From: an uncultured Alphaproteobacteria bacterium
GTDB taxonomy: Bacteria; Pseudomonadota; Alphaproteobacteria; CAAHEQ01; UBA3637
Direction of reading: 5' to 3'
Assembly (NCBI GenBank): GCA_934216505.1
Contig: CAKQBW010000001.1
Location: 85,788 to 149,787, forward strand
DNA length: 64,000 nucleotides
Shown: positions 1 to 64,000 of the stretch, piece after piece
Numbering within the stretch: position 1 is the stretch's first letter
Layout of the letters: every line of letters begins with the position of its first letter
The notes under the pieces: generated by a model
Told to the model about the DNA's origin: nothing
What the model saw: only the letters and a program-made list of their open reading frames with translations
Database searches by the model: none
Translations under genes and position numbers: made by a program

Positions 1-921
1 ACCTCGGGGTGGTTTTATGTTCGGGCCGAATATCCTTTGGCGTTAGAACGGGTAGAGTTGGCCCTGAAACAAGCCAAAAAAGCAGGGATTTTAGGTAAAA
101 ACATTTTTGGAACAGATTTTAGTTTTATGGCGGAATTGCGCTATGGGGCAGGGGCTTTTGTTTGTGGTGAAGAAACAGCTCTGATGATGTCTTTAGAGGG
201 GAATAAAGGAACACCGCGTCCTCGGCCACCTTACCCCACAGAAAAAGGACTTTTCCAAAAACCAACGATTATCAATAATGTGGAAACTTGGGCTAATATC
301 CCGCAAATCATTTTAAAGGGAGCGGATTGGTTTGCCTCTATGGGGACAGAAACAAGTAAAGGAACAAAGGTTTTTGCTTTGACTGGGAAAGTTAAACATT
401 CGGGATTAGTGGAAGTTCCTATGGGAACAACTGTTCGTGAGATGGTAGAAGAAGTCGGAGGGGGGACTTCAACTGGAAAGCCCTTTAAGGCCGTTCAAAC
501 AGGGGGACCTTCTGGGGGTGTTATTCCTGCTAAGGAATTAAACTTACCTTTGTGCTATGAGGAATTAAAAAAGATTGGTTCTATGATGGGCTCGGGGGGA
601 ATGATTGTGATGGATCAAGACGATTCTATGGTTGAAATTGCCAAATTTTATTTGGGATTTACGGTAGATGAATCTTGTGGGAAATGTGCCCCTTGTCGTT
701 TAGGGGGCTACCAAATGTTGAAACTTTTGAAAAAAATTGCCTCAGGAAAAGGAACACAGCGAGATTTGGAAAAAATCAAACAAATTGGCGAAGCGATGCA
801 AAAAGGGGCTTTGTGTGGATTGGGGCAAACTTCCCCGAATCCCGTGCTTTCAACAATGAAGTACTTTCCAGAAGAATATGAAGCCTTATTACATGACGAA
901 AAAGAAGGAGGTTCAAAATGA
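1..921 (+). CDS. NADH-binding flavoprotein subunit (NuoF / HydB-like, 51 kDa family), C-terminal part; 5' end lies outside the window
   Basis: Frame 1 is open from position 1. Translation contains VCGEETAL (NuoF FMN/NADH region) and a C-terminal CGKCAPCRLG 4Fe-4S (N3-type) motif. The stop overlaps the hydA start (ATGA). Confidence 0.8.
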   Translation, partial: TSGWFYVRAEYPLALERVELALKQAKKAGILGKNIFGTDFSFMAELRYGAGAFVCGEETALMMSLEGNKGTPRPRPPYPTEKGLFQKPTIINNVETWANIPQIILKGADWFASMGTETSKGTKVFALTGKVKHSGLVEVPMGTTVREMVEEVGGGTSTGKPFKAVQTGGPSGGVIPAKELNLPLCYEELKKIGSMMGSGGMIVMDQDDSMVEIAKFYLGFTVDESCGKCAPCRLGGYQMLKLLKKIASGKGTQRDLEKIKQIGEAMQKGALCGLGQTSPNPVLSTMKYFPEEYEALLHDEKEGGSK

Positions 922-2669
922 TTACATTGACGATTGATGGGCGACAAGTAAGAGTGCCTGAGGGGACTTCTGTTTTGGATGCTTGTCGTGAAGCACAAAT
1001 TGTTATACCGACTTTGTGTAAGCATCCCGATTTACAGGCGACTGCTAATTGTGGGGTATGTGTTGTCAAAATAAATGGACGTATGTTGCGGGCCTGTTGT
1101 ACTCCAGTTGTAGAAGGAATGCAAATCATTACACATGATTCAGATATTGTTAAGGCCCGAAAAACAATTGTGGAATTGATTTTATCTGATCATCCTAATG
1201 ATTGTTTATCATGTTTAAAAAATGGAAATTGTGAATTGCAAAATTTGGCCAAAGAATTGTCCTTGGATAATCAAACTTTTGAAAATATCACCCCAAATGA
1301 AAAAGAAAGTCCCCTTGATAATTCAACGGGCTGTATTCAAATTGATTCCCGAAAGTGTATTCAATGTGGGCGTTGTGTTCAAGTTTGTCAAAATATTCAA
1401 AATATTTATGCTTTAAGTTCTTTGCATCGGGGAATTAAAACCCGTATTGCCCCAGCAGGTGGGGTTTCTTTGGCGGACTCTCCTTGTATTAAATGTGGGC
1501 AATGTTCGGCACATTGTCCGACAGGCGCCATTATGGAATTAGATGAAACAAAAAAAGTTTTATCCTATTTGCAAGACCCGAAAAAGTATTGTGTGGTTCA
1601 AATTGCGCCCGCAGTGCGTGTGGCCATAGGAGAAGCTTTTGGTTATGAAAGCGGTACATTGCTGACGGGGAAAATTTATGCAGCGTTGCGTCGTATGGGC
1701 TTTCAGGCTGTTTTTGATACAAACTTTGGGGCAGATTTGACGATTATGGAGGAAGGGTCTGAATTTGTAAAGCGTTTCACTACAGCCCCTGAAACATTGC
1801 CTTTGATTACCAGTTGTTGTCCAGCTTGGGTGGATTATTTGGAAAAGGTGGGGCATGATATGATTTCCCATTTTTCCACGGCAAAATCTCCGCAAGCTAT
1901 GCTAGGGGCTTTGGCAAAAACCTATTATGCGGATAAAGTGGGGGTGAAACCTGAGGACATGATTGTGATTTCTGTCATGCCTTGTACGGCCAAAAAATGG
2001 GAAATTAAGCGGTCAAAAGAAATGTTCCACGGGGGACATCAAGACATTGATGTTTCCTTGACAACTCGTGAGTTGGTGCGTCTGATAAAACAGATGGGAA
2101 TTGATTTCAAGGCTTTACCAGAAGAGCAGGCGGATTCGCCTTTAGGTGCCTATACAGGGGCTGCCACGATTTTTGGATTTTCAGGTGGTGTTATGGAAGC
2201 AGCCCTCAGAACAGCCAATTTCCTGATGACAGGAAAGGAATTACAAAACCTAGAGTTTGATCAAATAACTGATTTAAACGAAGGGGCTAAAGAAATGACT
2301 TTAAATATTCAAAATAGAGAAATTCGGGTGGCTGTAGCGCATGGAATAAAAAATGTGGAAACAATTTTGGAAAAGGTGCGGCGTGCGAAAGCGAATGGGG
2401 AAAAGTCGCCTTATGATTTTATTGAAGTGATGGCCTGTGTGGGCGGTTGTGTCGGTGGTGGGGGGCAGCCATTGGGGACAACTCGTACTGTACGGTTAGC
2501 GCGTCAAGCAGGATTAAAGGCAGAGGATAGAAAGGCTCCATTGCGTTGTTCTCATCAAAATCCTGATATACAAAAATTATATAAGGATTTTTTGGGAGCT
2601 CCTCTGTCTGAAAAGTCCGAAGAGTTATTGCACACGCATTATACGGCTCGTCCGCTTTATCGTAAGTGA
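918..2669 (+). CDS. hydA: [FeFe]-hydrogenase catalytic subunit, M3-type (N-terminal 2Fe-2S plus His-ligated 4Fe-4S plus two ferredoxin-type 4Fe-4S plus H-cluster domain)
   Basis: All three H-cluster signature motifs are present: TSCCPAW (L1), MPCTAKKWE (L2), EVMACVGGCVGGGGQP (L3). Upstream are CIQCGRCVQVC and CIKCGQCSAHCP ferredoxin motifs and an N-terminal plant-type 2Fe-2S Cys pattern. The gene is translationally coupled to the upstream NuoF-like gene. Confidence 0.9.
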   Translation: MITLTIDGRQVRVPEGTSVLDACREAQIVIPTLCKHPDLQATANCGVCVVKINGRMLRACCTPVVEGMQIITHDSDIVKARKTIVELILSDHPNDCLSCLKNGNCELQNLAKELSLDNQTFENITPNEKESPLDNSTGCIQIDSRKCIQCGRCVQVCQNIQNIYALSSLHRGIKTRIAPAGGVSLADSPCIKCGQCSAHCPTGAIMELDETKKVLSYLQDPKKYCVVQIAPAVRVAIGEAFGYESGTLLTGKIYAALRRMGFQAVFDTNFGADLTIMEEGSEFVKRFTTAPETLPLITSCCPAWVDYLEKVGHDMISHFSTAKSPQAMLGALAKTYYADKVGVKPEDMIVISVMPCTAKKWEIKRSKEMFHGGHQDIDVSLTTRELVRLIKQMGIDFKALPEEQADSPLGAYTGAATIFGFSGGVMEAALRTANFLMTGKELQNLEFDQITDLNEGAKEMTLNIQNREIRVAVAHGIKNVETILEKVRRAKANGEKSPYDFIEVMACVGGCVGGGGQPLGTTRTVRLARQAGLKAEDRKAPLRCSHQNPDIQKLYKDFLGAPLSEKSEELLHTHYTARPLYRK

Positions 2670-2741
2670 GGTAAAAAGTCTGTTGAATCAATGGGGAATT
2701 TTTATATTAAAAATTTCGGACGATATTTTGTTAAATTATTC

Positions 2742-2770
2742 TTGACAAGGTAAAAAAAATAAGGTATAAT
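2742..2770 (+). promoter_or_regulatory. consensus sigma70 promoter (TTGACA-17-TATAAT) upstream of rpmH
   Basis: TTGACA at 2742-2747, 17-nt spacer, TATAAT at 2765-2770. An AAGGAG RBS precedes the ATG at 2803. Confidence 0.7.
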
Positions 2771-2802
2771 TCCCCCATTATTTTAGAACAAGGAGTTAAA
2801 AG

Positions 2803-2943
2803 ATGACAACAAAACGTACATATCAACCTGGAAAATTGGTTCGCACACGTCGTCATGGTTTTCGTGCCCGTATGGAGACAAAAGGGGGACAAAAAGTGTT
2901 GAACGCCCGTCGTGCCAAAGGTCGTAAGACTTTAAGTGCTTAA
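2803..2943 (+). CDS. rpmH: 50S ribosomal protein L34
   Basis: 46-aa ORF absent from the ORF track. Translation [46 protein letters not shown] is the canonical L34 sequence. It is immediately followed by rnpA, the conserved arrangement. Confidence 0.9.
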
Positions 2944-3016
2944 GGACGAATTTAATCAATTCACGGAAAGCACCTGAATTTTTTTATCGGGTGCTTTTTC
3001 TTTTGGGAAGAACACG

Positions 3017-3373
3017 ATGTCTTTGATTCGGATTAAACGCCATTTTGATTTTGTGGAGATGCGTCAAGCCCCCTTAAAGGCTTTCACGCATTCTTTTGTA
3101 TTACAGGTGCGCCCCACGGATAAAAATCAGACCAGAATAGGTTTTACGGTTTCTAAAAAAATTTCTAAATTAGCGGTTGTTCGGAATCATTTGCGCCGTC
3201 AAATGCGGGAAATTGCCCGTTTATCGCCTGAATTACAGGAGAAATATCCCAGCCATGATTTAATTTTAGTGGCCCGACATGAGGCTTTAAATCGTTCTTA
3301 TCAACAACTGACACAAGATTTTAAATACTTGTTGTCCCATGTAAAAGAAATGAATGATGAAAAAAATGGCTAG
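3017..3373 (+). CDS. rnpA: ribonuclease P protein component
   Basis: 118-aa basic protein directly downstream of rpmH. The conserved rpmH–rnpA–yidD order supports the call. Confidence 0.75.
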   Translation: MSLIRIKRHFDFVEMRQAPLKAFTHSFVLQVRPTDKNQTRIGFTVSKKISKLAVVRNHLRRQMREIARLSPELQEKYPSHDLILVARHEALNRSYQQLTQDFKYLLSHVKEMNDEKNG

Positions 3374-3566
3374 TTTCTTCATACGCATTTATCAACTGAC
3401 TTTTTCATCGTTGGTGGGAAATTGTTGTCGCTTTCAACCAACTTGTTCGGAATATGCACATCAATCTTTTCAAAAATATGGGGTGTTGAAGGGGGGGTAT
3501 TTGACCCTTAAACGGCTTTTACGGTGTCACCCGTTTGCTAAAGGGGGCTATGACCCTGTTCCGTAA
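3354..3566 (+). CDS. yidD: membrane protein insertion efficiency factor YidD
   Basis: Contains the FFIRIYQ…CRFQPTCSEYA…HGxxKGxxLxxxRLxRCHPF YidD signature and overlaps the rnpA 3' end. Confidence 0.8.
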   Translation: MMKKMASFFIRIYQLTFSSLVGNCCRFQPTCSEYAHQSFQKYGVLKGGYLTLKRLLRCHPFAKGGYDPVP

Positions 3567-3645
3567 AAAATAAATAAAGTCATTGACATTTGATGAAAAA
3601 ATCAGTATTCTAACCCACATATTATTCATAATGAAAGGAATTAAA

Positions 3646-5124
3646 ATGGACGAAAATTTGGGACATGAACAACGGCAGATTCGCTTAGAAAAACTTAAAA
3701 AAATGGAAGCAAAAGGAATCAATCCTTATCCCCACACTTTTAAGCCAAATGCGACCTCTGAGACTTTAACAAAAAAGTATGCCGATTTGGCCCCAGATAC
3801 CCAAACAGAAGATGTGGTGATTGTGGCGGGGCGGGTGCGTGCTATTCGTAATTCTGGTATGTTCATGGATATTTATGATACCACGGGAAAAATTCAAATT
3901 TATACTTCCAAAGAAAATTCCTCAGAGGAAGTTTTGGACATGTTGTCTATGGTGGATATCGGTGATATGATTGGGATTGAAGGTACTGTACGGCGGACAA
4001 AACGGGGGGAATTATCGGTCAATACTCAAAAAATTACAATGCTTTCAAAGGCTTTGTTGCCTCTCCCTGAAAAGTTTCATGGTTTAACGGATACAGATAC
4101 AAAGTATCGCCATCGTGAGTTGGATATGATTATGAATCCAGAAACAATTCAAACTTTGATTAAGCGAAGCCAAATTGTGGAATCTATTCGTCAATTATTA
4201 CGGTCAAAGGGATTGATTGAGGTGGAAACGCCTGTGTTGCAATCTATTAAGGGCGGGGCGACAGCCAAACCTTTTATCACACATCACAATTCTTTGGATA
4301 TGGATTTGTTTTTGCGGGTGGCACCTGAATTATTTTTGAAGCGTTTGATTGTGGGGGGGATGCCTGGGGTATTTGAATTTGCCCGTAATTTTCGTAATGA
4401 GGGAATGGATACAACACATAATCCTGAATTTACAGGTTTAGAAATGTATTTGCCCTATACGGACTATAATGATATGGCTGACTTATTTGAAGAAATTGTG
4501 CGTCAAGCCTGTCAAGAAGTCAATGGGACTTTACAAATTGAATACGATGGTAAAAAGTTTGATTTATCTAAACCTTTCGTACGGGTGACGATGAACGATA
4601 TGATTAAAAAATATGCTGGCGTGGATTTCTTGGCTATTTCTTCAGATGAAGAAGCTCGTCAAATGGCAGAAAAGTTAGGTGTTCATGTGGAAAAAAACAG
4701 CGATTGGGGACATTGTATGGCGGCTGTTTTTGAAGAAAAATGTGAAGATCATTTGATTCAGCCAACAATTGTTATGGATCACCCTCGTTCTATGAATCCT
4801 TTATGTAAGACCCACAGAAAAGATAACCGTTTGGTGGAACAATTTGAACCATATATCAATGGGAAAGAAATGGGAAATGCTTATACGGAATTGACAAATC
4901 CTTTGGATCAGCGGGAACGCTTTGAAGCCCAAGTAAAAGCGCGTGAGGCGGGTGATGAAGAAGCCGACATGATGGACGAAGACTTTGTGGAGGCTTTGGA
5001 ACATGGATTGCCCCCAACGGGTGGCATGGGCATTGGTATGGATCGCTTGATTATGTTCTTGACGGGTAATACATCTATTCGTGATGTGTTGGCTTTTCCA
5101 ACAATGCGTAAATTAAGTAAATAA
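3646..5124 (+). CDS. lysS: lysine--tRNA ligase, class II
   Basis: N-terminal OB anticodon-binding domain and class II motifs (FRNEG, GGMGIGMDRL). The ORF track starts at 3583, but the ATG at 3646 has an AAAGGA RBS and matches the usual LysS N-terminus (MDENLG…). Confidence 0.85.
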   Translation: MDENLGHEQRQIRLEKLKKMEAKGINPYPHTFKPNATSETLTKKYADLAPDTQTEDVVIVAGRVRAIRNSGMFMDIYDTTGKIQIYTSKENSSEEVLDMLSMVDIGDMIGIEGTVRRTKRGELSVNTQKITMLSKALLPLPEKFHGLTDTDTKYRHRELDMIMNPETIQTLIKRSQIVESIRQLLRSKGLIEVETPVLQSIKGGATAKPFITHHNSLDMDLFLRVAPELFLKRLIVGGMPGVFEFARNFRNEGMDTTHNPEFTGLEMYLPYTDYNDMADLFEEIVRQACQEVNGTLQIEYDGKKFDLSKPFVRVTMNDMIKKYAGVDFLAISSDEEARQMAEKLGVHVEKNSDWGHCMAAVFEEKCEDHLIQPTIVMDHPRSMNPLCKTHRKDNRLVEQFEPYINGKEMGNAYTELTNPLDQRERFEAQVKAREAGDEEADMMDEDFVEALEHGLPPTGGMGIGMDRLIMFLTGNTSIRDVLAFPTMRKLSK

Positions 5125-5140
5125 CTTATAAGGAGGAAAA

Positions 5141-5398
5141 ATGAAGGAGTTATTAAAAAACTTAATGAATTTGGATAAACCCTTTTTAACAAAGGATTTA
5201 GCACCTAAACTGGCTCCCTTTGCGTGGATAATTTATGTCATCGCTTTGATTATTTTGGCGGTTGCAACATTAGGGGCGCTCAGATTACTTTTTGAAATGT
5301 ATTTGTCGTCTTTTGTTTTGGCGATGTTGGGGATTTTTGCGGAATTTGCGATTGTACGCATGTTTTGCGAGTACTTGGCTTCTCATAACAAGAAATAG
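5141..5398 (+). CDS. small hypothetical membrane protein (two predicted TM helices)
   Basis: Strong RBS (TAAGGAGGAAAAATG). Hydrophobic 85-aa product with no recognisable family. Confidence 0.4.
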   Translation: MKELLKNLMNLDKPFLTKDLAPKLAPFAWIIYVIALIILAVATLGALRLLFEMYLSSFVLAMLGIFAEFAIVRMFCEYLASHNKK

Positions 5399-5409
5399 GT
5401 GGAGTCTGT

Positions 5410-5486
<77 letters not shown>

Positions 5487-5494
5487 AAATTTTT

Positions 5495-5935
5495 ATGACC
5501 CAATTTGTTCAGGCAACCAGTGTTGAAATTGAGGGACAAGCGGTCTTGATTCAAGGACCAGCAGGGGTGGGGAAAACTTCTTTGGCTTTGAAGTTGATAG
5601 AACGTGGAGGAAATTTAATTTGTGATGATATAACCGTTTTATCTTTGAAAAACAACAGGATATTTTGTAAAGTTCAAGAAAAACTTTATGGAAAAATTGA
5701 ACTGAAAGGCTTAGGGATAATCCAAAATATGGCTGTTTGTCAGGAGGCCCCTTTGGTGTGCGTGATTCGGTTGCATGCGGATAAAACAGAACGCTTTCCT
5801 GAAGCTGATCAAAAAATGGAAATTTTAGGACAAAAAATACCTGTCTTTGATTTTTTTTCTTGCGAAACGACCTATCTTTGGGTATTATATGCTTTGAAAG
5901 CATTAAAAGGGGAACTCTCTTTATTGAAGGAGTAA
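5495..5935 (+). CDS. hprK: HPr kinase/phosphorylase, short alphaproteobacterial type (C-terminal kinase domain only)
   Basis: P-loop GPAGVGKTSLAL. Sits in the conserved cluster with EIIA(Man) and NPr. The ORF-track start at 5459 lies inside the tRNA; the ATG at 5495 is the more plausible start. Confidence 0.7.
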   Translation: MTQFVQATSVEIEGQAVLIQGPAGVGKTSLALKLIERGGNLICDDITVLSLKNNRIFCKVQEKLYGKIELKGLGIIQNMAVCQEAPLVCVIRLHADKTERFPEADQKMEILGQKIPVFDFFSCETTYLWVLYALKALKGELSLLKE

Positions 5936-6361
5936 ATGATGTTAGGAATTGTTATTGTGGCCCATAATTTTTTGGCCGATTCTATGAAAAGTGTTGTGGA
6001 ACATGTAGTGGGTAAGTTGCCTGATGTTTTATGTGTTAATGTCTTGCCTGAAGATGATATAGAGCAAAAAAGAGCGGAAATTAGTGAAAAAATTAAACAA
6101 GCTGACAAAGGAAAAGGCGTTGTTCTTTTGACCGATATGTTTGGGGGGACTCCCTCAAATTTGGCTATTTCTTTGATGCGGGAGGGGAAAATTGAAGTAA
6201 TTTCAGGTATGAATGTGCCGATGTTGGTAAAACTCGTTCGTCTGCGGAGGAAAAAATTAGCTGAAGCCGTTCAAAAAGCGACTGATTCTGGACGACACTA
6301 TATTATGGTCGCTTCAAATTTTTTGGAGAAAAAAAATGACGAAAGCAATAAAAACAGTTAA
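5936..6361 (+). CDS. PTS EIIA component, mannose-family (PTS-Ntr-like regulatory branch)
   Basis: N-terminus MLGIVIVAHNFLADS is typical of EIIA-Man. The start overlaps the hprK stop (TAAATGATG). Confidence 0.7.
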   Translation: MMLGIVIVAHNFLADSMKSVVEHVVGKLPDVLCVNVLPEDDIEQKRAEISEKIKQADKGKGVVLLTDMFGGTPSNLAISLMREGKIEVISGMNVPMLVKLVRLRRKKLAEAVQKATDSGRHYIMVASNFLEKKNDESNKNS

Positions 6362-6614
6362 GATAATCAATGTTAGGGGATTGCATGCTCGTGCAACAGC
6401 GGAATTTGTGAAGTTGGCCGATTCTTTTTCGTGTGAAATTTTTGTTTCAAATCCAGATAATTTAAAAGTGTCAGGGAAATCAATCATGGGGTTATTGATG
6501 CTGGGGGCTCCTCTAGGAACTTCTTTGGTTATTGAAGCGGACGGGGAGGAGGCCGAAAAGGCTGTGCAATCCTTGGCTACTTTAGTCAATAATAAATTTG
6601 GAGAAGAGGTATGA
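6336..6614 (+). CDS. HPr-family phosphocarrier protein (NPr/HPr)
   Basis: GLHARATAEFV shows the His15 region of the HPr fold. 92 aa, downstream of hprK and the EIIA gene. Confidence 0.75.
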   Translation: MTKAIKTVKIINVRGLHARATAEFVKLADSFSCEIFVSNPDNLKVSGKSIMGLLMLGAPLGTSLVIEADGEEAEKAVQSLATLVNNKFGEEV

Positions 6615-7096
6615 CAGAAAAAACAAGAAAAATTATATTGGGTGGCTTTCTTTTTATGGGCTTGCTTGTTTTGTTAGGGTGGTTGCATCAAACCTCATTA
6701 AAAGAGCAGAAAAAAGATGATTATATTTTATATGCTTTATTTAAGAAAACAGATGGGGTGGATATAGGAGCTCCTGTGCGTTTATCAGGAGTGCCTGTAG
6801 GACACGTTTTTAAACAAGAGTTGGCTGATAATTACGAGGTGCGTTTGACGCTTTCTTTTAATAAAAAATTGGAGTTGCCGTTGGATACTTCTGTGGCAAT
6901 TGAAACCGATGGATTTTTGGGGTCAAAACATATTGAATTGATTCCTGGGGCGGACGAAGAAATGTTGGATTCTGGGGATACATTGGAATATACTCAAGAT
7001 ACCATTTTATTAGATGAACTTTTGGCGAAGGTCAATTCTTATATGGAACAAAAAAAAGAATCAAAGGAGAATAAAAATGAAGAAAAATCCAATTGA
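6611..7096 (+). CDS. MlaD/Mce-domain protein (outer-membrane lipid asymmetry maintenance)
   Basis: N-terminal TM helix and the Mce motif GVDIGAPVRLSGVPVGHV. Confidence 0.65.
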   Translation: MTEKTRKIILGGFLFMGLLVLLGWLHQTSLKEQKKDDYILYALFKKTDGVDIGAPVRLSGVPVGHVFKQELADNYEVRLTLSFNKKLELPLDTSVAIETDGFLGSKHIELIPGADEEMLDSGDTLEYTQDTILLDELLAKVNSYMEQKKESKENKNEEKSN

Positions 7097-7520
7097 AACA
7101 GTTCTGGGGCTTTTTGTGTTGGTATTTGCGGGTATTTTTTTGGTATATGCTTCCTCACGAATAGACACAAAAAAAGTGGATGGTTATACGGTTAAGGCTA
7201 ATTTTTCAAAAATAGGGGGCTTGGAAGTTGGCTCTGATGTGCGTATTTCAGGAATCAAAGTGGGGGCTGTTTTGGGGACTTCTTTGAATAAAGAGGATTA
7301 TACCGCTGATGTTCTCCTGATAATTGATTCAAATGTTCAACTGCCCAAGGATACGCAAGTAAGTATTGCTGATGTGGGGTTGATGGGGGGAAAGTATGTA
7401 CGTTTGGAACCAGGTAAAAGCCACGATTTTATTAAACCCAATGAGCGATTGATGCAAACAAAAAATTATAAATCTTTGGAAGATAATATCTCTGAATTTA
7501 TTTTCCTTTCAACGAAGTAG
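7077..7520 (+). CDS. second MlaD/Mce-domain paralog
   Basis: AAGGAG RBS before the ATG at 7077. Product has a TM helix plus Mce-like GSDVRISGIKVGAV. The ORF-track start at 7014 is probably too far upstream. Confidence 0.6.
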   Translation: MKKNPIETVLGLFVLVFAGIFLVYASSRIDTKKVDGYTVKANFSKIGGLEVGSDVRISGIKVGAVLGTSLNKEDYTADVLLIIDSNVQLPKDTQVSIADVGLMGGKYVRLEPGKSHDFIKPNERLMQTKNYKSLEDNISEFIFLSTK

Positions 7521-7523
7521 GGT

Positions 7524-7964
7524 ATGATGAAAAAGATTCTATTTTTTATGGTGTTGTTTTTTCCTGTGTCTGTCTTGGCAACGGATGTTTCAACTTCTTC
7601 TGTTCTTTTGCAGGCGATGGATAAAATTACAGGGCGTGTTCAAAAGATAGAAATTTTTGTGGGGCAAAAGGTTCGCTTTGGGGAATTAGAAATTCAATTG
7701 GAAAAGTGTTTAAAAAAGCCCCCTGAAGAAACACCTGAAAATGCGGCGTTTTTAAAAATAGCCTATTCAAATCAACCCGATAAAGAGGTTTTTAAAGGCT
7801 GGATGTTTTCTTCTAATCCTGCGCTTTCGGCCATGGAAGACGCTGTTTATGATATTTGGGTGGATTCCTGTCTAGAGGGTCCCGAAGAAATCCCTTCGGA
7901 ACAAGTTGATACTTCTGATGAAATGGATTTATCAGAAGTCATCAGCGCACCGATTGAAGATTGA
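7524..7964 (+). CDS. secreted hypothetical protein (DUF2155-like), signal peptide
   Basis: Signal peptide, conserved Cys pair and a GWMF motif. Downstream of the mlaD genes, as is common in alphaproteobacteria. Confidence 0.45.
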   Translation: MMKKILFFMVLFFPVSVLATDVSTSSVLLQAMDKITGRVQKIEIFVGQKVRFGELEIQLEKCLKKPPEETPENAAFLKIAYSNQPDKEVFKGWMFSSNPALSAMEDAVYDIWVDSCLEGPEEIPSEQVDTSDEMDLSEVISAPIED

Positions 7965-8958
7965 TGGGAGTTCCTTTTAAAAAGTTTTGTATATTTTGAC
8001 AAGTTGTTGCGTTAATTCGGCGAATAGCATCAAAGGAATTAAAGGCGATGTGAGGAGTTATAATCACATTTTTAAGTTGCATCAACTTCAGGTTGATTGT
8101 TGAAGTTAAAAGAAAGTCTTGGTTCGTTAGGTTAGGGGAGGTTTCCGCTTCGTCCCTTAAAAGGAAGTCTTCATTTTCAACAACGTCTAAGCCCGCCCCT
8201 GCGACTTTGTGCTTCATAATGGCTTCGTACAAGGCAAAAGAATCAATTAAATCTCCCCTTGCTGTATTGATAATCAGGACATCTTTTTTCATTTTTTGAA
8301 AGGCTTTTTTGTCCAAAAGATGATAGTTTTCTTTAGTGGAAGGAATATGTAAAGAAATAATATCGCTATTTTTATACAAATCGTTTAGGTTAGAAACATA
8401 AAATTTCTTTAAGTTCTTTTGTTGAAAAATATCATAGGCAAGTACTTTCATATTGAAGCCTTGGGCGATTTTTATCATGTGTTGTCCAATAGAGCCTGTC
8501 CCAATAATACCAATGGTTTTATCGGCTAAATCAAATCCCGTGTAATCGGGCATTTTTATTAAATTACAGCGCATATCTTGGTTGGCTTGCATAATTTTTC
8601 TTTCCAAATCCAGTATGAGTCCAAAGGCAAATTCAGCCACTGTAATTGCCCCATATTGAGGGACATTGGATACGAGAATGTTTCTTTTCTTGCAATAATT
8701 TAAATCAATGTGGTTAAAGCCCGTGCTGCGTGTGGCGATAAATTGTAAATTTTTAAAGAGATCTAATTTTTCATTTTGAATCAAACTAGAATGTGTGAAA
8801 ACACTGATGACTCGGGCATCTAAATAAGGTTTCAGTTTTTTTAAAGAAATCTCAGAGAAAGAATCCGAAAAAAATATATATTTACAATTTTTACAAGGGC
8901 AGGTTGTGGCGAATTTCTTCACTTCTTTATTTGAATCAAAAAACAATATGTTTTCCAT
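7942..8958 (-). CDS. D-isomer-specific 2-hydroxyacid dehydrogenase (D-lactate / phosphoglycerate dehydrogenase family)
   Basis: NAD-binding GIIGTGSIGQ motif and catalytic region of the D-2-HDH family. Confidence 0.75.
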   Translation of the reverse strand: MENILFFDSNKEVKKFATTCPCKNCKYIFFSDSFSEISLKKLKPYLDARVISVFTHSSLIQNEKLDLFKNLQFIATRSTGFNHIDLNYCKKRNILVSNVPQYGAITVAEFAFGLILDLERKIMQANQDMRCNLIKMPDYTGFDLADKTIGIIGTGSIGQHMIKIAQGFNMKVLAYDIFQQKNLKKFYVSNLNDLYKNSDIISLHIPSTKENYHLLDKKAFQKMKKDVLIINTARGDLIDSFALYEAIMKHKVAGAGLDVVENEDFLLRDEAETSPNLTNQDFLLTSTINLKLMQLKNVIITPHIAFNSFDAIRRINATTCQNIQNFLKGTPINLQSVR

Positions 8959-8999
8959 ATTTCCTCCTTTTATTTCAAATAAGGACTATTTTCAAAAAA

Positions 9000-9845
9000 T
9001 TAAAGCCCAAAAACGGTCAAAATATCAGAAATTTTTTTCTTCAAATCTTTTCTTTGAACGACTTGATCCACCATTCCGTGTTCTAACAGATATTCTGATT
9101 TTTGAAAATTAGGTGGCAAGACCTCATGAATTGTTTGTTCTATCACACGAGAACCTGCAAAACCTATAATAGCATCTGGTTCAGCTAAAGTAATGTCGGC
9201 TTGCATAGCGAATGAGGCGGTTACTCCCCCTGTGGTGGGATTTGTTAAGACAACAATATAGGGCAGATGTTTTATGGCTAATTCTTTGACCGCCAAAATT
9301 GTACGGGCCATTTGCATCAAAGAAAGAATTCCCTCTTGCATTCTGGCTCCGCCCGAAGCAGGAAAAATAATCAATCCCGCCTGTTGAATTTGGGCCAATT
9401 TGGCAGCTGTGATAATCGCCTGACCAACGGCTGTCCCCATAGACCCCCCCATAAAAGCGAAATTAAAAACAACCACTACAGAGCGATGCCCATTGATTTG
9501 TCCATAGGCTACTTGAACGGCATCTCGTTGTTCAGTCTTTTTTCTAGATTCCTTCAGCCTGTCTGTATATTTTTTGACATCACGAAATTTCAAAGGATCA
9601 TCAGGTGTTTTGGGGAGTTGTATTAAAGTATATTTTTCTTCGTCAAAAAGCATTTTAAAACGTTCTTTGATAGGAAGTGCAAAATGATAATCACAATGAG
9701 GACAAACATAATAACTTTGTGTTATTTCAGAATGAAAAAGCATATTGGAACATTTTGGACACCTGTCCCAAAAATTATCAGGGATATCTTTACTTACCCC
9801 GATTTTTTTGACAGTAGGACGCTTTAAGTTTGTAATCCAGTTCAT
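9000..9845 (-). CDS. accD: acetyl-CoA carboxylase carboxyltransferase subunit beta
   Basis: N-terminal zinc ribbon CPKC…CPHC followed by the carboxyltransferase domain. Confidence 0.85.
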   Translation of the reverse strand: MNWITNLKRPTVKKIGVSKDIPDNFWDRCPKCSNMLFHSEITQSYYVCPHCDYHFALPIKERFKMLFDEEKYTLIQLPKTPDDPLKFRDVKKYTDRLKESRKKTEQRDAVQVAYGQINGHRSVVVVFNFAFMGGSMGTAVGQAIITAAKLAQIQQAGLIIFPASGGARMQEGILSLMQMARTILAVKELAIKHLPYIVVLTNPTTGGVTASFAMQADITLAEPDAIIGFAGSRVIEQTIHEVLPPNFQKSEYLLEHGMVDQVVQRKDLKKKISDILTVFGL

Positions 9846-9846
9846 T

Positions 9847-10125
9847 TTATTTTTGATTTAATGCGTTTAAAACGGATTTTCCTGCTTTGAATAAGGGAAC
9901 ATTTTTTTCTTGAACTAAAACTTGAGCTCCAGTCTTCGGGTTTCTACCCATTCTTGCCTTTCTCGTACGAGGATAAAAAACACCAAATTTTCTGAGTTCA
10001 ACACGTCCCCCCTTCATCAAAGTTGTTTTGATTTCATCAAAAATAACCTCTATTACCATTTTGGCATTTTTTTTGCTTAAATCAGTTTTATCAGATAATT
10101 TATTAATGAGTTCAGATTTAATCAT
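9847..10125 (-). CDS. ihfB: integration host factor subunit beta (HU/IHF family)
   Basis: ELRKFGVF…GRNPKTG…VPLFKAGK matches the IHF-beta consensus. Confidence 0.7.
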   Translation of the reverse strand: MIKSELINKLSDKTDLSKKNAKMVIEVIFDEIKTTLMKGGRVELRKFGVFYPRTRKARMGRNPKTGAQVLVQEKNVPLFKAGKSVLNALNQK

Positions 10126-10149
10126 TTTCTTCTCCTTGTTAAGGGTATT

Positions 10150-11040
10150 CTATTGTTTTTTGAAAGATTTGTCAAGAGATGAATTCATTGCCTGAGCCCC
10201 TGACACAATGTCAATCAATTCATTTGTGATTTGATTTTGCCGTTCTTGTTGATAAATAAGGTCCAATTGAGCCAACTTTTTTTCAATGTTTTTTTCGGCT
10301 TGTTGCATATGAAGCATACGAATATAGTGTTCGCAGGCCAAACTACTGGTTAAAGCCTGAACCAAAAAAACAATTAAGTATTCTTGAGAAAGAGCCGAAA
10401 AAAGACTTTCGTTTTCGGGGTTAATAAGGGGAAGCATGCGCCCCGACCAAGGTGTTTCTTTGAGTTGTTTTAAGATTTCTTCAGAAAAAGGGAGTAATTG
10501 TAATTTTTGTGGTTGGAAAGAGTTGTTTTCTTTTTTGTTATAAAAAAGGAGGACTTTTTCAAAACTATCGGCAGAAATAAGTTGATTTACTTTTGTTAAA
10601 ATAGTATCGGCCAAAGAAGAAATTTCACTGAGTGTATTTGAGTTTGAATAGGAAAAATCAGGTTTTAATCCCTTTGAAAAAAAAGAAGTGCTCAATCTTT
10701 TACCGATAGTGATGAGTTTCATGGAAGCCAGAGGGGATTCTTTTTTAACCTCTTGAACCAATTCCCAATTAAAGCGTCCCACTAATCCATTGTCTGATCC
10801 AATGACAATAACCAATGTTTTTCCTGATTTTTGATGATTGCTTGTGTTGGGTAAAGAAAAAAACTCTTGACGAAATAGCCCTTGAAAAGCAAGACTAATC
10901 GTTTGGGTGTATTGATTTAATGAAACCAATGCTTTTTCGTATTGCCCTACACTGACAGAGGACAACAACTTCATTGTGGTCACAATACCATATAAATCAT
11001 TCGTTGTTTTAATTCTTTTTTTTAATACTTCCTGAGTCAT
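10150..11040 (-). CDS. atpG: ATP synthase gamma subunit (N-ATPase-type operon)
   Basis: 296 aa, gamma-family. Last gene of the atpDCQRBEFAG run. Confidence 0.75.
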   Translation of the reverse strand: MTQEVLKKRIKTTNDLYGIVTTMKLLSSVSVGQYEKALVSLNQYTQTISLAFQGLFRQEFFSLPNTSNHQKSGKTLVIVIGSDNGLVGRFNWELVQEVKKESPLASMKLITIGKRLSTSFFSKGLKPDFSYSNSNTLSEISSLADTILTKVNQLISADSFEKVLLFYNKKENNSFQPQKLQLLPFSEEILKQLKETPWSGRMLPLINPENESLFSALSQEYLIVFLVQALTSSLACEHYIRMLHMQQAEKNIEKKLAQLDLIYQQERQNQITNELIDIVSGAQAMNSSLDKSFKKQ

Positions 11041-12563
11041 TTTTCAAAAGGCAGTCCTTTTTTAATAAATTCTTTTTGAAAGACATCTAACATCTTTCTT
11101 TTTTGTTCATCGGTTATTTTTTCCCGTTTGAGGATATGGTGAGAAATATCCGAAAATTTACCCATCATCAGTTGATGAATTACCTCTTGTGCTTTCAAAA
11201 TTTGTTTTTCGTCCATTTGGTCCAACAATCCTTCGTTCAAGGCCATAAACAAACCGATTTGCGTTATTGCATCAACAGGAAAGTATTGCCTTTGGGTGAG
11301 GGCTGAACGAATAGCCTGACCTCTTTTTAACTTCATTAAAGTGGTCTTATCCATTTGCATGCCAAACTTTGAAAAAGATTCTAATTCTTCAAATTGGGCA
11401 TAAAATAGTTTTAAAGGACCAATTAAGGACCGATAAGCAGGCAGTTGGGCTTCTCCGCCCACACGGGAAACAGATCGCCCTGTGTCAATGGCTGGCATAA
11501 TGCCTTTTTGATACAGGTCATTGGACAGGTAAATTTGTCCATCTGTGATTGAAATGACATTCGTTGGAATATAGGCCGATATGTTGCCAGCTTCAGTCAG
11601 AACAATAGGTAGGGCTGTTAAAGAGCCCCCCCCAAATTTGGGGCGTAAATGAGTGGCCCGTTCCAATAATCTAGAGTGTAAGTAAAAAATATCCCCAGGA
11701 AAGGCTTCTCGGCCAGGAGGCGTTTTTAACAACAGCGACATTTGACGATAAGTTTGAGCATGGGCTGTTAAATCGTCATAAACAACCAAGACATCTTTTC
11801 CTTGATGCATAAAGTATTCTCCAATAGCTGTTGCCGAATAAGGGGCGATGTACTGCATCCCCGCTTCTTCATCACCACTGGCAATGACAACAACGCTTTG
11901 AGTGAGCATATCGTGTTCCTCTAAAGTATGAATGACACGGGCTGTATTACTTTGTCTTTGTCCGATGGCACAGTAAATACAAATAACGCCTGTTTCTTTT
12001 TGGTTTAAAATCGTATCCAAAGCGATGGCGGTTTTTCCAGTTTGTCTATCGCCCAAAATTAATTCCCGTTGTCCGCGTCCAATAGGAGTAAAGCAATCTA
12101 TGGCCTTAATTCCTGTTTGTAAGGGGGTATCCACAGGCGCACGCATCATAATTTCAGGGGCAGGGTGTTCTATTTCAGAAAACTCTTTTGTTAAAACTTT
12201 CCCCTTTTTATCCAAAGGTTCCCCTAATGGATTGATGATGCGTCCCAAAAGAGCGTTGCCCACGGGAATACTTAAAACTTGATGTGTTTGGGTTGCTTTA
12301 TCGCCCGCCTTTAAATTTTGGGAGTTTTTTAAAAACACAATGCCGACACTTTCCTCATTCAGGTTATGCACCATCGCAATAGCCTCATTTTTAAAATGGA
12401 GTAATTCGTTCAATTTGACTTCGCTGAGCCCTGAAACCAAGGCGGTTCCTGCGGCCATAGATAAAATTTCATTGTTTTCTTTTACTTTCAGGGAAAAAGA
12501 AGTTTTCTTGATGGCTTCCGTTGTGATTTTTTTTGCTGTTTCAGACACACTTTTTTTCATCAT
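11037..12563 (-). CDS. atpA: ATP synthase alpha subunit
   Basis: Walker A GDRQTGKT and the alpha-subunit signature. Confidence 0.9.
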   Translation of the reverse strand: MMKKSVSETAKKITTEAIKKTSFSLKVKENNEILSMAAGTALVSGLSEVKLNELLHFKNEAIAMVHNLNEESVGIVFLKNSQNLKAGDKATQTHQVLSIPVGNALLGRIINPLGEPLDKKGKVLTKEFSEIEHPAPEIMMRAPVDTPLQTGIKAIDCFTPIGRGQRELILGDRQTGKTAIALDTILNQKETGVICIYCAIGQRQSNTARVIHTLEEHDMLTQSVVVIASGDEEAGMQYIAPYSATAIGEYFMHQGKDVLVVYDDLTAHAQTYRQMSLLLKTPPGREAFPGDIFYLHSRLLERATHLRPKFGGGSLTALPIVLTEAGNISAYIPTNVISITDGQIYLSNDLYQKGIMPAIDTGRSVSRVGGEAQLPAYRSLIGPLKLFYAQFEELESFSKFGMQMDKTTLMKLKRGQAIRSALTQRQYFPVDAITQIGLFMALNEGLLDQMDEKQILKAQEVIHQLMMGKFSDISHHILKREKITDEQKRKMLDVFQKEFIKKGLPFEK

Positions 12564-13339
12564 TACTCCTTCACAGACTCATTTTGCATTAGAGAAGAAT
12601 TTAAATTTTGGCCCAATTCATCAAAATAATTTTGAATGGACCAATCAATAGTGATAGCATTGATACATAATTCTATACCAAAAATCAAATCTTCTCTTGT
12701 TTGATATTTTATTTGACATTTTACGGGAAATAAAAACTCTTTTTTCAAAAAAGAAGATATTTTATTTTTCTGATTATTTGTTAAATCTTTAGATGAATTA
12801 ACAAAAACAACCTTTTGATTTTTCAATGAATTATTTAGTCTATTCTTCTCTTTTTTTGTTAAGGCAGAACACTTATCCATAAATAGGTCCAAAATCCTAT
12901 CTATAGGTGTTTCTTCCGTTAAAGTTGTTAGAACTTTTTCCGAAATGTTCAAAAAATCCTGACAGATGGTATGCAGGGTTTCTGATTTCAGTTGCTGTTC
13001 TTCTTCTTTTACAGTTTCTAAAGACTTTTGACGCAGCAAATTGATTTGCTCTTTCAGGTGCGTCATTTCTTTGAGACGTACCTTTTTGATTTCATCGGCC
13101 AACGCTTGTTTTTGTTGTTGCTCAAAAACTTCATATCTTTCTTTTTCTTTTTTCAAATCAAGCGACATCTTATCCACTTCTTTTGTTTTTAAAGAAACAG
13201 ATTGGATTTCTTGATTGATTTCATCTTGACGCTTTTGAATTATCCGTAAAACAGGGTGGTACAGAAATCGTTTTAATATCCATACCAAAACGAACAAATT
13301 TACAATTTGCGCAAAAAATGTCATTGGGTCTATCCCCAT
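12563..13339 (-). CDS. atpF: ATP synthase subunit b, unusually long (258 aa), possibly with a delta-like C-terminal extension
   Basis: N-terminal TM helix plus a long coiled coil. No separate delta gene exists in the operon. The C-terminal ~60 aa are non-coiled and only weakly delta/OSCP-like. Confidence 0.6.
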   Translation of the reverse strand: MGIDPMTFFAQIVNLFVLVWILKRFLYHPVLRIIQKRQDEINQEIQSVSLKTKEVDKMSLDLKKEKERYEVFEQQQKQALADEIKKVRLKEMTHLKEQINLLRQKSLETVKEEEQQLKSETLHTICQDFLNISEKVLTTLTEETPIDRILDLFMDKCSALTKKEKNRLNNSLKNQKVVFVNSSKDLTNNQKNKISSFLKKEFLFPVKCQIKYQTREDLIFGIELCINAITIDWSIQNYFDELGQNLNSSLMQNESVKE

Positions 13340-13348
13340 TTTATCTCC

Positions 13349-13627
13349 TTATTTTGCTGCGTTTTCAATGACATAATTCCAAAAAGGATTGGCGTATAAA
13401 ATTAAAACAGTAATCACGAAAGAATAAATCGCGGTTGATTCAATCATTGCCATTGAAACGAACAAAGTCCGTGTAATATTGGAAGACTCATCAGGTTGTT
13501 GTGCCATCGCCTTTAAAGCATTGGCCGCTGCATTTCCTTCTCCTAATCCCGCAGAAATGCCCCCAATGGCAATACATAACGCTGCCGAAAAAACAGAAAC
13601 AGCACCAATTAAAGAAATTCCGTCCAT
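13349..13627 (-). CDS. atpE: ATP synthase c subunit with Na+-binding signature
   Basis: Two-helix hairpin. Helix 1 has GLGEG (Glu where H+ rings have Q or other residues). Helix 2 has ESTAIY (E, S, T and Y ligands as in Na+-binding c-rings). Confidence 0.8.
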   Translation of the reverse strand: MDGISLIGAVSVFSAALCIAIGGISAGLGEGNAAANALKAMAQQPDESSNITRTLFVSMAMIESTAIYSFVITVLILYANPFWNYVIENAAK

Positions 13628-13628
13628 T

Positions 13629-14327
13629 TTAATTCTCCTTTGTTGTATCGGTTATTGTTTGAAAAGGCTTTTGTGGGGCTACTGCCGATACATATACAAT
13701 AGCCAAAAGCGCAAAGATGTAGGCTTGAATCGTCCCTGTAATTAACCCTAATAATTGCATGGGGAGAGGGACGAGAAAAGGAACAAGCATAAGTAAAACA
13801 CTGGAAATAACCGCCCCGCTTAAAACATTTCCATACAAACGAAACGCCAAGGAAAAGCATGATGAAAAATCACTGATAATGTTCATCGGAGCCATCACAG
13901 GAGTGGGTTCAATAAATTTTTTAAAATACCCTTTTACGCCTCCGTTTTTGATGCCGTAATAAGGAATAGCAAAAAAAACACAGCAAGAAAAAGCAACAGT
14001 GGTGGTCAAACTGCCTGTGGGGGATTTAAACCAAGGAATAATAGATAACAAATTACACATTGCAATGAAAAAGAAAAATGTCCCGATAATCGCCATATAT
14101 TTGATGGGATTATCGCCAGAAACCTCTTTGATTTGATTTTCTATGGCTGATACAATCATTTCCAATAAAACTTGGGTTTTCCCTGGATTATGCGTTTTTA
14201 AACGGGCCGTCAGGACATAACAAAAAACGAAAAGCAAAAACATGACAATCCAAGTATAAAAAACGGTCGCATTGATATCCAATGTGGCAAGAGAAAATAA
14301 AATTGTCTTATCCAAATTTTCTACCAT
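13629..14327 (-). CDS. atpB: ATP synthase a subunit
   Basis: Polytopic membrane protein with the a-subunit conserved Arg region (LAFRLYGNV). Confidence 0.8.
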   Translation of the reverse strand: MVENLDKTILFSLATLDINATVFYTWIVMFLLFVFCYVLTARLKTHNPGKTQVLLEMIVSAIENQIKEVSGDNPIKYMAIIGTFFFFIAMCNLLSIIPWFKSPTGSLTTTVAFSCCVFFAIPYYGIKNGGVKGYFKKFIEPTPVMAPMNIISDFSSCFSLAFRLYGNVLSGAVISSVLLMLVPFLVPLPMQLLGLITGTIQAYIFALLAIVYVSAVAPQKPFQTITDTTKEN

Positions 14328-14621
14328 TTATTTCACTTTCCCCTTTTTGACTTTGAACACGAAAATAGAGCGCATAACCATAAATCCCAAGATAAAAGGC
14401 AACAATTTCATCATTTCCCATTTCGTTAAAATAAAAGTAATTAAAACGAATAACCCCAGCCTTATTATTGTTGTTAAAAATAAATAGACGCCTTTTTTAT
14501 TGATGGTATTCAATTTCTTGACAGATGCCAACAACAACAGACAATAACCATACCCTACGGCGGCACCCAGTAAAATAAATTCCAAAAGAAGGGATAAAGA
14601 AATGTCAATGCTTTTTGTCAT
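14328..14621 (-). CDS. atpR: AtpR-like small membrane protein of N-ATPase operons
   Basis: 97 aa with two TM helices, each containing an Arg (IIRLGLFV, MVMRSIFV). It sits between atpQ and atpB. Confidence 0.6.
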   Translation of the reverse strand: MTKSIDISLSLLLEFILLGAAVGYGYCLLLLASVKKLNTINKKGVYLFLTTIIRLGLFVLITFILTKWEMMKLLPFILGFMVMRSIFVFKVKKGKVK

Positions 14622-14911
14622 TTTTCCCCTTTGTTATTTGAAAGGATCTTTTTAGCCATATATTGGCGTTAATTAAACCGATAATAAATCCCAAAATAAT
14701 GAAATTTAACTGCCACGAAAGTAAGTCATGAGGAAACAGATGATCCAGATAAGACCCCAACAAAATGCCCCCTAAAACAGGCAAAGCCACCTGAAATCCA
14801 TAAATACTAATCACAGATGCATTATAAAAGAAAGTGCGTGATTTTCGTTTTTGACGATACTCTGTTTTCTTAATCAGTTGAGATTCTGTGCGTTTAAGAT
14901 GTTTTTGTAAA

Positions 14912-14919
<8 letters not shown>
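14605..14919 (-). CDS. atpQ: AtpQ / AtpI-like membrane protein of N-ATPase operons
   Basis: 104-aa hydrophobic protein between atpC and atpR. Confidence 0.55.
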
Positions 14920-16737
<1,818 letters not shown>

Positions 16738-16767
16738 TCAAAAGAGTCAAGGAAAAAAAATATCAAT

Positions 16768-16796
16768 TTGACAAAAATAGGTTTTAGGTGTATAAT
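16768..16796 (+). promoter_or_regulatory. consensus sigma70 promoter (TTGACA-17-TATAAT) for ppnK; predicted leaderless or very short-leader transcript
   Basis: TTGACA at 16768-73 and TATAAT at 16791-96. The first plausible ATG (16804) is only 7 nt past the -10, with no SD. Confidence 0.6.
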
Positions 16797-16803
16797 TATT
16801 TCT

Positions 16804-17553
16804 ATGAAAAAGGCTCCTTTTAAAATAAATTTTTATCTTGGAAAAGAACAAGCACAAGATGCTTGCACTTTTTGTCAACAACGCTATGGACAATCTGATT
16901 TAAATCAAGCTGAAGTGCAAGTTGTTTTGGGGGGCGATGGGTCTATTTTAACGGCTTTAAAAGAGCAAATTAAATTAGGTGTAAATATTCCTATTTTTGG
17001 ATTAAATTATGGTTCCAAAGGTTGGCTGGCTAATGATGGGGCAATCAATGATTTATATCGGCGTATTCAACAGGCACAAAAGCAAGTGATTACACCCCTT
17101 CAAATTACCCTGACCTCCACAGTTGATGGAAAAAGGAAAGTGGCCTATGCTTTTAACGAATTTTCTGTTTTGCGTTCTTCGCCTCAGGCGGTGCATTTGC
17201 CTCTTGTCTTACAAGATGAAAAAATGAAATTTCATCTGTATTTAGAAGGCGATGGTGTTATTATGGCGACCCCAATGGGGAGTAATGCTTATTATGCGAC
17301 AATGGGGGGGAAGCCATTGGATATGTCGCAAAAAGCTATGTTGGTCCGTTCTATTAATGCGGTGAAGCCCTTTGATTTATTGATGTCAGAAAAAACGAAG
17401 TTAGGAATTGGTAAATATCAAGGTGAAAAAAGACCGATGATGGTAGAAGGTGATGGAGAAAGAATTGAAAATGTCTCTCGGGCCGTTGTCCGTTATGCCT
17501 TTGATAAAAGAAAAACACTTCTTTTTGATGCCTGTCGTAAGAGGCAACGTTAA
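16804..17553 (+). CDS. ppnK: NAD+ kinase
   Basis: GGDGSIL motif and NEFSV region. The ORF-track start at 16768 overlaps the promoter, so the MKKAPFK start at 16804 is preferred. Confidence 0.8.
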   Translation: MKKAPFKINFYLGKEQAQDACTFCQQRYGQSDLNQAEVQVVLGGDGSILTALKEQIKLGVNIPIFGLNYGSKGWLANDGAINDLYRRIQQAQKQVITPLQITLTSTVDGKRKVAYAFNEFSVLRSSPQAVHLPLVLQDEKMKFHLYLEGDGVIMATPMGSNAYYATMGGKPLDMSQKAMLVRSINAVKPFDLLMSEKTKLGIGKYQGEKRPMMVEGDGERIENVSRAVVRYAFDKRKTLLFDACRKRQR

Positions 17554-18215
17554 TCGTATAACTGATTTTGGTTAGTGCACTGACTGTCAATGGCGATGTC
17601 AAATTCGGCGGCGCAGCATATATCGTCTAACTGGGAAGAAAAATGTGTATCCGAATAATTGGCCACATAATGACAGCACCCTCCTTTTCCATCAGCATAG
17701 GGAGTGTTTTCGTGACATTCACATGTTTTATCTCCCGCTTCACAAGGCGTGCATTGATTATCCTTTAAATAGTTTCCCGCCTGACAGACAGGACTTTTCT
17801 TTTCGTTGAGGTCAATGTTATAGTACAGTTCGGTACAATCGTTATTTGTTCCTTGAATTAAAGCACTTCCAGTGATGATTTCTTTTATTTGCTGGCAAAC
17901 TTTTGGTTTTGGTTGAGATAAAGTGAGTTGAAATTGGCTTTTGTTGATTTTTTGCGCCCCTAGGAAAAACTCATTTTCTTCCGTAAATTCACTCAAAGAA
18001 AGAGGGCGATTTTCTTGAATTTGGGTGGAAATGACTAGAGCCCGTTGATTGGCTTGATTTAAGATATTTTCGGCTTTATTCTTGTCTAAAATAAGATAAT
18101 AACAAAGAATGGCAGTAATTGCCAAAATAATAATGACAAAGAAAACAGCGACAACCTCTAATTTTGTTGCGCCGAATTCCCAAAATTTTTTATTCTTTCT
18201 TTGAGTGTTTACCAT
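17550..18215 (-). CDS. type IV prepilin-like Cys-rich protein, paralog C of the family at 39.7 and 42.8 kb
   Basis: N-terminus KKFWEFG|ATKLEVVAVFFVIIILAI (Gly, Glu at +5, hydrophobic helix). Shares the RAxVxSTQIQ and VCxQ(I/M)K…GxxNDCT(E/T) blocks with the other two paralogs. The C-terminal half has at least 12 Cys. Confidence 0.5.
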   Translation of the reverse strand: MVNTQRKNKKFWEFGATKLEVVAVFFVIIILAITAILCYYLILDKNKAENILNQANQRALVISTQIQENRPLSLSEFTEENEFFLGAQKINKSQFQLTLSQPKPKVCQQIKEIITGSALIQGTNNDCTELYYNIDLNEKKSPVCQAGNYLKDNQCTPCEAGDKTCECHENTPYADGKGGCCHYVANYSDTHFSSQLDDICCAAEFDIAIDSQCTNQNQLYD

Positions 18216-18347
18216 TGTTTGCTCCTTGATATTCCCTTTTATCTATTTTTGAAAATCTTGTCAAGATTTTTTTTAGTATGGCAAAATTATTTCTTGATTT
18301 TTATGACATATTTTAGTAGAATGAACTTATTTAACAAGGAGAAGGGT

Positions 18348-19418
18348 ATGCAAGAAAAATTATCCCAAATTAAAGAAAATGTTTTGCCTGTGCTTGAACA
18401 GGCGAAAACTTTGTCGGATTTAGAATCAATTCGCGTGAGTGTTGTTGGAAAAAATGGCTCTCTAACAGGGTTGATGAAAGAGTTGGGGGGGCTTTCTATT
18501 GAGGATAAAAAGACTTTTGGGGCGATGGTCAATCAATTCAAAAGCGAATTAATGAAGAAGATTGAAGAAAAAAAAGCCGTTTTAGAAGAGGCTGAATTAA
18601 ACCAAAAGTTGCAATCTGAATCTGTGGATGTGAGTTTGCCTTGTCGTCCTGAACATATGGGACGCATTCACCCCATTGCTCAAACGATTGAAGAGGTTTT
18701 AACTATCTTTGCTCAAATGGGATTTGATTTGGCGGAAGGACCTGATATAGAAGACGATTGGCATAATTTTGAAGCTTTGAATTTACCTAAAGCGCATCCC
18801 GCTCGTCAAATGCAAGCGACTTTCTTTTTTGACAATAAAAATATGCTTCGGACTCAAACTTCTGGGGTACAAATTCGGACAATGGAAAATAAAAAGCCAC
18901 CTATTAAAATTGTGTGTCCTGGACGGACTTATCGTCGTGATTATGACGCAACCCATACGCCGATGTTCCATCAAATAGAGGGCTTAGTTATTGATGAAAA
19001 AGCGAATTTGGCGAACCTTAAATCTGTTTTAGTAGAATTCTTTAAACTCTTTTTTGAGACAGAGGATGTTAAGGTAAGATTCAGACCTTCTTACTTCCCC
19101 TTCACGGAACCTTCTTATGAAATGGATTTAGGGGGTGTGTTGGCTCGTAATGTTGGCAAAGAATGGCTGGAATTATTGGGGTGTGGCATTGTGGATCCAC
19201 GTGTTTTGGAAAATTGTCATCTTGACCCGAAGAAATACCAAGGATTTGCCTTTGGTATCGGTTTGGACCGTTTGGCCATGATGAAGTATGGAGTGAAAGA
19301 TTTGCGTCCCATGTTTGAAGGGGATATGAAATGGATTAAACATTATGGGTTCTTACCTTTGGATATTCCCACAATCACAAGCGGACTTTCTTGTAATGGA
19401 GGTAAAAAATGCGATTAA
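18348..19418 (+). CDS. pheS: phenylalanine--tRNA ligase alpha subunit
   Basis: Class II motifs (FRPSYFPFTEPS, GFAFGIGLDRLAMM). The ATG at 18348 has an AAGGAGAAGG RBS; the ORF-track start at 18201 is upstream of the usual N-terminus. Confidence 0.85.
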   Translation: MQEKLSQIKENVLPVLEQAKTLSDLESIRVSVVGKNGSLTGLMKELGGLSIEDKKTFGAMVNQFKSELMKKIEEKKAVLEEAELNQKLQSESVDVSLPCRPEHMGRIHPIAQTIEEVLTIFAQMGFDLAEGPDIEDDWHNFEALNLPKAHPARQMQATFFFDNKNMLRTQTSGVQIRTMENKKPPIKIVCPGRTYRRDYDATHTPMFHQIEGLVIDEKANLANLKSVLVEFFKLFFETEDVKVRFRPSYFPFTEPSYEMDLGGVLARNVGKEWLELLGCGIVDPRVLENCHLDPKKYQGFAFGIGLDRLAMMKYGVKDLRPMFEGDMKWIKHYGFLPLDIPTITSGLSCNGGKKCD

Positions 19419-21772
19419 GTTTAACGACTTTGAAAAGGTATTTAAAAACTGAGGCTAGTGTTTCTGAGATAGCGGAAAAATTAACTCAGATTGGGTTAGA
19501 GGTAGAAGAAATCCAAGATTTATCTGCCTCATTAAAAGGTTTTGTTGTAGGGGAAATTATTTCAGTGGAACAGCACCCAAATGCGGATAGATTACATGTT
19601 TTGTCTGTCTTTGACGGGCAACAAAATCTGCAAATTGTGTGTGGGGCCCCTAATGTCAGGGCAGGGATGAAATCTATTTTGGCTTTGCCAGGATGTCTCA
19701 TTCCTAAATTTAATGAAAAATTAGAGGTAGGGAAAATCCGTGGGGTGGCTTCCAATGGTATGTTGTGTGCAGAAGATGAACTCTTGCTTGGAGAAGACCA
19801 TACAGGGATTATTGATTTAAAAACGGATTGTCGGGCGGGAACACCTGCGGCAGAAGCTTTAAACGCTGATGTTGTGTTTGAAATCAATATCACGCCGAAT
19901 CGGTCAGATTGCTATGGGGCAAAAGGAGTGGCGCGTGATTTATCGGCCACGGGTATTGGGGAATTTGTGGATAGTCCTGTTCCAACGATTCAAGGGACTT
20001 TTGATTCACCAATTTGTGTTAAAATTGAAACAGAAACCTGTCCTATTTATACGGGGCGGTATATTAAAAATGTTCAAAATGGCGAAAGTCCTGAATGGAT
20101 GAAGAAGGCCCTTCTTTCTGTGGGACTTCGTCCTATTTCTGCTTTGGTGGATATTACAAATTATCTGAATATTGCTGAGTGTCGGCCGTTGCATGTATTT
20201 GATGCGGATAAATTGCATGGAAATATCATTGTTCGGTCTGCAAAAGAGGGCGAAAAAATTCAAGCATTGGACGATAAAGAATACACTTTGACCCCTGATA
20301 TTTGCGTGATTGCGGACGAAAACAAAGCCCAATGTATGGCGGGCGTCATGGGGGGAATTGACACAGCGGTTTCAAAAGAAACGAAAAATGTCTTTTTGGA
20401 AAGTGCCTATTTCACCCCCCTTAGTGTTGCTAAAACAGGTATTTTAACGGGGGCTCAATCGGATTCAAGGACACGGTATGAACGAGGAATTGATCCCAAA
20501 AGTGCTGTTGATGACAATGCCCGTGCCACTCAGATGATTTTGGATTTGTGTGGTGGGGAACCCAGTCGCCTTGTGGTTGCAGGAAAAGAACCAGATTGTA
20601 CCCCCACGATTCATTTTGATTTTAACGAAGTGGAACGTTTAATCGGTATGAAAATTCCTCAATCAACGATGGAAAACATTTTAACGAAATTGGGCTTTAA
20701 AGTTCAAAGAAATGAAATTACTGTTCCTTCTTGGCGTTTTCATGATGTTTCTGTGCCCGCTGATTTAGTGGAAGAAATTGTGCGTATCTATGGCTTAGAT
20801 GAGTTGCAGGATGCTAAGATGCGGGCCGATAATTTACCTATTGGCGTTTTGTTCCCCAGCCAAAAGCGGGAAATCGCTGTTCGTCGGGCGTTGGCTAATC
20901 GGGGATTGAATCAGGCAATTACTTGGTCCTTTATGGATTCAAAATTGGCAAAGTACTTTGACTCTAAAGGAATAAAAATTTCCAATCCAATCAGTTCTGA
21001 TTTGGACGAAATGCGTCCTTCTTTGGTGGGCAATTTGTTATCGGCCGTGAAACGCAATCAGGCCACAGGAACAAATGATGTCCAACTTTTTGAAGTGGGT
21101 CCTGAATTTTATTCAGATCAACCCGGGGGACAAAGATTAGTGGCTTGTGCCGTGCGTGCGGGAAATTTTTTACCAGCTTCATGGAACAATCCCGCCCGAG
21201 CGGTAGATGTTTTTGATGCCAAAAAAGATGCTTTAGTGGCTTTGATGGCGGCTGATGCCCCCGAAAATTTAACGGTCTATAAAAATGCGCCTGCGTGGTA
21301 TCACCCAGGGCGGAGTGGCTCTTTACAGTTGGGAAAGAATAAAGTGGCTGTTTTTGGGGAAATTCACCCTAAAGTTTTAAAAGTTTTTGATATTAAAACG
21401 CCTGTTGTGGCTTGTGAGGTGTATTTAGACGATTTGCCACCAGTTAAGAAAAAAGACAATAAAATGCAAAAGCCCTTTAAAAAATCGGCTTATCAATCTG
21501 TGGAGCGAGACTTTGCCTTTGTGATGGATAAGTCTGTTGAGGCTCAAAAATTATTGTCCAGTATTCAAAATACGAATAAGGATTTAATTCAATCTGTTTC
21601 TGTATTTGATGTTTATGAAGGGGATAAACTTCCTGAAGGCAAAAAACAAATCGCTGTTAAGGTCGTAATTCAATCCATGGAAAAGACCCTGACAGATGCA
21701 GAAATTGAAACACTGTCGCAACAAATTTTGAATTATGTTGCAAAAAATACAGGGGCTGTTTTGCGGTCTTAA
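19409..21772 (+). CDS. pheT: phenylalanine--tRNA ligase beta subunit
   Basis: 787 aa with tRNA-binding, B3/B4, B5 and FDX-ACB domains. Overlaps the pheS stop. Confidence 0.85.
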   Translation: MRLSLTTLKRYLKTEASVSEIAEKLTQIGLEVEEIQDLSASLKGFVVGEIISVEQHPNADRLHVLSVFDGQQNLQIVCGAPNVRAGMKSILALPGCLIPKFNEKLEVGKIRGVASNGMLCAEDELLLGEDHTGIIDLKTDCRAGTPAAEALNADVVFEINITPNRSDCYGAKGVARDLSATGIGEFVDSPVPTIQGTFDSPICVKIETETCPIYTGRYIKNVQNGESPEWMKKALLSVGLRPISALVDITNYLNIAECRPLHVFDADKLHGNIIVRSAKEGEKIQALDDKEYTLTPDICVIADENKAQCMAGVMGGIDTAVSKETKNVFLESAYFTPLSVAKTGILTGAQSDSRTRYERGIDPKSAVDDNARATQMILDLCGGEPSRLVVAGKEPDCTPTIHFDFNEVERLIGMKIPQSTMENILTKLGFKVQRNEITVPSWRFHDVSVPADLVEEIVRIYGLDELQDAKMRADNLPIGVLFPSQKREIAVRRALANRGLNQAITWSFMDSKLAKYFDSKGIKISNPISSDLDEMRPSLVGNLLSAVKRNQATGTNDVQLFEVGPEFYSDQPGGQRLVACAVRAGNFLPASWNNPARAVDVFDAKKDALVALMAADAPENLTVYKNAPAWYHPGRSGSLQLGKNKVAVFGEIHPKVLKVFDIKTPVVACEVYLDDLPPVKKKDNKMQKPFKKSAYQSVERDFAFVMDKSVEAQKLLSSIQNTNKDLIQSVSVFDVYEGDKLPEGKKQIAVKVVIQSMEKTLTDAEIETLSQQILNYVAKNTGAVLRS

Positions 21773-21792
21773 AAAAGCTTCATCTTGTAAAA

Positions 21793-21818
21793 AGCCCCTT
21801 TGAAAGGGGGCTTTTTTT
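21793..21818. terminator. bidirectional rho-independent terminator between pheT (+) and ppa (-)
   Basis: AAGCCCCTT tgaa AGGGGGCTT hairpin followed by T7 on the + strand. An A/T run flanks it on the other side. Confidence 0.65.
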
Positions 21819-22365
21819 ATTTTGGGTATCCTGTTAAATGGTCTTTATTTGTTTCATAAGATTGATGTGCAATTTCTATTAGTTTTAAGGCTTCATCGGG
21901 ACCTAAAAATTTATCAATTTTGACTTTCTTTTTTTCCAAAATCTTATAATCTTCAAAAAACCTCCTTAACATCTTTAACAGATGAGGGGGAAGTTGGTTA
22001 ATATGTCCATAGCATTGATAAGCGGGATCATCTTCATGAACGGCAATGATTTTATCGTCAGGTTCACCGCTGTCAATCATCTTCATCACCCCGATGGGAC
22101 GCGCCCGCATAATTGTCAGCGGCGCAACAGGAAATTGTCCCAAGACAAGAATATCCAATGGGTCATTATCTTCGCAATAGGTCTTTGGAATAAAACCATA
22201 GTTGGCAGGATAATGAACAGCACTGTATAAAACCCTATCTACTTTGACGAGGCCACTGTGTTTGTCCAATTCATATTTAAGTTGAGAGCCCTTGGGGACT
22301 TCAATAATTGCAGGAATAATCTTCGGAAATTGGGGATATAATGAAACTTGATGCCATGGGTGCAT
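21817..22365 (-). CDS. ppa: inorganic pyrophosphatase (family I)
   Basis: 182 aa with DGDPLD-type active-site residues (DNDPLDILV). Confidence 0.85.
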
Positions 22366-22425
22366 TGAAATTCTCCTTTTAAAATGAAAAGATTTTATCT
22401 CTTGTTGATGAAGTTGTCAAGGGGT

Positions 22426-24060
22426 TTATTCTTCTTCCTCTTCTAAATCGGCTTCAATCATAGGGGCAACAGGGGTTATTTTATCAATTTTTGCCCCTGG
22501 AAATTGCTTTAAAATACTATTGACATCAGGACGTTCCTTTAAATGGTCCATTGCCAATTTTTCTTTTTGAACTTTTTTTTCTTTTTCTGTGGGATTCCCG
22601 CCAACTTTTTGGACATCAAGAATCCATTTTTCCCCTGTGAGTTTTTCCAAAAAGCGCAGTAAATCAACCGCTAAAGTCTTTGGGGCGCTTGGGGCAAAAG
22701 AACAAGAAATCTTTTTATTTTCCAATGAAATCAGGTGAATGGCACTTTCAATATAGTGTCCCAATAGTTGTTCCGCATGCGTACGGGCCAAATCTGCCAA
22801 TTCTGCCATAGAATGAAAAGCGGGAGGAGGGACAGGTTCAGCGGGTGGTTGTTGTTTTGAAATAACCTCTTTTGTCTGGATAGAAACAGAAGCGAAAGAG
22901 GAGGGGACTTCTTTTACTTGAGCCAACATTTTTTCAGGGGAATCCAAAATTTGAGAGGCATACATCAAACGGATTAAAACCATTTGTAAAGAATGGAGAG
23001 GGTTGGAGGCCCTTTTTATTTCCTCAGAGGCTTTTGTGAGTAATTGCCAAAACAAAGTGAGCGTTCCCATTGAAAATTTTTCGGCCATTTCTGCCATTTT
23101 GACTTTTTCATGGGGCAAAAGCAAGGTATTGTTATTGATATTCTTTAACGCTTTTGCACAGGTTAAATCATAGGTGAGCGTCATTAAATCTTGCAAAATC
23201 TGCAGGGGTTCAGCTCCTAAAGCGTATTGTTCTTCAAGATTGTTAAAAACAGATTGTATATTGCCTAATAGCATATCTTCGTAAAGAGAAAACAGGGTTT
23301 CTCTATCCGCCAATCCTAACATCTTTTGTACATTTTTTAGGGTAATTTCATCTTGAAAATGCACCAAAGTTTGGTCTAATAAGGAAAGAGAATCCCGAAC
23401 AGAGCCTTCCGCCGCATGGGAAAGAAGCAATGCAACATCTAACGGTAAAACCGCCTTTTCTAACTTGGCTATTTTTTGCAAGTACTCCGCTAAAGGTTTT
23501 TCCGAGATGCGCTTTAAATCAAAACGCTGACAGCGGGAAACGATCGTAATGGGTACTTTGCGAATTTCTGTGGTGGCGAAAATAAACTTGACCCGTTCAG
23601 GGGGTTCTTCCAAAGTTTTTAAAAGAGCATTAAAAGCCGCTTTTGATAGCATATGAACTTCGTCAATAATATAGATTTTAAAACGGGCAGAAACGGGATT
23701 ATACTTGGCCCCCTCTATAATTTCACGAATGTTATCTACGCCTGTGTTGCTGGCAGCATCAATTTCAATGACATCAATATCTGAATCATTGGTAATGTCT
23801 ATACAGTGGCGACACTTCCCACAGGGATTAGGCGTCATTCCCCCTTGACCATCTTCCCCGATACAGTTTAATCCTTTAGCAATAATACGGGCGGAAGTGG
23901 TTTTCCCAATTCCCCGTATTCCTGTCAATAAATAGGCTTGAGCCAACTTATTTTGCTGAATAGCATTTGTAATCGTTTGAACAAGAGCCTCTTGCCCCAA
24001 CAGGTCGGCAAAAATTTGAGGTCTATATTTTCGGGCAAGGACAACATTATTTTGGGGCAT
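22426..24060 (-). CDS. dnaX: DNA polymerase III subunit gamma/tau
   Basis: AAA+ Walker A GIRGIGKTT, the C4 zinc module CGKCRHC, and clamp-loader boxes. Confidence 0.9.
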   Translation of the reverse strand: MPQNNVVLARKYRPQIFADLLGQEALVQTITNAIQQNKLAQAYLLTGIRGIGKTTSARIIAKGLNCIGEDGQGGMTPNPCGKCRHCIDITNDSDIDVIEIDAASNTGVDNIREIIEGAKYNPVSARFKIYIIDEVHMLSKAAFNALLKTLEEPPERVKFIFATTEIRKVPITIVSRCQRFDLKRISEKPLAEYLQKIAKLEKAVLPLDVALLLSHAAEGSVRDSLSLLDQTLVHFQDEITLKNVQKMLGLADRETLFSLYEDMLLGNIQSVFNNLEEQYALGAEPLQILQDLMTLTYDLTCAKALKNINNNTLLLPHEKVKMAEMAEKFSMGTLTLFWQLLTKASEEIKRASNPLHSLQMVLIRLMYASQILDSPEKMLAQVKEVPSSFASVSIQTKEVISKQQPPAEPVPPPAFHSMAELADLARTHAEQLLGHYIESAIHLISLENKKISCSFAPSAPKTLAVDLLRFLEKLTGEKWILDVQKVGGNPTEKEKKVQKEKLAMDHLKERPDVNSILKQFPGAKIDKITPVAPMIEADLEEEEE

Positions 24061-24079
24061 TTGTATTCCTTTGAGTTTT

Positions 24080-24175
24080 TAGGTGGAAGGACACGACCTG
24101 CCTAAAGGATAAAATGGGCTGCTTTCTTCCGAACCTGACCCGCTGTTTTAACCCAGCACCCATATCCTTCCAAAA
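24080..24175 (-). ncRNA. ffs: signal recognition particle RNA (small 4.5S-type SRP RNA)
   Basis: The minus-strand transcript contains GGUCAGGUUCGGAAGAAAGCAGCC, matching the conserved domain IV apex (E. coli GGUCAGGUCCGGAAGGAAGCAGCC). Ends pair GGAAGGA/UCCUUCC. It lies immediately upstream of dnaX, the conserved ffs–dnaX synteny. Exact ends are uncertain. Confidence 0.6.
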
Positions 24176-24212
24176 ATATCATATAGAAAAATTGTCTAAA
24201 AGTCAAGCAAAA

Positions 24213-24653
24213 CTATTTAGTGAAAAATATTTTTTGACCAACTTTTATCTTGTTTTTTTGAATTTCTTGGGCGTTTATTTCCAATACTTTTGAAACGGGA
24301 AAAACACTGGAAATGATTGTCTTGTCCAAGGGCAGAGCCTTTTCGTGAAGATGAACAATCCGATTTTCATCGTCAATAAAAAGCATATCCAAGGGAATAT
24401 ATGTATCTTTCATCCACATATTGACCACTTGTTTTTGGGGAAACAAAAAAATCATTCCTTGGTGAAGAGGAAGGTTTTTTCGCCCCATCAGACCTTTTTC
24501 CCTTTGAGATTGTGTCTGAGCGACTTCTATTTGATAGGAAATAGGTCCTGTCTCAGATTGAATTTCTATTTTTTTAAGAGACGTTGCTTGACAAGCAAGT
24601 CCCCATAATAATCCCCCTAAAAGCAACAGATAGTTTTTCATTTTAATCATCAA
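24213..24653 (-). CDS. DUF192-domain periplasmic protein
   Basis: Signal peptide plus GLMGRKNLP…GMIFLF…MWMKDTYIPLDMLFID matches DUF192 (COG1430). Confidence 0.6.
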   Translation of the reverse strand: MMIKMKNYLLLLGGLLWGLACQATSLKKIEIQSETGPISYQIEVAQTQSQREKGLMGRKNLPLHQGMIFLFPQKQVVNMWMKDTYIPLDMLFIDDENRIVHLHEKALPLDKTIISSVFPVSKVLEINAQEIQKNKIKVGQKIFFTK

Positions 24654-25467
24654 ACATTAAATTATCATAGCGGAATAGAAATGAATTTTTCTTTAAAAGT
24701 TTTTGTAATTTATCTGTATAAAAAACATCATCAGGCAGATAAACGCCCAAGGTTTGAGCGATTTTAACCGCATATTGCGGATAGTCTTTATTGGCCCGTC
24801 CCATTCTTAAATAACGCCAGTCATCATAGTTAGGGGTAGCGTTCATTTCATTTACATAAGCGGTTGTTGCTGTATATAAATCGGGGTAATTTATAAAGTC
24901 ATAATGTTTGCTGTCTTTCCACCCTTTTTGGGCATAAGGAGAATCCAAATTTTCTTTGCCCCAATCCGTTCGTTGAGCGGCCTGAGCAACGGCCACAGAC
25001 AGAGGAATTTCATCAATTTTATAAATCAGGTCATTTATTTTCGTTGGAATCGTTTTTAATACCGTTGCATCATATTTTTTAACCAAATAATCAAAGTATT
25101 TTGCTTCTTCAGAGGTCCAAGTTTTACCTTGTTCAAACTTTTGTTTTAAGGTGTTAAACAATACTTTTTCAGACAAAATTTGTTCATTTTCCCGTAAAAC
25201 CAAGGCCGCAATGACTTTAGAAAAAAGTTCCTTGTTTCCTTTTTCTTTGAAATCATCGGGAAGTTTTTTCACAAAAATGCGCGGTAAAGTCTTTTTATCA
25301 GAGGAAAATAAGTTTTCTAGTTCTTGCGTTGTTTTGGGGGTTATCTCTTTTCCTTTAACGGGGGCCGTCAAAATAGGAAATAATTTTTCAAAATGGCTTT
25401 GATTTTCCTGTGAAAAAACAGGATTTACCAACATCAACCCCATCATTACTAAAAACAGATATTTCAT
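24643..25467 (-). CDS. secreted hypothetical protein
   Basis: Signal peptide; no confident family assignment. Confidence 0.35.
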   Translation of the reverse strand: MKYLFLVMMGLMLVNPVFSQENQSHFEKLFPILTAPVKGKEITPKTTQELENLFSSDKKTLPRIFVKKLPDDFKEKGNKELFSKVIAALVLRENEQILSEKVLFNTLKQKFEQGKTWTSEEAKYFDYLVKKYDATVLKTIPTKINDLIYKIDEIPLSVAVAQAAQRTDWGKENLDSPYAQKGWKDSKHYDFINYPDLYTATTAYVNEMNATPNYDDWRYLRMGRANKDYPQYAVKIAQTLGVYLPDDVFYTDKLQKLLKKNSFLFRYDNLMFDD

Positions 25468-25475
25468 TTTTCCCC

Positions 25476-27044
25476 CTATCTTTTAATTATACTCTTGAGT
25501 TGAGCCAAAGGAATCCCTTTGGTCAGAACTAACATTATTAAATACACTGTTCCAGAAATAAAAACAATCCCCCCTAAAGTCATAATTTGGGTAAATTGAG
25601 TAATTTCTGCAAAAAAATGTCTTTGTGTCAATAGTAATAGGTGAATACAAATTCCCATTGTTAGAACGGAAAACAAAAGTCGTGGGAACCTGAACCGAAA
25701 GAGTTTATCAAAAGAAAATTCGGGGTGGCGGATTAAACGAAAAAGGTATTGACAGGCATTGATCCAGACGCTACAGGTGGTAGCCAAGGCAATTCCCGCA
25801 TATCCCCAAAAAGTCATGAATGTCAGAGCAAGAGAGGAATTTAAAATAACGCCGATGATGGCTATTTTAACAGGGGTTGTGGTGTCGCCTCGTGCATAAA
25901 AGAACGGAGAAAGTGTTTTTGTTGCCATGTAAGCGGGTAATCCCAAGGAAAAAATAGCCAAAGCACGAGCTGTATGTCGGGTATCATCTGAAGTAAAAAC
26001 GCCATATTGAAATAAGGAATAAATGATGGGAACAGAAAGCATAAACAATCCCACACAGGCAGGCAAGGACATCGCCAAAGAAATTTCTAATCCTCTGTTT
26101 AAATGATCATTTGCTTGCTTTAATTTCCCTAATTTGACGTGTTTTGACAAAACAGGGAGCAGGGCAGTCCCCACCGCCACACCAATAATTCCAATAGGCA
26201 GTTGAAAAACATGGTGAGCATAATTCAACCATGAAATCGCCCCCGCCCCAACAAAAGAAACAAACAGGGTATCTAAAAATAAATTGATTTGATAAACCCC
26301 TGATCCTAAAACGCCTGGAGCCATCTTTTTTAAGAGCGTCAAAACATCTTTTGAAAGATGTCCCAAGACCTTAAAAGGAGAGAGAAGGGGAAATAAAAAT
26401 CCTGATTTTTGAATATGCCAAAGTAAAAATAAAAACTCAAAAATACCTGCAATTGTGACCCCAATGGCCAGCGCATAAGCGGGGGCATCATTCCCACCGA
26501 TAAACGGAGTAAGGCACAAAAGGGAAAAAATCATTGTTAAATTCAATAAAACCGGCGTAAAAGCGGCGGCCCAAAACTTGCCAATAGAATTTAAAATCCC
26601 AGAAAACAATGAAACCAAAGACACAAAAAACAAAAAGGGAAAAGAAATACGGCTTAAAGTGGTGGCCAATTCTAATTTTCCAGCAATTTTATCAAATCCT
26701 GGCGCTAACAGGAAAATAACCCCAGGCATAATAATTTCCATTAAAACCGTAAAAAGCAAAAGGACATAAAACAAAAAACTGAGCACAGATTGGGCAAATT
26801 CCAAAGCAGATTTTTTTCCATTTTTGTTGAGTTGTCCTGTAAAAAGAGGGACAAAAGCAACATTTAATGCCCCTTCGGCAAACAGGCTGCGAAATAAATT
26901 AGGAAATCGCCAAGCAACAAAAAAAGCATCGGCCATCATACTGGCCCCCAAAAAACGCGCCATTAAAATATCACGAATAAAGCCGACAACACGACTGATT
27001 GCTGTATATCCACTTACCGTTGCAATAGATTTTAATAATGACAT
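25476..27044 (-). CDS. murJ: lipid II flippase MurJ (MviN)
   Basis: 522-aa protein of about 14 TM helices with MurJ N-terminal conservation (RDILMARFLGAS…ADAFFVAWRFPNLFR). Confidence 0.85.
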   Translation of the reverse strand: MSLLKSIATVSGYTAISRVVGFIRDILMARFLGASMMADAFFVAWRFPNLFRSLFAEGALNVAFVPLFTGQLNKNGKKSALEFAQSVLSFLFYVLLLFTVLMEIIMPGVIFLLAPGFDKIAGKLELATTLSRISFPFLFFVSLVSLFSGILNSIGKFWAAAFTPVLLNLTMIFSLLCLTPFIGGNDAPAYALAIGVTIAGIFEFLFLLWHIQKSGFLFPLLSPFKVLGHLSKDVLTLLKKMAPGVLGSGVYQINLFLDTLFVSFVGAGAISWLNYAHHVFQLPIGIIGVAVGTALLPVLSKHVKLGKLKQANDHLNRGLEISLAMSLPACVGLFMLSVPIIYSLFQYGVFTSDDTRHTARALAIFSLGLPAYMATKTLSPFFYARGDTTTPVKIAIIGVILNSSLALTFMTFWGYAGIALATTCSVWINACQYLFRLIRHPEFSFDKLFRFRFPRLLFSVLTMGICIHLLLLTQRHFFAEITQFTQIMTLGGIVFISGTVYLIMLVLTKGIPLAQLKSIIKR

Positions 27045-27053
27045 AAAATTATC

Positions 27054-27839
27054 CTAAATTATTTTTTTACTTTTTTCAAGTTTTTTTGAAAAAACTAAAA
27101 CTCTATCAATTCCCCCATAGTCCTGATAGGTCTTTTTTAAACGCCAATGTTCGCTTAAAAAAATCTGATGAACGGCCTTTTTTTGTCCTATACCAATTTC
27201 AACAAAGAGCAAAGGAAGATTTTTGATTTTAGCCAAAACACGATAATAATCTAGGCCATCTTTACCCCCATCTAAAGCAATCTTCGGGTCAAAACAGCGG
27301 ACATTTTTTTTGAGTTCTTTCAACTCTTTTGTGGGGATATAGGGGGGGTTGGAAACGGCAAAATCATATCCTTCCAATAACTTTAAAACACGCATATCTT
27401 TGCGATGTAAAAAAGCCCTGACTTTATTTAATTTAATGTTTTTTTGGGCTATTTTAATGGCTTTAGGGGAAATATCCAATCCTGTTCCTTTTGCATTCGG
27501 ATATTCCATCAGCAAAGACACTAGCAAACAGCCACTTCCTGTGGCAATATCCAAAAACGAATAAGGTTTGTTTTTGTCTGGAACTAAATCCAAAACAGCC
27601 CGTATCAGCGTTTCAGAATCAGGGCGAGGGTCTAATACATCTTTTGAAACAACAAAATCGCCCCGCCAAAAGGATCGATGTCCTAAAATTTTTGATAAAG
27701 GTTCTTCCTTTTGTCGGCGTTCAACGATTTGCTGAATCTTTTTATCATCAGTAGTTTCTTGTAAAATCCAATCGGCCTCTAAAGAGGGGGTATCGGTTAT
27801 CCCTTTTAATTGCTGAATAAGATTTGTTTTTGTAATCAT
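27054..27839 (-). CDS. prmC: release factor glutamine N5-methyltransferase
   Basis: NPPY motif, a SAM-binding fold (LDIATGSGC), and a position immediately downstream of prfA. Confidence 0.8.
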   Translation of the reverse strand: MITKTNLIQQLKGITDTPSLEADWILQETTDDKKIQQIVERRQKEEPLSKILGHRSFWRGDFVVSKDVLDPRPDSETLIRAVLDLVPDKNKPYSFLDIATGSGCLLVSLLMEYPNAKGTGLDISPKAIKIAQKNIKLNKVRAFLHRKDMRVLKLLEGYDFAVSNPPYIPTKELKELKKNVRCFDPKIALDGGKDGLDYYRVLAKIKNLPLLFVEIGIGQKKAVHQIFLSEHWRLKKTYQDYGGIDRVLVFSKKLEKSKKII

Positions 27840-27864
27840 TTTAAACTTCTGCTAACTTTGCCAT

Positions 27865-28908
27865 TTAGTCTTCTGTAATTAAAGCGTCAATAAAATCATC
27901 TAATCCTTCACCGTTTAGGACAGTAGGAAGTTGATAGACTGTTTTGTTGATACGATGGTCTGTGACCCGACCTTGAGGATAATTATAGGTGCGGATTCTT
28001 TCCGAACGATCCCCTGAACCAACTTGATTTTTGCGATTTGCGGAGCGTTCTTTATCGGCTTTTTGGCGTTCCATGTCGTACAGGGCTGTCCTGAGGCGCA
28101 CCATCGCTTTTTCTCGGTTTTTGAATTGAGAACGTTCCTCTTGGCATTCAACGGCAATACCCGTTGGTTTATGGACGATGCGAATTGCACTATCCGTTTT
28201 ATTGACATGCTGACCGCCCGCACCACTGGCACGACAAGTTGTAATTTCCAAATCGGCTTCGTTGATTTGAACATCCACTTCTTTGGCCTCAGGAAGAACA
28301 GCAACCGTTGCGGCCGAAGTATGCACACGCCCCGAAGTTTCTGTTTCTGGGACCCGTTGGACACGATGGACGCCTGATTCATATTTTAATCGGGCAAAAA
28401 CAGAATTTCCGCTGATTTGAGCCACGGCTTCTTTAAAGCCCCCTAAACCTGTTTCATTTAAATCCAAAACTTCAAATTTCCACTTTTTGATGGCGGCATA
28501 CCGTTCATACATACGGAAAAGTTCGGCCGCAAAAAGGGCGGCTTCTTCTCCTCCCGTTCCTGCACGTACTTCCAAAATAACATTGCGTTCATCGGCTTCA
28601 TCTTTCGGCAGTAATAAGACCTGCATTTGATGTTCCATTAGGGGAATTTTTTCTTTTAATTCATAGTATTCATCGTGTGCCATTTGTTTTAATTCAGAAT
28701 CTAAAAAAGTGTCATCCATCATTTGGGCGTCTTCTTGTAATTGCTTTTGGGCTTTCAGATATTCTTGGCCAATTTGAACAATTTCTTCCATGGCAGAAAG
28801 TTCTTTTGACAGAGAAATAAAAGTTTCCCTGTCTTGTTCTTGAGTCAAAAGTTGTGTCAATTCCGAATGACGGGCTAAAATTGTTTCTAATTTTTCGTTA
28901 AAATTCAT
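27865..28908 (-). CDS. prfA: peptide chain release factor 1
   Basis: GGQ motif ([13 protein letters not shown]) and an RF1-type tripeptide region RVQRVPETE (P-x-T). No frameshift site as in prfB. Confidence 0.85.
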
Positions 28909-28962
28909 TTTTCAATCCTTTATAATAAGTTTATACCAAATGTGATTAGTTATTTAAAATAG

Positions 28963-29841
28963 CTAATTTTTTGTTTCTAAACCTGCTAAAGGCGTATTTT
29001 CTTCTTTTGAAAAAGTTTTAACTCTTTTACCATCCAAATAGAGATCCAATGAATCCCCTTTTCCTGTGCTTATCACCAAATCAGCCAAGGGGACTTCAGG
29101 GATAAAATGTTCATTTTTTACAAAAGTTTTATCAATCAAAACTTTATTGTTTTTAATGTCTTTAATGCTGACCCACACCCGATTAAAAGCCACAAAAGCA
29201 ACGGGTGCCATAAACACATCATCTGATATTTCTTTTAATTCAGGGACACCCTTGGGCTCTTCCTCTTTGATTTCAGGCTTTTGGGATACTGTTTCAGGTT
29301 CCAACGAAGCAACTTCTTCTATTACAGGAGGGACAGGAGAATCCAAGTTTTCCTTTAAAATGGGTGTCTCTGGGTATAGATAAATGGCGATGAGATACCA
29401 TATGACATAGAGAACGACAACAAATCCCAAAATCTTAAAAACAGTTTTGGGACTGGGAAGGGGAAACTTTTTTTCTAAAACAAGCATGTCCAAAGGTTCT
29501 TCTTGGGTATTACTTGTCTCTTGATGAAAAAGTTCCACTAATTCGTCAGGGTTTAATTTTAAAAACTTGGCATAATTCCTTAAAAAGCCAATCGCATAAC
29601 TACGGGCAGGAAAAACGTAATAATGACCTTTTTCCAAAGCCTCCAAATAAATACTCTTAATCCGCAAAAGTTCAGAAATTTCATCAATTTCCAATTTCTT
29701 TTTCTTGCGTGCATTTTCCAGTATATTTCCCAAGGAAACATCTGAAACTTTTTCTTTCGTATGGCTTTTTTCGGTTAATTCTTCAATATCCAAATGGATT
29801 ATTTTTTCTTTTTTTAACTTAGGCATGGGATTCCCTTTCAT
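28963..29841 (-). CDS. rodZ: RodZ-like cytoskeleton/helix-turn-helix protein
   Basis: N-terminal HTH (Cro/XRE-type), a single TM helix, and a C-terminal DUF4115-like domain. Confidence 0.5.
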   Translation of the reverse strand: MKGNPMPKLKKEKIIHLDIEELTEKSHTKEKVSDVSLGNILENARKKKKLEIDEISELLRIKSIYLEALEKGHYYVFPARSYAIGFLRNYAKFLKLNPDELVELFHQETSNTQEEPLDMLVLEKKFPLPSPKTVFKILGFVVVLYVIWYLIAIYLYPETPILKENLDSPVPPVIEEVASLEPETVSQKPEIKEEEPKGVPELKEISDDVFMAPVAFVAFNRVWVSIKDIKNNKVLIDKTFVKNEHFIPEVPLADLVISTGKGDSLDLYLDGKRVKTFSKEENTPLAGLETKN

Positions 29842-29882
29842 TTTTTTATGTATTATATCTTTTTTTTATAAATTGTCCAGTT

Positions 29883-30581
29883 TTATTTCATGTGTATTAA
29901 AAAAAAGCTGATAAAAGCGGCAACCCCTAGGGCAGGGCCATAGGCTCCCTTTTTATGGATATTTAAAGCAGAAAAGAGGACAAAAAATAAAAATGATAAA
30001 ATTAAGGTGCTACTCAATCCAATCACCCCTAACCATGACCCTAAGGCGGTAATCATTTTAACATCGCCACAGCCCAATTCTTTTTTAGGTGAAAAAGCCA
30101 AAGCTAGTACAGACAAAATGGAAACAAGGTAGCCACTAAAAGCTCCCGCTAAGGCCATTTCAACGGAAAAAGAAGCGGATTGGGTGGCAAACAAAATTCC
30201 CAATAATAAAAGGGGGAGGGTGAAAAAATCAGGTAAAAGGCAATACAGTGCATCTACAATGATGGAAGCACATACAATCCATATAAAAAGACATGCTAAA
30301 ATCTGTAAGGGGGCAGGAATCAATAAGGAGACCAAAGCAAAAAGAACTGCACATAAACCTGCCCAAAAAAGGCCCCAATAGTAAAGTTTATTTCTGATTT
30401 TTTTCCACAGTAAATAGCGTTGTTCGTTTTTTTTATGGGGGATTCTGGGGCGATGAAACAAACGCAAAATAATTTCACCTGGATCGGCGGGAATCAACTT
30501 TCCAAACCTTCCCGAAAAAAAGGGGAGGATGAAACCCAATAGCATGCCCCATACAGCAAAAAGAATAATTTTGTTTTCCAT
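29883..30581 (-). CDS. A24-family prepilin peptidase (no N-terminal methyltransferase or zinc domain)
   Basis: Polytopic membrane protein with LGCGDVKMITALGSWLG, matching the second catalytic Asp region GGGDVKL of type IV prepilin peptidases. Confidence 0.6.
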   Translation of the reverse strand: MENKIILFAVWGMLLGFILPFFSGRFGKLIPADPGEIILRLFHRPRIPHKKNEQRYLLWKKIRNKLYYWGLFWAGLCAVLFALVSLLIPAPLQILACLFIWIVCASIIVDALYCLLPDFFTLPLLLLGILFATQSASFSVEMALAGAFSGYLVSILSVLALAFSPKKELGCGDVKMITALGSWLGVIGLSSTLILSFLFFVLFSALNIHKKGAYGPALGVAAFISFFLIHMK

Positions 30582-30685
30582 GGGGATTATTTATACACAA
30601 AAAAAGAAAAGATGCAATAAAATTCTTTCTTTTTTTTAAAAAAAAGATTATACTGTTGTTGTGAAAAAAACAAAGGAGAAATAAA

Positions 30686-31144
30686 ATGATTCGTGATGAA
30701 ATTAAAAAAGAACTTGTGGAAGCTATGAAATGCCAAAACAAGGACAAAGTGGCAACTTTAAGACTCATCAATGCGGCGATAAAGGACAAAGATATTGCCG
30801 ACAGAAGTAAAGGGAATTTTAACGGGATTGATGAAGGGGCTGTGTTGTCTTTGCTTCAAACAATGATTAAGCAACGCAAGGAAAGTATTGCGATGTATCA
30901 ACAAGGGAATCGGTCCGATTTGGTGGCGCATGAACAAAGTGAAATTGATGTCATTCAATCTTTTTTGCCTAAACAAATGACCAAAGAAGAAATGATTCAT
31001 GAAATCCAAAATGTGATTACCGCCAGTGGGGCAACTTCCATTAAGGATATGGGAAAAGTCATGGGGCTTTTACGGGCCAAGTATGCTGGTCAAATGGATT
31101 TTGGTGTTGCCTCAGGAATTATCAAACAGGAATTGTCCAAATAA
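30686..31144 (+). CDS. GatB/YqeY-domain protein
   Basis: 152 aa, typical YqeY family, positioned upstream of dnaG. Confidence 0.7.
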   Translation: MIRDEIKKELVEAMKCQNKDKVATLRLINAAIKDKDIADRSKGNFNGIDEGAVLSLLQTMIKQRKESIAMYQQGNRSDLVAHEQSEIDVIQSFLPKQMTKEEMIHEIQNVITASGATSIKDMGKVMGLLRAKYAGQMDFGVASGIIKQELSK

Positions 31145-32854
31145 ATGCAATTTACGCCTGATTTTTTAGATGCTTTAAGGGAACGGATTGTTCTGTCTGA
31201 TTTGATTGGGCGGCGGGTAAAACTGACACGAAAAGGGCGGGAATCCTTGGGATTATGTCCTTTTCATCATGAAAAAACGCCGTCTTTTACTATCAATGAC
31301 GAAAAGGGGTTTTACCATTGCTTTGGGTGTGGTGCCCATGGAGATGCGATTCGTTTTTTGGTTGAATTGGAAAAGATGCCCTTTGTGGAAGCCGTAGAGA
31401 TGTTGGCGAATATGGTGGGTATGCCTTTGCCAAAAGTAAATCCGCAAGAAAGAATGCATCAGGAAAAACTATCTTCGTTGATTCGCATTATGGAGATTGC
31501 TTGTCAGTATTTTGAAGAAGAACTTTCTTTGAATTCGGGAAAGGTGGGAAAAGAGTATCTGCTTAATCGGGGATTGTCTGAAGAAACTATAAAAAAATAC
31601 CGCTTGGGTTATGTTCCCCGTGGAAATGGGTTGCTTAAAAAACTTCAGCAAAATAAAGTGGATTTAAGGCAAGCCCAAAAATTGGGATTATTAGCCTTTA
31701 ATCAAACCAGAAGTTTGTGGCACGATTATTTTTATGAAAGAGTTATGTTTCCCATTTTTGACCGAAAAAAGCGTGTGATTGGGTTTAGTGGTCGGATGCT
31801 TGAAAAGGGCGAACCGAAGTATTTAAATTCCCCAGAAACAGAATTATTTCATAAGGGAGAACAACTGTTTGAATTGCCTTTTGCGATAGACACAATTCGT
31901 AAAAAAAATGAAGCCATTGTGGTGGAAGGCAATATGGATGTTATCTCTTTACACCAACATGGTTGGACACAAGCAGTGGCTCCTTTGGGGACGGCTTTTA
32001 CCGAAAATCAATTACAGATTTTATGGCATTTATGTGATGAACCCATTATGTGCTTTGATGGGGATACAGCAGGACAGCATGCGATGATTCGGGCAATGAA
32101 TCGGGCTTTGCCTTTGTTGATTCCAGGTAAAAGTTTGCGCTTTGCAACATTGCCGTCAGGACAAGATCCAGATGATATGATGCGCCATAATCCCTCTCTA
32201 TTTAAATCTATTATCCAAGAAGCATCTTCTTTTATTGATGTTTTTTGGAATCATGTTTTAACAACACATTTATTGAAAACGCCCGAGCAACTGGCTAAAG
32301 CCGAAAAAGATGCTTTTGAGTTAATTCAAAAAATACAAAATGAAACTGTCAGGTCTTTGTATGCTCAAGAAGTTAAGTATAGGTTTAAGCAACTGACTTA
32401 TCAGTTAAAAAATCCCAGATTTAAACCCAGAAAAAAAATAAAAATAACTTTACCTGAAACAGATAAGATTTTGTTGGCTTATTTGTACGCCTATCCAAAA
32501 GAATTAGCGGGTTTTGTAGATGAATTAAATCAATTTAACTTTCTTTATGATATTCATGAACAAGCCTTGTATAATGCGTGGGTAGATGCTGTGTGTGAGG
32601 GGAAAGTCCCACCTGTCCCCGAAACAGACAATACCTTGTTGCAAAAGATTGAAAAGATACAAAAATGTCAAACTCCTGAGAGCGTTATTCAGGAAATAAC
32701 CCACCTGATCAACCACACCAAATTGACCGAGTTAAAAGAACTGTTTTCTCAAAAACAGGCTGAATATTTAAAAACAGAAGATTTAGCCGTGAAAGCAGAA
32801 ATAGAAAATTTGCGTCAAGAAATAGAAAATTTTATGGATAATGAAGAAGAATAG
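31145..32854 (+). CDS. dnaG: DNA primase
   Basis: CHC2 zinc finger CPFHHEKTPSF…CFGCGAHGD, a TOPRIM domain (EGNMDVIS…DGDTAG), and a C-terminal helicase-interaction region. Confidence 0.9.
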   Translation: MQFTPDFLDALRERIVLSDLIGRRVKLTRKGRESLGLCPFHHEKTPSFTINDEKGFYHCFGCGAHGDAIRFLVELEKMPFVEAVEMLANMVGMPLPKVNPQERMHQEKLSSLIRIMEIACQYFEEELSLNSGKVGKEYLLNRGLSEETIKKYRLGYVPRGNGLLKKLQQNKVDLRQAQKLGLLAFNQTRSLWHDYFYERVMFPIFDRKKRVIGFSGRMLEKGEPKYLNSPETELFHKGEQLFELPFAIDTIRKKNEAIVVEGNMDVISLHQHGWTQAVAPLGTAFTENQLQILWHLCDEPIMCFDGDTAGQHAMIRAMNRALPLLIPGKSLRFATLPSGQDPDDMMRHNPSLFKSIIQEASSFIDVFWNHVLTTHLLKTPEQLAKAEKDAFELIQKIQNETVRSLYAQEVKYRFKQLTYQLKNPRFKPRKKIKITLPETDKILLAYLYAYPKELAGFVDELNQFNFLYDIHEQALYNAWVDAVCEGKVPPVPETDNTLLQKIEKIQKCQTPESVIQEITHLINHTKLTELKELFSQKQAEYLKTEDLAVKAEIENLRQEIENFMDNEEE

Positions 32855-32903
32855 TTGATTTGGATAAAAAAGGAGCCTTATTCAAGGCTCCTTTTTGGGT
32901 TGT

Positions 32904-33698
32904 TTATTTCAACATATTTGAAAAAGAAGATTCAATCAGTTGAAAAGCCTTTGTGGCTCCTCTATCCTTTTTTGTGGATAAATAATTGAGGGTGTCTTTC
33001 AGGGCTTTTTGACCTGATTTTTGAATTTCTTCAAGAGGTTGGACCGTCAATTTGTTCACAATAATCATGACAGATTCCTTTAAAGAAGTTTCTTTCTTTT
33101 CCCCAATGTTTTTCTCTTGAATATCTGGGAGATTTAAAGTACTCTTTTTTCCCAAAAAGCCGACTTGAACGGATGAATCCACAATTTGTAAATCCTTGAT
33201 GACCACTGTTTTTGTGGGGGTAGATGCAGATTTGTCCTTAGAAGCACCAGAAGCCGCTTTTTGTGTCGGTTGAGTTCCTTTGTTAAAGTAATTTTGAATG
33301 TTTTGATTTAAAACCATCAAGTTGATTTGACCATGTTGGTTTAATTCGGCCAAAATTTTTGTTCCTTTTATCAAAACTTTATCCACGATAATTTTATCGG
33401 TCAAGACAGATTTCGGTTGGAATTGTACAGAAATCTCGTCTAATTTGAATAAGTCATCTTTTGGGAAGCCTTCTGGATTTCCAATTTTCAAATCATTAAA
33501 GGACAAGTGGCCACTGAGCAAGGAAATATCGGCTTTGTCCAAAGAAACATTGGCTTGAACAACTTTCGGTGCATAAGTATTCACAACGGGGACCACCCAA
33601 TAACTGGCTGTAAAATACCCGATTAAAACAACACACACTACAATGGCTAAAATCCACAAGACGGACTTTAATAAGAATTTAGTTAGTTTTTTTAACAT
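32904..33698 (-). CDS. hypothetical membrane-anchored protein (AsmA-like)
   Basis: N-terminal TM helix and a beta-rich periplasmic part; weak AsmA-family resemblance. Confidence 0.35.
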   Translation of the reverse strand: MLKKLTKFLLKSVLWILAIVVCVVLIGYFTASYWVVPVVNTYAPKVVQANVSLDKADISLLSGHLSFNDLKIGNPEGFPKDDLFKLDEISVQFQPKSVLTDKIIVDKVLIKGTKILAELNQHGQINLMVLNQNIQNYFNKGTQPTQKAASGASKDKSASTPTKTVVIKDLQIVDSSVQVGFLGKKSTLNLPDIQEKNIGEKKETSLKESVMIIVNKLTVQPLEEIQKSGQKALKDTLNYLSTKKDRGATKAFQLIESSFSNMLK

Positions 33699-33725
33699 TT
33701 TTTCTCCTTTCTTTATAATTAACTT

Positions 33726-34610
33726 CTAATTTATTTTTTTCGTTTTGTCAAGGGTTAAAATAGATTTTTTTGTATCCAATACAACTAGTCCGCCGATGGG
33801 CAAAATGATATTTGGTTTTTCATGAGAGTATTCCTTTAAAAAAACAACAGGGTATTTTTGTGAATCAAAATAGGATAAGCATAATTTACGGATTTCTTTT
33901 TTTATGGAAGGCGACATATTGGCCCCCATTTGTCCCAAAATAAGCCCTTTAATTTTTGAAAAGACGCCTGCCATTTTTAATTGACAAAGCATTCTATCCA
34001 ACCGATAGGGGGCTTCACCGACTTCCTCTAGAACCAGTATTTTATCCTGAGGGTCAGGGAAATAGGGCGTTCCTAAAAGAGAAAGAAAAACGGTTAAATT
34101 TCCTCCAATCAACGGCCCTTTGGCTTTTCCCTGAGTGATAGGAACAATTTTCACCTCTTGTTTTTGATTTTTGAATATCTTTTTTAAACTTTCTTTAAGT
34201 TTCGGGGGTATTTTTTTGAAACCATAGCGTGCCAAAAAACCAGAGTAAGTAATAAGGCCAGTTTTGGTTAAAAGGGCATTTTGTAAAGCGGTTGTATCCG
34301 AAAAACCAAATAAAATTTTGGGGTAATGTTTGATAACATCGTAGTTGATTTTATCCAAAAGCCGCGTCAAACCACCGCCCCCCCGCAGGGGAAGGATCAT
34401 ATCTGTTTGGGCATCTGTGAAGGCTTGCTCTAATTCAGATAATCTTTCTTCATCTGAGGCCGCCCAAAAAGAGCAAGGGGAATTAAAAACTTTTTTAGAA
34501 TAGGTTAGCTGCCCCCCCAACTTTTGTAATTGTTTACTTAGTTGAATTAAATCATTTTCGCTCAGATCTTTTATTCCCGAAGAAGGGGTAATCAGTCGGA
34601 TATTTTTCAT
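33726..34610 (-). CDS. ldcA: LD-carboxypeptidase (S66 peptidase, muramoyltetrapeptide carboxypeptidase)
   Basis: ILFGFSDTTAL Ser-nucleophile motif and the S66 fold. Confidence 0.75.
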   Translation of the reverse strand: MKNIRLITPSSGIKDLSENDLIQLSKQLQKLGGQLTYSKKVFNSPCSFWAASDEERLSELEQAFTDAQTDMILPLRGGGGLTRLLDKINYDVIKHYPKILFGFSDTTALQNALLTKTGLITYSGFLARYGFKKIPPKLKESLKKIFKNQKQEVKIVPITQGKAKGPLIGGNLTVFLSLLGTPYFPDPQDKILVLEEVGEAPYRLDRMLCQLKMAGVFSKIKGLILGQMGANMSPSIKKEIRKLCLSYFDSQKYPVVFLKEYSHEKPNIILPIGGLVVLDTKKSILTLDKTKKIN

Positions 34611-34696
34611 TTTTTTCCTTTTTGATAAAAAAACCTTGATTTTATTTTTAATTTTTTATACTCTTTTTAGTAAGGTATGTCTAGCGAAAAATAACT

Positions 34697-35356
34697 TTGA
34701 GGGAGAAAAAAATGAAAAAACTATTCTTTTTTGCTTTTATCGGAGGGGTGATTTCAACTTCTTATGCCCAAGAATCTTTGTTTCCTGAATTGAAATTTCA
34801 AGAAGAAGAGGTGCCTCCAACAACAGAATCAGAAGAGAAAAGTGGTCCAGTCGAAAATACAGAGACAAATCAAGAAATAGCAACCGAAAATTTCACGATG
34901 ACAGAGGAATCCCCAAAACCAGTTTTAACCGAACAAACTGTTCAATCTGAACCTCAAGTGTCTGAAGAATCCCCTGAAGAAGAAGGGGATTCAGAACAAG
35001 ACGACAAAGAAGAAAAAGTCTATATTGCTTTGGACAATATCCAAACAACAGTCGCAGCGGTTAAAGAGGTTTCGTATTGTCGTGGGAGTTTCATTTTGTT
35101 CAACGGGTTCAAGAAAAGACCTTTACAAGAATTGTCTGTTTCTTTAAAAATCGGTAATACAGATAAGAAATTTGACTTTAAAAATGTTGCCCCTCAAGCC
35201 ACTTCAGGCAAAAACTTCATTATCATAGGGGAAGACTGTGCCGCTATTTTGAAAGTGCCTCCTGTAGATATTCAAAAGTGTCAGATTAAAGGAATTTCCA
35301 AGAAAAAATGTAAAGAAAAAATTGAGTTTGTTCCTATACCACAAGATAACCCGTGA
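34697..35356 (+). CDS. secreted hypothetical protein with an acidic Glu-rich linker and a Cys-containing C-terminal domain
   Basis: Signal peptide and an RBS (GAGGGAG). No family assignment. Confidence 0.4.
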   Translation: MREKKMKKLFFFAFIGGVISTSYAQESLFPELKFQEEEVPPTTESEEKSGPVENTETNQEIATENFTMTEESPKPVLTEQTVQSEPQVSEESPEEEGDSEQDDKEEKVYIALDNIQTTVAAVKEVSYCRGSFILFNGFKKRPLQELSVSLKIGNTDKKFDFKNVAPQATSGKNFIIIGEDCAAILKVPPVDIQKCQIKGISKKKCKEKIEFVPIPQDNP

Positions 35357-37056
35357 TAAAAGTTTTTTCAATGAAGCAGATTTTTGTTTTTTTGTGGGCT
35401 TGTTTTGTTGTCGTTTTGCTAAGTGTCTCCGTGGAGGCGCAGGATTTTTCAGAGAGCCCTTTGTATCAAAAGATTTTTGAATTACAAAATAAGGGCGAGT
35501 ATAAGCGGGCCCTTCAATTATCTGAAGAAATTCAAAATCCAACTTTGATGGGGTATGTTTTGTACCAACATTATTTTTTTTCAAACCATAAAACGAAAAA
35601 ATCCGAAATACTTCAGTGGCTGAAAAATTATTCGGATTATCCTATTGCGGGAGAAATGTATGCTCTGGGGGTACAAAAAAAAGTATCTCCGCTACCTCGT
35701 CCAAAAGGGATTTTTGGGGGAAATACGCACGCTTGTGAACACATTGTTCGCTTTGAACCGTCTGATTTGATACGCAGCCTGTCTTTTTCCCATATCACCA
35801 AAACAGCAGAACGCAAAAAAGCCCAGAAACAGATGCGTCAATTTAAGAGGTATTTGTTCAGGGGAAGTACTTTGAATGCCAAAAATTTGCTCAATCAAAA
35901 AGAAGTTCAAAAACTTTGGGGGAAGAAAATATCCAACTATGCCCGAATAAGTTTGGCTTTTTCTTATTTTTTAGATAACAGAAACGATTTGGCCCAAGTT
36001 GAACTCAACAAGATTTTGTCGGGAAATACACACCCTTTTGCGTATTGGCTTCAAGGAATTGTCCTGTGGCAACAAAATAAACCAGAGCAGGGGGCTGTTT
36101 TTTTTGAAAAGGCAACTCAGACCAGTAAAGAGCCGTCTTTAAAGACAAGTTCTGCCTTTTGGGCGGCTAGGTCTTTCATGCGTTCGGGCCAGTATGACAA
36201 GGTCGGGGATTACTTAGAAATAGCCTCAAAATATCCGCGCTATTTTTATTCGTTCCTCTCTTCTCGTATGCTCGGGGAAAATTTAACACATAACTGGGAA
36301 GAACCTCAAAAAATAGAAAACATTGAAAATTCAGAATATACTTCTGATGGATTGGAACGCTTTTATATGTTGGATAGGATAGGGTACAAAAAATGGGCTT
36401 CAGAAGAATTAACACAACTATACCTGAATTCAGATGAAGAAGAACGGTGTGCCTTATGGAAAATTGCGGAAGACCATTCCTATGGCTCTGTTTTGAAAAA
36501 TTTGACAGGGCGATTGGACGGAGAAGAAAGCAGATTTCCTTTACCCGATTGGACACCTGAAACGGATTGGAAACTAGATAAGACGTTGGTTTATGCTTTT
36601 GTGCGTCAAGAATCGTGCTTTAATGTGCGAGCGGAAAGTAATGTTGGGGCCGTTGGTTTAATGCAGTTGATGCCTTCCACAGCAAAGGAATTGGCCCAAT
36701 CTTTGCAATGCGATTACAGTGTTAAAAAATTAAAAAATCCTGAATATAACTTGGCTTTGGGGCAACACTATTTAACAAGATTGCTTGATTCTCAACAAAT
36801 TCAAGGAAATTTAATGAAGTTGGCTGTGGCCTATAATGCTGGCCCTGGAAACCTGAATAAATGGGAAAAAAAGATGGACTATAAGGAGGATCCTTTATTA
36901 TTTTTAGAAAAGATTCCTTCACGGGAAACACGAACTTTTGTGGAAAGAATTTTAATAAATTATTGGGTTTATTCTTCATTATTGGGAGAATCTTTGGACT
37001 CATTAGATTCATTGATTGAAGGAAAATGGCCTTACTATCAGATGTGTTCTAGTTAA
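35353..37056 (+). CDS. soluble lytic murein transglycosylase (Slt family)
   Basis: SLT catalytic motif ESCFNVRAESNVGAVGLMQLMPSTA…AYNAGPGN preceded by a superhelical repeat region. Signal peptide present. Confidence 0.8.
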   Translation: MIKVFSMKQIFVFLWACFVVVLLSVSVEAQDFSESPLYQKIFELQNKGEYKRALQLSEEIQNPTLMGYVLYQHYFFSNHKTKKSEILQWLKNYSDYPIAGEMYALGVQKKVSPLPRPKGIFGGNTHACEHIVRFEPSDLIRSLSFSHITKTAERKKAQKQMRQFKRYLFRGSTLNAKNLLNQKEVQKLWGKKISNYARISLAFSYFLDNRNDLAQVELNKILSGNTHPFAYWLQGIVLWQQNKPEQGAVFFEKATQTSKEPSLKTSSAFWAARSFMRSGQYDKVGDYLEIASKYPRYFYSFLSSRMLGENLTHNWEEPQKIENIENSEYTSDGLERFYMLDRIGYKKWASEELTQLYLNSDEEERCALWKIAEDHSYGSVLKNLTGRLDGEESRFPLPDWTPETDWKLDKTLVYAFVRQESCFNVRAESNVGAVGLMQLMPSTAKELAQSLQCDYSVKKLKNPEYNLALGQHYLTRLLDSQQIQGNLMKLAVAYNAGPGNLNKWEKKMDYKEDPLLFLEKIPSRETRTFVERILINYWVYSSLLGESLDSLDSLIEGKWPYYQMCSS

Positions 37057-37062
37057 TTTCAC

Positions 37063-37091
37063 TTGACAGAACCAAAAAAAGAATATATATA
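37063..37091 (+). promoter_or_regulatory. sigma70-like promoter for trxA (TTGACA-17-TATATA)
   Basis: TTGACA at 37063-68. An AAGGAGG RBS precedes the ATG at 37116. Confidence 0.5.
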
Positions 37092-37115
37092 AGAGGTATT
37101 ATAAAGGAGGAAACA

Positions 37116-37436
37116 ATGGAAATTTTAAATGATACAACTTTTGATAACAAAGTCTTAGTGGCCCCTAAGGCTGTTTTGGTTGATTTTTTTGCCACTTGGT
37201 GTGGCCCTTGTCGGCAAATGTTGCCCGTCGTTGAGGAAGTTGCGCAAGAACTTCAAGAAAAAATTGATGTTTATAAGGTAGATGTAGATGAGGCTTCGCT
37301 TATCTCTGATCGGTATGAAATTCAAAGTATTCCTCATTTGATTCTATTTAAGGCAGGAAAGATTTTGGCCCAAAAGAATGGAGCCTGTAGCAAAGCCGAA
37401 TTGTTAAAATGGATAGATGAAAACACAAAGGTCTAG
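37116..37436 (+). CDS. trxA: thioredoxin
   Basis: WCGPC active site; 106 aa. Confidence 0.9.
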   Translation: MEILNDTTFDNKVLVAPKAVLVDFFATWCGPCRQMLPVVEEVAQELQEKIDVYKVDVDEASLISDRYEIQSIPHLILFKAGKILAQKNGACSKAELLKWIDENTKV

Positions 37437-37562
37437 TACTTATAGCGCCATATTCACACCTGACACCATAAAATACACTACAATCTGCAAGGCGATGGTA
37501 TACAGCCGTTTGCGTTTAAGGCATGGACGCTTATATGCTGCTTAGCACGACGAGACAATCTC

Positions 37563-37826
37563 CTACGCATTTTTACCTCCTTTCATTTTCTTACGAAACA
37601 ACGGATAAGACAATTCTTTTTGCGTATCCGCTAACAACTTTAATAACTCATTATCAAAAGTTTCAAAAGAATCATTAGCACAAAAATAATCTTTCCAACG
37701 CTTCAACAATCTCTCTTGACGATTTATGCAACACTTTTGATTTTCTAAAGTGTCGTATAATTTTTTCATCTCATTATCCATAAATGCGTTTATTTTCAAT
37801 AACGCTTTCATATCTTTCTTAAACAT
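37563..37826 (-). CDS. hypothetical protein (87 aa, Lys-rich, Cys pair)
   Basis: ORF only; convergent with trxA. Confidence 0.3.
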   Translation of the reverse strand: MFKKDMKALLKINAFMDNEMKKLYDTLENQKCCINRQERLLKRWKDYFCANDSFETFDNELLKLLADTQKELSYPLFRKKMKGGKNA

Positions 37827-38004
37827 TTTTTCTCCTTTCTAAATATACATAATATAAATTATGCGACACTTTTTGTCTGATTGTTTTAGCGATTTATTAT
37901 TATATTTTAATATGTTATAAGAAATTTTATGGTTAGCTTATTTTTGCCAAAAAAGTCCTTTTCCAAAATCATTTGAAAAATATTTTCTTTTTATGATTTT
38001 TTTC

Positions 38005-38033
38005 TTGACAATTTTTTTAAAATGCGCTAAATT
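38005..38033 (+). promoter_or_regulatory. sigma70-like promoter for tRNA-Cys (TTGACA-17-TAAATT)
   Basis: TTGACA at 38005-10. The tRNA starts at 38050. Confidence 0.45.
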
Positions 38034-38049
38034 TCTCTTGTTTTGAGAT

Positions 38050-38124
38050 GGCCGGTTGGCAGAATGGCTTATGCAGAGGACTGCAAATCCTTTTATACTG
38101 GTTCGATTCCGGTACCGGCCTCCA
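38050..38124 (+). tRNA. tRNA-Cys (anticodon GCA)
   Basis: Acceptor GGCCGGT/ACCGGCC, anticodon loop CTGCAAA, T-arm ACTGG TTCGATT CCGGT, encoded CCA. Confidence 0.85.
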
Positions 38125-38144
38125 AAAATTATGACAAATAGTTC

Positions 38145-38172
38145 TTGCTTTTTAAAAAACTTTTTGTTATAA
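38145..38172 (+). promoter_or_regulatory. sigma70 promoter for tRNA-Asn (TTGCTT-16-TATAAT)
   Basis: Perfect -10 TATAAT at 38167-72. The tRNA starts at 38184. Confidence 0.5.
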
Positions 38173-38183
38173 TGACCACTGTT

Positions 38184-38258
38184 TCCAGCGTAGCTCAGTG
38201 GTAGAGCAATCGGCTGTTAACCGATTGGTCGTAGGTTCGAGCCCTACCGCTGGAGCCA
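38184..38258 (+). tRNA. tRNA-Asn (anticodon GTT)
   Basis: Acceptor TCCAGCG/CGCTGGA, D-arm GCTC AGTGGTA GAGC, anticodon loop CTGTTAA, T-arm GTAGG TTCGAGC CCTAC, encoded CCA. A terminator-like hairpin follows at 38262-38295. Confidence 0.85.
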
Positions 38259-38428
38259 ATTACAAGAGGAAGGTTGTTTTGCCCTCCTCTTTTTTATTTT
38301 AAACGAAAACGCCTTATTCGGCCAAAGATAATTTGAATACAGAAATACTCAATCAATTTACTTTTTTTGCTTGATTTTTGTTTTTTTTTCGTATCCTAAA
38401 AGTATAGGATCTTACTGAAAGGAAAAAA

Positions 38429-39223
38429 ATGACAAAAAAAACTGAAGAAAAGCCCCAATTAGTTCGCCAAGATGCTGATTTGCTGAACCCCATTGTCTCT
38501 ACTTGGACATATAAAGGAGAGATTATGGAGTTTATGGGGGTAAAGAGAACCCGCACCTTTGAAACAATGGACCACCCTGATTATGAACGAGGGGTGGGAT
38601 TCCGGGAACAAGAAGTTTGGATCCCCCGCCCTGGTCCAATGAAAGTCTTTAATAAAGATGGACTTTTAATTGAAGAAGGTACAGTAGATTTCGTTAAGGC
38701 TAAAGATGATATTGGCTCATGGAATTTGACTTATGTTGGGAAAATGACACGTTATGGCTATGATAAAAAGGGGAAACTTTTGTATCGTAGGGAAAGTGAA
38801 TTTTCACCTAAAGATTCTCATATAGAATGGAGTAAGCATTATGACAAAGAGGGTCAATTAGTAAGTGAATCCACTTATGATAAATACGGCAAGGAACGTT
38901 CATTTAAATTTTTTAACTCAGATTCAGGGGAACTAAGTTTCCGCACTTTTAATTCAAAGAGCGGGAAAGGCTATTATTTCTTTGGTGAGGAAAAAGCGGA
39001 TAAAAATCACCCTGAAGCACAGCGTTTAATTCGGGACAATATCGCCAGCAAGAAAACAGATAAAAAAGCACGGCGGGCCGCTTTAAAGGAAATTTTGGCG
39101 GCACGGCAAGAGGGGCAGACAGAAAAAGCACAAGAAATTCGTCATGAATTTGATAAAAGACCTCTACCAAAACCCTCTTTATGGGGTAAATTGACGACTC
39201 TTGTTAAAGGTAATCGGCGTTAA
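38429..39223 (+). CDS. MORN / YwqK-family repeat protein
   Basis: Tandem Y-x-x-G-x-x-x-G-x-W repeats (YGYDKKGKLLY, YDKEGQLVSESTY, YDKYGKERSF). The C-terminus is Lys/Arg-rich. Confidence 0.5.
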   Translation: MTKKTEEKPQLVRQDADLLNPIVSTWTYKGEIMEFMGVKRTRTFETMDHPDYERGVGFREQEVWIPRPGPMKVFNKDGLLIEEGTVDFVKAKDDIGSWNLTYVGKMTRYGYDKKGKLLYRRESEFSPKDSHIEWSKHYDKEGQLVSESTYDKYGKERSFKFFNSDSGELSFRTFNSKSGKGYYFFGEEKADKNHPEAQRLIRDNIASKKTDKKARRAALKEILAARQEGQTEKAQEIRHEFDKRPLPKPSLWGKLTTLVKGNRR

Positions 39224-39242
39224 AAAAGGAAAATCTTTTTTT

Positions 39243-39275
39243 AGGGAGGGCATTTGCCCTCCCCTTTTTGGGGTT
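39243..39275 (+). terminator. rho-independent terminator after the YwqK-family gene
   Basis: GGGAGGGCATTTGCCCTCCC hairpin followed by TTTTT. Confidence 0.7.
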
Positions 39276-39504
39276 ATTCTGCCCCACTCTGTCATTCCCT
39301 CACTTTTTACTTTTCCTATCATTTCCGCCGATGCGGGAATCTCGTCAAAAAGTACTTTATTTTACAAGATACCCGATCAGGTCGGGCATGACAATTCCCT
39401 GTTTTGGCCTGTATTTATGGGCTGTGTGAGGGAAAAAGAGAAATTTCAAAAAGCGGGGGTAAAAACAGGCGATAAAGCCCGTCAATAAAGGGAAGTAAGG
39501 TATA

Positions 39505-39524
39505 ACAAAAAGGATCGTTTTTGT
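39505..39524. promoter_or_regulatory. palindromic candidate operator site 1 (ACAAAAAgGATCGTTTTTGT)
   Basis: Near-perfect 20-bp palindrome centred on GATC, about 170 bp upstream of the pilin-like gene A. Confidence 0.4.
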
Positions 39525-39637
39525 CAATATACTTTTTCCCGTGTTTGAGGATTTTTATTATTTTACAATAACATATTGATTTTACATGAGAAAACACTCA
39601 TTTTAAAGTTTGATGGAATTGTCCTTTTTCCCCTATT

Positions 39638-39657
39638 CCAAAAACGATCGTTTTTGT
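39638..39657. promoter_or_regulatory. palindromic candidate operator site 2 (cCAAAAAcGATCGTTTTTGT) overlapping the putative -35/-10 of pilin-like gene A
   Basis: 18 of 19 positions match site 1. The AAAAACGATCGTTTTT core is a perfect palindrome. Centre-to-centre spacing to site 1 is about 133 bp. A TATAGT -10 candidate lies at 39658-63 and GGGAG RBS at 39683-87. Confidence 0.45.
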
Positions 39658-39694
39658 TATAGTAATTTTCATTCAATTTTGTGGGAGATTTTAC

Positions 39695-40942
39695 ATGCAA
39701 AAAACAAATGAATCAGGGCGCAGTATGGTTGAAATGCTGGGCGTGTTGGCGATTATTGGCGTCCTCTCTGTCGGTGGCGTAGCGGGATTTAACCTTGCCA
39801 TGAATAAACATTGTGCTAATAATACTGTGGTCTATGTCAATCAGTTAGCTGTCCAAGGAACAAGTCAAATGCTGATGGGCGTAAAACCTTCTTTGGGGCA
39901 ATACCCTGACAAAACTCCCAGTGGATACCCGAGTACCCTCACGACAGAAGAAACTAATCCCAATGCTTTTTATGTAAAAATATCTCAAGTGCCGAGCGCT
40001 GTTTGCAAGCAAATCTTAGGTCTTCAAAAAGGGTGGCAGGCCGTCAATGACATTGGCTTTTATAATGGGGCAACGACTTGCGATGACAAAGAAAATGTGG
40101 ATATGTGGTTTGAAATTAAATCTTCCCTGAATAAAGAAAATGAAAATGTCCATTGTAAATCTCATCAGGATTGTTATAACTGGTTAGGATATGAGGCCCG
40201 TTGTTCTCCCAAAGGAATTTGTCTCCCATACTGTGGAGAAAATCAAGTTAAAACACCCGTTGGTTGTTGTGATAAAAATCGTGTTTTCAATGGTGGCTGT
40301 TGCATAAGTGATGTTATTGAAGAAAACGGCATTAAAAAATGCTGTGCCGCCAATGCTGATGTTTCTATTTGTTGCCCTGAAAACGAATGGGGAATCAATA
40401 TAAAGGGTGTTTTATCATGCATCTCTTGTGATGATCCTCGTGCTTTAGACAGCGGCTTTAGTTGGGGGTATTGTAAAGTTTGCCCTAACCGTCTTCGTAA
40501 TGCGAACCAATGTGCTCTCGGTTGCGCAGATCCATACGCCGTCAAAACATTAAGTGGATATTGCTATTGTCCAATGGACAGGCCTGTCCAAACACGTGAT
40601 GGAAAATGCCATCCCTGTCATTATGAAGAACGTAGTTCTGCCCAACCTGTTATAGGCATGCTTACCTTAGGGAGTCAAGGCATGATACACTACTGTAATC
40701 GTCGTGGCATAACCTACTCTTGGCCCTGTATTGAGGGAGAGGTCGGTATGGCTAAAAATGATACTCTTGCCATGGCAGATGGGAGCACCTATACCGCAAC
40801 CACAACGGAAGGCGCCTGTCTGGCCTGTGATACAGTGAATATTTCAAAACTCCCCTATCAAGCCCAATGTGAATCTTGTGGGGGACACTGGGACGGTGAA
40901 AATTGGTACACAGGCGTTTGTGTGCCAAAAGAAACAGACTAA
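39695..40942 (+). CDS. type IV prepilin-like Cys-rich secreted/surface protein, paralog A
   Basis: N-terminus MQKTNESG|RSMVEMLGVLAIIGVLSVGG (Gly, Glu at +5, hydrophobic helix), 23 aa identical to paralog B. Shares the VCKQILGL… block with paralogs B and C. The C-terminal ~280 aa contain about 40 Cys (CC and CxxC clusters). Confidence 0.55.
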   Translation: MQKTNESGRSMVEMLGVLAIIGVLSVGGVAGFNLAMNKHCANNTVVYVNQLAVQGTSQMLMGVKPSLGQYPDKTPSGYPSTLTTEETNPNAFYVKISQVPSAVCKQILGLQKGWQAVNDIGFYNGATTCDDKENVDMWFEIKSSLNKENENVHCKSHQDCYNWLGYEARCSPKGICLPYCGENQVKTPVGCCDKNRVFNGGCCISDVIEENGIKKCCAANADVSICCPENEWGINIKGVLSCISCDDPRALDSGFSWGYCKVCPNRLRNANQCALGCADPYAVKTLSGYCYCPMDRPVQTRDGKCHPCHYEERSSAQPVIGMLTLGSQGMIHYCNRRGITYSWPCIEGEVGMAKNDTLAMADGSTYTATTTEGACLACDTVNISKLPYQAQCESCGGHWDGENWYTGVCVPKETD

Positions 40943-40998
40943 TTCCTTGAAATAATTTGATTTTTCCATAAAAAAAGCCCCGTTCAGAGGCTTTGAAA

Positions 40999-41073
40999 TG
41001 GTGGGTGCGACAGGGATTGAACCTGTGACCCCTACCGTGTGAAGGTAATGCTCTCCCGCTGAGCTACGCACCC
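40999..41073 (-). tRNA. tRNA-Val (anticodon CAC)
   Basis: Minus-strand cloverleaf: acceptor GGGTGCG/CGCACCC, D-arm GCTC AGCGGGA GAGC, anticodon loop TTCACAC, T-arm ACAGG TTCAATC CCTGT, encoded CCA. On the minus strand a terminator hairpin plus T-run follows at plus-strand coordinates 40970-40994. Confidence 0.85.
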
Positions 41074-41145
41074 AAGTTCAATACTCAGGATTATAATATA
41101 AAGACTTTTATATGTCAAGCAAAAAAAACGCTCTTTCAAATTTTT

Positions 41146-41718
41146 TTGTTGAAAAATAATTTTGTATATGATAATTATAAAACTTATTTACACAAAAGAG
41201 GACAAATGAAAATTGAATTTAAAAATACTGATTCTTTTGAAAATCTGATAAGCACTATGAAAAAGGAAGATGAAATTGAATGCCCTGCTTTGGATTTTAT
41301 GGCGCAAAATTTAAAAGAATTACAAGAACGAATCAAGGCTGTGATTTCTTTGGGGGGCACCGTTTATTTCGTTAAGGAAAATTTAAGGTTTTCCCCCGAA
41401 AAGACACCTCAACAAGAAATGTTGTTTCACCTGTTAGAGGTCTTTAAAAACTTTGAGCAGGAAAATATCTTAAAAAGGCGGCGATTGGGAATTCAAAAAG
41501 CCAAAGAACAAGGAAAGTATGCCAAAGAACGGCGAAAAAAACTGCCCTCGGATTTACAAGAGGCCCTCTTAAAAGACAGAGAAAACGGCTTAAATGTATC
41601 GGAAATCATCCAAAAATACAAAATAAGCCGAAAGACATTTTATAACTATTCAAAAAATTCAACAAATAACATTTTAAAAAACATAGGCATTTTGTTGGGC
41701 AATGACTTGAAAGAATAA
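41146..41718 (+). CDS. serine recombinase (resolvase/invertase) family remnant: C-terminal half of the catalytic domain plus HTH, N-terminally truncated or degenerate
   Basis: LDFMAQNLKELQERIKAVISLGGTVYFV…EMLFHLLEVFKNFEQENILKRRRLGIQKAKEQGKYAKERRKK aligns with the LDRLGR…AEFERxxIxERTxxG region of Tn3/gamma-delta resolvases. The C-terminal …SEIIQKYKISRKTFYNY is the recombinase HTH. The N-terminal YxRVSTxxQ Ser-nucleophile block is absent. Adjacent to tRNA-Val. Confidence 0.55.
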   Translation: MLKNNFVYDNYKTYLHKRGQMKIEFKNTDSFENLISTMKKEDEIECPALDFMAQNLKELQERIKAVISLGGTVYFVKENLRFSPEKTPQQEMLFHLLEVFKNFEQENILKRRRLGIQKAKEQGKYAKERRKKLPSDLQEALLKDRENGLNVSEIIQKYKISRKTFYNYSKNSTNNILKNIGILLGNDLKE

Positions 41719-41721
41719 AAG

Positions 41722-42099
41722 TTATTGATTTTGATTAGCCAAGAATCTTTTTTGACGTTCTACATAGACTTGATAACTGTTCCAGTCTGCTTGAATTTCC
41801 TCAGAAAGTTCCTGAGCATAAGTTTGAAAATAAGCATTGGCTTTTATTCTTAACAACGATTTTTCTTTGTTTCCAGGTATTTCTGGCCCGTCCCAAGGCA
41901 AAGCCACGATGGCTTTTTCTTTGGTGGCCAAATTAAAATGAACATCACCAATAGCCAATGTCTTTTCAAAAGAAAGGTTGTGATTCCTTAAATAATCACG
42001 GTGAGAACATTCCCGCCCTTTTGAATCACGATTTTGACTTTTCGCCCAAATGGCAATCACTAATTCATTGTTTTCGTTGCCTGCGACGATATATCTCAT
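41722..42099 (-). CDS. hypothetical protein (125 aa), no family recognised
   Basis: ORF with reasonable coding statistics, convergent with the recombinase remnant. Confidence 0.35.
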   Translation of the reverse strand: MRYIVAGNENNELVIAIWAKSQNRDSKGRECSHRDYLRNHNLSFEKTLAIGDVHFNLATKEKAIVALPWDGPEIPGNKEKSLLRIKANAYFQTYAQELSEEIQADWNSYQVYVERQKRFLANQNQ

Positions 42100-42236
42100 A
42101 GTATTTTTCCTCCTTTAAGAACAAGTTTATTTTACCACAGAATTAAATTTTGTCAAGTTTATCTTTTAATGGGACAAAAATTGACATTTTGTATAAAGTT
42201 TGTTATACTGACTTTGAAAAGTATCAGGAAACTAAA

Positions 42237-42773
42237 ATGGTCCCTAAAGAAAAACTATTATTGCTTTCGTGTTGCGCCCCCTGCTCTGTCGGGGTTATTG
42301 AAGATTTAAAGCGTCAAGACGTGGATTTTACGGTCCTGTTTTTTAATCCGAACATTCAGCCCGTTGAGGAATATCAAAAGCGATTAGAGGAAAACAGGCG
42401 TATCTGTGCTCTGTATCATGTTCCTTTTATTGATTTAGAATATACGCCTCAGAAATGGAAAGAATTTGTCAAAGGCTTGGAAAACGAGCCCGAAAAAGGA
42501 AAAAGGTGTGATAAATGCTTTTACTTTCGGTTGAAAAGAACAGCACAATATGCCAAAGAAAATGGCTATACGCGTATTTCTTCAGTGTTGGGGATTTCTA
42601 GGTTCAAGGACTTTAATCAGGTTTGTCGGGCTGGATTAAAAGTTCAGGAGGAAGAAAATATCCCCTATGATACCGAAAATTGGCGCAAAAAAGGACGGCT
42701 GGAACGTTCAGAACATTTATCCAAAGAGTTGTCCCTTTACCGTCAAACATACTGTGGGTGCAAGCCGAGGTAA
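42237..42773 (+). CDS. queH: epoxyqueuosine reductase QueH (DUF208)
   Basis: LLLLSCCAPCSVGVIE…FFNPNIQPVEEYQKR is the QueH CCAPC and NPNIHP signature. The ATG at 42237 is preferred over the ORF-track start at 42150. Confidence 0.7.
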   Translation: MVPKEKLLLLSCCAPCSVGVIEDLKRQDVDFTVLFFNPNIQPVEEYQKRLEENRRICALYHVPFIDLEYTPQKWKEFVKGLENEPEKGKRCDKCFYFRLKRTAQYAKENGYTRISSVLGISRFKDFNQVCRAGLKVQEEENIPYDTENWRKKGRLERSEHLSKELSLYRQTYCGCKPR

Positions 42774-42802
42774 AGATTGGCTTTGGTCTAAACGACAAAT
42801 CA

Positions 42803-43882
42803 CTATTGACATAATGCGTAGAAGGTGCTGTAACGAGGGATGCCGTTCATGCTCTGACTGAAGGTACGGACGCCGAGTGCGTAGCTAGAATCATGACTGT
42901 TATTCGTCCAATAATAAGAACTCCCAAAAGCCACTTTCAAAGCGTTCCAGTCCGCCCCTGTACAATTACTCCCAGAACAATAACCAGTTTCATTATTATA
43001 TCCTCCCGTAATCCCTAAGTCAGAGAGCAAAGCTAAACTTTTTCCATGCGCCAAACACCAATTGCGTGCGGCCCACCAAGATATACCACTAGAAGAATAC
43101 AAAAATGTTTTGCCATTATAGGTTGTTTCTGTCCCATTGTCTAATGCTATACAGGTACCTGTTGTCGGAACAGCACCATTCTCCCATTTTCCCGTAATTT
43201 GACAATACTTCCCTGCTTCTTTACAATCGGCATTTGTCGTGCAATCCCCTGTGAGGTCTGTCTTACATTCCCCGTTTCCAGAGTTATCGCTCGGTTGCCA
43301 AATGCCTTCAGCACATTGACAGTAGCCATTCACACAAGTGGCCCCACCCGAACAACTGTCTGTGCATTCATCGCCTTTGGGCCCTGATGGCGCAGGGTCG
43401 TTGGGGGACAAATCGTTATTATAGGTAATCGTGGTACAACCGTCATCAATCTTTCGGATAATCCCATTTTCTCCTTTCATGGCTTTCATTTGGGTACAAA
43501 CTTCGTCTGGGACATTTTCCAAGGTCAAACTAAAACGCTTATCAGTATTTTTATTCCAATTGGCTAAGCCCGTAAATTTCGCCCCGCCAACTTCGTTATC
43601 TGTGAATTCGCCCGGTGTCGGAGCCTCAGCCCCTCTTTGAATCTGTGTGGAAACTACGACTGCCCGAAGGGAAGCTTGTTGCAACAATTCATTTGCCCGA
43701 TGTTTATTCATGGCGGTGGTATAGCCCACTATACCGCCCACACTTAAAACCCCAATAATCGCCAAAACGCCCAGCATTTCCACCATAGACCGCCCTGATT
43801 CTTCTTGCCGATAAAGGCGGGCGCCAAAAAGATAATGTTTTCCCCTACCCGAAAAGACTTTTTCTTTAATTGGACTTTTCAT
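42803..43882 (-). CDS. type IV prepilin-like Cys-rich protein with C-terminal C-type-lectin-like domain, paralog B (start codon uncertain)
   Basis: Contains …ESG|RSMVEMLGVLAIIGVLSVGG, identical at the protein level to paralog A. Has RAVVVSTQIQ and VCTQMKAM…DDGCTTITYNNDL blocks shared with paralog C, then an EGF-like Cys-rich stretch. The C-terminus has a GISWWAARNWCLAHGKSLALLSDL…YYWTNNSHD…YALCQ pattern resembling a C-type lectin-like domain (WxxAxxxCxxxGxxLAxxxS…C-terminal Cys). Confidence 0.5.
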   Translation of the reverse strand: MKSPIKEKVFSGRGKHYLFGARLYRQEESGRSMVEMLGVLAIIGVLSVGGIVGYTTAMNKHRANELLQQASLRAVVVSTQIQRGAEAPTPGEFTDNEVGGAKFTGLANWNKNTDKRFSLTLENVPDEVCTQMKAMKGENGIIRKIDDGCTTITYNNDLSPNDPAPSGPKGDECTDSCSGGATCVNGYCQCAEGIWQPSDNSGNGECKTDLTGDCTTNADCKEAGKYCQITGKWENGAVPTTGTCIALDNGTETTYNGKTFLYSSSGISWWAARNWCLAHGKSLALLSDLGITGGYNNETGYCSGSNCTGADWNALKVAFGSSYYWTNNSHDSSYALGVRTFSQSMNGIPRYSTFYALCQ

Positions 43883-44129
43883 ATTCTAAAACTCCCATAA
43901 TTAAAAAATCGCTGTGATGAGCAGCGGTTGGAAGCTAGAAAACTATTACAGAAATAGCGTCGCATATTGGGGCGTAAATAGGCCTGTATTTTGCGACCAT
44001 CCAACCATAAAGATTGGAATTTTTACATCGTTTGATGTCTGTATTGAAGGTTTTCTAGGCCTCCACCAGAGGAATCACCTCTGGCAAATTCACACTAGCA
44101 AAAAATAAATTAAATATCAAGTACAAAAA

Positions 44130-44155
44130 ACACCCCCTTGAAAATAAGGAGGCGT
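44130..44155 (-). terminator. rho-independent terminator downstream of gap (minus strand)
   Basis: Minus strand ACGCCTCCTT attttc AAGGGGGTGT hairpin (G-U wobbles) followed by TTTTTT. Confidence 0.6.
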
Positions 44156-44176
44156 TTTGATTAAATAGGGTTTAAA

Positions 44177-45268
<1,092 letters not shown>

Positions 45269-45386
45269 TTAAAATACGATTTTGAAATCGTCTGCACTAT
45301 ATAAGCATATTTTTTTTGATTTTGCAAGTTCTTTTACTTGACAGGAATGTTTTTTTTCTATATCCTGAGGAAAAAAGGAGGAAAAA

Positions 45387-46253
45387 ATGATTGAAGCACT
45401 GCGTCAATACTTACAAGGTATTTTTGGAGATTCAGGCTTGTCATGGGCTAGTTTTTTGACACAAATAGCCCTTATCATTGCTGTCCTTTTCTTTCTTTAT
45501 ATAAAAGTCATTAAAGATTCCCCTGCCGAAAAAACGGTTAAAGGCGTGGTTATTTTTTTATTTTCTTTGTGGATTTTATCTGAAGTCTGCTCTCTTTTCC
45601 ATTTGAGAATTTTAAGTGCAATGTTCAGAAATTTAATTCTATTACTTATCTTATCTGGGGTTGTCTTACTTCAACCAGAATTACGCCGATTAATGGCAAG
45701 GTTGGGAAATAACATTTCCCTGATGACCCCCATTAAAAAGAGTCAGATTAAACCAGATTTAATCAATGTTCTAATTCCTACTATCGCTTATTGGCGTAAA
45801 ACAAAAACAGGGGCTCTTTTGGTTTTGGAAAACCAAGAACCTGTTTCTAGTATTACGAATGCAGGTTTTCAATTAGACGCTCTTTTGTCCAGCGAATTGC
45901 TCATCAATCTTTTTTTTATCAATACACCATTGCACGATGGGGCTGTTTTGATTAAAAATGGCCGTATTATTTCAGCGGGATTGATACTTCCTTTGGCCAA
46001 AGATATCACCTTAAGTTGGCAATATGGCACACGCCATCGGGCGGCAATCGGCCTTACCGAAAATGTAGATGCCCTATGTGTGGTTGTTTCTGAAGAAACA
46101 GGCTCGGTCTCTTTGGTTAAAAATGGGAAAGCAAAAACCTATACAGATATGCTTGAATTGGAAAAAGAATTAAAGACTTTCTTATCCCCTTTAACCAAAA
46201 AAGAAACAACGAAATCTTTATGGCAAAAAATTAAAGAATTAGGAAAAAAATAA
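45387..46253 (+). CDS. cdaA: diadenylate cyclase CdaA-type (three N-terminal TM helices plus DAC domain)
   Basis: DAC-domain motifs DGA (LHDGAVLI) and GTRHRAA (YGTRHRAAIGLTE). N-terminal membrane anchor as in CdaA. Confidence 0.7.
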   Translation: MIEALRQYLQGIFGDSGLSWASFLTQIALIIAVLFFLYIKVIKDSPAEKTVKGVVIFLFSLWILSEVCSLFHLRILSAMFRNLILLLILSGVVLLQPELRRLMARLGNNISLMTPIKKSQIKPDLINVLIPTIAYWRKTKTGALLVLENQEPVSSITNAGFQLDALLSSELLINLFFINTPLHDGAVLIKNGRIISAGLILPLAKDITLSWQYGTRHRAAIGLTENVDALCVVVSEETGSVSLVKNGKAKTYTDMLELEKELKTFLSPLTKKETTKSLWQKIKELGKK

Positions 46254-46255
46254 AC

Positions 46256-46284
46256 TTGACACAAAAGGAATCATTCGCTAGTAT
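46256..46284 (+). promoter_or_regulatory. sigma70 promoter (TTGACA-17-TAGTAT) for the SucC-like gene
   Basis: TTGACA at 46256-61 and TAGTAT at 46279-84. A GAGGAGA RBS precedes the ATG at 46303. Confidence 0.55.
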
Positions 46285-46302
46285 TGCTCAGACGAGGAGA
46301 AA

Positions 46303-47442
46303 ATGGAACTACACGAATACTATGTTAAAGAGATTTTGAAAAATGCAGGGCTTCCTGTTTTAAAAGGGAAAGTAGCCTATACTTCAGAAGAAGCCTGCAA
46401 TATCGCTTTAGGGATTGGCGGAAATTCTTTTTGGGTAAAGCCTCAGTTAATTACTTCTTTTCAACCTTACAAGCGGGAAGAATTGACCGAGAAGTATTCG
46501 GCGACAAGCCCTCAAGAAACAGAACAAAAAGCCAAACAAATTTTGGGAAGTTCTTATTTGGCTCAACATAATTCCATATCAACAACGATACAAAGAATTT
46601 ATGTGGAACAAGCATTGGACTTACCTTTGTTTTGTGGTGTTTGTTTGCGGGTTGATTTTGAAAAATCTGGGCTTTCTTTATCGGTAAAAAATGCTCAAAA
46701 AGGTATTCTTTCCTATTTTTTACAGGATTTTACTTTTGATAACGAGGTGAAAAAGCAAATCAATCAAAACCTTAATTTAAAAAATCCACTATTAAAGAAA
46801 AATTTTTGGAACTTGATTGTCAAAATGTATCGTTTGTTTAAAAAATATGAAATGATGGCGATTGAATTAAATCCTATTGTGCGTCAAGGGAATAATTTGA
46901 TTATTGAAAATGCACGGTTGATTTTTGATCCAGATGCCCTCTTTCGCTTTCCTGAATTGATTCATTGTCGGGAAATTAAATTGGGCCACGAACGAGAGGC
47001 TTTGGCCAAAAAAAATGCTTTTCGTTATACAAAATTAAATGGAAATATCGCTTGCTTAGTCAATGGGATTGGGTTGGGCGCAGCCAGTGTTGATTTAATT
47101 CAATCACAAGGGGAAAAAGTGGCCTGTTTATTAGATGTGGGAACAGAACCAAATGTGAAATCAATTACAACGGCCATGCGCTTGGCGTTGGCTGAGCCCA
47201 ATGTAGATGCAATCTTCGTCAATATCTTTGGGGGAACGACCAGTTGCAAGGTGATTGCACAAGGGCTTTTAGATGCAGCCGTTGAAATTCCTGTTGGTGT
47301 TCCTGTGATTATACGGTTAGCTGGATTAGAGGCAGAAGACGGTAAAAAACTTTTAAGTTTATCCAAAGTCCCGTTTAAAATTGTCTCTCAAATGATTAAA
47401 GCCGTTGGGGAATTGAAACAAGAATTAAAGGAGAAAAAGTAA
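46303..47442 (+). CDS. succinyl-CoA synthetase beta-subunit-like ATP-grasp protein, highly divergent
   Basis: N-terminus MELHEYYVKEILKNAGLPV matches SucC (MNLHEYQAKQLF…GLP). The conserved VKxQVHAGGRGKxGGV phosphate-binding loop is replaced by VKPQLITSFQPYKREEL. Confidence 0.5.
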   Translation: MELHEYYVKEILKNAGLPVLKGKVAYTSEEACNIALGIGGNSFWVKPQLITSFQPYKREELTEKYSATSPQETEQKAKQILGSSYLAQHNSISTTIQRIYVEQALDLPLFCGVCLRVDFEKSGLSLSVKNAQKGILSYFLQDFTFDNEVKKQINQNLNLKNPLLKKNFWNLIVKMYRLFKKYEMMAIELNPIVRQGNNLIIENARLIFDPDALFRFPELIHCREIKLGHEREALAKKNAFRYTKLNGNIACLVNGIGLGAASVDLIQSQGEKVACLLDVGTEPNVKSITTAMRLALAEPNVDAIFVNIFGGTTSCKVIAQGLLDAAVEIPVGVPVIIRLAGLEAEDGKKLLSLSKVPFKIVSQMIKAVGELKQELKEKK

Positions 47443-48320
47443 TGTTTATCCTGCCCGATTCTAAAACGCCCGTTTTATTCCAAGGAATTACCAGCGAATC
47501 TGGTTTATTGCACCTGAAAAAATCTTTGGATTATGGGACAAATGTTGTGGCGGGAATCAGTGCCCAAACACGACACAAAAGCCTGATGGGCGTACCTGTT
47601 TTTTCCCATATCAGTCAAGCCATGAAAAAATTTCACCCTCAAGTCAGTGTTATTTTTTCTACCCCTCCTCATGCTTTAGATGATGTGTTGGCGGCTGTGA
47701 AAGCCAAGATTCCACTTGTGATATGTACAACGGAACATGTTCCCATGCATGATTCTTTAAAGATGAAATGGGCGGCCCAAAAATATGGGGTTGTTTTATT
47801 GGGACCGTCCAGCAACGGGATTATTTCCGTTGATGATGTTTTAGTGGGCACACTCCCCCCTCACCTTTTTCAATCAGGCTCCGTAGGGATTATTAGTCGT
47901 TCGGGGTCTTTGGTCTTTGAAGCCATTCAACTTTTGAAAGAAAATAATTTGGGAATCTCTAAATGCATTACTTTGGGTACAGACCATTTAATTGCAACGG
48001 ATTTTATTCCTGTGGTTCAGGCTCTATTAAAAGATAAAAAAACAAACCAAATATTGATTATAGGGCAAGTTCATGGCCAACATGAATACGAGTTAGCCTC
48101 TTTTTTAAAAAAGTGTCGCACAAAAAAGAAAATTTATTCTTATATTCCTGGAAAAACATTGATTCGTTCAGATAAATTACCTTTATTGGGGATGCAGTCA
48201 GTGTTGTTTTCTGATGTGATTTCAAAAAAGAACGCCACTTTAAAGGCCGCAGGTGTTTATTGTATTGATTCCGTGGATAAAATAGGTTCTGTCATCAGAA
48301 AGGGAGAAAGAAACAAATGA
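47442..48320 (+). CDS. succinyl-CoA synthetase alpha-subunit-like CoA-binding protein, divergent (catalytic His motif not found)
   Basis: The CoA-binding N-domain and ISRSGSL motif are recognisable. No GHAGA active-site His motif: the aligned region reads LLGMQSVLF. Confidence 0.5.
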   Translation: MFILPDSKTPVLFQGITSESGLLHLKKSLDYGTNVVAGISAQTRHKSLMGVPVFSHISQAMKKFHPQVSVIFSTPPHALDDVLAAVKAKIPLVICTTEHVPMHDSLKMKWAAQKYGVVLLGPSSNGIISVDDVLVGTLPPHLFQSGSVGIISRSGSLVFEAIQLLKENNLGISKCITLGTDHLIATDFIPVVQALLKDKKTNQILIIGQVHGQHEYELASFLKKCRTKKKIYSYIPGKTLIRSDKLPLLGMQSVLFSDVISKKNATLKAAGVYCIDSVDKIGSVIRKGERNK

Positions 48321-48862
48321 ACTTTCCAGAAGCCTTAACAGTTAAAATTTCCCATGATTTAGCTGGGGGTATTGGTGCCCTTTCCAGCACGGCAGATTTA
48401 ATGGAATTAGATCCTTCTTTTACTTCAGAAGCCCCCGCCATGCTTAAAAAGAATACACAAATGCTGATGGCTCGGTTAAAATTTTATCGGGCGTTATTTG
48501 GGGCGGATACAAAATCCATTGACAGTTCTTTGGTTTTTGATTTTTTAAATACTTTTGGAATGCCGATTACCTTTTCGGGAAAAATCGCCACACGACTAGA
48601 ACTTTCGTTCGTAGCGTTGGGCATACAAATAGTGGCAGGTGGAGGAGATATTTTATATTCAAATAACACTTTAATTTTAAAGTCTAACAATTTGATAATA
48701 AAAGAAAATATAAAAAATATTCTCTCGGGACGTGTTTTAAAATCCAGTGCCATTGAAACATTGGAAGCCGAATGGCTTATCAGACAATTAAACGATAAAA
48801 AAATGGCCCTAAAGATAACTTCAAATCCTGATTTTATAAAAATGGAAATTTATCACCCCTAA
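48317..48862 (+). CDS. ChpT-like histidine phosphotransferase (HisKA-like dimerisation/His box, no kinase ATP-lid motifs)
   Basis: KISHDLAGGIGALSSTADLMELD resembles the ChpT/HisKA H-box (HDLxxPxxAIxxxxELL). 181 aa. Overlaps the stop of the upstream gene. Confidence 0.45.
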   Translation: MNFPEALTVKISHDLAGGIGALSSTADLMELDPSFTSEAPAMLKKNTQMLMARLKFYRALFGADTKSIDSSLVFDFLNTFGMPITFSGKIATRLELSFVALGIQIVAGGGDILYSNNTLILKSNNLIIKENIKNILSGRVLKSSAIETLEAEWLIRQLNDKKMALKITSNPDFIKMEIYHP

Positions 48863-48950
48863 AATTCTTGCCTCTTAGGCAAATTTTTCTTGCTTTTTAA
48901 AGGGGATTTTGGCATAATAAAACATGTTTTATTTATGAAAGGAATCAATA

Positions 48951-51900
48951 ATGTCTGATAAACAAAAATTCTACCCTGATTTAAATGCAAAAATGAACTT
49001 TCCAAAGATGGAAGAAGATATTTTAAAATTATGGGATGATGAACGAATTTTTGAAACGGTTAAAGATGCCCGTAAAAATGGAGAAGAATTTGTTTTTTAT
49101 GATGGCCCTCCGTTTGCCAATGGGCAACCCCATTATGGACATATTTTTGTTTCCTATATTAAAGACACTTTGGCTCGCTTTCAAACGATGCTTGGGAAAA
49201 AGGTGGAACGCCCCTATGGGTGGGATTGCCATGGATTGCCCGCCGAAATGAATGCCGAAAAAGCTTTAGGAGTATCAGGACATAAGGCCATTGAAGAATA
49301 TGGTGTAGCCAACTTCAACAACTATTGTCGTCAAGATGTCCTGAAATACTCAGGTGTTTTTAAGGACCTGTTCCATCGGATTGGGCGATGGATTGATGAC
49401 ACAAAAGAATATCGCACAATGGACCTTTCTTTTATGGAATCTGTTATCCATAACTTTAAATCCCTCTATGAAAAAGGCCTCGTCTATCAAGATTTCCGTG
49501 TGCAACCTTATTCTTGGGCGGCCCAAACAACCGTCTCTAATTTTGAAGTGGCACAAGCCTATCGCGAGAAAACAGATACCGCTATCACTGTCATGTTTAA
49601 ATTAGAAAACGGCATGAACATGTTGGTTTGGACAACCACACCTTGGACACTGCCCAGCAATTTAATGTTGGCCGTTGGGGCTGATATTGATTATGCCATT
49701 ATGGAGGAAGAAGGTCAAAAATATGTTTTAGCAGGGGCCCTTAAAAAACGCTATGAAAAACAACTGGCCCATGCCACACAAGTCGCCACCATGAAGGGGA
49801 AAGAATTTGTGGGAATGAGTTATACCCCCATGTATCCTTTCTTTGCTGATCTCAAAGAAAAAGGCTGTTTTAAGGTTTTAGCGGGGGATTTTGTTTCGGT
49901 GGAAGATGGGACAGGGATTGTGCATATTGCGCCAGGGTTTGGGGCCGATGACTTTAATGTTTGTCGTCAATACAATCCTGATTTTCCTATTGTTTGTCCC
50001 GTAGATGAAGCGGGCTGTTTTACCGCAGAAGTTCCCGATTATCATGGCAAACAAGTTTTTGATGTCAATGAATTAGTGATTCAATGGCTCAAAGAAAATC
50101 GCCTGTTGGTAAAAAAAGAACAAATCACCCATACTTATCCTTATTGCTGGCGAACAGATACCCCTTTAATTTACAAAGCGATGAGCGGGTGGTTTGTAGA
50201 TGTCCCCAAATTCCGTGACGAATTAGTCAAACTAAACAAAGAAATTGAATGGACGCCAGAACATATCAAAGAAGGGCGCTTTGGCAAATGGTTGGAAGGG
50301 GCCCGTGAATGGTCTATTTCTCGCAGCCGTTTTTGGGGATCTCCTCTGCCCGTTTGGCAATCTGACAATCCTGCTTATCCACGGACAGATGTTTTCGGGT
50401 CTTTGGCTGAAATCAAACAAGCCACAGGCATTGATGTCAGAGATTTACACCGCCCTATGATTGACGAGGTAGTCTATCCTAATCCTGATGATCCATCGGG
50501 AAAAACAATGATGCGCCGGGTACCAGATGTTTTTGATTGTTGGTTTGAGTCGGGTTCTATGCCCGAAGGTCAAATCCACTATCCTTTTGAAAAAAAAGAA
50601 TGGTTTGAAAATCATTTCCCTGCCGATTTTATTGTGGAAGGGGTGGATCAAACACGGGGTTGGTTTTATTCTTTGCATGTGCTAGGAACGGCTTTACATC
50701 ATAAGCCGGCCTTTAAGCATTGTATGGTCACAGGATTGGTAATGGCCGAAGGGGGCGTAAAAATGTCCAAAAAATTGGGCAACTACCCTGATCCTTACAT
50801 TATTTTAAATCAATCTGGATCAGATGCGATGCGCTGGTTTTTGGTTTCTTCTGGGATTGTCCATGGGGGAAATGTGTGCATGGACTACCAAGGTAAAGAA
50901 GTTGTCAAAACAATGCGTCAGGCTTTGATGCCTTTGTGGAATGCTTATTATTTCTTCTGCTTATATGCTAATGCGGAAGGAGTGAAGGCAAAACTCGTTC
51001 ATACCTCTAACGATGTTTTGGATCGCTATATTTTAGCAAAAGTAAAAGATTTGACCAATGAAATCAAACAGGAAATGTTGGCCTATGACACCCAAATGGC
51101 TTGCGAAAAAATAGCCGTCTTCTTGGATATTTTGAACAATTGGTATATTCGTCGCTCTCGTGAAAGATTCTGGGACGGCACAGATCAAGAAGCCTTTGAT
51201 ACGCTTTACACCGTTTTGGTTGATGTGTCCAAAATTGTGGCCCCTCTCTTGCCCTTTATGGCCGATTATATCTATCAAGGATTGACGGGGGAAAAATCTG
51301 TTCATTTAGTTTTATGGCCTGATGTCAGTGCTATTTCAGATGAAACTGAATTGAAAAATCAAATGGATTTTGTGCGCTCTATTTCCTCTACTGCTAAATC
51401 TATTCGTGAAGAACACCATTTGCGTAATCGGTTGCCGTTGGCGTCCATGACAATTGCTGGGGAAAAAGCCAATACTTTATCTGATTTTATTGAAGTGATG
51501 AAAGACGAAGTCAATGTAAAAGAAATTATTTTAAACACGGATGTGGAATCAGTTGCCTCCAAGTTTTTATACTTAAAAACGCCCCTCATTGGAAAGCGTT
51601 TAGGGGGAGTGATGGGGGCAATTATGGCCGCCAACAAACAACATCAATGGTCTTTAAACTCAGAAGGTACTTTATCCATCGGAGGGCAAACATTAATGCC
51701 TGATGAATTTGAATTGCGCCTGACAATGAAAGAAGGATTATCAGGACAACCTTTGACCGACAATACGGCCGTTGTGCAACTGGATACAACTGTTCGTCCT
51801 GAATTGGAGCGCGAAGGAATCGCTCGTGATTTTGTGCGCATGATTCAACAAAGGCGTAAAGACAAAAATTTTGATGTATCAGACCGAATTTCTTTGGTGT

Positions 51901-52061
51901 ATCAGACCGATTCTGATGAAATCAAGCAAGCCTTACAGGAACATAAAGACTATATTATGGAACAGGTCTTGGCGATTCGTTTTGACGCCACAAAGACACC
52001 TTTTGAAAAGTCAGAAGAATTGGGGAATTCCACCCTCACCTTTGATATTCAAAAGGCTTAA
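48951..52061 (+). CDS. ileS: isoleucine--tRNA ligase (1036 aa, length and motifs consistent with the eukaryote-like type 2 form)
   Basis: Class I HIGH-type motif (PHYGHIF), KMSKKLGN, and the WTTTPWTLPSN editing-domain motif. Confidence 0.85.
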   Translation: MSDKQKFYPDLNAKMNFPKMEEDILKLWDDERIFETVKDARKNGEEFVFYDGPPFANGQPHYGHIFVSYIKDTLARFQTMLGKKVERPYGWDCHGLPAEMNAEKALGVSGHKAIEEYGVANFNNYCRQDVLKYSGVFKDLFHRIGRWIDDTKEYRTMDLSFMESVIHNFKSLYEKGLVYQDFRVQPYSWAAQTTVSNFEVAQAYREKTDTAITVMFKLENGMNMLVWTTTPWTLPSNLMLAVGADIDYAIMEEEGQKYVLAGALKKRYEKQLAHATQVATMKGKEFVGMSYTPMYPFFADLKEKGCFKVLAGDFVSVEDGTGIVHIAPGFGADDFNVCRQYNPDFPIVCPVDEAGCFTAEVPDYHGKQVFDVNELVIQWLKENRLLVKKEQITHTYPYCWRTDTPLIYKAMSGWFVDVPKFRDELVKLNKEIEWTPEHIKEGRFGKWLEGAREWSISRSRFWGSPLPVWQSDNPAYPRTDVFGSLAEIKQATGIDVRDLHRPMIDEVVYPNPDDPSGKTMMRRVPDVFDCWFESGSMPEGQIHYPFEKKEWFENHFPADFIVEGVDQTRGWFYSLHVLGTALHHKPAFKHCMVTGLVMAEGGVKMSKKLGNYPDPYIILNQSGSDAMRWFLVSSGIVHGGNVCMDYQGKEVVKTMRQALMPLWNAYYFFCLYANAEGVKAKLVHTSNDVLDRYILAKVKDLTNEIKQEMLAYDTQMACEKIAVFLDILNNWYIRRSRERFWDGTDQEAFDTLYTVLVDVSKIVAPLLPFMADYIYQGLTGEKSVHLVLWPDVSAISDETELKNQMDFVRSISSTAKSIREEHHLRNRLPLASMTIAGEKANTLSDFIEVMKDEVNVKEIILNTDVESVASKFLYLKTPLIGKRLGGVMGAIMAANKQHQWSLNSEGTLSIGGQTLMPDEFELRLTMKEGLSGQPLTDNTAVVQLDTTVRPELEREGIARDFVRMIQQRRKDKNFDVSDRISLVYQTDSDEIKQALQEHKDYIMEQVLAIRFDATKTPFEKSEELGNSTLTFDIQKA

Positions 52062-52185
52062 GAGTAGGAAGCCCCTTATTGTAGGGGGGCTTCCTTTATT
52101 TTTGCTTTTCCTATAAAACCCCATTAAAATGTTTTTGCTTGCTTTTTCCAAAAAGTTAATATATAGTTAATAAAGAGGTGATTTT

Positions 52186-52869
52186 ATGTATGTACTCGTT
52201 ATTGAAGACGATAAAATTGTCAATGAAAATATATGCTTTCTTTTGCGTAAAGAAGGGATAAAATGCGAAATGGCCTGTACAGGGAATGATGCTTTAAAAC
52301 TCATTCAAGTTTATAATTATGATTTAATTGTATTGGATTTAATCCTCCCTGATATTCACGGATTAGAGGTTTTAAAGAAAATTCGAGCGGACAACATCAC
52401 AACACCTGTTTTGGTATTATCAGGACTATCTTCCCCTAATACGAAAGTGGAAAGTCTTGCCTGCGGGGCTGATGATTACATCGTAAAACCCTATGAAAGA
52501 AGCGAACTGGTGGCCCGAATCAAAGCCATTGTTCGTCGCAGTAAAGGCCTTTCTAAACAGGCGATTCCCCTTGGAAATATGCAGATTTTAATGGACAAAA
52601 AAGAAGTTTTTATTAAGGATAGCCCCTTAAATCTGACCTCCATGGAATATGAATTAGTGGAATTATTGGCTCTTAACAAAGGAAAAACTTTAAGTAAAGA
52701 ATTTCTATTGGATCAACTTTATGGCGGCATTGATGAACCAGAAATAAAAGTATTAGATGTTTTTGTATGTAAAATCAGGAAAAAAATTAAAAAAATAGAT
52801 AAAGAATCCGATTATATAAAAACCGTTTGGGGACGGGGTTACACAATAGAACTTCCCTCAAAAAATTAA
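52186..52869 (+). CDS. ctrA: OmpR-family response regulator, CtrA-like
   Basis: The receiver domain with phospho-acceptor Asp ([11 protein letters not shown]) and a winged-helix C-terminus aligns closely with CtrA: LDLNLPDMSGYEVL…TPILILSG…GADDY…KPF…[13 protein letters not shown]. Confidence 0.65.
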
Positions 52870-53213
52870 AGATATTCGGCTAATTCATTTTTTATATCTG
52901 TTATCTCAGATAAAAATACATCTTGGTTTTTGATACTTTGACTGGCTTCATTCTTTTCTTGGTTGATAAGTTCTGTTTCTTGACTAGATTTTAAACGTTT
53001 TTGTACCCCTTTAATGGTTAAAAAGTCTTTATACAAATAGTCCCGAATGCGCGCCAACAAAACGACATCTTCAGCCTGATACAATCGACGCCCCATTCTT
53101 TTTAAAGGTTTTATCTGTTTAAATTGTGTTTCCCAAAATCGTAAAACAGAAGGTTGCACTTGTAATAACTCAGCCACCTCAGTAATTGTTCTGTATGCGT
53201 TTTCTGATTTCAT
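52866..53213 (-). CDS. MerR-family transcriptional regulator
   Basis: N-terminal MerR HTH ([22 protein letters not shown]). Sits in the conserved position downstream of ihfA. Confidence 0.65.
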
Positions 53214-53223
53214 CGTATTCTTC

Positions 53224-53517
53224 TTATTTTAAATTCTTTTTTAATTCATTAGAGGGTTTAAAAACCACTGTCGTACGAGCAGAAATAGGATACGCCTCCC
53301 CTGTTTTGGGGTTTCGCCCTATTCTTTCCCGTTTAGAATGCGGTTCAAAAGTCGCAAAACCTGAAATTTTAACCTCTTTGCCTTCTTTAAAAGAATCCAC
53401 AATCAAGGCGAGCGTCTCATCCAGCAATTTAAAGCCATCTGCATGTGAAAAACCCAATTCATTATGAATGGCTTGTGCAATTTCAGAACGTGTTGTTGTT
53501 TTAATTTTTTCAGTCAT
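53224..53517 (-). CDS. ihfA: integration host factor subunit alpha
   Basis: KISGFATFE…GRNPKTGE…[11 protein letters not shown] matches the IHF-alpha consensus. The start is taken at MTEKIK (residue 16 of the ORF-track 112-aa product, ORF end 53562). Confidence 0.7.
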
Positions 53518-53591
53518 TGAGCACCTTTCTTTCTTACTTTTTATATAATGCCCTAAACTCAAAAAATTTGCAAGTCTTTTTATATATTTTT

Positions 53592-54665
53592 TTAAGGAGC
53601 CGAAGTATCATCTAGGGCTGACATGTTTAAAACATTGGCTACTTCCACTTTTGTTTTTTCACAAATGTCATTATGGGCCATTTTTATGGCAGATTCAATA
53701 GCACAGGAAAAAGCAAAAGCATCTGCTCCCCCATGACTTTTGACAGAAATCCCTTTTAATCCCAAAAACATCGCCCCATTATAAAGGCGAGGATCTAGCT
53801 TCTTTTTAAATCGAGACAAACTGGGGTGAGCCATTAAAAATCCAAACATGGACAACCAAGACCCTTTAACTTCCTGTTTAAGAGCACGACTAATAAATTT
53901 AACAGCCCCTTCAATCGTTTTTAAAGCGATATTTCCAGAAAACCCATCGGAAACAATGACCTGTGTTTTACCCGCCGCAATGTCGTTGCCTTCCACAAAA
54001 CCTTGGAAATTAACTTTATTCCCCATCTCACGCAATACCGCCGCAGCTTCACGAATTTCTTCCCGCCCTTTCGTGGCTTCAGAGCCGATATTCAAAAGGC
54101 CAATGGAGGGTTTTTCTTCACCATATAAAAGTTGATAAAGGACTTCTCCCATTAAAGAAAATTCAACCAAATTTTGGGCATCACATTCGGCATTAGCCCC
54201 CAAATCCAGCACAACAATTGGCCCCGAGGCAGACGGTAATAAACCCGCTATCGCAGGTCGGTCTATGCCTGGGAGAGTTCCCAAGCAAATCTTGCTCATT
54301 GCCATTAAAGCCCCAGTGTTTCCCGCCGAAATAATCGCCTTTGCATATCCATTACGCACCGCCATAATAGATTTCCACATGCTGGTTTCACGTCCTGTTC
54401 GCAAAGCCGCCGAAGGCTTGGCATCTCCCCTGACATACTCAGAGGTATGATGAATTTTATAACACTTTGGGTCTAACCCTACCTCTTCAATGATAGGAGT
54501 CAATTTTGCTTCATCGCCAAACAAAAAGAAAAATAATTCATCAGGGTGTAATTTGGCCGACAAAGAAACCCCTTCAATCACACTACGGGGGGCGTTATCC
54601 CCACCCATAGCGTCAATTGAAAGGATTAGCATTTCTTTATTTTTCAAAGAGAATCCTTTGTTCAA
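53592..54665 (-). CDS. plsX: phosphate acyltransferase PlsX
   Basis: 357-aa PlsX family (ISAGNTGALMA…) directly downstream of rpmF. Confidence 0.85.
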   Translation of the reverse strand: MNKGFSLKNKEMLILSIDAMGGDNAPRSVIEGVSLSAKLHPDELFFFLFGDEAKLTPIIEEVGLDPKCYKIHHTSEYVRGDAKPSAALRTGRETSMWKSIMAVRNGYAKAIISAGNTGALMAMSKICLGTLPGIDRPAIAGLLPSASGPIVVLDLGANAECDAQNLVEFSLMGEVLYQLLYGEEKPSIGLLNIGSEATKGREEIREAAAVLREMGNKVNFQGFVEGNDIAAGKTQVIVSDGFSGNIALKTIEGAVKFISRALKQEVKGSWLSMFGFLMAHPSLSRFKKKLDPRLYNGAMFLGLKGISVKSHGGADAFAFSCAIESAIKMAHNDICEKTKVEVANVLNMSALDDTSAP

Positions 54666-54671
54666 AAGTAC

Positions 54672-54863
54672 TTACGCCTTTGAGGCTTCTTTTTGAACCA
54701 CTACTTCCTTTTTGCGATAAGTTCCACAAGAAGGACACACATGGTGAGGACGCATCATTTCGCCACATTTAGGGCATTCAATACTCGCATTTGCGCTTAA
54801 ACTGTCATGTGAACGACGCATATCACGTTTTGATTTAGATGTTTTCTTTTTGGGTGTTGCCAT
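54672..54863 (-). CDS. rpmF: 50S ribosomal protein L32
   Basis: [22 protein letters not shown]… is the canonical L32 N-terminus, and a CxxC…CxxC zinc ribbon is present. Confidence 0.85.
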
Positions 54864-54916
54864 TTTATTTTCTCACTTTCATTAAACAATGTTTGACATT
54901 ATACACAGATTTTATT

Positions 54917-55813
54917 TTATTTGCAAGTCTTTTTTATTTTGGGCAGAATTTTTATGACCTTTTCCTTTAATTCAGGAGTTGTTGCCAAAAATGTTCCCTC
55001 CTCCACAATATCATACAATTTTAATTTTCCTGACCAACTTTGAACGATACCCCCCGCTTCTTTAACCATCAAATAACCCGTTGCAATATCCCAAATATGA
55101 GGGTGATATTCAATAAAAGCATCGACCTGCCCTGCCGCCAAGGAGGAAAGCGTTAATGTTGTTGCCCCCATCACACGAACAGGAGAATGGTTCTTTAAAA
55201 AACTTTCTAATAATTCAGGACAACGTCCAAATACGGAAACATTTACCGACATCATGGCTGTTTCCATCTTGGTCCGTCCCGAAACACGCAACCGTTCATT
55301 ACCTGTCGGTGTCATAATAAACGCCCCTCGGCCCTTTTCGGCGTAATATAACTGGTTGGTGATAGGATTAAAGATAACCGCATCCAAAACTTCATCGCCC
55401 TTTAACAAAGCCAACGAAATCGCAAAATAAGGCATCGCATGTAGAAAGTTTGTTGTTCCGTCAATAGGATCCATCAACCATTTGTAGGGCGACCCATTTT
55501 TAGCAGGGATTTCCCCTCTTTCTTCAGAAACAAACCCATAGTCAGGACGGGCTTCTTGTAAAAACTCAATCAACTTTTTTTCTGTCATCAAATCCGCATT
55601 GGATACAAAATCACCAGGTCCTTTTTTGCTGACTTGTAAATGGGAAATTTCCCCAAAATCACGCAACAAACTCCCCGAAGCACGGCGTACCGCATGAATC
55701 ATCAAGTTTAAATTTGGAGAGAGACTATCAATAACTTGTTCTTCCCTTGTCTTTTTACGTTTCACAATTGTGTTTTTCCGCGGTATAATTCTTTGTTTTT
55801 CTATAACAGGCAT
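54917..55813 (-). CDS. suhB: inositol monophosphatase family protein (SuhB-like)
   Basis: WLMDPIDGTTNF metal-binding motif. The ORF-track start at 55849 gives an unusually long N-terminus. ATG starts at 55813 or 55702 are more consistent with family length; the start remains uncertain. Confidence 0.7.
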   Translation of the reverse strand: MPVIEKQRIIPRKNTIVKRKKTREEQVIDSLSPNLNLMIHAVRRASGSLLRDFGEISHLQVSKKGPGDFVSNADLMTEKKLIEFLQEARPDYGFVSEERGEIPAKNGSPYKWLMDPIDGTTNFLHAMPYFAISLALLKGDEVLDAVIFNPITNQLYYAEKGRGAFIMTPTGNERLRVSGRTKMETAMMSVNVSVFGRCPELLESFLKNHSPVRVMGATTLTLSSLAAGQVDAFIEYHPHIWDIATGYLMVKEAGGIVQSWSGKLKLYDIVEEGTFLATTPELKEKVIKILPKIKKTCK

Positions 55814-56038
55814 TCTAACCCTTTCAGTTGATGGGGGATATAATAACAAAATATTTTCAAAGGTGCAAGAAAAAATTTATTTTTAAAACTTATTTTACAT
55901 CTTCGGACCATGTTTTTAACCATACCAAAACTAAAAAACCACAGACCCAATCATTAATATTCATCGTACTTATCGCTTGAAAAAGACTACTCATTGATCC
56001 TCCTGTGATAACTCTCTTTGAAAAGATTTTCAGATTTT

Positions 56039-56152
56039 TTAGTTCTTTGTCGTCAAATCATTTCCCCAAGTTATCATACCTAAAATAATGGTAAAACCAA
56101 GGATTAAATCTTGTAAATTGATTGAACGAATTGTTTCAAAAAAACTTGACAT
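56039..56152 (-). CDS. candidate small hydrophobic protein (37 aa) with strong SD, in a 350-nt intergenic region
   Basis: Minus-strand GGAGGAAAGAGATT-ATG. Product MSSFFETIRSINLQDLILGFTIILGMITWGNDLTTKN has one predicted TM helix. Absent from the ORF track (under the length cutoff). Confidence 0.3.
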   Translation of the reverse strand: MSSFFETIRSINLQDLILGFTIILGMITWGNDLTTKN

Positions 56153-56199
56153 AATCTCTTTCCTCCGCACGGTTATTCTATCATTCTTGATATTTTTTG

Positions 56200-56952
56200 T
56201 CAAGTTTTATTTTCTATAATCAAGCCGTCATAGCCAGGAAAAACATTCTTAGGCAAACTTTTTGTTAAAGTTTCATAATCCATGTGCAATCCCAAATGTG
56301 TTAAATAGGCCCTTTTCGGGGCTAATTTTTCAATCCATTTCAACGCCAGTTCTAAATGAACATGTTTTTTATTTTCTTTTGTGGAAGGACAGCCCAAAAT
56401 CCACGTGTCAATTCCCTTTAAAGTTTCCCACCCCTTTTCCGTCATAGACTTTAAATCTGTAGAATAAGCAACATCCCCTATCCTGTAACCCACAGAAGTA
56501 ATATTCCCGTGTTTTTGGGGCACAGGCACAATGTTTAAATCTCCTATTTGAAAAGTATGATACATTTTTAAAGGTTTCATTTGAAACAAATCCTCCTTTT
56601 TAAAAACATAATCAAACTTATCTAACAAAGTTTCAATATCTTTCTTTTGTGCATACACATCAAGATGCTCTTTTCTGTCTAAAATCATTTTCTTGATATC
56701 TTCTGCCCCGCCACAATGATCATAATGAATATGAGTATAAAGCAATGCATCTAAGTGAGGGGCGTTTTGCGCCCAAAGTTGTGCTTTAATTTCTGGGGAA
56801 GTATCAATTAAAAGAGTGGTCTTTTTTTCTTGAACTAAAATAGAACTTCTGGTCCTGATGTTTTTAGGGTTTGAAGCATCACAATCACCAAAACCTCGTG
56901 TCAGCGAAGGAATTCCATAAGACGGTCCCGACCCCATAATTGTAATTTTCAT
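56200..56952 (-). CDS. MBL-fold metallo-hydrolase
   Basis: HxHxDH zinc motif (HIHYDHCGG). Confidence 0.7.
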   Translation of the reverse strand: MKITIMGSGPSYGIPSLTRGFGDCDASNPKNIRTRSSILVQEKKTTLLIDTSPEIKAQLWAQNAPHLDALLYTHIHYDHCGGAEDIKKMILDRKEHLDVYAQKKDIETLLDKFDYVFKKEDLFQMKPLKMYHTFQIGDLNIVPVPQKHGNITSVGYRIGDVAYSTDLKSMTEKGWETLKGIDTWILGCPSTKENKKHVHLELALKWIEKLAPKRAYLTHLGLHMDYETLTKSLPKNVFPGYDGLIIENKT

Positions 56953-57731
56953 TGGCTCACTTTCAAATAAAGATTGTAAAAATTATTATCTGTTATCTTT
57001 TCCATTTCCTCTTGAGAAATCCCTTTTATTTCGGCTAACTTCTTCAAAATTTGTTGAACAAAAGCGGGTTGATTTTTTTGCCCCCGAAAAGGTTCAGGTG
57101 CTAACCAAGGGGCATCTGTTTCCACCAATAATCTATCCAAAGGCACAAAAGAAAAAACTTCCCGCAATTCTTTGGCCGATTTAAAAGTAATAACCCCTGA
57201 AGCAGAAATATAAAACCCTAAATCCAAAACTTTTTTGGCAAAATTTTTTGTTCCTGTAAAACAATGAATCACCCCTGATCTGTCCAAAAATCCCTTGTCA
57301 CAGGCTTCTTTTAATAAAGCATAGGTATCTTCTTCGGCTTCTCGAGTGTGAATCATCACAGGTTTATTTAGCTCGTGCGCTAATTGAATTTGAGTTTCAA
57401 AAAGGTCTTGTTGTTTCTTTTTAGAGTCAGGAGATTCATGATAATCTAATCCAATTTCTCCCATGGCAACTAATTTCTTGTGAACAAATAAATGCCGCAT
57501 TTGATTCAAGGCCGCTTCATTATCCATGTGAGCGTATTCTGGGTGAATACCAAGGGCCCCATAAAGAACTTGATTTTGTTCCAAAAGCGTCAATAATTCT
57601 GACCAATTTTTGGGATCACAAGCGACAGCCAAAATTTTTTTCACTCTCTCTTTTTGGGCTAACTTTATCAATTCATCAACAGGAATTAAATAATCTTCCT
57701 GATCCAAATGGCAATGACTATCTATCGTCAT
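56949..57731 (-). CDS. tatD: TatD-family deoxyribonuclease
   Basis: DSHCHL N-terminus and TatD metal-binding His/Glu/Asp pattern. Confidence 0.8.
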   Translation of the reverse strand: MTIDSHCHLDQEDYLIPVDELIKLAQKERVKKILAVACDPKNWSELLTLLEQNQVLYGALGIHPEYAHMDNEAALNQMRHLFVHKKLVAMGEIGLDYHESPDSKKKQQDLFETQIQLAHELNKPVMIHTREAEEDTYALLKEACDKGFLDRSGVIHCFTGTKNFAKKVLDLGFYISASGVITFKSAKELREVFSFVPLDRLLVETDAPWLAPEPFRGQKNQPAFVQQILKKLAEIKGISQEEMEKITDNNFYNLYLKVSQ

Positions 57732-58651
57732 GAAAGTTTCTCCGCTATTTTCAAAATAATATCCATAAAGACTTGAGGTTTATCCAAATAAAGGGCGTCA
57801 GCCTTTACAAATTGACTTTCTGCCCAAGAATACAGCGAACTAAATTGCTGAGCTTTTTCCAGGGAATTTGTTTGCGCACAATGATACAAAAAATCTAATA
57901 TAAAATGCTTTAACAGGGGAAGTTGTTCTTTGGGGAGTTCCTGTAAAAAATTCAATAATTCCAAAGTATTTAAATTTTCAAGAGGTCCCAAAAATGAATT
58001 GATTCTACTATAAACCGCCAAACCATCTAACTCACAAATCATTCTGGCAATCCCGGGCATTCCCCCTGACAGTCTGACAATTTTTTCAATGTCTTGGCAA
58101 GAGGGAAATTCTTGGCGCAATTCCTTTTCTAATGCCTCCTTAGACAAAGCATGTAAAACGATTCGTTGACAGCGGGATAAGATGGTTGGCAATAACCGAT
58201 TGGGATTTTCACTCAACAAAAAGATAAGGGTCTTTTCCAAAGGTTCTTCTAATGTTTTTAAAAGGGCATTTTGAACATTTTCATTCATTTCTTCTGCCAA
58301 AGAAACAACCAAAATCTTACAAGGAAGAGTGCTTTTTAAAGAAACAAAATTTAAGCCTGCCCGTATTTCTTCCATCGTAATTTCATTTTTTTTCTCTAAA
58401 GAGGGGTCATCTTGAACTTGTTCTCCCGCCATCGTTGCTTCTTGAAAAGCCTTTTTGGCCTTATCCGTCAGGCCACATTCCACCCATTTGACAGCAGCAA
58501 TTTGTGTGCCTTGATTGGAACCCAATAAAGTTTGAGCCACTTCCTTAACCAACCTCTTTTTCCCCACACCTTTGGGACCTATTATCAACCACGACATAGA
58601 GGTATGCCCACTTTGAAATTGATGAATAATTCTTTGGGCTATTTCAGACAT
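57728..58651 (-). CDS. holB: DNA polymerase III delta-prime subunit
   Basis: AAA+-like clamp-loader fold (HSWLIIGPKGVGKKRL). Located between tmk and tatD. Confidence 0.7.
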   Translation of the reverse strand: MSEIAQRIIHQFQSGHTSMSWLIIGPKGVGKKRLVKEVAQTLLGSNQGTQIAAVKWVECGLTDKAKKAFQEATMAGEQVQDDPSLEKKNEITMEEIRAGLNFVSLKSTLPCKILVVSLAEEMNENVQNALLKTLEEPLEKTLIFLLSENPNRLLPTILSRCQRIVLHALSKEALEKELRQEFPSCQDIEKIVRLSGGMPGIARMICELDGLAVYSRINSFLGPLENLNTLELLNFLQELPKEQLPLLKHFILDFLYHCAQTNSLEKAQQFSSLYSWAESQFVKADALYLDKPQVFMDIILKIAEKLS

Positions 58652-59280
58652 AAACTTTCTTCCAGTTTTTCAATGATTTTATGGTGTATTTGTTCTACTG
58701 TCGCATCGGTCGAAATAATACAACAACGTTTCGGATTTTCTTCGGCAATTTTCAAAAATCCTTGACGCAGATTTTTATGAAAAGAAAAATCCATTTTTTC
58801 AAATCGCTGTTCTGTATTTCCTAAACGACTACAACTGCGTTTCAAGCCAACTTCAGGATCTATATCCAAAATAAAAGTTAAGTCAGGTTGAAAGTCCCCT
58901 GCAATCAAATGATACAATTCCTTTAATTTTTGCCGCAAATCAAAATCATTTTTTCGTCCATAGCCTTGATAGGCCAAAGTACTGTCCGCAAAACGGTCAC
59001 ACAAAACAATTTTTCCCGAATTTAAAGCCGGCCATATTTTATGGACTAAATGATCTCTACGGGCGGCGGAAAACAAAAGGACTTCTGTCAAAGAATCCCA
59101 CTGAGCGTTCCCTGACACCAACAAAGGGCGAATAAGTTCTCCCCCCACCGATCCCCCCGGTTCCCGTGTTAAAAGGACTTCTTTTCCTTTTTGTTCCAAA
59201 TACTGTTGCAACAGTTTGATTTGGGTTGTCTTTCCAGTCCCTTCGCCGCCTTCAAAAGTAATAAAGTACCCTTGAGTCAT
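58639..59280 (-). CDS. tmk: thymidylate kinase
   Basis: P-loop FEGGEGTGKTTQ and DRF motif. Confidence 0.9.
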   Translation of the reverse strand: MTQGYFITFEGGEGTGKTTQIKLLQQYLEQKGKEVLLTREPGGSVGGELIRPLLVSGNAQWDSLTEVLLFSAARRDHLVHKIWPALNSGKIVLCDRFADSTLAYQGYGRKNDFDLRQKLKELYHLIAGDFQPDLTFILDIDPEVGLKRSCSRLGNTEQRFEKMDFSFHKNLRQGFLKIAEENPKRCCIISTDATVEQIHHKIIEKLEESLCLK

Positions 59281-60422
59281 TATTTCTTCCCCAATAAAGC
59301 CTTTATTTTACCAAAAAAGCCCACTTTTTTCACTTCTTCACCCGCCACTAAATCTGTTTGGATTTGTGTCCCGTTTTCCAAAGTTGTGGTAATGGTGCCT
59401 AATTTCTGCCCTTTTTGTACGGGGGCCATCACAGGGGTCATATATTGAACAACAGACTTGGCCTTGACCTCTTCATCAATTGGATAAGTCTCCAGCACTT
59501 TTTTTTCAGGAACAGCATGAACCATTCCTTCTTTTCCTAACCACACAGGAATTTGGACCACCGTTTTATCGGGTCTTAGAAGTTCAGTATTTTGAAAATG
59601 GGAAAGCCCCCAACTCATCAACTTTCTGGCCTCAGAGGCCCGGTCATTCATACTTTGAAGACCATTGATCACCATAATCAATCGCCGTCCATCTTTCGTT
59701 TTGACCGACGCCGTTAGACCATAGCCAGATTGCCCTGTATGCCCCGTTTTTAAGCCATCAGCTCCCTCCAAAGAATACAATAAAGGATTGCGGTTGCCCT
59801 GTTTTATCCCATTATAGGAAAATTCTTTTTGGGAATATATCTTATAATTTTCGGGATAATCATTGATAATGTGTTGGGATAACAAGGCTAAATCCTTTGC
59901 ACTCATCAAATGTTCGGGGTGAGGAATCCCTGTTGCATTTCTGAAAGTTGAATTTTTAAGTCCCAATTTTTTTGCTTTTTGCGTCATCTTAGCCGCAAAG
60001 GCTTCTTCTGTGCCGGACATATTTTCGGCCACAACAATACAGGCATCATTCCCAGATTGGACAATAATCCCTTGAAGTAAATCGCCTAATTTTACTTTTT
60101 GATGCGGATTTAAAAACATCGTGGAACCCCCTGTCTTTGCCCCCCCTTTTTTCCACGCATTTTCAGAAACAGTAAATTCGCTCTCTAAAGTATAATCCCC
60201 ATTTTTAAGTGCCTCATCAATCATATAGGCTGTCATCAATTTACTCATAGAAGCGGGGTGCATAGGAACCTCTGCCTTTTTATCAAACATCACATATCCC
60301 GTATCTGCATCCATCAGATAGGCATATTTTGCTTTGGTCTTAAACGGCGTTTCGGCCAAAGAAGTCCCCGACAGAGCCAATAACGAAAAAACAATAAATG
60401 TCTTATTTAACAAAATATGCAT
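59280..60422 (-). CDS. dacA: D-alanyl-D-alanine carboxypeptidase (PBP5/6 family, S11 peptidase)
   Basis: Signal peptide and the SxxK (SMSKLMT), SGN and KTG motifs. Confidence 0.85.
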   Translation of the reverse strand: MHILLNKTFIVFSLLALSGTSLAETPFKTKAKYAYLMDADTGYVMFDKKAEVPMHPASMSKLMTAYMIDEALKNGDYTLESEFTVSENAWKKGGAKTGGSTMFLNPHQKVKLGDLLQGIIVQSGNDACIVVAENMSGTEEAFAAKMTQKAKKLGLKNSTFRNATGIPHPEHLMSAKDLALLSQHIINDYPENYKIYSQKEFSYNGIKQGNRNPLLYSLEGADGLKTGHTGQSGYGLTASVKTKDGRRLIMVINGLQSMNDRASEARKLMSWGLSHFQNTELLRPDKTVVQIPVWLGKEGMVHAVPEKKVLETYPIDEEVKAKSVVQYMTPVMAPVQKGQKLGTITTTLENGTQIQTDLVAGEEVKKVGFFGKIKALLGKK

Positions 60423-61293
60423 CTTTATACCCCGCTGATTTTAATTGTTTTAAAACACCTGTTGCCTGTGATTTTGGATAAGGTCCTACTTTCACCACAT
60501 TCAACACCCGTCCATTGCGATTGACCTTTTCCACATAAGCAGGATATCTTTGAGACAAATTTTTCCTTAAATTTTCAGCATTTTGTGCATTTGAAAAACT
60601 TCCCAAAGCAATGTTTGTATCCCCTGCTTTGGCAATCACAACAGGCCGTTGATTCTTTATATCTTTTATTTCCAAAGTAGTCGCCTCTTGAGACATCGTT
60701 GAAGGTTTCACTAAAGCCAATTCAGCCGTCGCTTTCGGAGCATCCTTTTTGTTAGATTGAGGCGGTTGATATATCAAGTCTTGCGTCAATAATTGCTCTT
60801 TTGCCTGTTTGCTTTCCTCTTCTAAAACTTCTACACGCACCATAACCGTCCCTGAAGTGGGCATACCCAATTTTTTAGCAGCGAATTGCGACACATCAAT
60901 TAAACGATTATTTACCATGGGTCCCCGATCATTCACCCGAGCAATTACTGTCTTATTGTTTTCCAAATTTGTGATTTTCACAATACTTGGTAAAGGCAAA
61001 GTCTTATGTCGGGCCGTTGGAATATTGGCGTCATAAACCTCTCCATTTGTTGTAAAACTAGGGGCTCCAGAGGGAATATACCAAGAAGCCAATCCTTGTT
61101 CCGAATAATCATATTGTTCAGCGGGGAAATACCATACACCTTTTATTTCATAGGGTTCTTCCACCAAATAGATACCCTTGTTTTGATTGTTGTTCCCCTC
61201 ATACTCCCCCACCGAATGAACCAATGGGCCATTAGAAGAACAGGCTGACAATAAAAAAGCACTTAAAACTGTTGTATAAATATGTTTATTCAT
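60403..61293 (-). CDS. rlpA: septal ring lytic transglycosylase RlpA-family lipoprotein (DPBB plus SPOR domains)
   Basis: Lipobox LSAC, a double-psi beta-barrel region (…ARVNDRGP), and a C-terminal SPOR-like domain. Confidence 0.7.
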   Translation of the reverse strand: MNKHIYTTVLSAFLLSACSSNGPLVHSVGEYEGNNNQNKGIYLVEEPYEIKGVWYFPAEQYDYSEQGLASWYIPSGAPSFTTNGEVYDANIPTARHKTLPLPSIVKITNLENNKTVIARVNDRGPMVNNRLIDVSQFAAKKLGMPTSGTVMVRVEVLEEESKQAKEQLLTQDLIYQPPQSNKKDAPKATAELALVKPSTMSQEATTLEIKDIKNQRPVVIAKAGDTNIALGSFSNAQNAENLRKNLSQRYPAYVEKVNRNGRVLNVVKVGPYPKSQATGVLKQLKSAGYKDAYFVK

Positions 61294-62501
61294 TACTTTA
61301 ACTCCCCTTTATAAATATTTAAAATCTTTAAAGTTTCTTCATTTGGATAACCATCAACTTTGATACGGTTATCCGTTTGAAAGGAGCGCAACGCTTGACG
61401 CATATTTGGCCCCAAAGTTCCGTCAATTTCTGAAGTATAATACCCCATTTCAGAAAGTTTTTTCTGTAATTGACAGAAAGTTTCCGTCTTGAGAGGACGA
61501 AAATCGTTTGGGCGATTGGGCGAATCTGATTTTCCGGAAATAATATCCGCCAACATGCCCGTTGTTAAAGCATACAGTTCCAATTTATTCCAACGATTAA
61601 TCAACTTAAAATTAGGATAAGTCAAAAAAGTTGGGCCTTGACTTCCCATAGGGGCTCGCAATACCGCCATAATTTCCTCTTCTTCCTTGGGAATCAGATG
61701 ATTTTCTTTGATCAAAACGCCCATTTTTTTCCACTCAGAAACTTTTTTTGTTTGTCCAATTTTTTCCCAATCAAATTTTTCTGGCAAAGAAACTTGATGC
61801 CCCCAAGGCTCTTTTTCTTTCCACCCCATCCGATGCAGGTAATTTCCTGCCGAGGCCAAACTATCGGGAATACTCCCCGTCAAACTTCTTGTTCCATTAT
61901 TATCCGCATCAACGGCGTATGCTAGATAAGTTGTAGGCATAAATTGAAAATGCCCAATTCCTCCATCCCAAGCCCCATAAAAAGGCGGGTAAGGCTCTGA
62001 TTCTAAAATCTTAAAATAGGCCAAAAGCTCCTTGGTAAAAAACTCTCTACGCCGTGGGTGATAGGATAAAGAAGCCAATGAACTCAATAAAGGCGTCTTT
62101 CCCATAAAAGAACCAAAATTTGTTTCCATACTCCACAAAGCTAACAGGTATTCTTGGGGAACTTGATACTGTTGTTCCACCCGAGAAAGCCAAGTTGTGT
62201 ATTTTTTTTGAATTTCCTTTGCCTTGGCTATCTTTTCTGAAGTTAAACGAGGAGAAGTATAATCCCAAAAATTACGCAGGTACTCCGGTTTTTTCATATC
62301 CTGTTGCACCACCCGTTGTAGCAAAGTCATTTGAGGGACATATTTATCCAATGTTTTTTTTGAAATTCCCTCTTTCAAAGCCCGTTCTTTGAATTGTTTT
62401 TTCCATGTTTCAAAATCTTCTGACTGCGCAAAAGAAGTCTGACTTATAAAAAATAAAGTCATTAAAAACACACAACACATTGATTTATAAAAAAATTTCA
62501 T
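61293..62501 (-). CDS. mltB: lytic murein transglycosylase (MltB family) with C-terminal peptidoglycan-binding domain
   Basis: MltB family conservation, plus a PG_binding_1 repeat (LQKKLSEMGYYTSEIDGTLGPNMRQALRSFQ). Confidence 0.75.
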   Translation of the reverse strand: MKFFYKSMCCVFLMTLFFISQTSFAQSEDFETWKKQFKERALKEGISKKTLDKYVPQMTLLQRVVQQDMKKPEYLRNFWDYTSPRLTSEKIAKAKEIQKKYTTWLSRVEQQYQVPQEYLLALWSMETNFGSFMGKTPLLSSLASLSYHPRRREFFTKELLAYFKILESEPYPPFYGAWDGGIGHFQFMPTTYLAYAVDADNNGTRSLTGSIPDSLASAGNYLHRMGWKEKEPWGHQVSLPEKFDWEKIGQTKKVSEWKKMGVLIKENHLIPKEEEEIMAVLRAPMGSQGPTFLTYPNFKLINRWNKLELYALTTGMLADIISGKSDSPNRPNDFRPLKTETFCQLQKKLSEMGYYTSEIDGTLGPNMRQALRSFQTDNRIKVDGYPNEETLKILNIYKGELK

Positions 62502-62595
62502 ATATTTCTCCGAATCGTTCTTTCTATCATAGCCTATTTTGTATAAAAAATCACTTGCTTTTTTATTTTTTTTGAATAAAATAGAAAATGTTTTA

Positions 62596-62685
62596 GGAAG
62601 GGTGGTCGAGTGGTTTAAGGCTCCGGTCTTGAAAACCGGCGTGGGGGCAACCCCACCGAGAGTTCGAATCTCTCCCCTTCCGCCA
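62596..62685 (+). tRNA. tRNA-Ser (anticodon TGA), long variable arm
   Basis: Acceptor GGAAGGG/CCCTTCC, anticodon loop CTTGAAA, variable arm GCGTGGGGGCAACCCCACCGA, T-arm AGAGTTCGAATCTCT, encoded CCA. Confidence 0.85.
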
Positions 62686-62689
62686 ATTA

Positions 62690-62719
62690 AAAAGCCACCG
62701 TTTTTACGATGGCTTTTGT
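62690..62719. terminator. bidirectional terminator hairpin between tRNA-Ser (+) and ugd (-)
   Basis: AAGCCACCGT tttt ACGATGGCTT hairpin flanked by A-runs and T-runs. Confidence 0.55.
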
Positions 62720-62720
62720 T

Positions 62721-63959
62721 TTATTTCCCAATACATTGATAAACAAAACCCGCCGAAAGCACTTTGTCTTTATCAAGCATGTTCCTGAAGTCCAAAATAA
62801 CTTTATGGTTCATCAGAGAACCAACTTTGTCTAAATCCAGTGTTTTGAATTCAGGCCACTCAGTTAATATCACCAAAGCAGCGGCCCCTTTTATCAGGGA
62901 ATATATATCCTCCGAATAATCAATTTTATCCTGTAAAATTTCTCTGGCTGTCTCCATGGCCTTTGGATCATAGGCCGTGATATGTCCCCATTCTTTTTCC
63001 AAGAAAAAGGAGATAATTTCTAAGGCAGGACTTTGACGACAATCGTCTGTTCCTTCCTTAAATGCCAATCCCAACACAGCGATTTTAGGGTCTTGCATAT
63101 TCTTTACGGACAAATAAATTCTTTCGGCCATTTCTTTTTTCCGGTTTAAATTTCCATTTATGGCAGCATCAATTAAACTCAAATTCACATTATTTTGATG
63201 TGCCATATAGGCCATTGCCATTGTATCTTTAGGAAAGCAACTGCCACCATAACCAGGACCCGCATTTAAAAACCGATTTCCTATTCTTTTATCCAAGCCC
63301 ATTCCTTGGGACACTTCGCTAATGTCAGCCCCTGCTTTTTCACAAAAATTGGCCATCTCATTGATATAATGAATCTTTACTGCCAAAAACGCATTAGAGG
63401 CATATTTGATTGTTTCTGAAGACTTTCTCTTAACGAATAGGATATTTGTTTTATTCTGAAAGGGCTTATATAATTCTTTGATAATTTGACGGGCTTTTTC
63501 TGTGTTTGCCCCAACGACAATCCGATCAGGGTTAAAGAAATCGTGGATAGCATACCCTTCCCTTAAAAATTCGGGTAAAGAAATCACATCAAAATTTGCT
63601 TTTGGATTTTTCTTTAAAATCAACTTTTCTATCTCGTCCCCTGTGCCCACAGGAACAGTGGATTTTGTCGCAATAACTGTATAATCATCAAGATATTCAG
63701 CCAATTCAGTCGCCGCTGCATAAATATATTTCATATCGGCTTCTTTGGTAATGGGGTGAGGCGGTGTTCCCACCGCAATAAATACAACATCAGCCCCTTG
63801 AATTCCTTCTTTCATCGAGGAAGTAAAACGTAATTTTCCTGCCCTTAAATTTTTTAAAAATAAATCCTGTAATCCATCTTCATACAGCGTCAAATTACCA
63901 GATTTTAATTTTTCAATTTTCTCCAAATTCATATCAATACAAACAACTTCATTTCCCAA
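62721..63959 (-). CDS. ugd: UDP-glucose 6-dehydrogenase
   Basis: N-terminal NAD-binding fold and the catalytic Cys motif GYGGSCFPKD. Confidence 0.85.
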   Translation of the reverse strand: MGNEVVCIDMNLEKIEKLKSGNLTLYEDGLQDLFLKNLRAGKLRFTSSMKEGIQGADVVFIAVGTPPHPITKEADMKYIYAAATELAEYLDDYTVIATKSTVPVGTGDEIEKLILKKNPKANFDVISLPEFLREGYAIHDFFNPDRIVVGANTEKARQIIKELYKPFQNKTNILFVKRKSSETIKYASNAFLAVKIHYINEMANFCEKAGADISEVSQGMGLDKRIGNRFLNAGPGYGGSCFPKDTMAMAYMAHQNNVNLSLIDAAINGNLNRKKEMAERIYLSVKNMQDPKIAVLGLAFKEGTDDCRQSPALEIISFFLEKEWGHITAYDPKAMETAREILQDKIDYSEDIYSLIKGAAALVILTEWPEFKTLDLDKVGSLMNHKVILDFRNMLDKDKVLSAGFVYQCIGK

Positions 63960-64000
63960 TTCAGCAAAACCAACCCCCGTTGGTAAGCCGACATAGCCTG

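Follow-up and report, generated by a model that had tools for sequence, protein, structure and literature searches.

In Pseudomonas aeruginosa, the allelic pilin polymorphism of the pilA groups is found at a locus flanked by tRNA genes, with accessory genes beside tRNA-Thr. Type IVb tip-located minor pilins, such as CofB of ETEC CFA/III and TcpB of Vibrio cholerae, begin with a prepilin-type N-terminus and pilin head, continue through extended beta-rich linkers and end in a binding domain. In Neisseria pilE/pilS, the variable body is framed by a conserved 5' pilin part and a conserved 3' end, and C-type-lectin-like adhesin domains occur at the Bdellovibrio Bd2740 fibre tip and the C-terminus of Legionella Lcl. 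Here we compare with these systems a block of ~6.7 kb (37437-44176) in a 64,000-nt stretch of DNA, hereafter the window, of a gut-type alphaproteobacterium (uncultured Alphaproteobacteria bacterium, GCA_934216505.1 CAKQBW010000001.1:85788-149787). The block is likely to be a native part of the chromosome, a backbone whose slots contain genes for pilin-stem surface adhesins that strains swap, truncate or delete. All comparisons used metagenome assemblies (designated by L numbers), so some of the "strains" discussed below could be population consensus.

The proposed backbone comprises five anchors. The left anchor, trxA (37116-37436, + strand; Pfam Thioredoxin 3.4e-30, TIGR01068), adjoins the SLT gene also in L082, L083 and L084. 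Next come tRNA-Cys(GCA) (38050-38124, + strand) and tRNA-Asn(GTT) (38184-38258, + strand), a pair also found in L082, L086 and L088. With a promoter-like site ahead of them (38005-38033) and no hairpin terminator detected in the 59-nt gap between them, these two genes look like a single unit. The third anchor, tRNA-Val(CAC) (40999-41073, - strand), has its own promoter with a 12/12 sigma-70 consensus (41118-41090) and a terminator-like hairpin at 40994-40974, and is 91.6% identical in nucleotide sequence to its L082 equivalent. An earlier note on this DNA had assigned each tRNA its own terminator, which applies to tRNA-Val but not between tRNA-Cys and tRNA-Asn. All three tRNAs were called by ARAGORN and Rfam. 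The remaining anchors are queH, encoding epoxyqueuosine reductase (42237-42773, + strand; Pfam QueH 3.1e-58), with 86% amino acid identity to its counterpart at the same position in L082, and on the right gap, encoding GAPDH (44177-45250, - strand; TIGR01534 8.6e-132), whose position is kept in L082, L086, L088 and L214. The four slots between anchors would carry lineage- and strain-specific cargo.

L082 represents a different species, about 75-80% at the nucleotide level relative to the window. Its order is trxA, a 234-aa ORF, tRNA-Cys, tRNA-Asn, a 124-aa ORF, tRNA-Val, a 128-aa ORF, queH, an 80-aa ORF, a 425-aa pilin-like gene and gap; the tRNA-Cys/Asn pair, tRNA-Val, queH and the gap-proximal pilin thus follow one another between trxA and gap just as they do in the window. 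The earlier note had reasoned that trxA adjoining gap in relatives would mark the block as an insertion. Such an empty site was seen in none of the relatives found, where strains miss sub-segments only. Neither was the same gene order present in all relatives, the result that the note had named as speaking against its view of the region.

The inventory given in that note, comprising three tRNAs (three of the five in the 64-kb window), an N-terminally truncated serine recombinase, queH and two convergent pilin-like genes, was recovered in full. Also borne out was loose packing, the coding fraction being 0.75 in the block versus 0.91 and 0.94 on its two sides. Low coding density is one argument for the note's suggestion of a decayed integrated mobile element, that is, an island that entered at a tRNA via a serine recombinase and later lost its ends and integrase activity. 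Others are the location of the truncated recombinase gene, res170, 132 nt from tRNA-Val, and the absence of res170 and the 125-aa ORF from L082, where an unrelated ORF follows tRNA-Val within 70 nt. We nonetheless judge this origin very unlikely. The 3' ends of all three tRNAs (14, 16 and 20 nt) are single-copy in the 64-kb window, leaving no second copies at the block borders. Compared with 49 core genes, GC3 and codon usage of the block genes, including res170, the 125-aa ORF, the 264-aa ORF and pil415, fall within about 1 sd and are native and core-like; outside this range lie pil359 (GC3 z +3.2 and codon score z -2.3), queH (GC3 z +2.6) and an 87-aa ORF (codon score z +2.5). Profile searches for phage and defence families returned no match apart from res170, and the anchors, including queH, as well as the gap-proximal pilin are conserved in L082. 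Small recombinases of the resolvase/invertase type are not known as typical tRNA-targeting integrases.

An integrated element accounting for the whole block is contradicted by the conserved anchors, native composition and missing tRNA-end repeats. At most, slot 3 (res170 plus the 125-aa ORF, ~0.9 kb) could be a mobile-element remnant.

Strains that are ~98-99% identical in nucleotide sequence in the flanks differ in four structural respects: the MORN-like gene may be missing, alone or together with pil415, the middle 681 nt of pil415 may be replaced, and pil359 may lack 481 nt at its 5' end. The alternative offered by the earlier note, a hypervariable surface-protein locus at tRNA genes, agrees well with these differences. 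L086 lacks 38332-40923 (MORN-like gene and pil415), with microhomology GCCAAAGATAA / GCCAAAAGAAA at the junction. It retains the final pil415 codons (ACAGACTAA), and the resulting KETD C-terminus is native to the pilin-like family, which indicates that L086 has undergone a deletion rather than the window an insertion. L088, L089 and L090 come from three separate samples; in each, the central cassette of pil415 is unrelated to that of the window. The MORN-like region (38310-39225) is missing from L088 and L090, and the 5' part of pil359 (43454-43934) from L088 and L089, the L090 contig stopping before this interval. Deletions in the block have occurred by short microhomology or illegitimate events.

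Chimeric joins at repeated pilin modules could in principle mimic such differences in metagenome assemblies. Contigs do break in or near the modules: L001 terminates within pil359, L089 begins 15 nt beyond the first of two palindromes upstream of pil415, and L213 begins within the second. However, three samples gave the same variant structure in independent assemblies (L088, L089 and L090), L001 reproduces the window arrangement, variant junctions lie in unique sequence rather than repeats, and contigs run through the full locus and reach unique core genes at either end. Assembly artifact is therefore scarcely credible.

An 87-aa ORF (37563-37826, - strand) without a family match occupies variable slot 1, where L082 and L083 have an unrelated gene of 234 and 224 aa, respectively. 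Nucleotide divergence among strains is concentrated in this region and in pil359, with 57 differences in 37250-37999 versus a ~1% background; the ORF itself shows 5 synonymous and 18 nonsynonymous changes among strains. It is fast-diverging, and its status as a real gene is uncertain. The 264-aa MORN-like ORF (38429-39223, + strand), followed by a terminator-like hairpin at 39244-39263, is strain-variable cargo. It corresponds to the MORN/YwqK protein of the earlier note, a family call that derives from a lone sub-threshold Pfam match to MORN_2 (E 0.003, 18 bits versus a cut-off of 29.6). The 125-aa ORF (41722-42099, - strand), with no family match in profile searches, was found in all strains of the window's species; the 128-aa ORF at its position in L082 has no detectable similarity to it.

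The main cargo would be pil415 and pil359, members of a very large modular surface-protein family with >5490 homologs, several per genome at scattered loci; L087 and L213 carry members elsewhere, with modules shuffled. The 415-aa product of pil415 (39695-40942, + strand) has a type IV pilin-like N-terminal domain and a Cys-rich C-terminal body, and the 359-aa product of pil359 (42803-43882, - strand) a pilin-like stem, Cys-rich linker and C-type-lectin-like domain. The earlier note had described two convergent Cys-rich paralogs facing each other. The genes are indeed convergent, 1.86 kb apart with four genes in between, but paralogy is confined to ~114 N-terminal residues (39% identity, E 2e-21), with no detectable similarity between the C-terminal parts. 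Both proteins contain a prepilin peptidase cleavage motif, ESG/RSMVEMLGVLAIIGVLSVGG, with Gly at -1, Glu at +5 and a hydrophobic helix of ~20 residues; 88 homologs show little or no variation at G30, E35, L37 and G38. The +1 position is occupied by Arg, a residue uncommon there in type IV pilins. A long N-terminal helix on an antiparallel beta-sheet, as in the pilin fold, is present, and no Pfam or NCBIfam N-methylation-site or pilin model reached its cut-off for either protein, the best sub-threshold match being PilS_N on pil359 (E 0.0014, 19.1 bits versus a cut-off of 22).

A Peptidase_A24 (prepilin peptidase) gene at ~29883-30581, 9 kb upstream on the same contig, encodes an enzyme that would cleave both proteins, which would then be displayed as adhesins on a pilus-like fibre. 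Because this peptidase gene is the sole assembly gene seen in the 64-kb window, with no pilus ATPase, platform, secretin or other such gene, surface display by a pilus is put forward as a prediction. The C-terminus of pil359 has the conserved Cys pairs and WxxxxxxC / ...ALC motifs of the C-type-lectin-like fold. None of the Ca2+/carbohydrate-binding tripeptides EPN, QPD and WND occurs in its translation, so sugar binding is not to be assumed.

In pil415, a candidate strain-variable adhesin, an exchangeable central cassette spanning exactly 40175-40855 (681 nt, + strand) has no nucleotide similarity to L088, L090 or L214, whereas its flanks align; breakpoints in L214 (94% nucleotide identity) are identical to those in L088. 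Protein identity among alleles is 93-99% in the N-terminal, 35-43% in the middle and 93-97% in the C-terminal part, and cassette types are held in common with another species group (mosaic alleles). Alleles of pil359, a candidate positionally conserved, hypervariable adhesin, have a dS of 0.37-0.41, versus 0.004-0.07 in flanking genes, and a dN/dS of 0.13-0.18. High dS with low dN/dS points to import of old alleles rather than positive selection in place. From the mosaic structure and raised dS we infer homologous recombination through the conserved 5' module (promoter region and pilin domain) and the conserved 3' end, by which old, divergent central cassettes would be imported from other alleles or paralogs. 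No donor of these cassettes was found within one genome; they may stem from intragenomic conversion or from inter-strain exchange.

The recombinase gene res170 (41206-41718, + strand) encodes an N-terminally truncated small serine recombinase of 170 aa. It covers only positions 50-145 of the 145-position Pfam Resolvase profile (3.6e-12), with a weak HTH_23 match, and positions 64-206 of the 254-position PHROG DNA invertase profile (1.6e-24). Full-length relatives (~35% identity) align from their own residue ~40, and res170 begins at the equivalent of residue ~35-40; the DNA upstream contains the tRNA-Val promoter. The truncation reported in the earlier note is thus genuine. The catalytic Ser motif Y-x-R-V-S-T-x-x-Q is absent from both res170 and its upstream-extended reading frame, and the DRLGR motif has become DFMAQ (ALDFMAQN versus SxDRLxRx in relatives), eliminating both catalytic Arg residues. 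Like Tn3/gamma-delta/Din-type recombinases, res170 keeps the C-terminal half of the catalytic domain, the oligomerization helix and a C-terminal helix-turn-helix; unlike active small serine recombinases, it lacks the catalytic Ser region and both DRLGR arginines. It is a catalytically dead remnant and not the engine of locus variation. This gene is also the sole mobile-element trace in the block.

Upstream of pil415 is a short repeated element (39290-39393), part of a conserved ~450-nt upstream module of pilin-family genes common to the window, L087, L115 and L194. L087 has three matches to the element, one lying in its upstream module (L087 9611-10126) and the other two standing apart in reverse orientation (11114-11192 and 11245-11345). 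Closer to the gene lie two 20-nt palindromes, putative serine-recombinase-type binding sites: ACAAAAAGGATCGTTTTTGT at 39505-39524 and, 133 bp from it and 38 nt ahead of the pil415 start codon, CCAAAAACGATCGTTTTTGT at 39638-39657. They flank a segment with a promoter-like site (39581-39609), and their palindromic nature leaves direct and inverted orientation indistinguishable. Putative recombinase-type sites before an adhesin gene, near a recombinase that is catalytically dead, are the unusual lead at a locus of otherwise ordinary kind.

One reading of this arrangement is a programmed on/off or regulatory switch, in which the palindromes are sites of a small serine recombinase. It possibly operates as an inverton, an active recombinase elsewhere in the genome flipping the ~113-bp promoter segment; alternatively, res170, with its oligomerization helix and HTH, may bind the palindromes and repress pil415 and family members with the same module. 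The palindromes far exceed chance (2 matches in the window versus 0.01 expected), and pairs at 131-133 bp spacing also occur in L087, L115, L194, L170 and L188. In L087, L115 and L194 they lie upstream of other family genes, and in L170, with an unrelated interior, upstream of a gene for a Sec-signal C-type-lectin-like protein. An 18-mer of the palindrome accompanies a small serine recombinase in 32 of 120 metagenome loci, and in ~24 of these 32 the palindrome center is 100-340 nt upstream of the recombinase start. On these unrelated contigs the 18-mer lies 100-350 nt ahead of the recombinase genes, the position expected for a site of the recombinase itself. L188 (56% GC) has an intact recombinase followed by site A, 131 bp, site B and the downstream gene. 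The palindromes resemble the Din-family crossover sites (hix/gix/cix/mix), with a 12-2-12 layout and AAAC..GTTT inner core (PMC3241671, Table 3). Furthermore, the res170 reading frame is uninterrupted in five assemblies, between which 6 synonymous and 4 nonsynonymous changes were counted, and L214 (res170) and L087 (palindrome-bearing pilin module) share one sample.

Other observations make a switch of either type unlikely. No inverted segment was found in seven assemblies (window, L088, L089 in part, L090, L115, L194 and L087), which show the majority state. The near-perfect palindromes with a symmetric AT center offer a recombinase no polarity, a property more typical of an operator, and a match as direct repeats extends further (36 nt, 78%) than one as inverted repeats (23 nt, 96%). 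Moreover, res170 is just 23-30% identical to palindrome-associated recombinases, no such palindrome precedes P0359, its closest full-length relative, and L086 kept res170 despite losing pil415 and both sites. We therefore favor exchange and deletion at fixed slots of a native backbone as the source of variation.

Among known recombination systems, comparison also extended to res site I of Tn3/gamma-delta resolvase and to Mpi-type promoter invertons of Bacteroides; unlike in small serine recombinase systems, the palindromes here are nearly symmetric and lie 1.5 kb from res170. Among pilins, pil415 and pil359 resemble CofB and TcpB in the layout described above, and pil359 shares with type IVb prepilins a long leader, ~30 residues as read from its sequence. 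Unlike CofB and TcpB, they have no linked pilus operon, Arg at +1, different domains (Cys-rich modules and the C-type-lectin-like end) and a hugely expanded family. Compared with Bd2740 and Lcl, which have a trimeric fibre or collagen-like stalk, the pil359 end domain sits on a pilin stem and lacks the EPN or QPD tripeptide. The gene architecture parallels Neisseria pilE/pilS, including a 5'-truncated, promoterless copy in one strain (L088). However, that copy belongs to a subfamily other than that of pil415, a silent-cassette array was not found near the locus, and the alleles, with their raised dS, resemble a stable polymorphism of the population more than products of frequent switching. As with P. 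aeruginosa pilA, a pilin gene occupies a fixed chromosomal site beside tRNA genes, old, highly divergent alleles are swapped among near-identical strains, and some accessory genes are allele-specific. The locus differs from pilA in encoding large adhesin-type pilin fusions instead of major pilins, in exchanging the central cassette alone in pil415, and in harboring two family members.

Searches for ORFs, tRNAs, Rfam families and protein families bore out the gene inventory of the earlier note for the block between trxA and gap (37437-44176). ORF listing with family searches placed trxA (37116-37436, +), the truncated resolvase-like gene res170 (170 aa; 41206-41718, +), queH (42237-42773, +) and gap (44177-45250, -). 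ORF listing gave an 87-aa ORF (37563-37826, -), a 264-aa ORF (38429-39223, +), a 125-aa ORF (41722-42099, -) and the pilin-like genes pil415 (415 aa; 39695-40942, +) and pil359 (359 aa; 42803-43882, -). tRNA and Rfam scans identified tRNA-Cys(GCA) (38050-38124, +), tRNA-Asn(GTT) (38184-38258, +) and tRNA-Val(CAC) (40999-41073, -). Coding sequence makes up a fraction of 0.75 of the block, versus 0.91 and 0.94 of the two flanks. Several labels required amendment. The MORN/YwqK designation of the 264-aa ORF corresponds to a sub-threshold match (E 0.003), and paralogy of pil415 and pil359 holds for the first ~114 residues (39% identity, E 2e-21) but not for the rest of the proteins. A terminator for each tRNA had been proposed; tRNA-Val has one, along with a perfect sigma-70-type promoter, whereas tRNA-Cys and tRNA-Asn look like a single unit. 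PADLOC and PHROGs searches of the uncharacterised block ORFs gave no match apart from the recombinase. The Rfam scan returned tRNAs and SRP RNA only, with no riboswitch in the long spacers. The small bacterial SRP RNA (49.3 bits) lies at 24079-24174 (-), two more tRNAs occur outside the block (5410-5486 and 62596-62685), and the window otherwise consists of ordinary core genome.

Two readings of the block had been offered, a decayed integrated element and a hypervariable surface-protein locus at tRNA genes. The window itself has a match among ENA metagenome contigs. Syntenic relatives were located with the nearby lytic transglycosylase (SLT), whose homologs come from MAGs labelled 'Alphaproteobacteria bacterium'. 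A GAPDH scan of one-genome-per-species contigs gave no match with shared neighbours and was of no use for synteny; the best matches (L002-L006, 74-78%) are labelled as MAGs of Phycisphaerales, Spirochaetes, Negativicutes and Bacteroidota, an odd taxonomic range, and have no neighbours in common. L082, a different species (GCA_045598925.1; 75-80% nucleotide identity, neighbour proteins 65-86% identical to those of the window), carries trxA, a 234-aa ORF, tRNA-Cys, tRNA-Asn, a 124-aa ORF and tRNA-Val(-), followed by a 128-aa ORF(-), queH, an 80-aa ORF, a 425-aa pilin-like gene(-) and gap. Thus, the tRNAs, queH and the gap-proximal pilin-like gene form a conserved backbone; contents between these anchors are unlike in L082 and the window. 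Adjacency of trxA and gap, as expected of an insertion, was found in none of the relatives, and no att-type repeats of tRNA 3' ends occur within the 64-kb window. GC3 and codon usage of block genes fall within the range of 49 core genes, with few exceptions (pil359, GC3 z +3.2 and codon score z -2.3; queH, GC3 z +2.6; 87-aa ORF, codon score z +2.5). Conserved backbone, lack of tRNA repeats and native composition therefore leave an integrated element spanning the whole block unsupported, and we reject this reading. The surface-protein reading is supported and can be made more precise: strains differ inside the block.

Synteny is wholly lost in L084, a more distant, 55%-identity relative. Its region 5' of the AsmA/S66/SLT genes (1-7400; JGI Ga0307249_10008085) encodes a ParE toxin, an AAA_15/AAA_21 ATPase, tRNA-Val(GAC), tRNA-Leu and a protein of metallo-beta-lactamase fold that matches Apyc1 weakly, and looks like an accessory or defence patch. 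The gap product shows 97% amino acid identity to that of L082, versus 74-86% for neighbouring genes. Recent transfer of gap was considered and rejected, as nucleotide identity to L082 over the ~4.8-kb stretch containing it is ordinary (~79%); the high amino acid identity is therefore read as constraint.

Contigs of other samples have flanks ~98-99% identical to the window and a different block interior. The same-species assembly L086 lacks 38332-40923, comprising the 264-aa gene and pil415, with microhomology GCCAAAGATAA / GCCAAAAGAAA at the junction and ACAGACTAA kept. The retained ACAGACTAA represents the final codons of pil415, whose C-terminus (...VPKETD) is conserved among other family members; thus, L086 carries a deletion. 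In three separate samples (L088, L089 and L090), pil415 positions 40175-40855 are replaced by an unrelated ~690-nt sequence. L088 and L090 also lack 38310-39225, containing the 264-aa gene (L089 begins 3' of this interval), and L088 and L089 lack 43454-43934, removing the pil359 promoter and first ~143 codons (L090 stops before it). Cassette breakpoints and cassette type identical to those of L088 are present in L214, a strain-level relative (94% nucleotide identity). Family genes also occur at other loci: L213 carries pil415 at 96% identity in a wholly different locus adjoining tsaD, with homology to the window ending at the pil415 stop codon, and L087 holds at a third locus a chimera of a pil415-type upstream module and a pil359-type body. 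Inverted repeat I1 (39710-39820 versus 43691-43801, 77%) was rejected as an inversion site between the pilin genes because it is their shared N-terminal coding region and the inverted arrangement occurs in no assembly.

Against a background of ~2 differences per 250 nt, the window and L086 differ at 143 positions in 43000-43999 and at 57 in 37250-37999. Across pil359, dS is 0.37-0.41 versus 0.004-0.07 for flanking genes, with dN/dS of 0.13-0.18. Judged from these rates, the pattern is that of old divergent alleles, presumably imported by recombination, and not of local positive selection. Alleles of pil415 are mosaic, with 93-99% identity over residues 1-150, 35-43% over residues 151-385 and 93-97% over residues 386-415. 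Every central cassette type has its nearest counterpart in a second protein group with N-termini only ~56% identical; thus, cassette types cross lineage boundaries. Strain divergence over 37250-37999, from the 3' end of trxA through the spacer into the 87-aa ORF, is 5-10 times background. With 5 synonymous and 18 nonsynonymous changes among strains, this ORF evolves near neutrality and may not be a real gene. Its slot in L082 and in L083, a further relative, is occupied instead by a conserved 234/224-aa gene. As a type, the locus is ordinary, an adhesin or pilin allele polymorphism on a fixed backbone.

Upstream of pil415, palindromes ACAAAAAGGATCGTTTTTGT (39505-39524) and CCAAAAACGATCGTTTTTGT (39638-39657) are spaced 133 bp apart with a promoter-like site between them; these are the two matches in the window, versus 0.01 expected. 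The same palindrome pair, again with 133-bp spacing, lies 5' of family members in L087, L115 and L194. The copy in L170 (1688-2400; Ga0310786_10088335), with 132-bp spacing and an unrelated interior, lies 5' of a Sec-signal protein with the same lectin-like motif. This protein is small and lacks the pilin stem (motif MNWWAAVIWC...YAFCT), and site 2 of the L170 pair is a perfect 26-bp palindrome, TGATCAAAAACGATCGTTTTTGATCA. A ~100-nt repeated element (39290-39393; gtcattccc...gcgggaatc...cccgatcaggtcgggcatgac) is likewise found 5' of pilin-family genes, with two extra copies 3' of the L087 pilin gene (L087 11114-11345); it resembles a miniature repeat element, and spurious ORFs arise when it is translated. 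A metagenome scan with the palindrome 18-mer recovered 120 loci, mostly unrelated environmental contigs, 32 of which encode a small serine recombinase. In ~24 of these 32, the palindrome centre lies 100-340 nt 5' of the recombinase start, the expected place of a resolvase's own site. In the 56% GC metagenome contig L188 (627-2397), a pair of CAAAAACGATCGTTTTTG sites with 131-bp spacing separates an intact 203-aa serine recombinase gene from a 293-aa gene on the opposite strand, the layout to be expected if a small invertible promoter were accompanied by a dedicated invertase. Crossover sites of the Din family have the 12-2-12 layout and AAAC/GTTT inner core seen in the palindromes (PMC3241671, Table 3). 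The recombinase-gene association, L188 layout and Din-type core argue that the palindromes are very probably serine-recombinase-type binding sites. They may serve as res170 operators, as targets of an unlinked invertase, or be relics; seven assemblies yielded no inverted orientation of the promoter segment between them.

The res170 product aligns with ordinary ~190-aa serine recombinases (~35% identity) from their residue ~40; its match to a PHROG DNA-invertase profile starts at position 64. The region of the catalytic Ser is missing, and DFMAQ replaces the DRLGR of relatives; by sequence, the protein cannot catalyse recombination. The ORF is intact in five assemblies, where 6 synonymous and 4 nonsynonymous changes are weakly suggestive of constraint. 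L082 lacks res170, and no close relatives were found beyond its own species. No copy of the palindrome was found upstream of P0359, the closest full-length relative, and a link of res170 to the palindrome-associated subfamily therefore could not be established. We regard as unlikely a scheme in which a small serine recombinase subfamily recognises CAAAAACGATCGTTTTTG, and ~132-bp site pairs were recruited before many pilin-stem/lectin-like adhesin genes of these gut alphaproteobacteria, with dead res170 kept as a sequence-specific DNA-binding regulator or an unlinked active paralog flipping the ~113-bp promoter segment. If true with res170 as regulator, this would be a case of a recombinase co-opted as the transcription factor of a surface-protein regulon.

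Collectively, the locus is a small, clean example of surface diversification in host-associated alphaproteobacteria of an uncultured lineage. Members of a pilin-stem adhesin family, with lectin-like tips and exchangeable Cys-rich cassettes, are swapped, truncated or deleted among near-identical strains while the tRNA/queH backbone stays fixed. The locus marks likely phage- or host-facing proteins and accounts for recurring assembly breaks in MAGs of the lineage. Of possible wider interest are the recombinase-type palindrome pairs before adhesin genes and the dead recombinase in their vicinity; a link between palindromes and res170 would represent either a new class of small invertons or a site-specific recombinase turned regulator, and is the single feature of the locus deserving experimental follow-up. 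Both pil415 and pil359 carry a prepilin-type site, ESG|RSMVEMLGVLAIIGVLSVGG, in which positions -1 and +5 are Gly and Glu, and a Peptidase_A24 gene is located 9 kb upstream. Their family is very large (>5490 matches at E<=1e-5), with members named 'type II secretion system protein' or 'FimT/FimU' in some sources. A profile search of PDB sequences gave weak agreement with langerin (0.0026) and a fimbrial protein (0.0053); the pil359 translation contains no EPN or QPD motif. We infer that pil415 and pil359 encode putative adhesin-type pilin fusions, with a layout comparable to that of minor pilins at the tips of type IVb pili.

Follow-up and report, generated by a model that had tools for sequence, protein, structure and literature searches.

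Paired inverted hix-like sites at the promoter of a pilin-like gene, a candidate invertible promoter switch in an uncultured alphaproteobacterium

Known switches and the architecture of the paired sites

The fimS element of E. coli is a short invertible promoter element for a pilus gene with IHF bending inside it, features to which the locus described here may be likened; it is turned by the tyrosine recombinases FimB and FimE at 9-bp repeats and carries the whole promoter within its 314 bp. The segments flipped by Mpi in Bacteroides fragilis are about 170-190 bp long and also carry the whole promoter. At the res sites of transposon resolvases, which act on directly repeated copies, three subsites of unequal geometry lie within ~120 bp beside the gene. 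A single recombinase, Mpi, flips seven unlinked promoters, some of which are strongly OFF-biased (PMC10403206). Sites of the Din family (Hin/hix, Gin/gix, Cin/cix, Pin/pix and Min/mix) are 26 bp long and built as 12-2-12, as in hixL (TTCTTGAAAACC AA GGTTTTTGATAA) and mix (..AA CGTTTTTATGCC) (PMC3241671), and with symmetric hixC sites at its ends a segment of 200 bp is inverted by Hin (PMC2427008).

We analysed a pair of palindromic sites upstream of a pilin-like gene in a 64-kb stretch of DNA from an uncultured gut alphaproteobacterium, the whole of which is called the window. A direct check of the letters gave ACAAAAAGGATCGTTTTTGT at 39505-39524 (site 1) and CCAAAAACGATCGTTTTTGT at 39638-39657 (site 2), with the shared motif CAAAAA-S-GATCGTTTTTG. 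The first-pass annotation had described these as two near-identical, almost perfect palindromes that agree at 18 of 19 positions and lie about 133 bp apart. The strong agreement was borne out, but the figure is 18/20; the separation of 133 bp is exact when measured start to start; and site 2 has an 18-nt core that is perfectly palindromic, whereas the arms of site 1 are complementary at only 9/10 positions. With at most one mismatch the motif occurs at two places only on both strands of the window, against 0.01 expected from shuffles, so that the pair is not a chance occurrence, and no third site was found in the 64 kb even with relaxed stringency. The similarity extends asymmetrically beyond the palindromes into a 23-nt inverted repeat, the arms of which (39501-39523, TATAACAAAAAGGATCGTTTTTG, and 39639-39661, CAAAAACGATCGTTTTTGTTATA) are complementary at 22/23 positions and enclose 115 nt.

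With the register set against Din-family sites (PMC3241671), the 12-2-12 frame of site 1 spans 39502-39527 (ATAACAAAAAGG AT CGTTTTTGTCAA, central AT at 39514-39515) and that of site 2 spans 39635-39660 (ATTCCAAAAACG AT CGTTTTTGTTAT, central AT at 39647-39648), neither being assigned to a strand; the central dinucleotide AT is common to both. The putative invertible unit, likewise without strand, would run from 39515 to 39647, which is 133 bp from crossover to crossover, with 27% G+C between the cores. The likeness to the Din family lies in the length of 26 bp, the 12-bp inverted half-sites around a 2-bp crossover, the A/T tract at positions 3-7 counted from the centre and the C/G beyond it, the presence in mix and pix of half-sites of the form CGTTTTT.., the inverted orientation of the two sites and the surface structure as the trait controlled. 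The window sites differ from natural Din sites, which have AA or GA at the centre, in their symmetric AT, and the segment of 133 bp holds neither a recombinase gene nor any other gene, in contrast to the 1-4 kb of the Din systems. The site-adjacent recombinases of other genomes lie outside the segment, as does the -10 element in the window, and no Fis-type enhancer was identified. Serine-invertase segments with a source known to us are longer (200 bp, PMC2427008) than the 133 bp between the crossovers here, which speaks against inversion.

Conservation of the sites and their linkage to recombinase genes

The pilin-like gene (39695-40942, plus strand) encodes 415 aa with a prepilin-like N-terminus (GRSMVEMLGVLAIIGVLSVGG) and is the putative target of the switch. 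Its homologues are named type II secretion or Tfp pilus proteins in Alphaproteobacteria MAGs, and the alleles at the window locus are only 62% identical between strains. The intergenic region is limited on the left by a terminator-like hairpin of the upstream gene (39244-39263, plus strand). Within it begins a 5' module shared by paralogous loci (39312-39786, plus strand), whose 475 bp comprise 190 nt of upstream sequence, the switch, the UTR and the first 30 codons; the paralogous locus L061 is 90% identical across that stretch only. Strain L005 has the same letters as the window in both sites and in ~14 nt of their inner flanks, against ~70% identity in the segment interior and 5' UTR; this constancy of the sites around a diverged interior counts in favour of the inversion reading. 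The search of Rfam around the switch returned tRNAs only, among them a tRNA-Val (40999-41073, minus strand) between the pilin-like gene and a truncated recombinase gene.

Through a genome-wide scan we identified 54 loci that carry the motif. At 19 of these, distributed over 15 genomes of Alpha-, Beta- and Gammaproteobacteria, the ORF of an intact serine recombinase (YxRVST, LDRxxR) starts within ~140 bp of the motif. Most of these recombinase-linked loci have a second, inverted site 117-166 bp away (GGATCG versus CGATCC) in which the central AT is kept, and a gene for a signal-peptide protein is present on the far side. Cultured members of Nitrosomonas, Litorimonas, Thalassospira, Ponticaulis and Stappia have the recombinase-linked site family, the strains with both recombinase and switch being Nitrosomonas marina Nm22, Litorimonas haliclonae CIP111178, Ponticaulis profundi, Thalassospira alkalitolerans JCM 18968 and Stappia stellulata DSM 5886; the motif was absent from viral contigs and appeared in no paper found by literature search. 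In host-associated Alphaproteobacteria the pair stands upstream of many pilin-like or secreted-protein genes: the window's species has at least three such loci or alleles, a rumen MAG has at least ten, among which the 133-bp spacing recurs, and in a roe-deer MAG a pair 154 bp apart precedes a pilin-like gene. The earlier idea that the motif would define a regulon is therefore upheld in the sense that it marks a multi-locus set of promoters of surface and secreted-protein genes.

The palindromes are almost certainly binding sites of a dimeric helix-turn-helix protein. The hix/gix/mix-like architecture, the 19 recombinase-linked loci and the arrangement as an inverted-repeat pair together indicate that this binder would be a serine site-specific recombinase and not a classical repressor, and inverted sites of recombinase type point to DNA inversion rather than, or besides, repression by looping. 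We therefore propose that the pair may represent hix-like binding and crossover sites of a serine recombinase of the Hin/Din or Mpi type, forming a candidate invertible promoter switch, a reading to which we would give about an even chance of being right.

Promoter geometry and orientation of the segment

The pilin-like gene is preceded by an extended -10 element (TGTTATAGT, 39655-39663, plus strand) that includes TATAGT at 39658-39663 ahead of the ORF start at 39695. Its TG comes from the outer arm of site 2, and the element as a whole lies outside the putative invertible unit. The hexamer now in the -35 position, ATTCCA (39635-39640, plus strand), matches the consensus at 3/6 positions. Site 2 fills the spacer between the two, and thus the first-pass placement of the downstream site over the best promoter proved sound; a palindrome overlapping the core promoter is also what an operator would look like. 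A perfect -35 hexamer, TTGACA (39522-39527, minus strand), lies at the inner flank of site 1 and points away from the gene as assembled. It is invariant in 5/5 variants of the window clade and in 10/10 loci of the rumen clade. When the segment was inverted in silico, ATTCCA-17-TATAGT (8/12 matches) became TTGACA-N17-TATAGT (11/12, with TG), and the same operation raised promoters from 8-9/12 to 11/12 with TG in all five window-clade variants and in five rumen loci.

The promoter match score in silico hence depends on the orientation of the segment, a dependence weakened by five rumen loci that reach 10/12 as assembled, with GTGACA or TTGGCA already 18 bp from TTTAAT. Across the motif family the consensus half-site nearly matches xGACAAAAA, so that TGACA is in part half-site; for this reason, and because of the five loci just named, the TTGACA at the far end is not a pure promoter signature. 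The geometry suggests that the window locus was assembled in the OFF orientation; an extended -10 can function without a good -35, however, and the present orientation may therefore not be OFF. A locus with TTGACA-17-TAATTT across a site (L013) would be an example of the ON state, but its -10 matches at 3/6 positions only and we treated it as weak. A leftward promoter driven by the outward TTGACA was rejected as a conserved feature, since the window has TTGACA-17-TATACC without the final T and the -10 position is not promoter-like in L061, L063, L068 and the rumen loci.

In the proposed mechanism, a recombinase dimer would bind each 26-bp site and the AT-rich segment would be bent, with IHF at the midpoint as a possible agent. 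The middle of the segment has a sequence (39569-39581, minus strand; AATCAATATGTTA = WATCAANNNNTTR) that matches the IHF core consensus and stays in place in four variants of the window clade, the diverged L005 and L068 among them, with ~0.027 matches expected per segment; the site may be functional in the switch. Phasing of A-tracts was not counted as a sign of curvature: it reaches significance in some of the relatives and not in the window segment (p ~0.07), and the sites themselves confound it. After synapsis of the two dimers, cleavage at the central AT and strand exchange would flip the segment. The promoter would be split across site 2, with the extended -10 fixed outside and the -35 supplied by whichever segment end abuts it, ATTCCA in the assembled state giving a weak or OFF promoter and TTGACA at 17 bp in the inverted state a strong or ON promoter. 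No catalytically competent recombinase was found in the 64-kb window, whose only recombinase gene is a truncated one, which counts against inversion; the enzyme would have to act in trans from outside it, as Mpi does in Bacteroides fragilis. The likeness to Mpi (ssr2) lies in the short promoter regions of surface-structure genes served by a small serine recombinase in trans; the phylum and the repeat sequence are different.

If the segment flips, the locus would be part of a multi-locus phase variation of pilin-like and small secreted proteins in uncultured host-associated Alphaproteobacteria, comparable to that by Mpi in Bacteroides but with hix-like sites. Such a system would differ from those known in its unusually short unit (133 bp), its symmetric crossover core and the division of the promoter into a -35 inside and a -10 outside the unit. 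The intact recombinases beside the same sites in cultured genera make the mechanism directly testable, and the defined DNA motif offers a means of finding such switches without read data.

We looked for the flipped orientation in assemblies, as distinct from reads, reached through exact-protein contig look-ups, the genome scan and a metagenome scan. No flipped copy was present among ~25 related loci and strains (the window, L001, L005, L061, L063, L068, ten rumen, eight Nitrosomonas and two Thalassospira loci), all of which have the same orientation relative to the flanking genes. Unbiased flipping would have given a mixture, and the single orientation argues against it. The junctions predicted in silico for the inverted orientation are GGTATAACAAAAAGGATCGTTTTTGGAATAGG and ATATTGACAAAAACGATCGTTTTTGTTATAGT, and reads across them would show ...GGTATAACAAAAAGGATCGTTTTTGGAATAGGGG... 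and ...GTATATTGACAAAAACGATCGTTTTTGTTATAGTAATTT.... ORFs of the predicted ON junction were absent from a collection of 15 billion proteins, which is uninformative as the control ORFs of the OFF state were absent too. The end of the rumen contig L079 coincides exactly with the first base common to the predicted ON and OFF junctions, which would fit a population of mixed orientation. The repeated 5' module offers another explanation for contig ends close to the sites.

A truncated recombinase homologue and alternative readings of the pair

The sole helix-turn-helix candidate nearby is a truncated serine-recombinase homologue of 170 aa (41206-41718, plus strand), the gene of which has its own ribosome-binding site. 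The match of the protein to the Resolvase domain is limited to positions 50-145, after which comes the helix-turn-helix, and the protein aligns to residues 53-179 of gamma-delta resolvase (2gm4). It is without the YxRVS nucleophile region, has LDFMAQ in place of LDRLxR and is missing the catalytic arginines, and by these residues it is to be regarded as catalytically dead. The only NCBIfam model that it touches is that of the Mpi family, NF009949 (E 2e-5, 24 bits versus a cut-off of 272); the site-adjacent recombinases (39-54 bits) and the nearest relatives of the protein (53-71 bits) are all below that cut-off as well, which sets both the truncated and the site-adjacent proteins apart from Mpi. 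The nearest relatives are full-length enzymes of 28-35% identity, and no conserved family of truncated recombinases was found among them. Its identity to the site-adjacent recombinases is only 15-19%, so that the protein need not be the cognate enzyme.

The same sites may be read as an operator pair without inversion, in which a recombinase-derived dimeric helix-turn-helix protein, either the truncated 170-aa protein or an intact recombinase serving as DNA binder only, would block polymerase at site 2 and engage site 1 through a bent loop. A precedent is found in Tn3 and gamma-delta resolvases, whose dimers on the promoter-overlapping palindromes of res double as repressors of the tnpA and tnpR promoters. 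We consider this reading possible though on the unlikely side. In its favour, the promoter spacer is covered by site 2, whose outer arm supplies the TG of the -10 element, all copies found have one orientation, and the IHF-like site would aid looping as well as inversion. In the truncated protein the E-helix region is preserved, as is a helix-turn-helix closely resembling that of its full-length relatives (ISRKTFYNY versus ISRQTIYNY), its gene can be translated from its own ribosome-binding site, and the gene is retained beside the locus in strains with the 62%-identical pilin allele, having diverged by four synonymous and four conservative non-synonymous changes (dN/dS ~0.24, a value resting on eight differences, which are too few). 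The reading leaves unexplained, however, why the inverted repeat extends beyond the palindromes and why the TTGACA, perfect and conserved as it is, has an orientation in which no -10 follows it, and it has to contend with the catalytically intact recombinases that accompany the same sites in 15 other genomes, with the full-length nature of the nearest relatives and with the rumen and roe-deer loci, which have no truncated-recombinase gene within 8 kb. Looping between phased operators gains no support from the spacing, as 133 bp amounts to ~12.7 helical turns and the distances in relatives range between 117 and 166 bp. What survives of the earlier proposal of an operator pair for a dimeric repressor is the dimeric helix-turn-helix site over the promoter, the indicated binder being a recombinase and not a classical repressor. 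The more specific proposition that the catalysis-less recombinase at 41206-41718 has been domesticated as a repressor, with former crossover sites turned into operators for a hypervariable pilin-like gene family, appears quite improbable to us. Similarly doubtful is that the locus is a fossil switch, in which the invertase has decayed, the segment is locked and expression is fixed from the extended -10. Such decay would agree with the truncated adjacent gene devoid of catalytic residues, with the uniform orientation of all copies and with several rumen loci in which a decent fixed promoter goes together with proximal sites that have decayed (a 4-A tract, TTTTCG); but the truncated protein, by its low identity to the site-adjacent enzymes, need not be the one that served these sites, and the sites are perfect across diverged alleles and paralogous loci while the interior drifts, which argues for ongoing selection on the sites.

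Two further readings are very improbable compared with the candidate inversion. The pap switch of uropathogenic E. coli has, in front of its pilus gene, two GATC sites separated by roughly 100-130 bp, and the central GATCs of the two palindromes, at a distance of 133 bp from each other and likewise ahead of a pilus-type gene, had raised the idea of a Dam-sensitive switch in which competition of a regulator with Dam at the two GATCs sets a heritable ON or OFF state. The results do not support this idea. The window has far fewer GATCs than expected (70 observed versus 223, observed/expected 0.31), encodes no Dam-like methyltransferase and has an NPPY motif only in a PrmC-like ORF. The organism groups with Alphaproteobacteria, which generally use CcrM (GANTC) rather than Dam. 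No Lrp-family gene was present among the 18 neighbouring ORFs scanned, and the motif is linked to recombinase genes and not to Lrp or Dam. Moreover, the second site of related pairs is often without GATC (CTATCC, CCATCC, TCATCA) and retains the central AT and the A/T arms, as would fit a crossover dinucleotide and not a methylation target. Equally remote is an origin of the pair as terminal inverted repeats of a MITE or IS, or as the res site of a transposon resolvase, to which a 23-nt inverted repeat around a short AT-rich segment, with a resolvase-family gene and a tRNA gene nearby, could otherwise be assigned. We rejected both, as there is no target-site duplication and no transposase in the neighbourhood, and as the two sites share equal 12-2-12 geometry and the same central AT where res subsites would differ. 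The unit shared among paralogues is the 475-bp module that reaches into the coding region and is not bounded by the repeats, and the pair is inverted, its chromosomal surroundings are of housekeeping type, and 1.5 kb with another gene and a tRNA separate it from the recombinase homologue. Among the plasmid relatives of the site-adjacent recombinases, near-identical replicons differing by an inversion were not reached; these plasmid resolvases are all below 60% identity, and the three that were inspected use other sites in 3/3 cases.

Paired sites before the pilin-like gene and their relatives

Both palindromes proposed by the first-pass annotation were located at exactly its coordinates, site 1 as ACAAAAAGGATCGTTTTTGT (39505-39524) and site 2 as CCAAAAACGATCGTTTTTGT (39638-39657), upstream of a 415-aa pilin-like ORF with its ATG at 39695, and they are identical at 18 of 20 positions. 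Allowing at most one mismatch to the core CAAAAANGATCGTTTTTG, they are its sole occurrences in the 64 kb (0.01 expected), and searches of the window, relaxed-stringency ones included, gave no third site. A repeat finder revealed what the annotation had missed, that the similarity extends outward only, forming a 23-nt inverted repeat whose arms, TATAACAAAAAGGATCGTTTTTG (39501-39523) and CAAAAACGATCGTTTTTGTTATA (39639-39661), are complementary at 22 of 23 positions and separated by 115 nt. Strains do not differ in the sites or in the adjoining inner flanks (about 14 nt), and identity falls to about 70% in the 5' UTR and in the interior of the segment (133 bp between the central ATs). An IHF core consensus match at the segment centre (39569-39581, minus strand) is kept in four variants, with 0.027 expected per segment.

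Similar pairs were found in relatives. In a yak-rumen alphaproteobacterial MAG the pair, spaced 132-134 bp, precedes 10 or more paralogues, some in tandem, that encode small secreted proteins rich in Cys, and in a roe-deer MAG a pair at 154 bp spacing precedes a pilin-like gene. Within the species of the window it occurs at the same locus with three pilin alleles (those of the window, L063 and L068), the lowest identity being 62% in amino acids (window against L063) inside DNA flanks 94-99% identical, and at two further loci, L061 and L062. The motif therefore marks, close to their promoters, a group of genes for surface or secreted proteins, which is the outcome of the regulon-type search suggested by the annotation. 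The examined DNA around the rumen, roe-deer and window-species loci contained no recombinase gene.

The pilin-like gene is hypervariable at this locus (window 39695-40942; L063 1201-2460; L068 442-1752), and L062, from another sample, carries a 96%-identical copy in a different genomic context, adjoining tsaD. The rumen contig L076 (221-1066; MAG JAGCYU010000013.1) shows two tandem switch-plus-gene units, each with its own palindrome pair 133 bp apart. The Sulfidibacter corallicola chromosome (L024, 2846-3879) carries two perfect palindromes separated by about 1 kb, with inverted flanks of 34 bp, placed directly before two divergently oriented paralogous genes for TPR proteins, and the 8 kb examined contained no recombinase.

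Similarity to serine recombinase sites

In a 12-2-12 frame, site 1 reads ATAACAAAAAGG AT CGTTTTTGTCAA and site 2 reads ATTCCAAAAACG AT CGTTTTTGTTAT. Among the Din-family invertase sites, hixL is TTCTTGAAAACC AA GGTTTTTGATAA, the mix sites end in AA CGTTTTTATGCC and pixR in AA CGTTTATGAAAA (PMC3241671); the window sites match these in length, in the distance of the A/T tract from the 2-bp crossover and in the C/G beside that tract. When 185,579 species genomes were scanned once for CAAAAASGATCGTTTTTGT, 54 loci matched, and at 19 of them, in 15 genomes (Nitrosomonas, Parvularcula, Litorimonas, Ponticaulis, Thalassospira, Stappia, Hwanghaeella and others), the start of an intact serine recombinase ORF lies no more than about 140 bp from the motif. 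Most of these recombinase-linked loci have a second site 117-166 bp away; the opposite side carries a signal-peptide protein gene. Where the cores of such pairs are asymmetric the copies are inverted (CAAAAAGGATCGTTTTTG versus CAAAAACGATCCTTTTTG), and the central AT is kept even in degenerate partner sites of relatives. Apart from the short stretch that two equal, inverted sites enclose, an intact recombinase retained beside them has no evident substrate. On these sequence comparisons the pair is real, conserved and predicted to be functional, a member of a previously undescribed family of putative serine-recombinase sites.

Binding by a dimeric HTH protein, as envisaged by the annotation, is supported; the type of protein and the inverted arrangement suggest a recombinase rather than a classical repressor. 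The spacing does not favour a looped, phased operator pair: 133 bp corresponds to about 12.7 turns, and relatives vary from 117 to 166 bp.

Promoter geometry and competing explanations

The overlap of the downstream site with the predicted promoter is supported: TATAGT (39658-39663) directly follows site 2, whose outer arm (TTTTTG) provides the TG of an extended -10, TGTTATAGT (39655-39663), and site 2 occupies the 17-bp spacer, with ATTCCA (3/6) at the -35 position. The inner flank of site 1 reads GTATATTGACAAAAACGA on the minus strand, and inversion in silico of the 133 bp between the central ATs places TTGACA exactly 17 bp from TATAGT (11/12, with TG). Inversion likewise gives TTGACA at 17 bp in all five window-clade variants and TTGACA-17-TTTAAT in five rumen loci, and no -10-like sequence accompanies the outward-facing TTGACA on its own side in the rumen loci, L061, L063 or L068. 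The most likely explanation, to which we give an even chance, is an invertible split-promoter switch, assembled OFF, in which an unlinked invertase would act in trans on the segment and the flip would join TTGACA to the fixed -10, turning OFF to ON. Such a switch would be, in kind, a variant of known invertons; its segment is shorter than 200 bp, the smallest cited for a serine invertase (Hin acting on symmetric hixC sites, PMC2427008). As assembled, GTGACA or TTGGCA already stands 18 bp from TTTAAT in five rumen loci whose proximal sites have decayed, so the far-end TTGACA cannot be read as a clean promoter signature; the half-site consensus of the whole site family is itself close to xGACAAAAA, and in the present orientation the extended -10 may drive appreciable transcription.

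No flipped copy was present among the window, L001, another strain (L005), the paralogous locus L061, L063, L068, 10 rumen, 8 Nitrosomonas and 2 Thalassospira loci, all sharing one segment orientation relative to the flanking genes. Some promoters controlled by Mpi, the trans-acting serine invertase of Bacteroides fragilis, are strongly biased to OFF (PMC10403206). A bias of this kind would also be expected if each cell had a single one of many paralogues switched ON, yet the absence of an inverton's defining observation remains. A switch locked as a fossil is rather improbable in our estimate. Several contigs end at or close to the sites: the first base of the rumen contig L079 is exactly the first one shared by both predicted junctions, L062 begins within site 2, and the ends of L048, L009 and L013 fall just past the distal site. 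Such ends are compatible with mixed orientations and also with a repeated 475-bp 5' module. It is possible, if on balance unlikely, that the sites serve as operators for a recombinase-derived HTH protein, perhaps the truncated product of a 170-aa ORF (41206-41718) with a partial Resolvase domain followed by a helix-turn-helix. The match of this ORF to the 145-position Pfam domain is confined to positions 50-145, and the product is predicted to be catalytically dead because, in alignment with gamma-delta resolvase (PDB 2gm4) and its nearest full-length relatives, the first ~43 residues with the YxRVS nucleophile motif are missing and LDFMAQN replaces the LDRLxRN of the enzymes. An exhaustive profile search turned up only full-length recombinases (28-35% identical) and no conserved family of similarly truncated proteins, and the 64-kb window encodes no other serine recombinase. 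The Dam-dependent, pap-type switch of the annotation and a MITE/res origin are, even jointly, very improbable; as for Dam, GATC occurs at 0.31 of expectation in the window, the only ORF with an NPPY motif there is PrmC-like, the lineage is alphaproteobacterial, and partner sites in relatives drop GATC and retain the central AT.

Surrounding genes and other regulatory features

Upstream of the sites lie a 264-aa gene (38429-39223) with a weak MORN-repeat match and, after it, a terminator-like hairpin (39244-39263); the gene (region 38316-39226) is missing from the otherwise collinear strain L063. A tRNA-Val (40999-41073, minus strand) separates the pilin-like gene from the 170-aa ORF, and housekeeping genes make up the wider neighbourhood (thioredoxin, SLT transglycosylase, QueH, GAPDH, succinyl-CoA ligase, class I tRNA ligase and others). 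Depletion is strong for many 4-bp palindromes in the window (fractions of expectation: TCGA 0.06, CTAG 0.18, ACGT 0.18, AGCT 0.22, GATC 0.31, GTAC 0.32), and GGCC is enriched about 2-fold.

A second pilin-like gene (42803-43882) has a leader of about 200 nt (43883-44110, minus strand) homologous to those before rumen alphaproteobacterial small secreted-protein genes (L069, 225-420) and before pilin-like genes (L064, L065). RNAalifold on four leader sequences gave 20 pairs, 7 with compensatory changes, and the sole Rfam match, to sRNA-Xcc1 at 43918-44006, stays below threshold (28 bits, cut-off 53); the leader could be a cis-regulatory RNA not yet described. A homologue of the pilin-like gene from a Hadza gut metagenome has in its 5' leader (L067, ~880-920) a (CA)n repeat of approximately 19 units, a possible slipped-strand phase-variation tract.

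Follow-up and report, generated by a model that had tools for sequence, protein, structure and literature searches.

Three genes with a common N-terminal module

The window analysed in this study, a 64-kb stretch of DNA from an uncultured Alphaproteobacteria bacterium, contains three genes encoding modular pilin-like proteins, and all three open reading frames (ORFs) were found where the earlier note had placed them. Gene A (39695..40942, plus strand; 415 aa) has a GGGAG ribosome-binding site and resembles gene B. It consists of a leader, M1-G8 (39695-39718, plus strand), a pilin module from R9 to about residue 153 (39719-40153, plus strand), and a head with 30 Cys (40154-40939, plus strand), in which a hypervariable core (40175..40855, plus strand) is replaced in near-identical strains. 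Gene B (42803..43882, minus strand; 359 aa), which also has a ribosome-binding site, consists of a leader, M1-G30 (43793-43882), a pilin module, R31-160 (43403-43792), a linker with EGF-like Cys knots, residues 161-249 (43136-43402), and a C-type-lectin-like domain (CTLD), residues 250-359 (42806-43135), all on the minus strand. Gene C (17550..18215, minus strand; 221 aa) is a divergent member recognised by its similarity to B, with a leader, M1-G15 (18171-18215), a module from A16 to about residue 140 (17796-18170), and a 10-Cys head (17553-17795), again on the minus strand. According to the Pfam scan, the three genes lie dispersed among housekeeping genes and not in a pilus operon.

Each protein begins with a basic leader that ends in Gly, followed by a Glu at +5 and a hydrophobic stretch of about 20 residues, the form of a class III signal (Gly/Glu pairs G8/E13 in A, G30/E35 in B and G15/E20 in C), and among the ORFs of the window only A, B and C show this pattern. 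The N-terminal motifs are GRSMVEM and GATKLEV, and the mature proteins are 206-407 aa long. We rejected a Flp/Tad pilin, for which about 50-60 mature residues and G/xxxxEY are expected. The shared module has about 130 residues with a pilin alpha/beta organisation and one conserved Cys pair, and a short Pro/Asp-rich linker joins it to the head. That this module is common to all three proteins, as the earlier note proposed, was confirmed by pairwise similarities far above chance: 39% over 114 aa for A/B (E 2e-21), 34% over 161 aa for B/C (E 9e-18) and 24% over 108 aa for A/C (E 1e-6). All three proteins have the VCxQ...C pair; the second conserved block, RAxVxSTQIQ, was found in B and C and is weak in A (LAVQGTSQML). 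In C, G15 and ATKLE20 show no change among 3 orthologues, the most distant of which is 57% identical. The identity of A and B over a 23-residue run, ESGRSMVEMLGVLAIIGVLSVGG, was confirmed; the DNA of the run differs at 14 of 69 nucleotides, all of the differences being synonymous (including CGC/CGG and AGT/TCT). The purifying selection proposed for this N-terminus is consistent with Glu+5 being the sole invariant column among 123-136 diverse family members; conservation of Gly-1 and of the helix in these members is 90% or more.

When the module profile (A3) was compared with PDB sequences at E<=10, 19 of 22 matches were type IV pilins. The best matches were 8tob (E 1.2e-5) and 3sok (2e-4), and the alignment to solved pilins was in register, pairing Glu5 with Glu5 and the Gly of the precursor with its counterpart. 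The AlphaFold model of the module only (pLDDT 84.7) has a helix at model residues 10-61, corresponding to +1 to +52, and then a sheet of four strands, so the module is predicted to have the pilin fold, in which alpha1, about 50 residues long, packs against an antiparallel sheet and the C-terminal part has a disulfide. When B was modelled at full length (mean pLDDT 84.7), its first 47 residues were non-helical and of low confidence. The top Foldseek match of the module was CofA (probability 0.95, TM 0.53), with Foldseek E-values above 0.1, and the top structural matches were true pilins, mostly type IVb. Among type IVb pilins (ETEC CofA/CofB, Vibrio cholerae TcpA/TcpB and Salmonella PilS), the likeness extends to a weak PilS_N match in B, which also gives a weak EB-module match, and CofB and TcpB have extra C-terminal domains, as does the family described here. 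However, identity to these proteins is only 9-20%, and leaders in the family are usually 7-8 residues long, like those of type IVa pilins. The genes also lie apart from any pilus operon, with housekeeping genes around them. Residue +1 is Arg, which is unusual among pilins and counts against the pilin reading.

The curated prepilin models stayed below threshold. PF07963 (N_methyl) reached 13.3 and 11.6 bits where its cut-off is 21.2, TIGR02532 reached 9.9 and 9.8 bits where its cut-off is 16.3, neither matched C, and N_methyl matched none of 123 family members at E<=1e-3. Two observations were to count against the earlier note, namely a failure of the prepilin models and a structure predicted as an ordinary signal-anchor. 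The first was made; the second was not, as the module was predicted as a pilin-like helix and sheet, and together with the in-register profile match this prediction supports a prepilin-like N-terminus and pilin module. The sub-threshold scores favour another explanation, in which the N-terminus is a mere signal-anchor, cleaved or not, that holds unpolymerised heads at the inner membrane in the periplasm. This would also suit the failure of our searches to find assembly machinery in the neighbourhood of about 110 family genes, and the variants P0037 and P0039, in which the helix is joined straight to the head and the globular pilin module is absent. We consider it unlikely, because Gly-1, Glu+5 and about 20 helix residues are near-invariant over thousands of divergent paralogues, whereas identity elsewhere falls to about 25-40%. 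In addition, a charged Glu within an anchor would be costly unless put to use, the module appears from its model to retain the pilin fold and disulfide, and eukaryote-like adhesion heads with fast allelic turnover would make little sense in the periplasm.

Cysteine-rich heads

Behind their common module, A, B and C carry heads that are unrelated to one another. The Cys counts of the earlier note had to be corrected. Protein A has 33 Cys instead of about 40, 30 of them in the head, where all are invariant in 5 orthologues; the supposed 12-Cys domain of C has 10 Cys after the module, out of 13 in the protein; B has 16. Throughout the family, the heads have a median of 8.4% Cys, compared with 1.5% in the module. 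The family heads recognised by Pfam are extracellular binding domains, such as F5/8 type C, Mucin2_WxxW (6.9e-29), EGF and EB, and some members also carry PT-HINT domains.

The C-type-lectin-like end ascribed to B was borne out at the level of fold. All 50 PDB matches listed by Foldseek for its C-terminus were CTLDs (probability 0.85-1.0), with a best E of 4.6e-3 and target TM-scores mostly of 0.4-0.6, and 78 homologues keep both the helix motif WxxAxxxCxxxGxxL and the pair formed by the first and the last Cys. The fold at residues ~250-359 is that of langerin, CD94/NKG2A and MGL, but unlike these C-type lectins, B gave no PF00059 match at E<=1 and has neither EPN/QPD nor WND Ca/sugar motifs in residues 300-359. 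The CTLD is a classic target scaffold of diversity-generating retroelements (DGRs). The head of B might thus be a DGR variable protein, or A and B might form a shufflon or invertase switch driven by a resolvase-family ORF that lies between the two convergent genes (41146-41718). An inverted repeat of 111 nt, which links the 5' coding region of A (39710..39820) to that of B (43691..43801) with 77% complementarity, would fit such a switch. We regard both possibilities as very improbable. No reverse transcriptase was found among the Pfam-scanned ORFs and no template/variable repeat pair in the window, and the resolvase ORF aligns to profile positions 50-145 only and lacks the catalytic-Ser N-terminus, as it does in a related strain. 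The repeat is only 77% identical, and inversion through it would exchange nothing except promoters and identical leaders.

The definition of modular pilins by Raynaud et al. 2021 (PMC8179133), an N-terminal pilin module with an extra module of non-pilus type, fits B with its CTLD and the family members with F5/8C, Mucin2_WxxW, EGF, EB or PT-HINT domains. For example, Streptococcus sanguinis PilB has a vWA module and PilC a concanavalin-A-like lectin module (PMC8179133, PMC9934059). Both resemble the present proteins in the class III signal, the small pilin module and the binding module grafted on by a short linker, as well as in their proposed role in tip- or surface-exposed adhesion. In contrast to PilB and PilC, the pilin module described here is a separate family missed by IPR012902/PF07963, and its heads, made up of CTLD, EGF and novel Cys domains, are eukaryote-like and rich in disulfides. 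There are 7-12 loci per metagenome-assembled genome (MAG) instead of one or two genes, the hosts are probably diderm Alphaproteobacteria, and heads are exchanged between alleles.

Head exchange and the extent of the family

The earlier note had called the heads exchangeable, and comparison with relatives supported this beyond what a single window could show. In 595 family pairs, the modules are at least 70% identical (up to 97.7%) and the heads are unrelated. At least 3 head alleles with sharp breakpoints occupy one syntenic chromosomal locus. Between the window and the related locus L082, the flanks are 93-98% identical, with no blastn match over the core of the A head; in 90-nt windows, identity drops from about 95% to 32-64% and returns to at least 81%. 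The A head core is replaced in this near-identical strain by about 680 bp without detectable DNA similarity, the last 30 residues are conserved, and the chromosome around the cassette is otherwise 96-99% identical. At the protein level, the identity is 97.4% in the module, 37.1% in the core and 93.3% in the tail. The core of A shares 59% identity with the core of P0122, whose module is 56% identical, but 36% with the cores of P0123 and P0125, whose modules are 92-97% identical. By sequence comparison, this shows that recombination has diversified the heads, with the conserved module as its anchor and, in A, also the last 30 codons, which are conserved. The variation is seen between strains and between paralogues that appear complete and separately expressed, and head replacement at the strain level suggests exposure to external selection.

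A constant N-terminal pilin part with a variable exposed C-terminus, produced by recombination, is also found in PilV of the R64/IncI1 shufflon and in Neisseria PilE/pilS. The family resembles these systems in its constant N-terminal part and recombination-varied C-terminal part; unlike them, it has no shufflon recombinase, sfx repeats or silent-cassette array in the window, and no plasmid homologue was found in our search.

The family is very large. At 50% identity, it forms 6,851 clusters at E<=1e-3, 5,078 at 1e-10 and 503 at 1e-30, and 542 stretches were confirmed among species-representative genomes. The best 79 loci are nearly all in MAGs of uncultured gut Alphaproteobacteria, from human, rabbit, goat and buffalo samples, and four MAGs have 7-12 of these loci each. 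The family is restricted to this lineage and has no family model. It was called undescribed in the earlier note, and no description of it was found in Pfam, NCBIfam or the searchable literature; the concept of modular pilins, on the other hand, had been published (PMC8179133), and NCBI or JGI had given several homologues the automatic names 'type II secretion system protein', 'PulG' or 'FimT/FimU'. Relatives also carry short pilins of 113-148 residues, in pairs or tandems, with an N-terminus identical to that of the family. Large paralogue expansions with prepilin-type N-termini are found in Planctomycetota/Verrucomicrobiota (the DUF1559 family) and Elusimicrobia. These are likewise made up of many scattered genes per genome, but the module here is a different one (no DUF1559 or N_methyl match), as are the phylum and habitat, and the heads are modular and Cys-rich.

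Processing, assembly and proposed function

The candidate processing enzyme is an A24 prepilin peptidase of 232 aa (29883..30581, minus strand), whose assignment in the earlier note was upheld by a PF01478 match over residues 97-203 (53.5 bits; cut-off 26.5) and by both Asp motifs, IVDA..LLPD and GCGDVK. It has no CxxC pairs and no other Pfam match even at E<=10. Since the N-terminal methyltransferase domain DiS_P_DiS was not found in it, the enzyme is probably non-N-methylating. A Pfam scan of all ORFs of at least 100 aa judged to be real genes in the window found no pilus ATPase, platform protein or secretin, in agreement with the earlier note, and no ORF with a GspE-type Walker A (GxTGSGK[ST]) was found in 1.12 Mb flanking 79 loci of relatives. 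AsmA and MlaD are encoded in the window, so the bacterium is probably diderm. In a diderm host, bulky heads would need to pass through a secretin, and this counts against a filament.

The proteins might instead be pseudopilins of a type II secretion (T2SS)-like system, processed by the A24 peptidase and built into a short periplasmic pseudopilus with heads in the periplasm or at the secretin. The automatic names of the homologues point in this direction, and an inserted domain in a pseudopilin is known from GspK (PMC8179133). However, no NCBIfam equivalog of a T2SS pseudopilin was reached, as the search for GspG-K families gave only PpdD-like and ComGE matches at E>=0.02, far under the cut-offs, and the structural matches are best to true pilins. 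Moreover, 7-12 loci per MAG with discoidin, mucin-WxxW, EGF and CTLD heads would be ill-suited to a five-pseudopilin piston, replacement of heads between strains suggests external selection, and the short genes resembling major pilins share the same helix. We therefore believe that a pseudopilus is improbable.

In this study, we believe that A, B and C are probably modular type IV pilin-like proteins whose heads are displayed on a filament as a variable adhesin repertoire; their adhesin function and incorporation into a filament are what we infer from the features described above. The A24 peptidase would cleave the three proteins after the Gly, probably without N-methylation. The nearly invariant alpha1N helix would then serve to pull the protein out of the inner membrane and to polymerise it into a type IV filament or onto its tip. 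The short pilins of 113-148 residues, whose presence in relatives argues from sequence for a real filament system in the lineage, may form the bulk of the filament, on which the heads would be displayed as adhesins that bind glycans and proteins of the host or of mucus. We also speculated, tentatively and with more doubt than belief, that this is a new subclass of type IV filament. It would have an Arg+1 signal, a methyltransferase-less peptidase, machinery unlinked to the pilin genes and a universal stalk displaying a large repertoire of eukaryote-like disulfide-rich heads, whose cassettes would pass from one paralogue or strain to another by recombination, with the invariant module as anchor.

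Surveys of modular pilins that rely on motifs overlook thousands of proteins, because the N-terminal signature of the family lies under curated thresholds. If our reading is true, these uncultured and widespread gut Alphaproteobacteria devote many genes to pilus-displayed binding heads similar to extracellular domains of the host (C-type lectin, EGF, discoidin and mucin-2 WxxW), and the swap of head cassettes would be a clean natural case of adhesin variation driven by recombination. The new subclass, if real, would be a system of pilus-borne adhesins and antigen variation in a commensal lineage. On the main reading already, the family would offer a concrete, testable handle on attachment to mucus or host cells and on the differences between strains.

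A shared prepilin-type signal and pilin-fold module

The three ORFs described in the earlier note, A (39695-40942, + strand, 415 aa), B (42803-43882, - strand, 359 aa) and C (17550-18215, - strand, 221 aa), proved to be real. Each is a stand-alone gene, with terminator-like hairpins nearby and a GGGAG ribosome-binding site before A and before B. The N-terminal parts were homologous in all three pairwise comparisons (A and B, 39% identity over 114 aa, E 2e-21; B and C, 34% over 161 aa, E 9e-18; A and C, 24% over 108 aa, E 1e-6), and the C-terminal parts showed no similarity to one another, which bears out both the shared module and the differing C-terminal domains. Each protein has a prepilin-type signal, in which a basic leader ending in Gly (G8 in A, G30 in B and G15 in C) is followed by four residues, a Glu and approximately 20 hydrophobic residues; no other ORF of the window carries this pattern. 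A run of 23 residues is identical in A and B, and its coding DNA has 14 synonymous differences in 69 nt, as the note had also observed. The shared 5' coding DNA of A and B forms a 111-nt, 77% inverted repeat. A has 33 Cys, B has 16 and C has 13, and the former estimate of about 40 for A was too high.

The usual leader of the family is 7-8 residues long (MYKEKESG). The 30-residue leader of B (43793-43882) is an exception common to its closest orthologues. A shorter start was rejected: from the ATG at 43882 to the Gly there is no further in-frame ATG, GTG or TTG, and therefore the 30-residue leader stands. The LYRQEESG stretch within it resembles a former MYK..ESG leader that has lost its start codon.

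When A, B and C were scanned with the curated prepilin models, the cut-offs were not reached. PF07963 (N_methyl) gave 13.3 and 11.6 bits against 21.2, TIGR02532 gave about 9.9 against 16.3, and C matched neither model; at 1e-3, N_methyl was found in 0 of 123 diverse family members. Because these Pfam and NCBIfam matches are sub-threshold, membership is not settled by curated models. Three independent lines, namely the sequence profile, the predicted fold and conservation, support the view that the module is a pilin. A module profile of 38 sequences (alignment A3) was searched against all PDB sequences and gave 22 matches at E<=10, 19 of which were type IV pilins, headed by 8tob (E 1.2e-5) and Dichelobacter FimA 3sok (E 2e-4). 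The alignment was in register: it paired Glu5 with Glu5, and the Gly of the precursor with that of the geopilin precursor. A discordant result came from the full-length model of B, where residues 1-47 were non-helical, of low confidence and left disordered; the module was therefore modelled alone. The module-only AlphaFold model (pLDDT 84.7) had a single 52-residue helix beginning exactly at +1, after which came a loop, a set of four strands and a short helix. Among 123-136 diverse members, Glu+5 was the sole invariant column, and Gly-1, RSMVEMLGVLA..G.LS, a Tyr and the module Cys pair were conserved at >=90%.

Variable disulfide-rich heads and their turnover

The full-length model of B (pLDDT 84.7) showed a low-confidence linker at residues 161-170, followed by Cys knots made of small beta-hairpins and, at the C-terminus, by an alpha/beta domain. 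Foldseek of this model against the PDB returned a C-type-lectin-like domain (CTLD) in 50 of the 50 matches listed, including langerin, CD94/NKG2A, MGL and CLEC9A, with probabilities of 0.85-1.0 and a best E-value of 4.6e-3. Across 78 homologues, conservation was seen in the helix motif WWSAxNWCxAHGKSL and in the first and the last Cys. However, B had no match to PF00059 and lacks the EPN/QPD-WND motifs. The C-type-lectin-like end claimed for B therefore stands as a predicted fold, and we regard the domain as a CTLD by fold rather than a demonstrated lectin. The EGF-like part claimed for B was weakly supported in B itself (EB module, E 0.03), whereas EB and EGF_Teneurin matches were clear in relatives. 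In two homologues of B, P0037 and P0039, the globular module is missing and the hydrophobic N-terminal helix is joined straight to a B-type Cys-rich head.

Among 5.8 billion proteins, the head of A had five homologues, all of them pilin-plus-head proteins in which every Cys of the A head is invariant. C had three homologues, among which GATKLE is invariant. The 207 long family members fell into 33 head clusters, with a median Cys content of 8.4% in the heads and 1.5% in the module. Most heads have no Pfam domain, and a few carry F5/8 type C, Mucin2_WxxW, EGF/EB or PT-HINT domains. Mucin2_WxxW repeats were found in three members of the family alignment A5 (E 6.9e-29) and hint at mimicry of host mucin domains. 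A Pretoxin-HINT/Hint domain, found in one A5 member and precomputed for P0074, hints at toxin-like cargo.

The proposal that the heads are exchangeable was upheld by 595 member pairs that combine unrelated heads with modules of at least 70% identity (up to 97.7%), and by a core replacement in the near-identical strain (locus L082). At its A locus, the gene order is unchanged and the flanks are 96-99% identical to the window. Identity is approximately 95% through the promoter and module of A, drops to 32-64% at about 40175-40855, where blastn gives no match, and is restored from the last 30 codons onwards. At least three alleles occur at this locus (A/P0121, P0123 and P0125), and between these groups the modules are >92%, the tails >90% and the head cores only 35-44% identical. 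The core of A is nearer to that of P0122 (59%), though the module of P0122 is only 56% identical. This incongruence of module and core indicates, at the sequence level, that the head core of A was replaced by recombination instead of drifting gradually.

In the B orthologue of the same strain (L082 9123-9656), a 481-bp deletion (window 43454-43934) has taken away the promoter, the leader and the first 143 codons. What remains is a head-only ORF of 177 codons, perhaps a pseudogene, perhaps a silent head cassette.

A diversity-generating retroelement was rejected as the source of variation, as the window has no reverse transcriptase and no template/variable repeats. A shufflon was also rejected. 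The resolvase/invertase-like ORF at 41146-41718, which follows tRNA-Val (40999-41073), matches only positions 50-145 of the resolvase profile plus a weak HTH_7, and therefore lacks the N-terminus with the catalytic Ser. The ORF is also conserved in L082 and may thus be a domesticated remnant. Directly after tRNA-Cys and tRNA-Asn (38050-38258), a stretch of approximately 0.9 kb (38310-39225) is missing from the otherwise 98% identical L082; it contains a 264-aa ORF (38429-39223) whose one match, to MORN_2, is weak.

Genomic setting, carriers and short pilins

The window is ordinary chromosomal DNA of an anaerobic, probably diderm bacterium, with genes for Fe-only hydrogenase, the ATP synthase operon, pheST, RF1/PrmC, MurJ, DnaG, GAPDH, ileS, cell-wall enzymes, AsmA and MlaD. 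The NuoF-like and Fe-only hydrogenase large-subunit genes at 37-2669 point to an anaerobic, fermentative lifestyle. The ATP synthase genes at 10150-16692 (- strand) run beta, epsilon, ATPase_gene1 (AtpI/Q-like), a, (c), b/delta-like, alpha, gamma, an order that we take to be nearer to an N-type ATPase operon than to the usual F-type. A plasmid origin was rejected, as tblastn against 72,556 plasmids found no homologues.

The ORF at 29883-30581 is the A24 prepilin peptidase that had been suspected (53.5 bits), and the two catalytic Asp motifs, IVDA..LLPD and GCGDVK, are both present. CxxC pairs are lacking, and even at E<=10 there was no match to the DiS_P_DiS methyltransferase domain. Scans of every substantial ORF agreed that genes for a pilus ATPase, for platform and alignment proteins and for a secretin are absent from the window. 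A Walker-A regular expression applied to 1.12 Mb flanking 79 loci of relatives found no secretion ATPase, only UvrB-, PriA- and FtsK-like proteins. Across the window and these flanks, the assembly machine is the main gap of the proposed mechanism.

With B as the query, >6,845 proteins were retrieved. The module profile matched 6,851, 5,078 and 503 clusters at E<=1e-3, 1e-10 and 1e-30, respectively (50%-identity clusters among 1.84 billion representatives), and at least 542 stretches were confirmed in species-representative genomes. Of the best 79 loci, 77 were in uncultured 'Alphaproteobacteria bacterium' MAGs from human, rabbit, goat, buffalo and other sources, and single MAGs held several of them (SIG60 12, UBA3637 9, JAZRVC01 8 and JAZLAQ01 7). 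The other two were in a 'Pseudomonadota bacterium' MAG and on a 3.3-kb contig binned to an Acidaminococcaceae MAG (L001, JAZLLX010000012.1); the latter, the best-scoring genome locus, is probably mis-binned.

Relatives also encode short pilins of 113-148 mature residues with 2-4 Cys, in which the GRSMVEMLGVLAIIGVLS helix of the modular proteins recurs. They are arranged in pairs or tandems (L015 15995-18173, L014 9001-10016, L047 8930-10209, L067 7669-8631, L076 9167-10429 and L064 572-1003), with no assembly machinery adjoining these clusters, and are plausible candidates for the major subunits.

Relation to modular pilins

The family has the same architecture as the 'modular pilins' PilB and PilC of S. 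sanguinis. More than 1,200 such proteins were found via IPR012902, and many more were predicted to be undetected (PMC8179133); the A/B/C family is a case of the latter. Its own features are the unmodelled pilin module, Arg at +1, Cys-rich heads of eukaryote-like type, a large repertoire in each genome and the cassette-like replacement of heads. The family motif GRSMVEML and its variants occur in no paper of the searchable literature, in line with the earlier description of the family as undescribed, and searches that combined pili or secretion with RF32 or CAG-239, or a prepilin with a C-type lectin, gave nothing relevant.

The head replacement recalls PilV shufflons and Neisseria pilE/pilS, but without the machinery of either.

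We infer that the precursors of A, B and C are cleaved after the Gly and, because the methyltransferase domain is missing and Arg stands at +1, would not be N-methylated. The shared helix would drive polymerisation into a filament built of short pilins, and the heads may work as adhesins.

Follow-up and report, generated by a model that had tools for sequence, protein, structure and literature searches.

The chromosomal slot between a tRNA-Val gene and the housekeeping gene queH of an uncultured gut bacterium carries a truncated serine-recombinase gene, tRes, which is under purifying selection and has lost catalytic residues. We read its product as a domesticated, non-catalytic and putative DNA-binding protein. 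The analysis covered 64,000 nt of an uncultured Alphaproteobacteria bacterium (GCA_934216505.1, CAKQBW010000001.1, positions 85,788–149,787, forward strand), and this whole stretch is referred to as the window. On balance, we consider it probable that three things hold together: tRes is a domesticated non-catalytic binder, the inverted repeat formed by the two pilin-like genes on either side of it is purely coding, and the module upstream of the first of these genes, pil1, is an Mpi-type promoter or a two-operator region. The following features surround tRes:

40999–41073, minus strand: tRNA-Val(cac), identified with ARAGORN and Rfam
41090–41118, minus strand: sigma-70-like promoter TTGACA-17-TATAAT facing tRNA-Val, 12/12 consensus match
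41206–41718, plus strand: tRes, N-terminally truncated serine-recombinase homolog of 170 aa from the ATG, identified with Pfam and by alignment to gamma-delta resolvase
41722–42099, minus strand: hyp125, 125 aa, convergent with tRes, without a Pfam or NCBIfam match
42237–42773, plus strand: QueH (epoxyqueuosine reductase), housekeeping synteny anchor, Pfam E = 3e-58

The open reading frame of tRes extends from 41146 to 41718 on the plus strand and encodes 190 aa if translation starts at a TTG codon, or 170 aa from an ATG at 41206. The ATG is the likely start, with a GAGGA sequence (41198–41202) located 4 nt ahead of it. Depending on the start codon, tRNA-Val and tRes are separated by 72 nt (TTG) or 132 nt (ATG). 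Most of this spacer is taken up by the tRNA-Val promoter, and its sequence is almost invariant between strains. A search for autoregulatory dyads upstream of tRes yielded only weak and unconvincing 71–79% AT-rich repeats.

Profile searches matched tRes to the Pfam Resolvase family PF00239 (E = 3.6e-12), at profile positions 50–145 of 145 only, and weakly to HTH_7 (E = 0.01, below the gathering threshold). This result agrees with the earlier note, which had described a protein that keeps the second half of the catalytic domain and the C-terminal helix-turn-helix (HTH). Strand beta1 and helix A of the resolvase catalytic fold are missing, as is the region of Tyr6, Arg8, and Ser10 (gamma-delta numbering). 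In the alignment to gamma-delta resolvase, Asp67, Glu118, and Arg125 are kept as D30, E84, and R91, whereas Arg68, Arg71, and Arg119 are replaced by F31, Q34, and Q85, respectively, and the DRLxR motif reads LDFMAQN. The equivalents of E118, R125, G129, and A133 are conserved, and the recognition helix retains the family motif SRxTxY. The AlphaFold model of tRes (pLDDT 89) contains an E-helix at residues 68–101 and three C-terminal helices, and the best Foldseek matches of this model were the Tn3 and gamma-delta resolvase–DNA complexes, with a probability of 1.0. Because the first ~35 residues including the Ser nucleophile as well as Arg68 and Arg71 are lost, tRes cannot cut DNA. The earlier note was thus right to see in tRes a serine recombinase that has been truncated and is catalytically dead. 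The view that no missing exon fits in front of tRes held as well: none of the three frames of the tRNA–tRes spacer contains an N-terminal remnant. In the six frames of the 64-kb window, we found neither of the serine motifs [YF]xRxS[TS]xxQ and YxRVSTxxQ, and the window contains no intact serine recombinase.

In principle, the truncation could be an assembly or sequencing artifact of an intact recombinase. Apart from the general possibility, raised in the earlier note, that a sequencing frameshift hides an intact domain, nothing speaks for this explanation. In ~20 contigs, which stem from independent projects on mouse, pig, and further gut metagenomes, the architecture is identical, the upstream spacer is occupied by the tRNA-Val promoter, and R68 and R71 are substituted inside an intact frame. 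We regard the artifact as refuted.

Independent gut metagenomes yielded 13 distinct protein variants of tRes, and in every one of them the same 170-codon frame is open, free of stops and frameshifts. The sole length change within the variants is that of P0001 (174 aa), in which the C-terminal end is replaced. Cluster members of 202 aa were considered as intact alleles and dismissed, their extra length being non-homologous upstream spacer only. Five DNA alleles with a synonymous divergence of up to pS = 0.16 differ by 21 synonymous versus 10 non-synonymous changes, corresponding to an omega of ~0.115 (binomial p = 6.4e-9 against neutrality), which is on par with the neighboring DisA (0.13) and Trx (0.13). 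The two halves of the protein differ in their changes: residues 80–170, comprising the E-helix and HTH half, show 14 synonymous versus 1 non-synonymous changes (omega ~0.02), residues 1–79 show 7 versus 9, and the omega of the remaining catalytic subdomain is ~0.3. Having neither strand beta1 nor helix A, this subdomain may not fold.

The same data bear on the alternative that tRes is a pseudogene remnant of an element once integrated near tRNA-Val, with an open frame that persists by accident. The absence of the nucleophile and of two catalytic arginines, the relaxed N-terminal half and the low GC content around tRes (0.345) would suit a remnant. The same applies to the variable slot beside a tRNA gene; at the syntenic slot of the sister species L002 (GAPDH 97% identical), tRes is absent and an unrelated ORF is found. 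Furthermore, no conserved truncated family occurs elsewhere. A word-index search for a conserved family of truncated homologs retrieved only the cluster of tRes itself. Likewise, an exhaustive HMMER search with tRes gave nothing above 37% identity except its own cluster and, beyond the species, full-length recombinases at ≤37% identity plus scattered short fragments in place of a truncated family. The nearest full-length relatives (30–37% identity) carry the Tn21-like signature YIRVSTxxQNTxRQ...GKYKGRK. An accidentally open frame is, however, difficult to reconcile with the excess of synonymous changes, both overall and above all in the C-terminal half, with the uninterrupted 170 codons in 13/13 variants at up to 16% synonymous divergence, and with the retained Shine–Dalgarno sequence. 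We consider a remnant distinctly improbable. The earlier note had left it undecided whether tRes is what remains of an integrated element or a DNA-binding protein that has been domesticated; the population data favor the latter. The case for domestication rests on within-species polymorphism among five alleles, because there is no family of similarly truncated homologs outside the species.

The earlier note had closed its segment at 42099, which is the start of hyp125, a separate minus-strand ORF that it did not mention. In this species hyp125 always adjoins tRes, and its omega is ~0.19. A single mobile element made up of hyp125 and tRes was considered and rejected: the hyp125 homologs of other genomes (47–50% identity) adjoin glycosyltransferase/rhamnose genes or EF-Tu and never have a recombinase as neighbor.

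The ancestor of tRes was a small serine recombinase belonging to the Tn21-TnpR-like subgroup; catalysis has been lost, yet tRes is kept as a working gene in one uncultured gut alphaproteobacterial species. Strong constraint falls on the long E-helix, which serves for dimerization, and on the parts that follow it, namely the basic arm and the helix-turn-helix at the C-terminus. The most likely activity of the protein is therefore sequence-specific DNA binding as a dimer, in which catalysis plays no part. With the Tn3-family resolvases (gamma-delta, Tn3, Tn21 TnpR), tRes has in common the predicted fold from strand beta2 on as well as an E-helix, a basic arm and an HTH at the C-terminus. Unlike them, it lacks the N-terminal 35 residues with Ser10, Arg8, and Tyr6, has Arg68 and Arg71 replaced and has neither an adjoining transposase nor a res region; it is chromosomal, confined to a single species and under purifying selection. 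Tn3-family TnpR bound at res also represses transcription. By analogy, this repression is the activity proposed for tRes, which would bind DNA in the way that these resolvases do when repressing at res.

The pilin-like genes and their repeat arms are located as follows, together with a prepilin peptidase gene:

29883–30581: Peptidase_A24 gene (prepilin peptidase)
39695–40942, plus strand: pil1, pilin-like, with leader, G/RSMVE, hydrophobic helix and Cys-rich C-terminus
39710–39820, plus strand: left arm of the inverted repeat, pil1 N-terminal coding sequence, 111 nt, 77% identity
42803–43882, minus strand: pil2, pilin-like paralog; Cys-rich region, lectin-like C-terminus
43691–43801, minus strand: right arm of the inverted repeat, pil2 N-terminal coding sequence

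Both proteins contain SG/RSMVEMLGVLAIIGVLSVGG and display the characteristics of type IV prepilins, that is, a short leader, Gly, Glu at position +5 and a hydrophobic helix; their Pfam N_methyl and PilS scores are below threshold. The pil1 gene is present in some strains and absent from others (absent in L023). Its middle part is hypervariable, with positions 40174–40856 unalignable between strains, and the exact Pil1 protein has no database record. Conservation of pil2 extends to the sister species; some strains carry a deletion of the 5' end of this gene. As the earlier note had described (~80% identity over ~110 nt), the two genes are convergent and their 5' ends form an inverted repeat, for which we measured 77% identity over 111 nt, exact matches extending over at most 15 nt. 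Its sequence codes for two conserved protein parts, the prepilin leader and the hydrophobic helix. It specifies 31/37 identical residues, and 13 of its 25 differences occupy third codon positions; over the first 23 codons, the residues are identical despite 10 synonymous nucleotide differences. The repeat thus reflects coding conservation, and recombination is unneeded to explain it.

Convergent paralogs with a 111-nt 5' inverted repeat and a recombinase homolog between them would fit a present or recent shufflon-like invertible element at 39.8–43.7 kb that swaps pilin C-terminal domains. Against such an element stand the imperfect repeat with its mostly synonymous differences, the dead recombinase and the absence of one arm from L023 and of the other from L018 and L019. 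No inversion of the pil1–pil2 segment was detected, as every assembled strain contig that reaches either junction is colinear with the window, and the sister species L002 does not differ from the window in how tRNA-Val and QueH are oriented. In L002, tRNA-Val occupies its conserved position, the order of tRNA-Cys, tRNA-Asn, and tRNA-Val also equals that of the window, and the synteny at QueH extends over L002–L012. A search for known RNAs at 37.4–44.3 kb revealed the three tRNAs and no others. Because the gene order is the same in every strain contig, a shufflon is unsupported, and we judge it highly improbable. The doubts that the earlier note had expressed about ongoing inversion are thus confirmed; the past inversion that it had considered possible is detectable neither among the strain contigs nor in comparison with the sister species.

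The locus shares pilin-like genes, a conserved N-terminal coding sequence, variable C-termini and a nearby recombinase homolog with the R64 shufflon (Rci) and Moraxella tfpQ/tfpI (Piv). Rci is an active tyrosine recombinase and Piv an active DEDD recombinase; their crossover repeats are near-identical, and in both systems alternative C-termini are attached to a single constant region close to the promoter. In contrast, both pil genes are complete here, the identity of the repeat arms is 77%, the recombinase homolog is catalytically dead and the contigs showed no rearrangement.

Two predicted recombinase-type sites, which are absent from the earlier note and newly described here, lie just upstream of pil1. 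They are the sole such sites at the locus:

39501–39528: site A, 28-bp recombinase-type palindrome TATAACAAAAAGG AT CGTTTTTGTCAATA
39529–39633, plus strand: 105-bp interval separating site A from site B, a candidate for inversion or looping
39634–39661: site B, 28-bp palindrome TATTCCAAAAACG AT CGTTTTTGTTATA

The palindromes have the form CAAAAA(C/G)GATCGTTTTTG, and in other strains the core of site A is CAAAAACGATCGTTTTTG. Taken as inverted repeats, they have 23-nt arms with 96% complementarity and are separated by 133 bp from center to center; the center of site B is located 47 bp ahead of the pil1 ATG. This two-site module is unique in the 64-kb window, where 0.01 matches are expected by chance, and both sites are conserved between strains although their flanks diverge. 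The segment between them contains a promoter-like element, TTGATT (39579–39584), 17 nt and YATTTT, directed toward pil1; this element is partly conserved and reached 9/12 matches in the promoter scan. An extended –10-like sequence, TGTTATAGT (TGnTATAGT), overlaps site B outside the segment, 30 bp ahead of the pil1 ribosome-binding site. The orientation of the segment relative to the gene is the same in 8/8 contigs from different samples and species, which is weak evidence because assemblies give the majority form only.

The exact 18-mer of the palindrome occurs at 122 public loci, 30 of which encode a small serine recombinase. At 21 of the 122 loci, the palindrome is situated 52–339 bp from the start codon of an intact serine-recombinase gene, always upstream. 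The palindrome is thus associated with recombinase genes elsewhere, and these recombinases are of the Hin/Gin/gamma-delta-like 'MLIGYARVST' type. The extended consensus is TGTNNCAAAAACG-AT-CGTTTTTGNNACA. Two-site modules with a spacing of 131–134 bp are also present in L051, L130, L106, and L124. In L124, the two copies are 131 bp apart and adjoin an intact recombinase gene, and in L130 and L106 the module precedes other pilin- or lectin-like genes. Three related metagenome-assembled genomes from rabbit gut (L007, L008, L009) encode a protein above the NCBIfam cut-off for Mpi beside repeat pairs 134 and 151 bp apart. The invertase of L009 (283 bits versus a cut-off of 272) adjoins a pilin-like adhesin gene, whose upstream repeats, AATTAAACGTAC(C/G)TTTAAT, are 134 bp apart.

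In Bacteroides fragilis, the small serine recombinase Mpi acts in trans on many short promoter segments that are flanked by inverted repeats and precede surface-structure genes (PMC4747536, PMC5903667). The pil1 module shares the layout of these invertible promoters, and it has an AAACG-NN-CGTTT core like that of the L009 repeats; the site centers differ, with AT in the window and TA in the L009 repeats. In contrast to B. fragilis, the host is an alphaproteobacterium, the genes encode pilin-like adhesins rather than belonging to capsule operons, the window lacks an intact invertase and no flipped copy was found among the eight contigs. Coyne et al. are said to have given, in 2003, the consensus ARACGTWCGT for Mpi repeats, to which we assign no weight as evidence here.

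The window sites also resemble those of the Hin/Gin/Cin/Pin/Min (Din) invertases in having a 26–28 bp dyad, a 2-bp center, an A-tract at positions 4–8 and C at position 9. The register is that of hix, gix, and mix as listed in Table 3 of PMC3241671, with CGTTTTTG in the window, CGTTTTT in mix and GGTTTTTG in hixL as same-register stretches. Gin and Hin require AAA at positions 6–4 (PMC3985619). Unlike hix, gix, and mix, whose centers are AA or GA, the window sites have a symmetric AT center, as does res site I of Tn3 and gamma-delta. Moreover, no Fis-type enhancer was identified, and Hin and Gin invert much longer segments (1 kb and 3 kb, respectively) than the one enclosed by sites A and B. 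With its palindromes of the serine-recombinase crossover-site type spaced 133 bp apart, the pil1 module has the layout of an Mpi-type invertible promoter or that of a control region with two operators, and it looks like one of the two. The recombinase that serves it is most likely an intact one other than tRes, with its gene lying beyond the window.

A direct connection between the two parts of the locus would exist if tRes were the dedicated binder of sites A and B, a dead recombinase whose presence there keeps pil1 repressed or its switch fixed in one orientation. The tRes gene is located 1.5 kb from the sole two recombinase-type sites in 64 kb, and the protein retains the E-helix, arm and HTH, the parts that recognize such sites. 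Repression at res is generally known for Tn3-family resolvases, and site B overlaps the extended –10-like sequence, 30 bp ahead of the pil1 ribosome-binding site. On the other hand, the palindrome goes with Hin/Gin/gamma-delta-like recombinases: as a res site of the Tn21-like subfamily to which tRes belongs, it was found at 0/80 viral-contig loci with ≤4 mismatches allowed, one spurious match aside. In addition, strain L023 keeps tRes in the absence of pil1 and of both sites, and 3/4 half-sites in the window have an outer TAT, whereas the widespread sites have TGT. As a member of another subfamily, tRes is probably not the cognate binder of sites A and B, and we consider the dedicated-binder explanation unlikely. 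Descent of tRes from the Mpi-like invertase in the QueH-adjacent slot of L007 was rejected, with no BLASTP similarity between the two and an NCBIfam Mpi score of 24 bits versus the cut-off of 272; BLASTP similarity to the L009 invertase is also lacking. The more specific proposal that tRes acts as a site-specific regulator at Mpi/Din-type sites flanking the pil1 promoter, where it would repress or would lock or bias a switch operated by an intact invertase, appears to us rather doubtful.

Our preferred reading remains a domesticated tRes beside a separately served pil1 module. Truncated resolvase genes are usually dismissed as debris; tRes has been kept by selection after catalysis was lost. 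Confirmation would make it a clear example, from bacteria, of a serine recombinase that was exapted for DNA binding, and if it does bind sites A and B, a recombinase would have become the regulator of a recombination switch. The pil1 module and the Mpi-family invertases of related genomes suggest that pilin-like adhesins with lectin tips may be subject to phase variation in uncultured gut Alphaproteobacteria, possibly by the kind of switch that Bacteroides uses for its capsules. This idea is directly testable in the existing read sets from mouse, pig, and rabbit gut.

tRes, a truncated serine-recombinase homologue of 170 aa when read from its ATG, lies with hyp125, a 125-aa ORF convergent with it, between the two convergent pilin-like genes pil1 and pil2. 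The rest of the neighbourhood around the features listed here consists of housekeeping genes.

29883-30581: prepilin peptidase (Peptidase_A24), 9 kb upstream, amid housekeeping genes
37116-37436 (+): thioredoxin
38050-38258 (+): tRNA-Cys and tRNA-Asn
38429-39223 (+): MORN-like protein, 264 aa
39695-40942 (+): pil1, pilin-like gene 1
40999-41073 (-): tRNA-Val
41146 (TTG) or 41206 (ATG) to 41718 (+): tRes
41722-42099 (-): hyp125
42237-42773 (+): QueH
42803-43882 (-): pil2, pilin-like gene 2
44177-45250 (-): GAPDH

The presence of a prepilin peptidase gene is consistent with pil1 and pil2 encoding processed prepilin-type proteins; no gene for a pilus assembly ATPase or platform protein was seen among the annotated ORFs of the window. 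The DNA belongs to an uncultured alphaproteobacterium of the gut. With QueH as the anchor, solely MAGs titled "Alphaproteobacteria bacterium" were matched (rumen, rabbit, and other gut samples); contigs near-identical to the window were recovered from gut metagenomes, those of mouse and pig among them.

The match of tRes to the Pfam Resolvase profile (E = 3.6e-12) is confined to positions 50-145 of 145; its HTH_7 match is weak. Aligned to gamma-delta resolvase and 30 full-length relatives, tRes begins at approximately position 32 of the family and therefore lacks Tyr6, Arg8, Ser10, and the QNTxRQ block. In the remaining catalytic region, Asp67 is retained, Arg68 is replaced by Phe31, and Arg71 by Gln34. 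A YxRVSTxxQ-type motif is absent from every frame of the 64-kb window. The same truncated structure occurs in ~20 contigs from independent projects, which rules out an assembly artefact as its cause. Judged by its sequence, tRes is truncated and catalytically dead. These results confirm an earlier note, which had described a degenerate serine recombinase without the N-terminal Ser block at this locus. Its statement that no missing exon fits before the ORF also holds: the tRNA-Val/tRes spacer, translated in all frames, contains no recombinase remnant, and it harbours a perfect (12/12) sigma-70 consensus promoter facing tRNA-Val (TTGACA-17-TATAAT, 41090-41118, -). This promoter diverges from a weak predicted tRes promoter at 41149-41178, which is overlapped by weak AT-rich dyads (71-79%) at 41160-41195 and 41108-41159. 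The dyads could serve as an autoregulatory operator, though they are no better than chance in this AT-rich spacer.

The 90% cluster of tRes comprises 13 distinct protein sequences, nine of 170 aa, three of 202 aa, and one of 174 aa that varies at the C-terminus. The 202-aa variants do not carry a catalytic N-terminus; they are earlier start calls reaching into the spacer, and the added sequence reads MSSKKKTLFQIF... The coding DNA from 11 loci gave five tRes alleles with a synonymous divergence of up to 16%.

Synonymous and non-synonymous changes and omega in tRes and other genes
tRes, whole: 21 synonymous, 10 non-synonymous, omega about 0.115
tRes, residues 1-79 (catalytic-domain remnant): 7 and 9, about 0.3
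tRes, residues 80-170 (E-helix, arm, HTH): 14 and 1, about 0.02
DisA: 11 and 5, 0.13
Trx: 6 and 3, 0.13
hyp125: 14 and 11, 0.19
QueH: 11 and 2, 0.05
GAPDH: 44 and 1, 0.007

Across the five alleles, the synonymous excess over the neutral expectation has a binomial p of 6.4e-9, and the constraint is concentrated in residues 80-170. A GAGGA motif lies 4 nt 5' of the ATG. The AlphaFold model, calculated with the family alignment (pLDDT 89), shows a long helix (68-101) and three C-terminal helices; its closest structural matches are DNA-bound Tn3 and gamma-delta resolvase, and the family motif SRxTxY is retained in the recognition helix. We conclude that tRes is not decaying: the enzyme is dead, the gene is alive. 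Between the two readings offered previously, a remnant of an integrated element or a domesticated DNA-binding protein, the low omega and the synonymous excess favour domestication, with DNA binding itself being what we infer.

When 1.8 billion representatives were searched exhaustively with HMMER, tRes retrieved its own cluster at 99% and then nothing until 37% identity, where ordinary recombinases of ~190 aa appear that bear a Tn21-TnpR-like signature (YIRVSTxxQNTxRQ ... GKYKGRK). In kind, tRes is a resolvase derivative, a variant of a known thing. A sister species (L002; GAPDH 97%, QueH 86% identical) shares the framework of tRNA-Cys, tRNA-Asn, tRNA-Val, and QueH and has unrelated small ORFs where the window has the MORN gene, pil1, tRes, and hyp125. 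From this comparison, tRes and hyp125 are species-specific occupants of a slot whose content varies, bounded by tRNA-Val and QueH. Homologues of hyp125 elsewhere showed no linkage to recombinases. In other gut genomes (L014, 5560-6372; L015; L017), homologues 47-50% identical form tandem paralogue pairs (125 + 123 aa) directly 5' of a glycosyltransferase and dTDP-rhamnose biosynthesis cluster.

The imperfect inverted repeat previously noticed between the pilin-like genes is real (39710-39820 versus 43691-43801; 77% identity over 111 nt) and consists of coding sequence for the prepilin leader and hydrophobic helix. Its arms encode 31/37 identical residues, the first 23 codons specifying the same residues despite 10 nucleotide differences, and 13 of the 25 differences fall at third codon positions. 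A shufflon acting between the arms is rejected on the basis of the 77% nucleotide identity, a longest exact run of only 15 nt, a constant order and orientation of the tRes-hyp125-QueH block among strain contigs, and the same orientation of tRNA-Val and QueH in L002. Thus, ongoing inversion is unlikely, as had been argued, but the past inversion then considered possible likewise finds no support in the strain contigs and L002. The strains vary instead by presence or absence of genes: the MORN-like gene is missing from most of them (38309-39226), pil1 from L023 (38331-40924), and the pil2 5' end including the repeat arm from L018 and L019 (43453-43935). The middle of pil1 (40174-40856) is hypervariable and unalignable between strains. 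Contig L232, 100% identical to the window, stops at 43430, beside the pil2 deletion boundary. A C-terminal module with the motif (N/S)WW(A/S)AxxWCxxxG(K/H)xLA is common to the pilin-like and secreted proteins of this lineage (window 42803-43100, the pil2 C-terminus; L106 2017-2457; L009 305-700; L002 10946-11200). It is reminiscent of C-type lectin-like domains and had no match in a Pfam scan.

The earlier interpretation is partly supported: it was right about the dead enzyme and in judging a shufflon unlikely but missed recombinase-type sites 5' of pil1. These are a pair of near-perfect palindromes, CAAAAA(C/G)GATCGTTTTTG, at 39506-39523 and 39639-39656, spaced 133 bp; the centre of the second is 47 bp from the pil1 ATG. 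No other such sequence occurs in the window (0.01 matches expected by chance), and the two extend to 28 bp as TATAACAAAAAGG-AT-CGTTTTTGTCAATA (site A, 39501-39528) and TATTCCAAAAACG-AT-CGTTTTTGTTATA (site B, 39634-39661). Both cores are invariant in strains with strongly diverged flanks, where that of site A is perfect. An exact 18-mer scan of public metagenome and viral contigs gave at least 122 loci. Among the 122 matches listed, 30 encode a small serine recombinase; at 21 listed loci 52-339 bp separate the palindrome from the recombinase start codon, with the palindrome invariably 5' of the gene. Since GC content spans 31% to 68% among the host contigs and the recombinases are diverse in sequence, the association does not reflect one element sampled repeatedly. 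Many listed sites extend to TGTNNCAAAAACG-AT-CGTTTTTGNNACA, the TGT...ACA dyad that characterizes res site I, as in gamma-delta res. The A-tract register is that of hix, gix, and mix sites (PMC3241671), and the AAA at positions 6-4 required by Gin and Hin (PMC3985619) is likewise present. From its position near recombinase genes at other loci and these shared features, we conclude that the palindrome is a serine-recombinase target. In many soil-type metagenome contigs (among L028-L147, e.g. L048, L063, L071, L081, L084, L089, L107), the palindrome takes the longer form TGTNNCAAAAACGATCGTTTTTGNNACA with GGGGAGAGGGAGG/CCTCCCTCTCCCC-like flanks, and several L028-L147 loci have second near-copies about 550-2000 bp off; these extended palindromes may mark small elements of one family, mobile or invertible.

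Palindrome pairs 131-134 bp apart occur at four further loci.

L051: pil1-type locus like that of the window, 90% identical
L130: pair preceding another pilin-like gene, which shares 60% identity with pil2
L106: related organism; pair 5' of a secreted protein sharing the lectin-like WWAAxxWC motif of pil2
L124: unrelated high-GC organism; pair directly adjoining an intact 203-aa recombinase

Three related rabbit-gut alphaproteobacterial MAGs (L007, 8883-9708; L008, about 2750-3600; L009, 2261-3542) each encode a 197-aa recombinase with a complete Resolvase domain that scores as an NCBIfam Mpi master-invertase equivalog (283 bits, cut-off 272). In L007 it lies directly 5' of QueH, the slot held by tRes and hyp125 in the window. 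In L009 it adjoins a pilin-like, lectin-tipped gene of 607 aa, upstream of which repeats AATTAAACGTAC(C/G)TTTAAT lie 134 bp apart; their core AAACG-TA-CGTTT differs from AAACG-AT-CGTTT of the window in the centre alone. A second pair, ATAGCGTTCGCTA, 151 bp apart and 5' of the invertase gene, encloses a strong promoter (TTGCAT-17-TATAAT) in all three MAGs. The serine recombinase Mpi of Bacteroides fragilis acts on dispersed promoter regions that control surface structures, inverting at least 13 of them (PMC4747536, PMC5903667). By analogy with it, and given the recurrent layout and the Mpi-family invertases, the pil1 module has the anatomy of an Mpi-type inverton and would be an Mpi-like inverton or an operator pair, a variant of a known thing. 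Several observations speak against active switching: the 105-bp inner segment keeps one orientation relative to the gene in 8/8 contigs holding both sites, no intact recombinase was found within the 64-kb window, and the pil1 promoter candidates are ambiguous, one within the inner segment and another overlapping site B. The recombinase-type control module of the locus is thus at the pil1 promoter, not in the pilin coding repeats.

The most interesting of the readings left is a link between tRes and the palindromes, with tRes as the protein binding sites A and B. We consider it unlikely and do not favour it: the palindrome-adjacent recombinases at the listed loci are Hin/Gin/gamma-delta-like (MLIGYARVSTxDQN), whereas tRes is Tn21-like and has no similarity to the L009 invertase; the palindrome occurs in 0/80 viral-contig loci encoding tRes-like recombinases; and L023 keeps tRes although it lacks pil1 and both sites. 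The finding is of moderate interest on two counts: a serine recombinase that is catalytically dead shows evidence of selection, and Mpi-type switches extend, in anatomy, to what would be pilin-like adhesins of gut Alphaproteobacteria.
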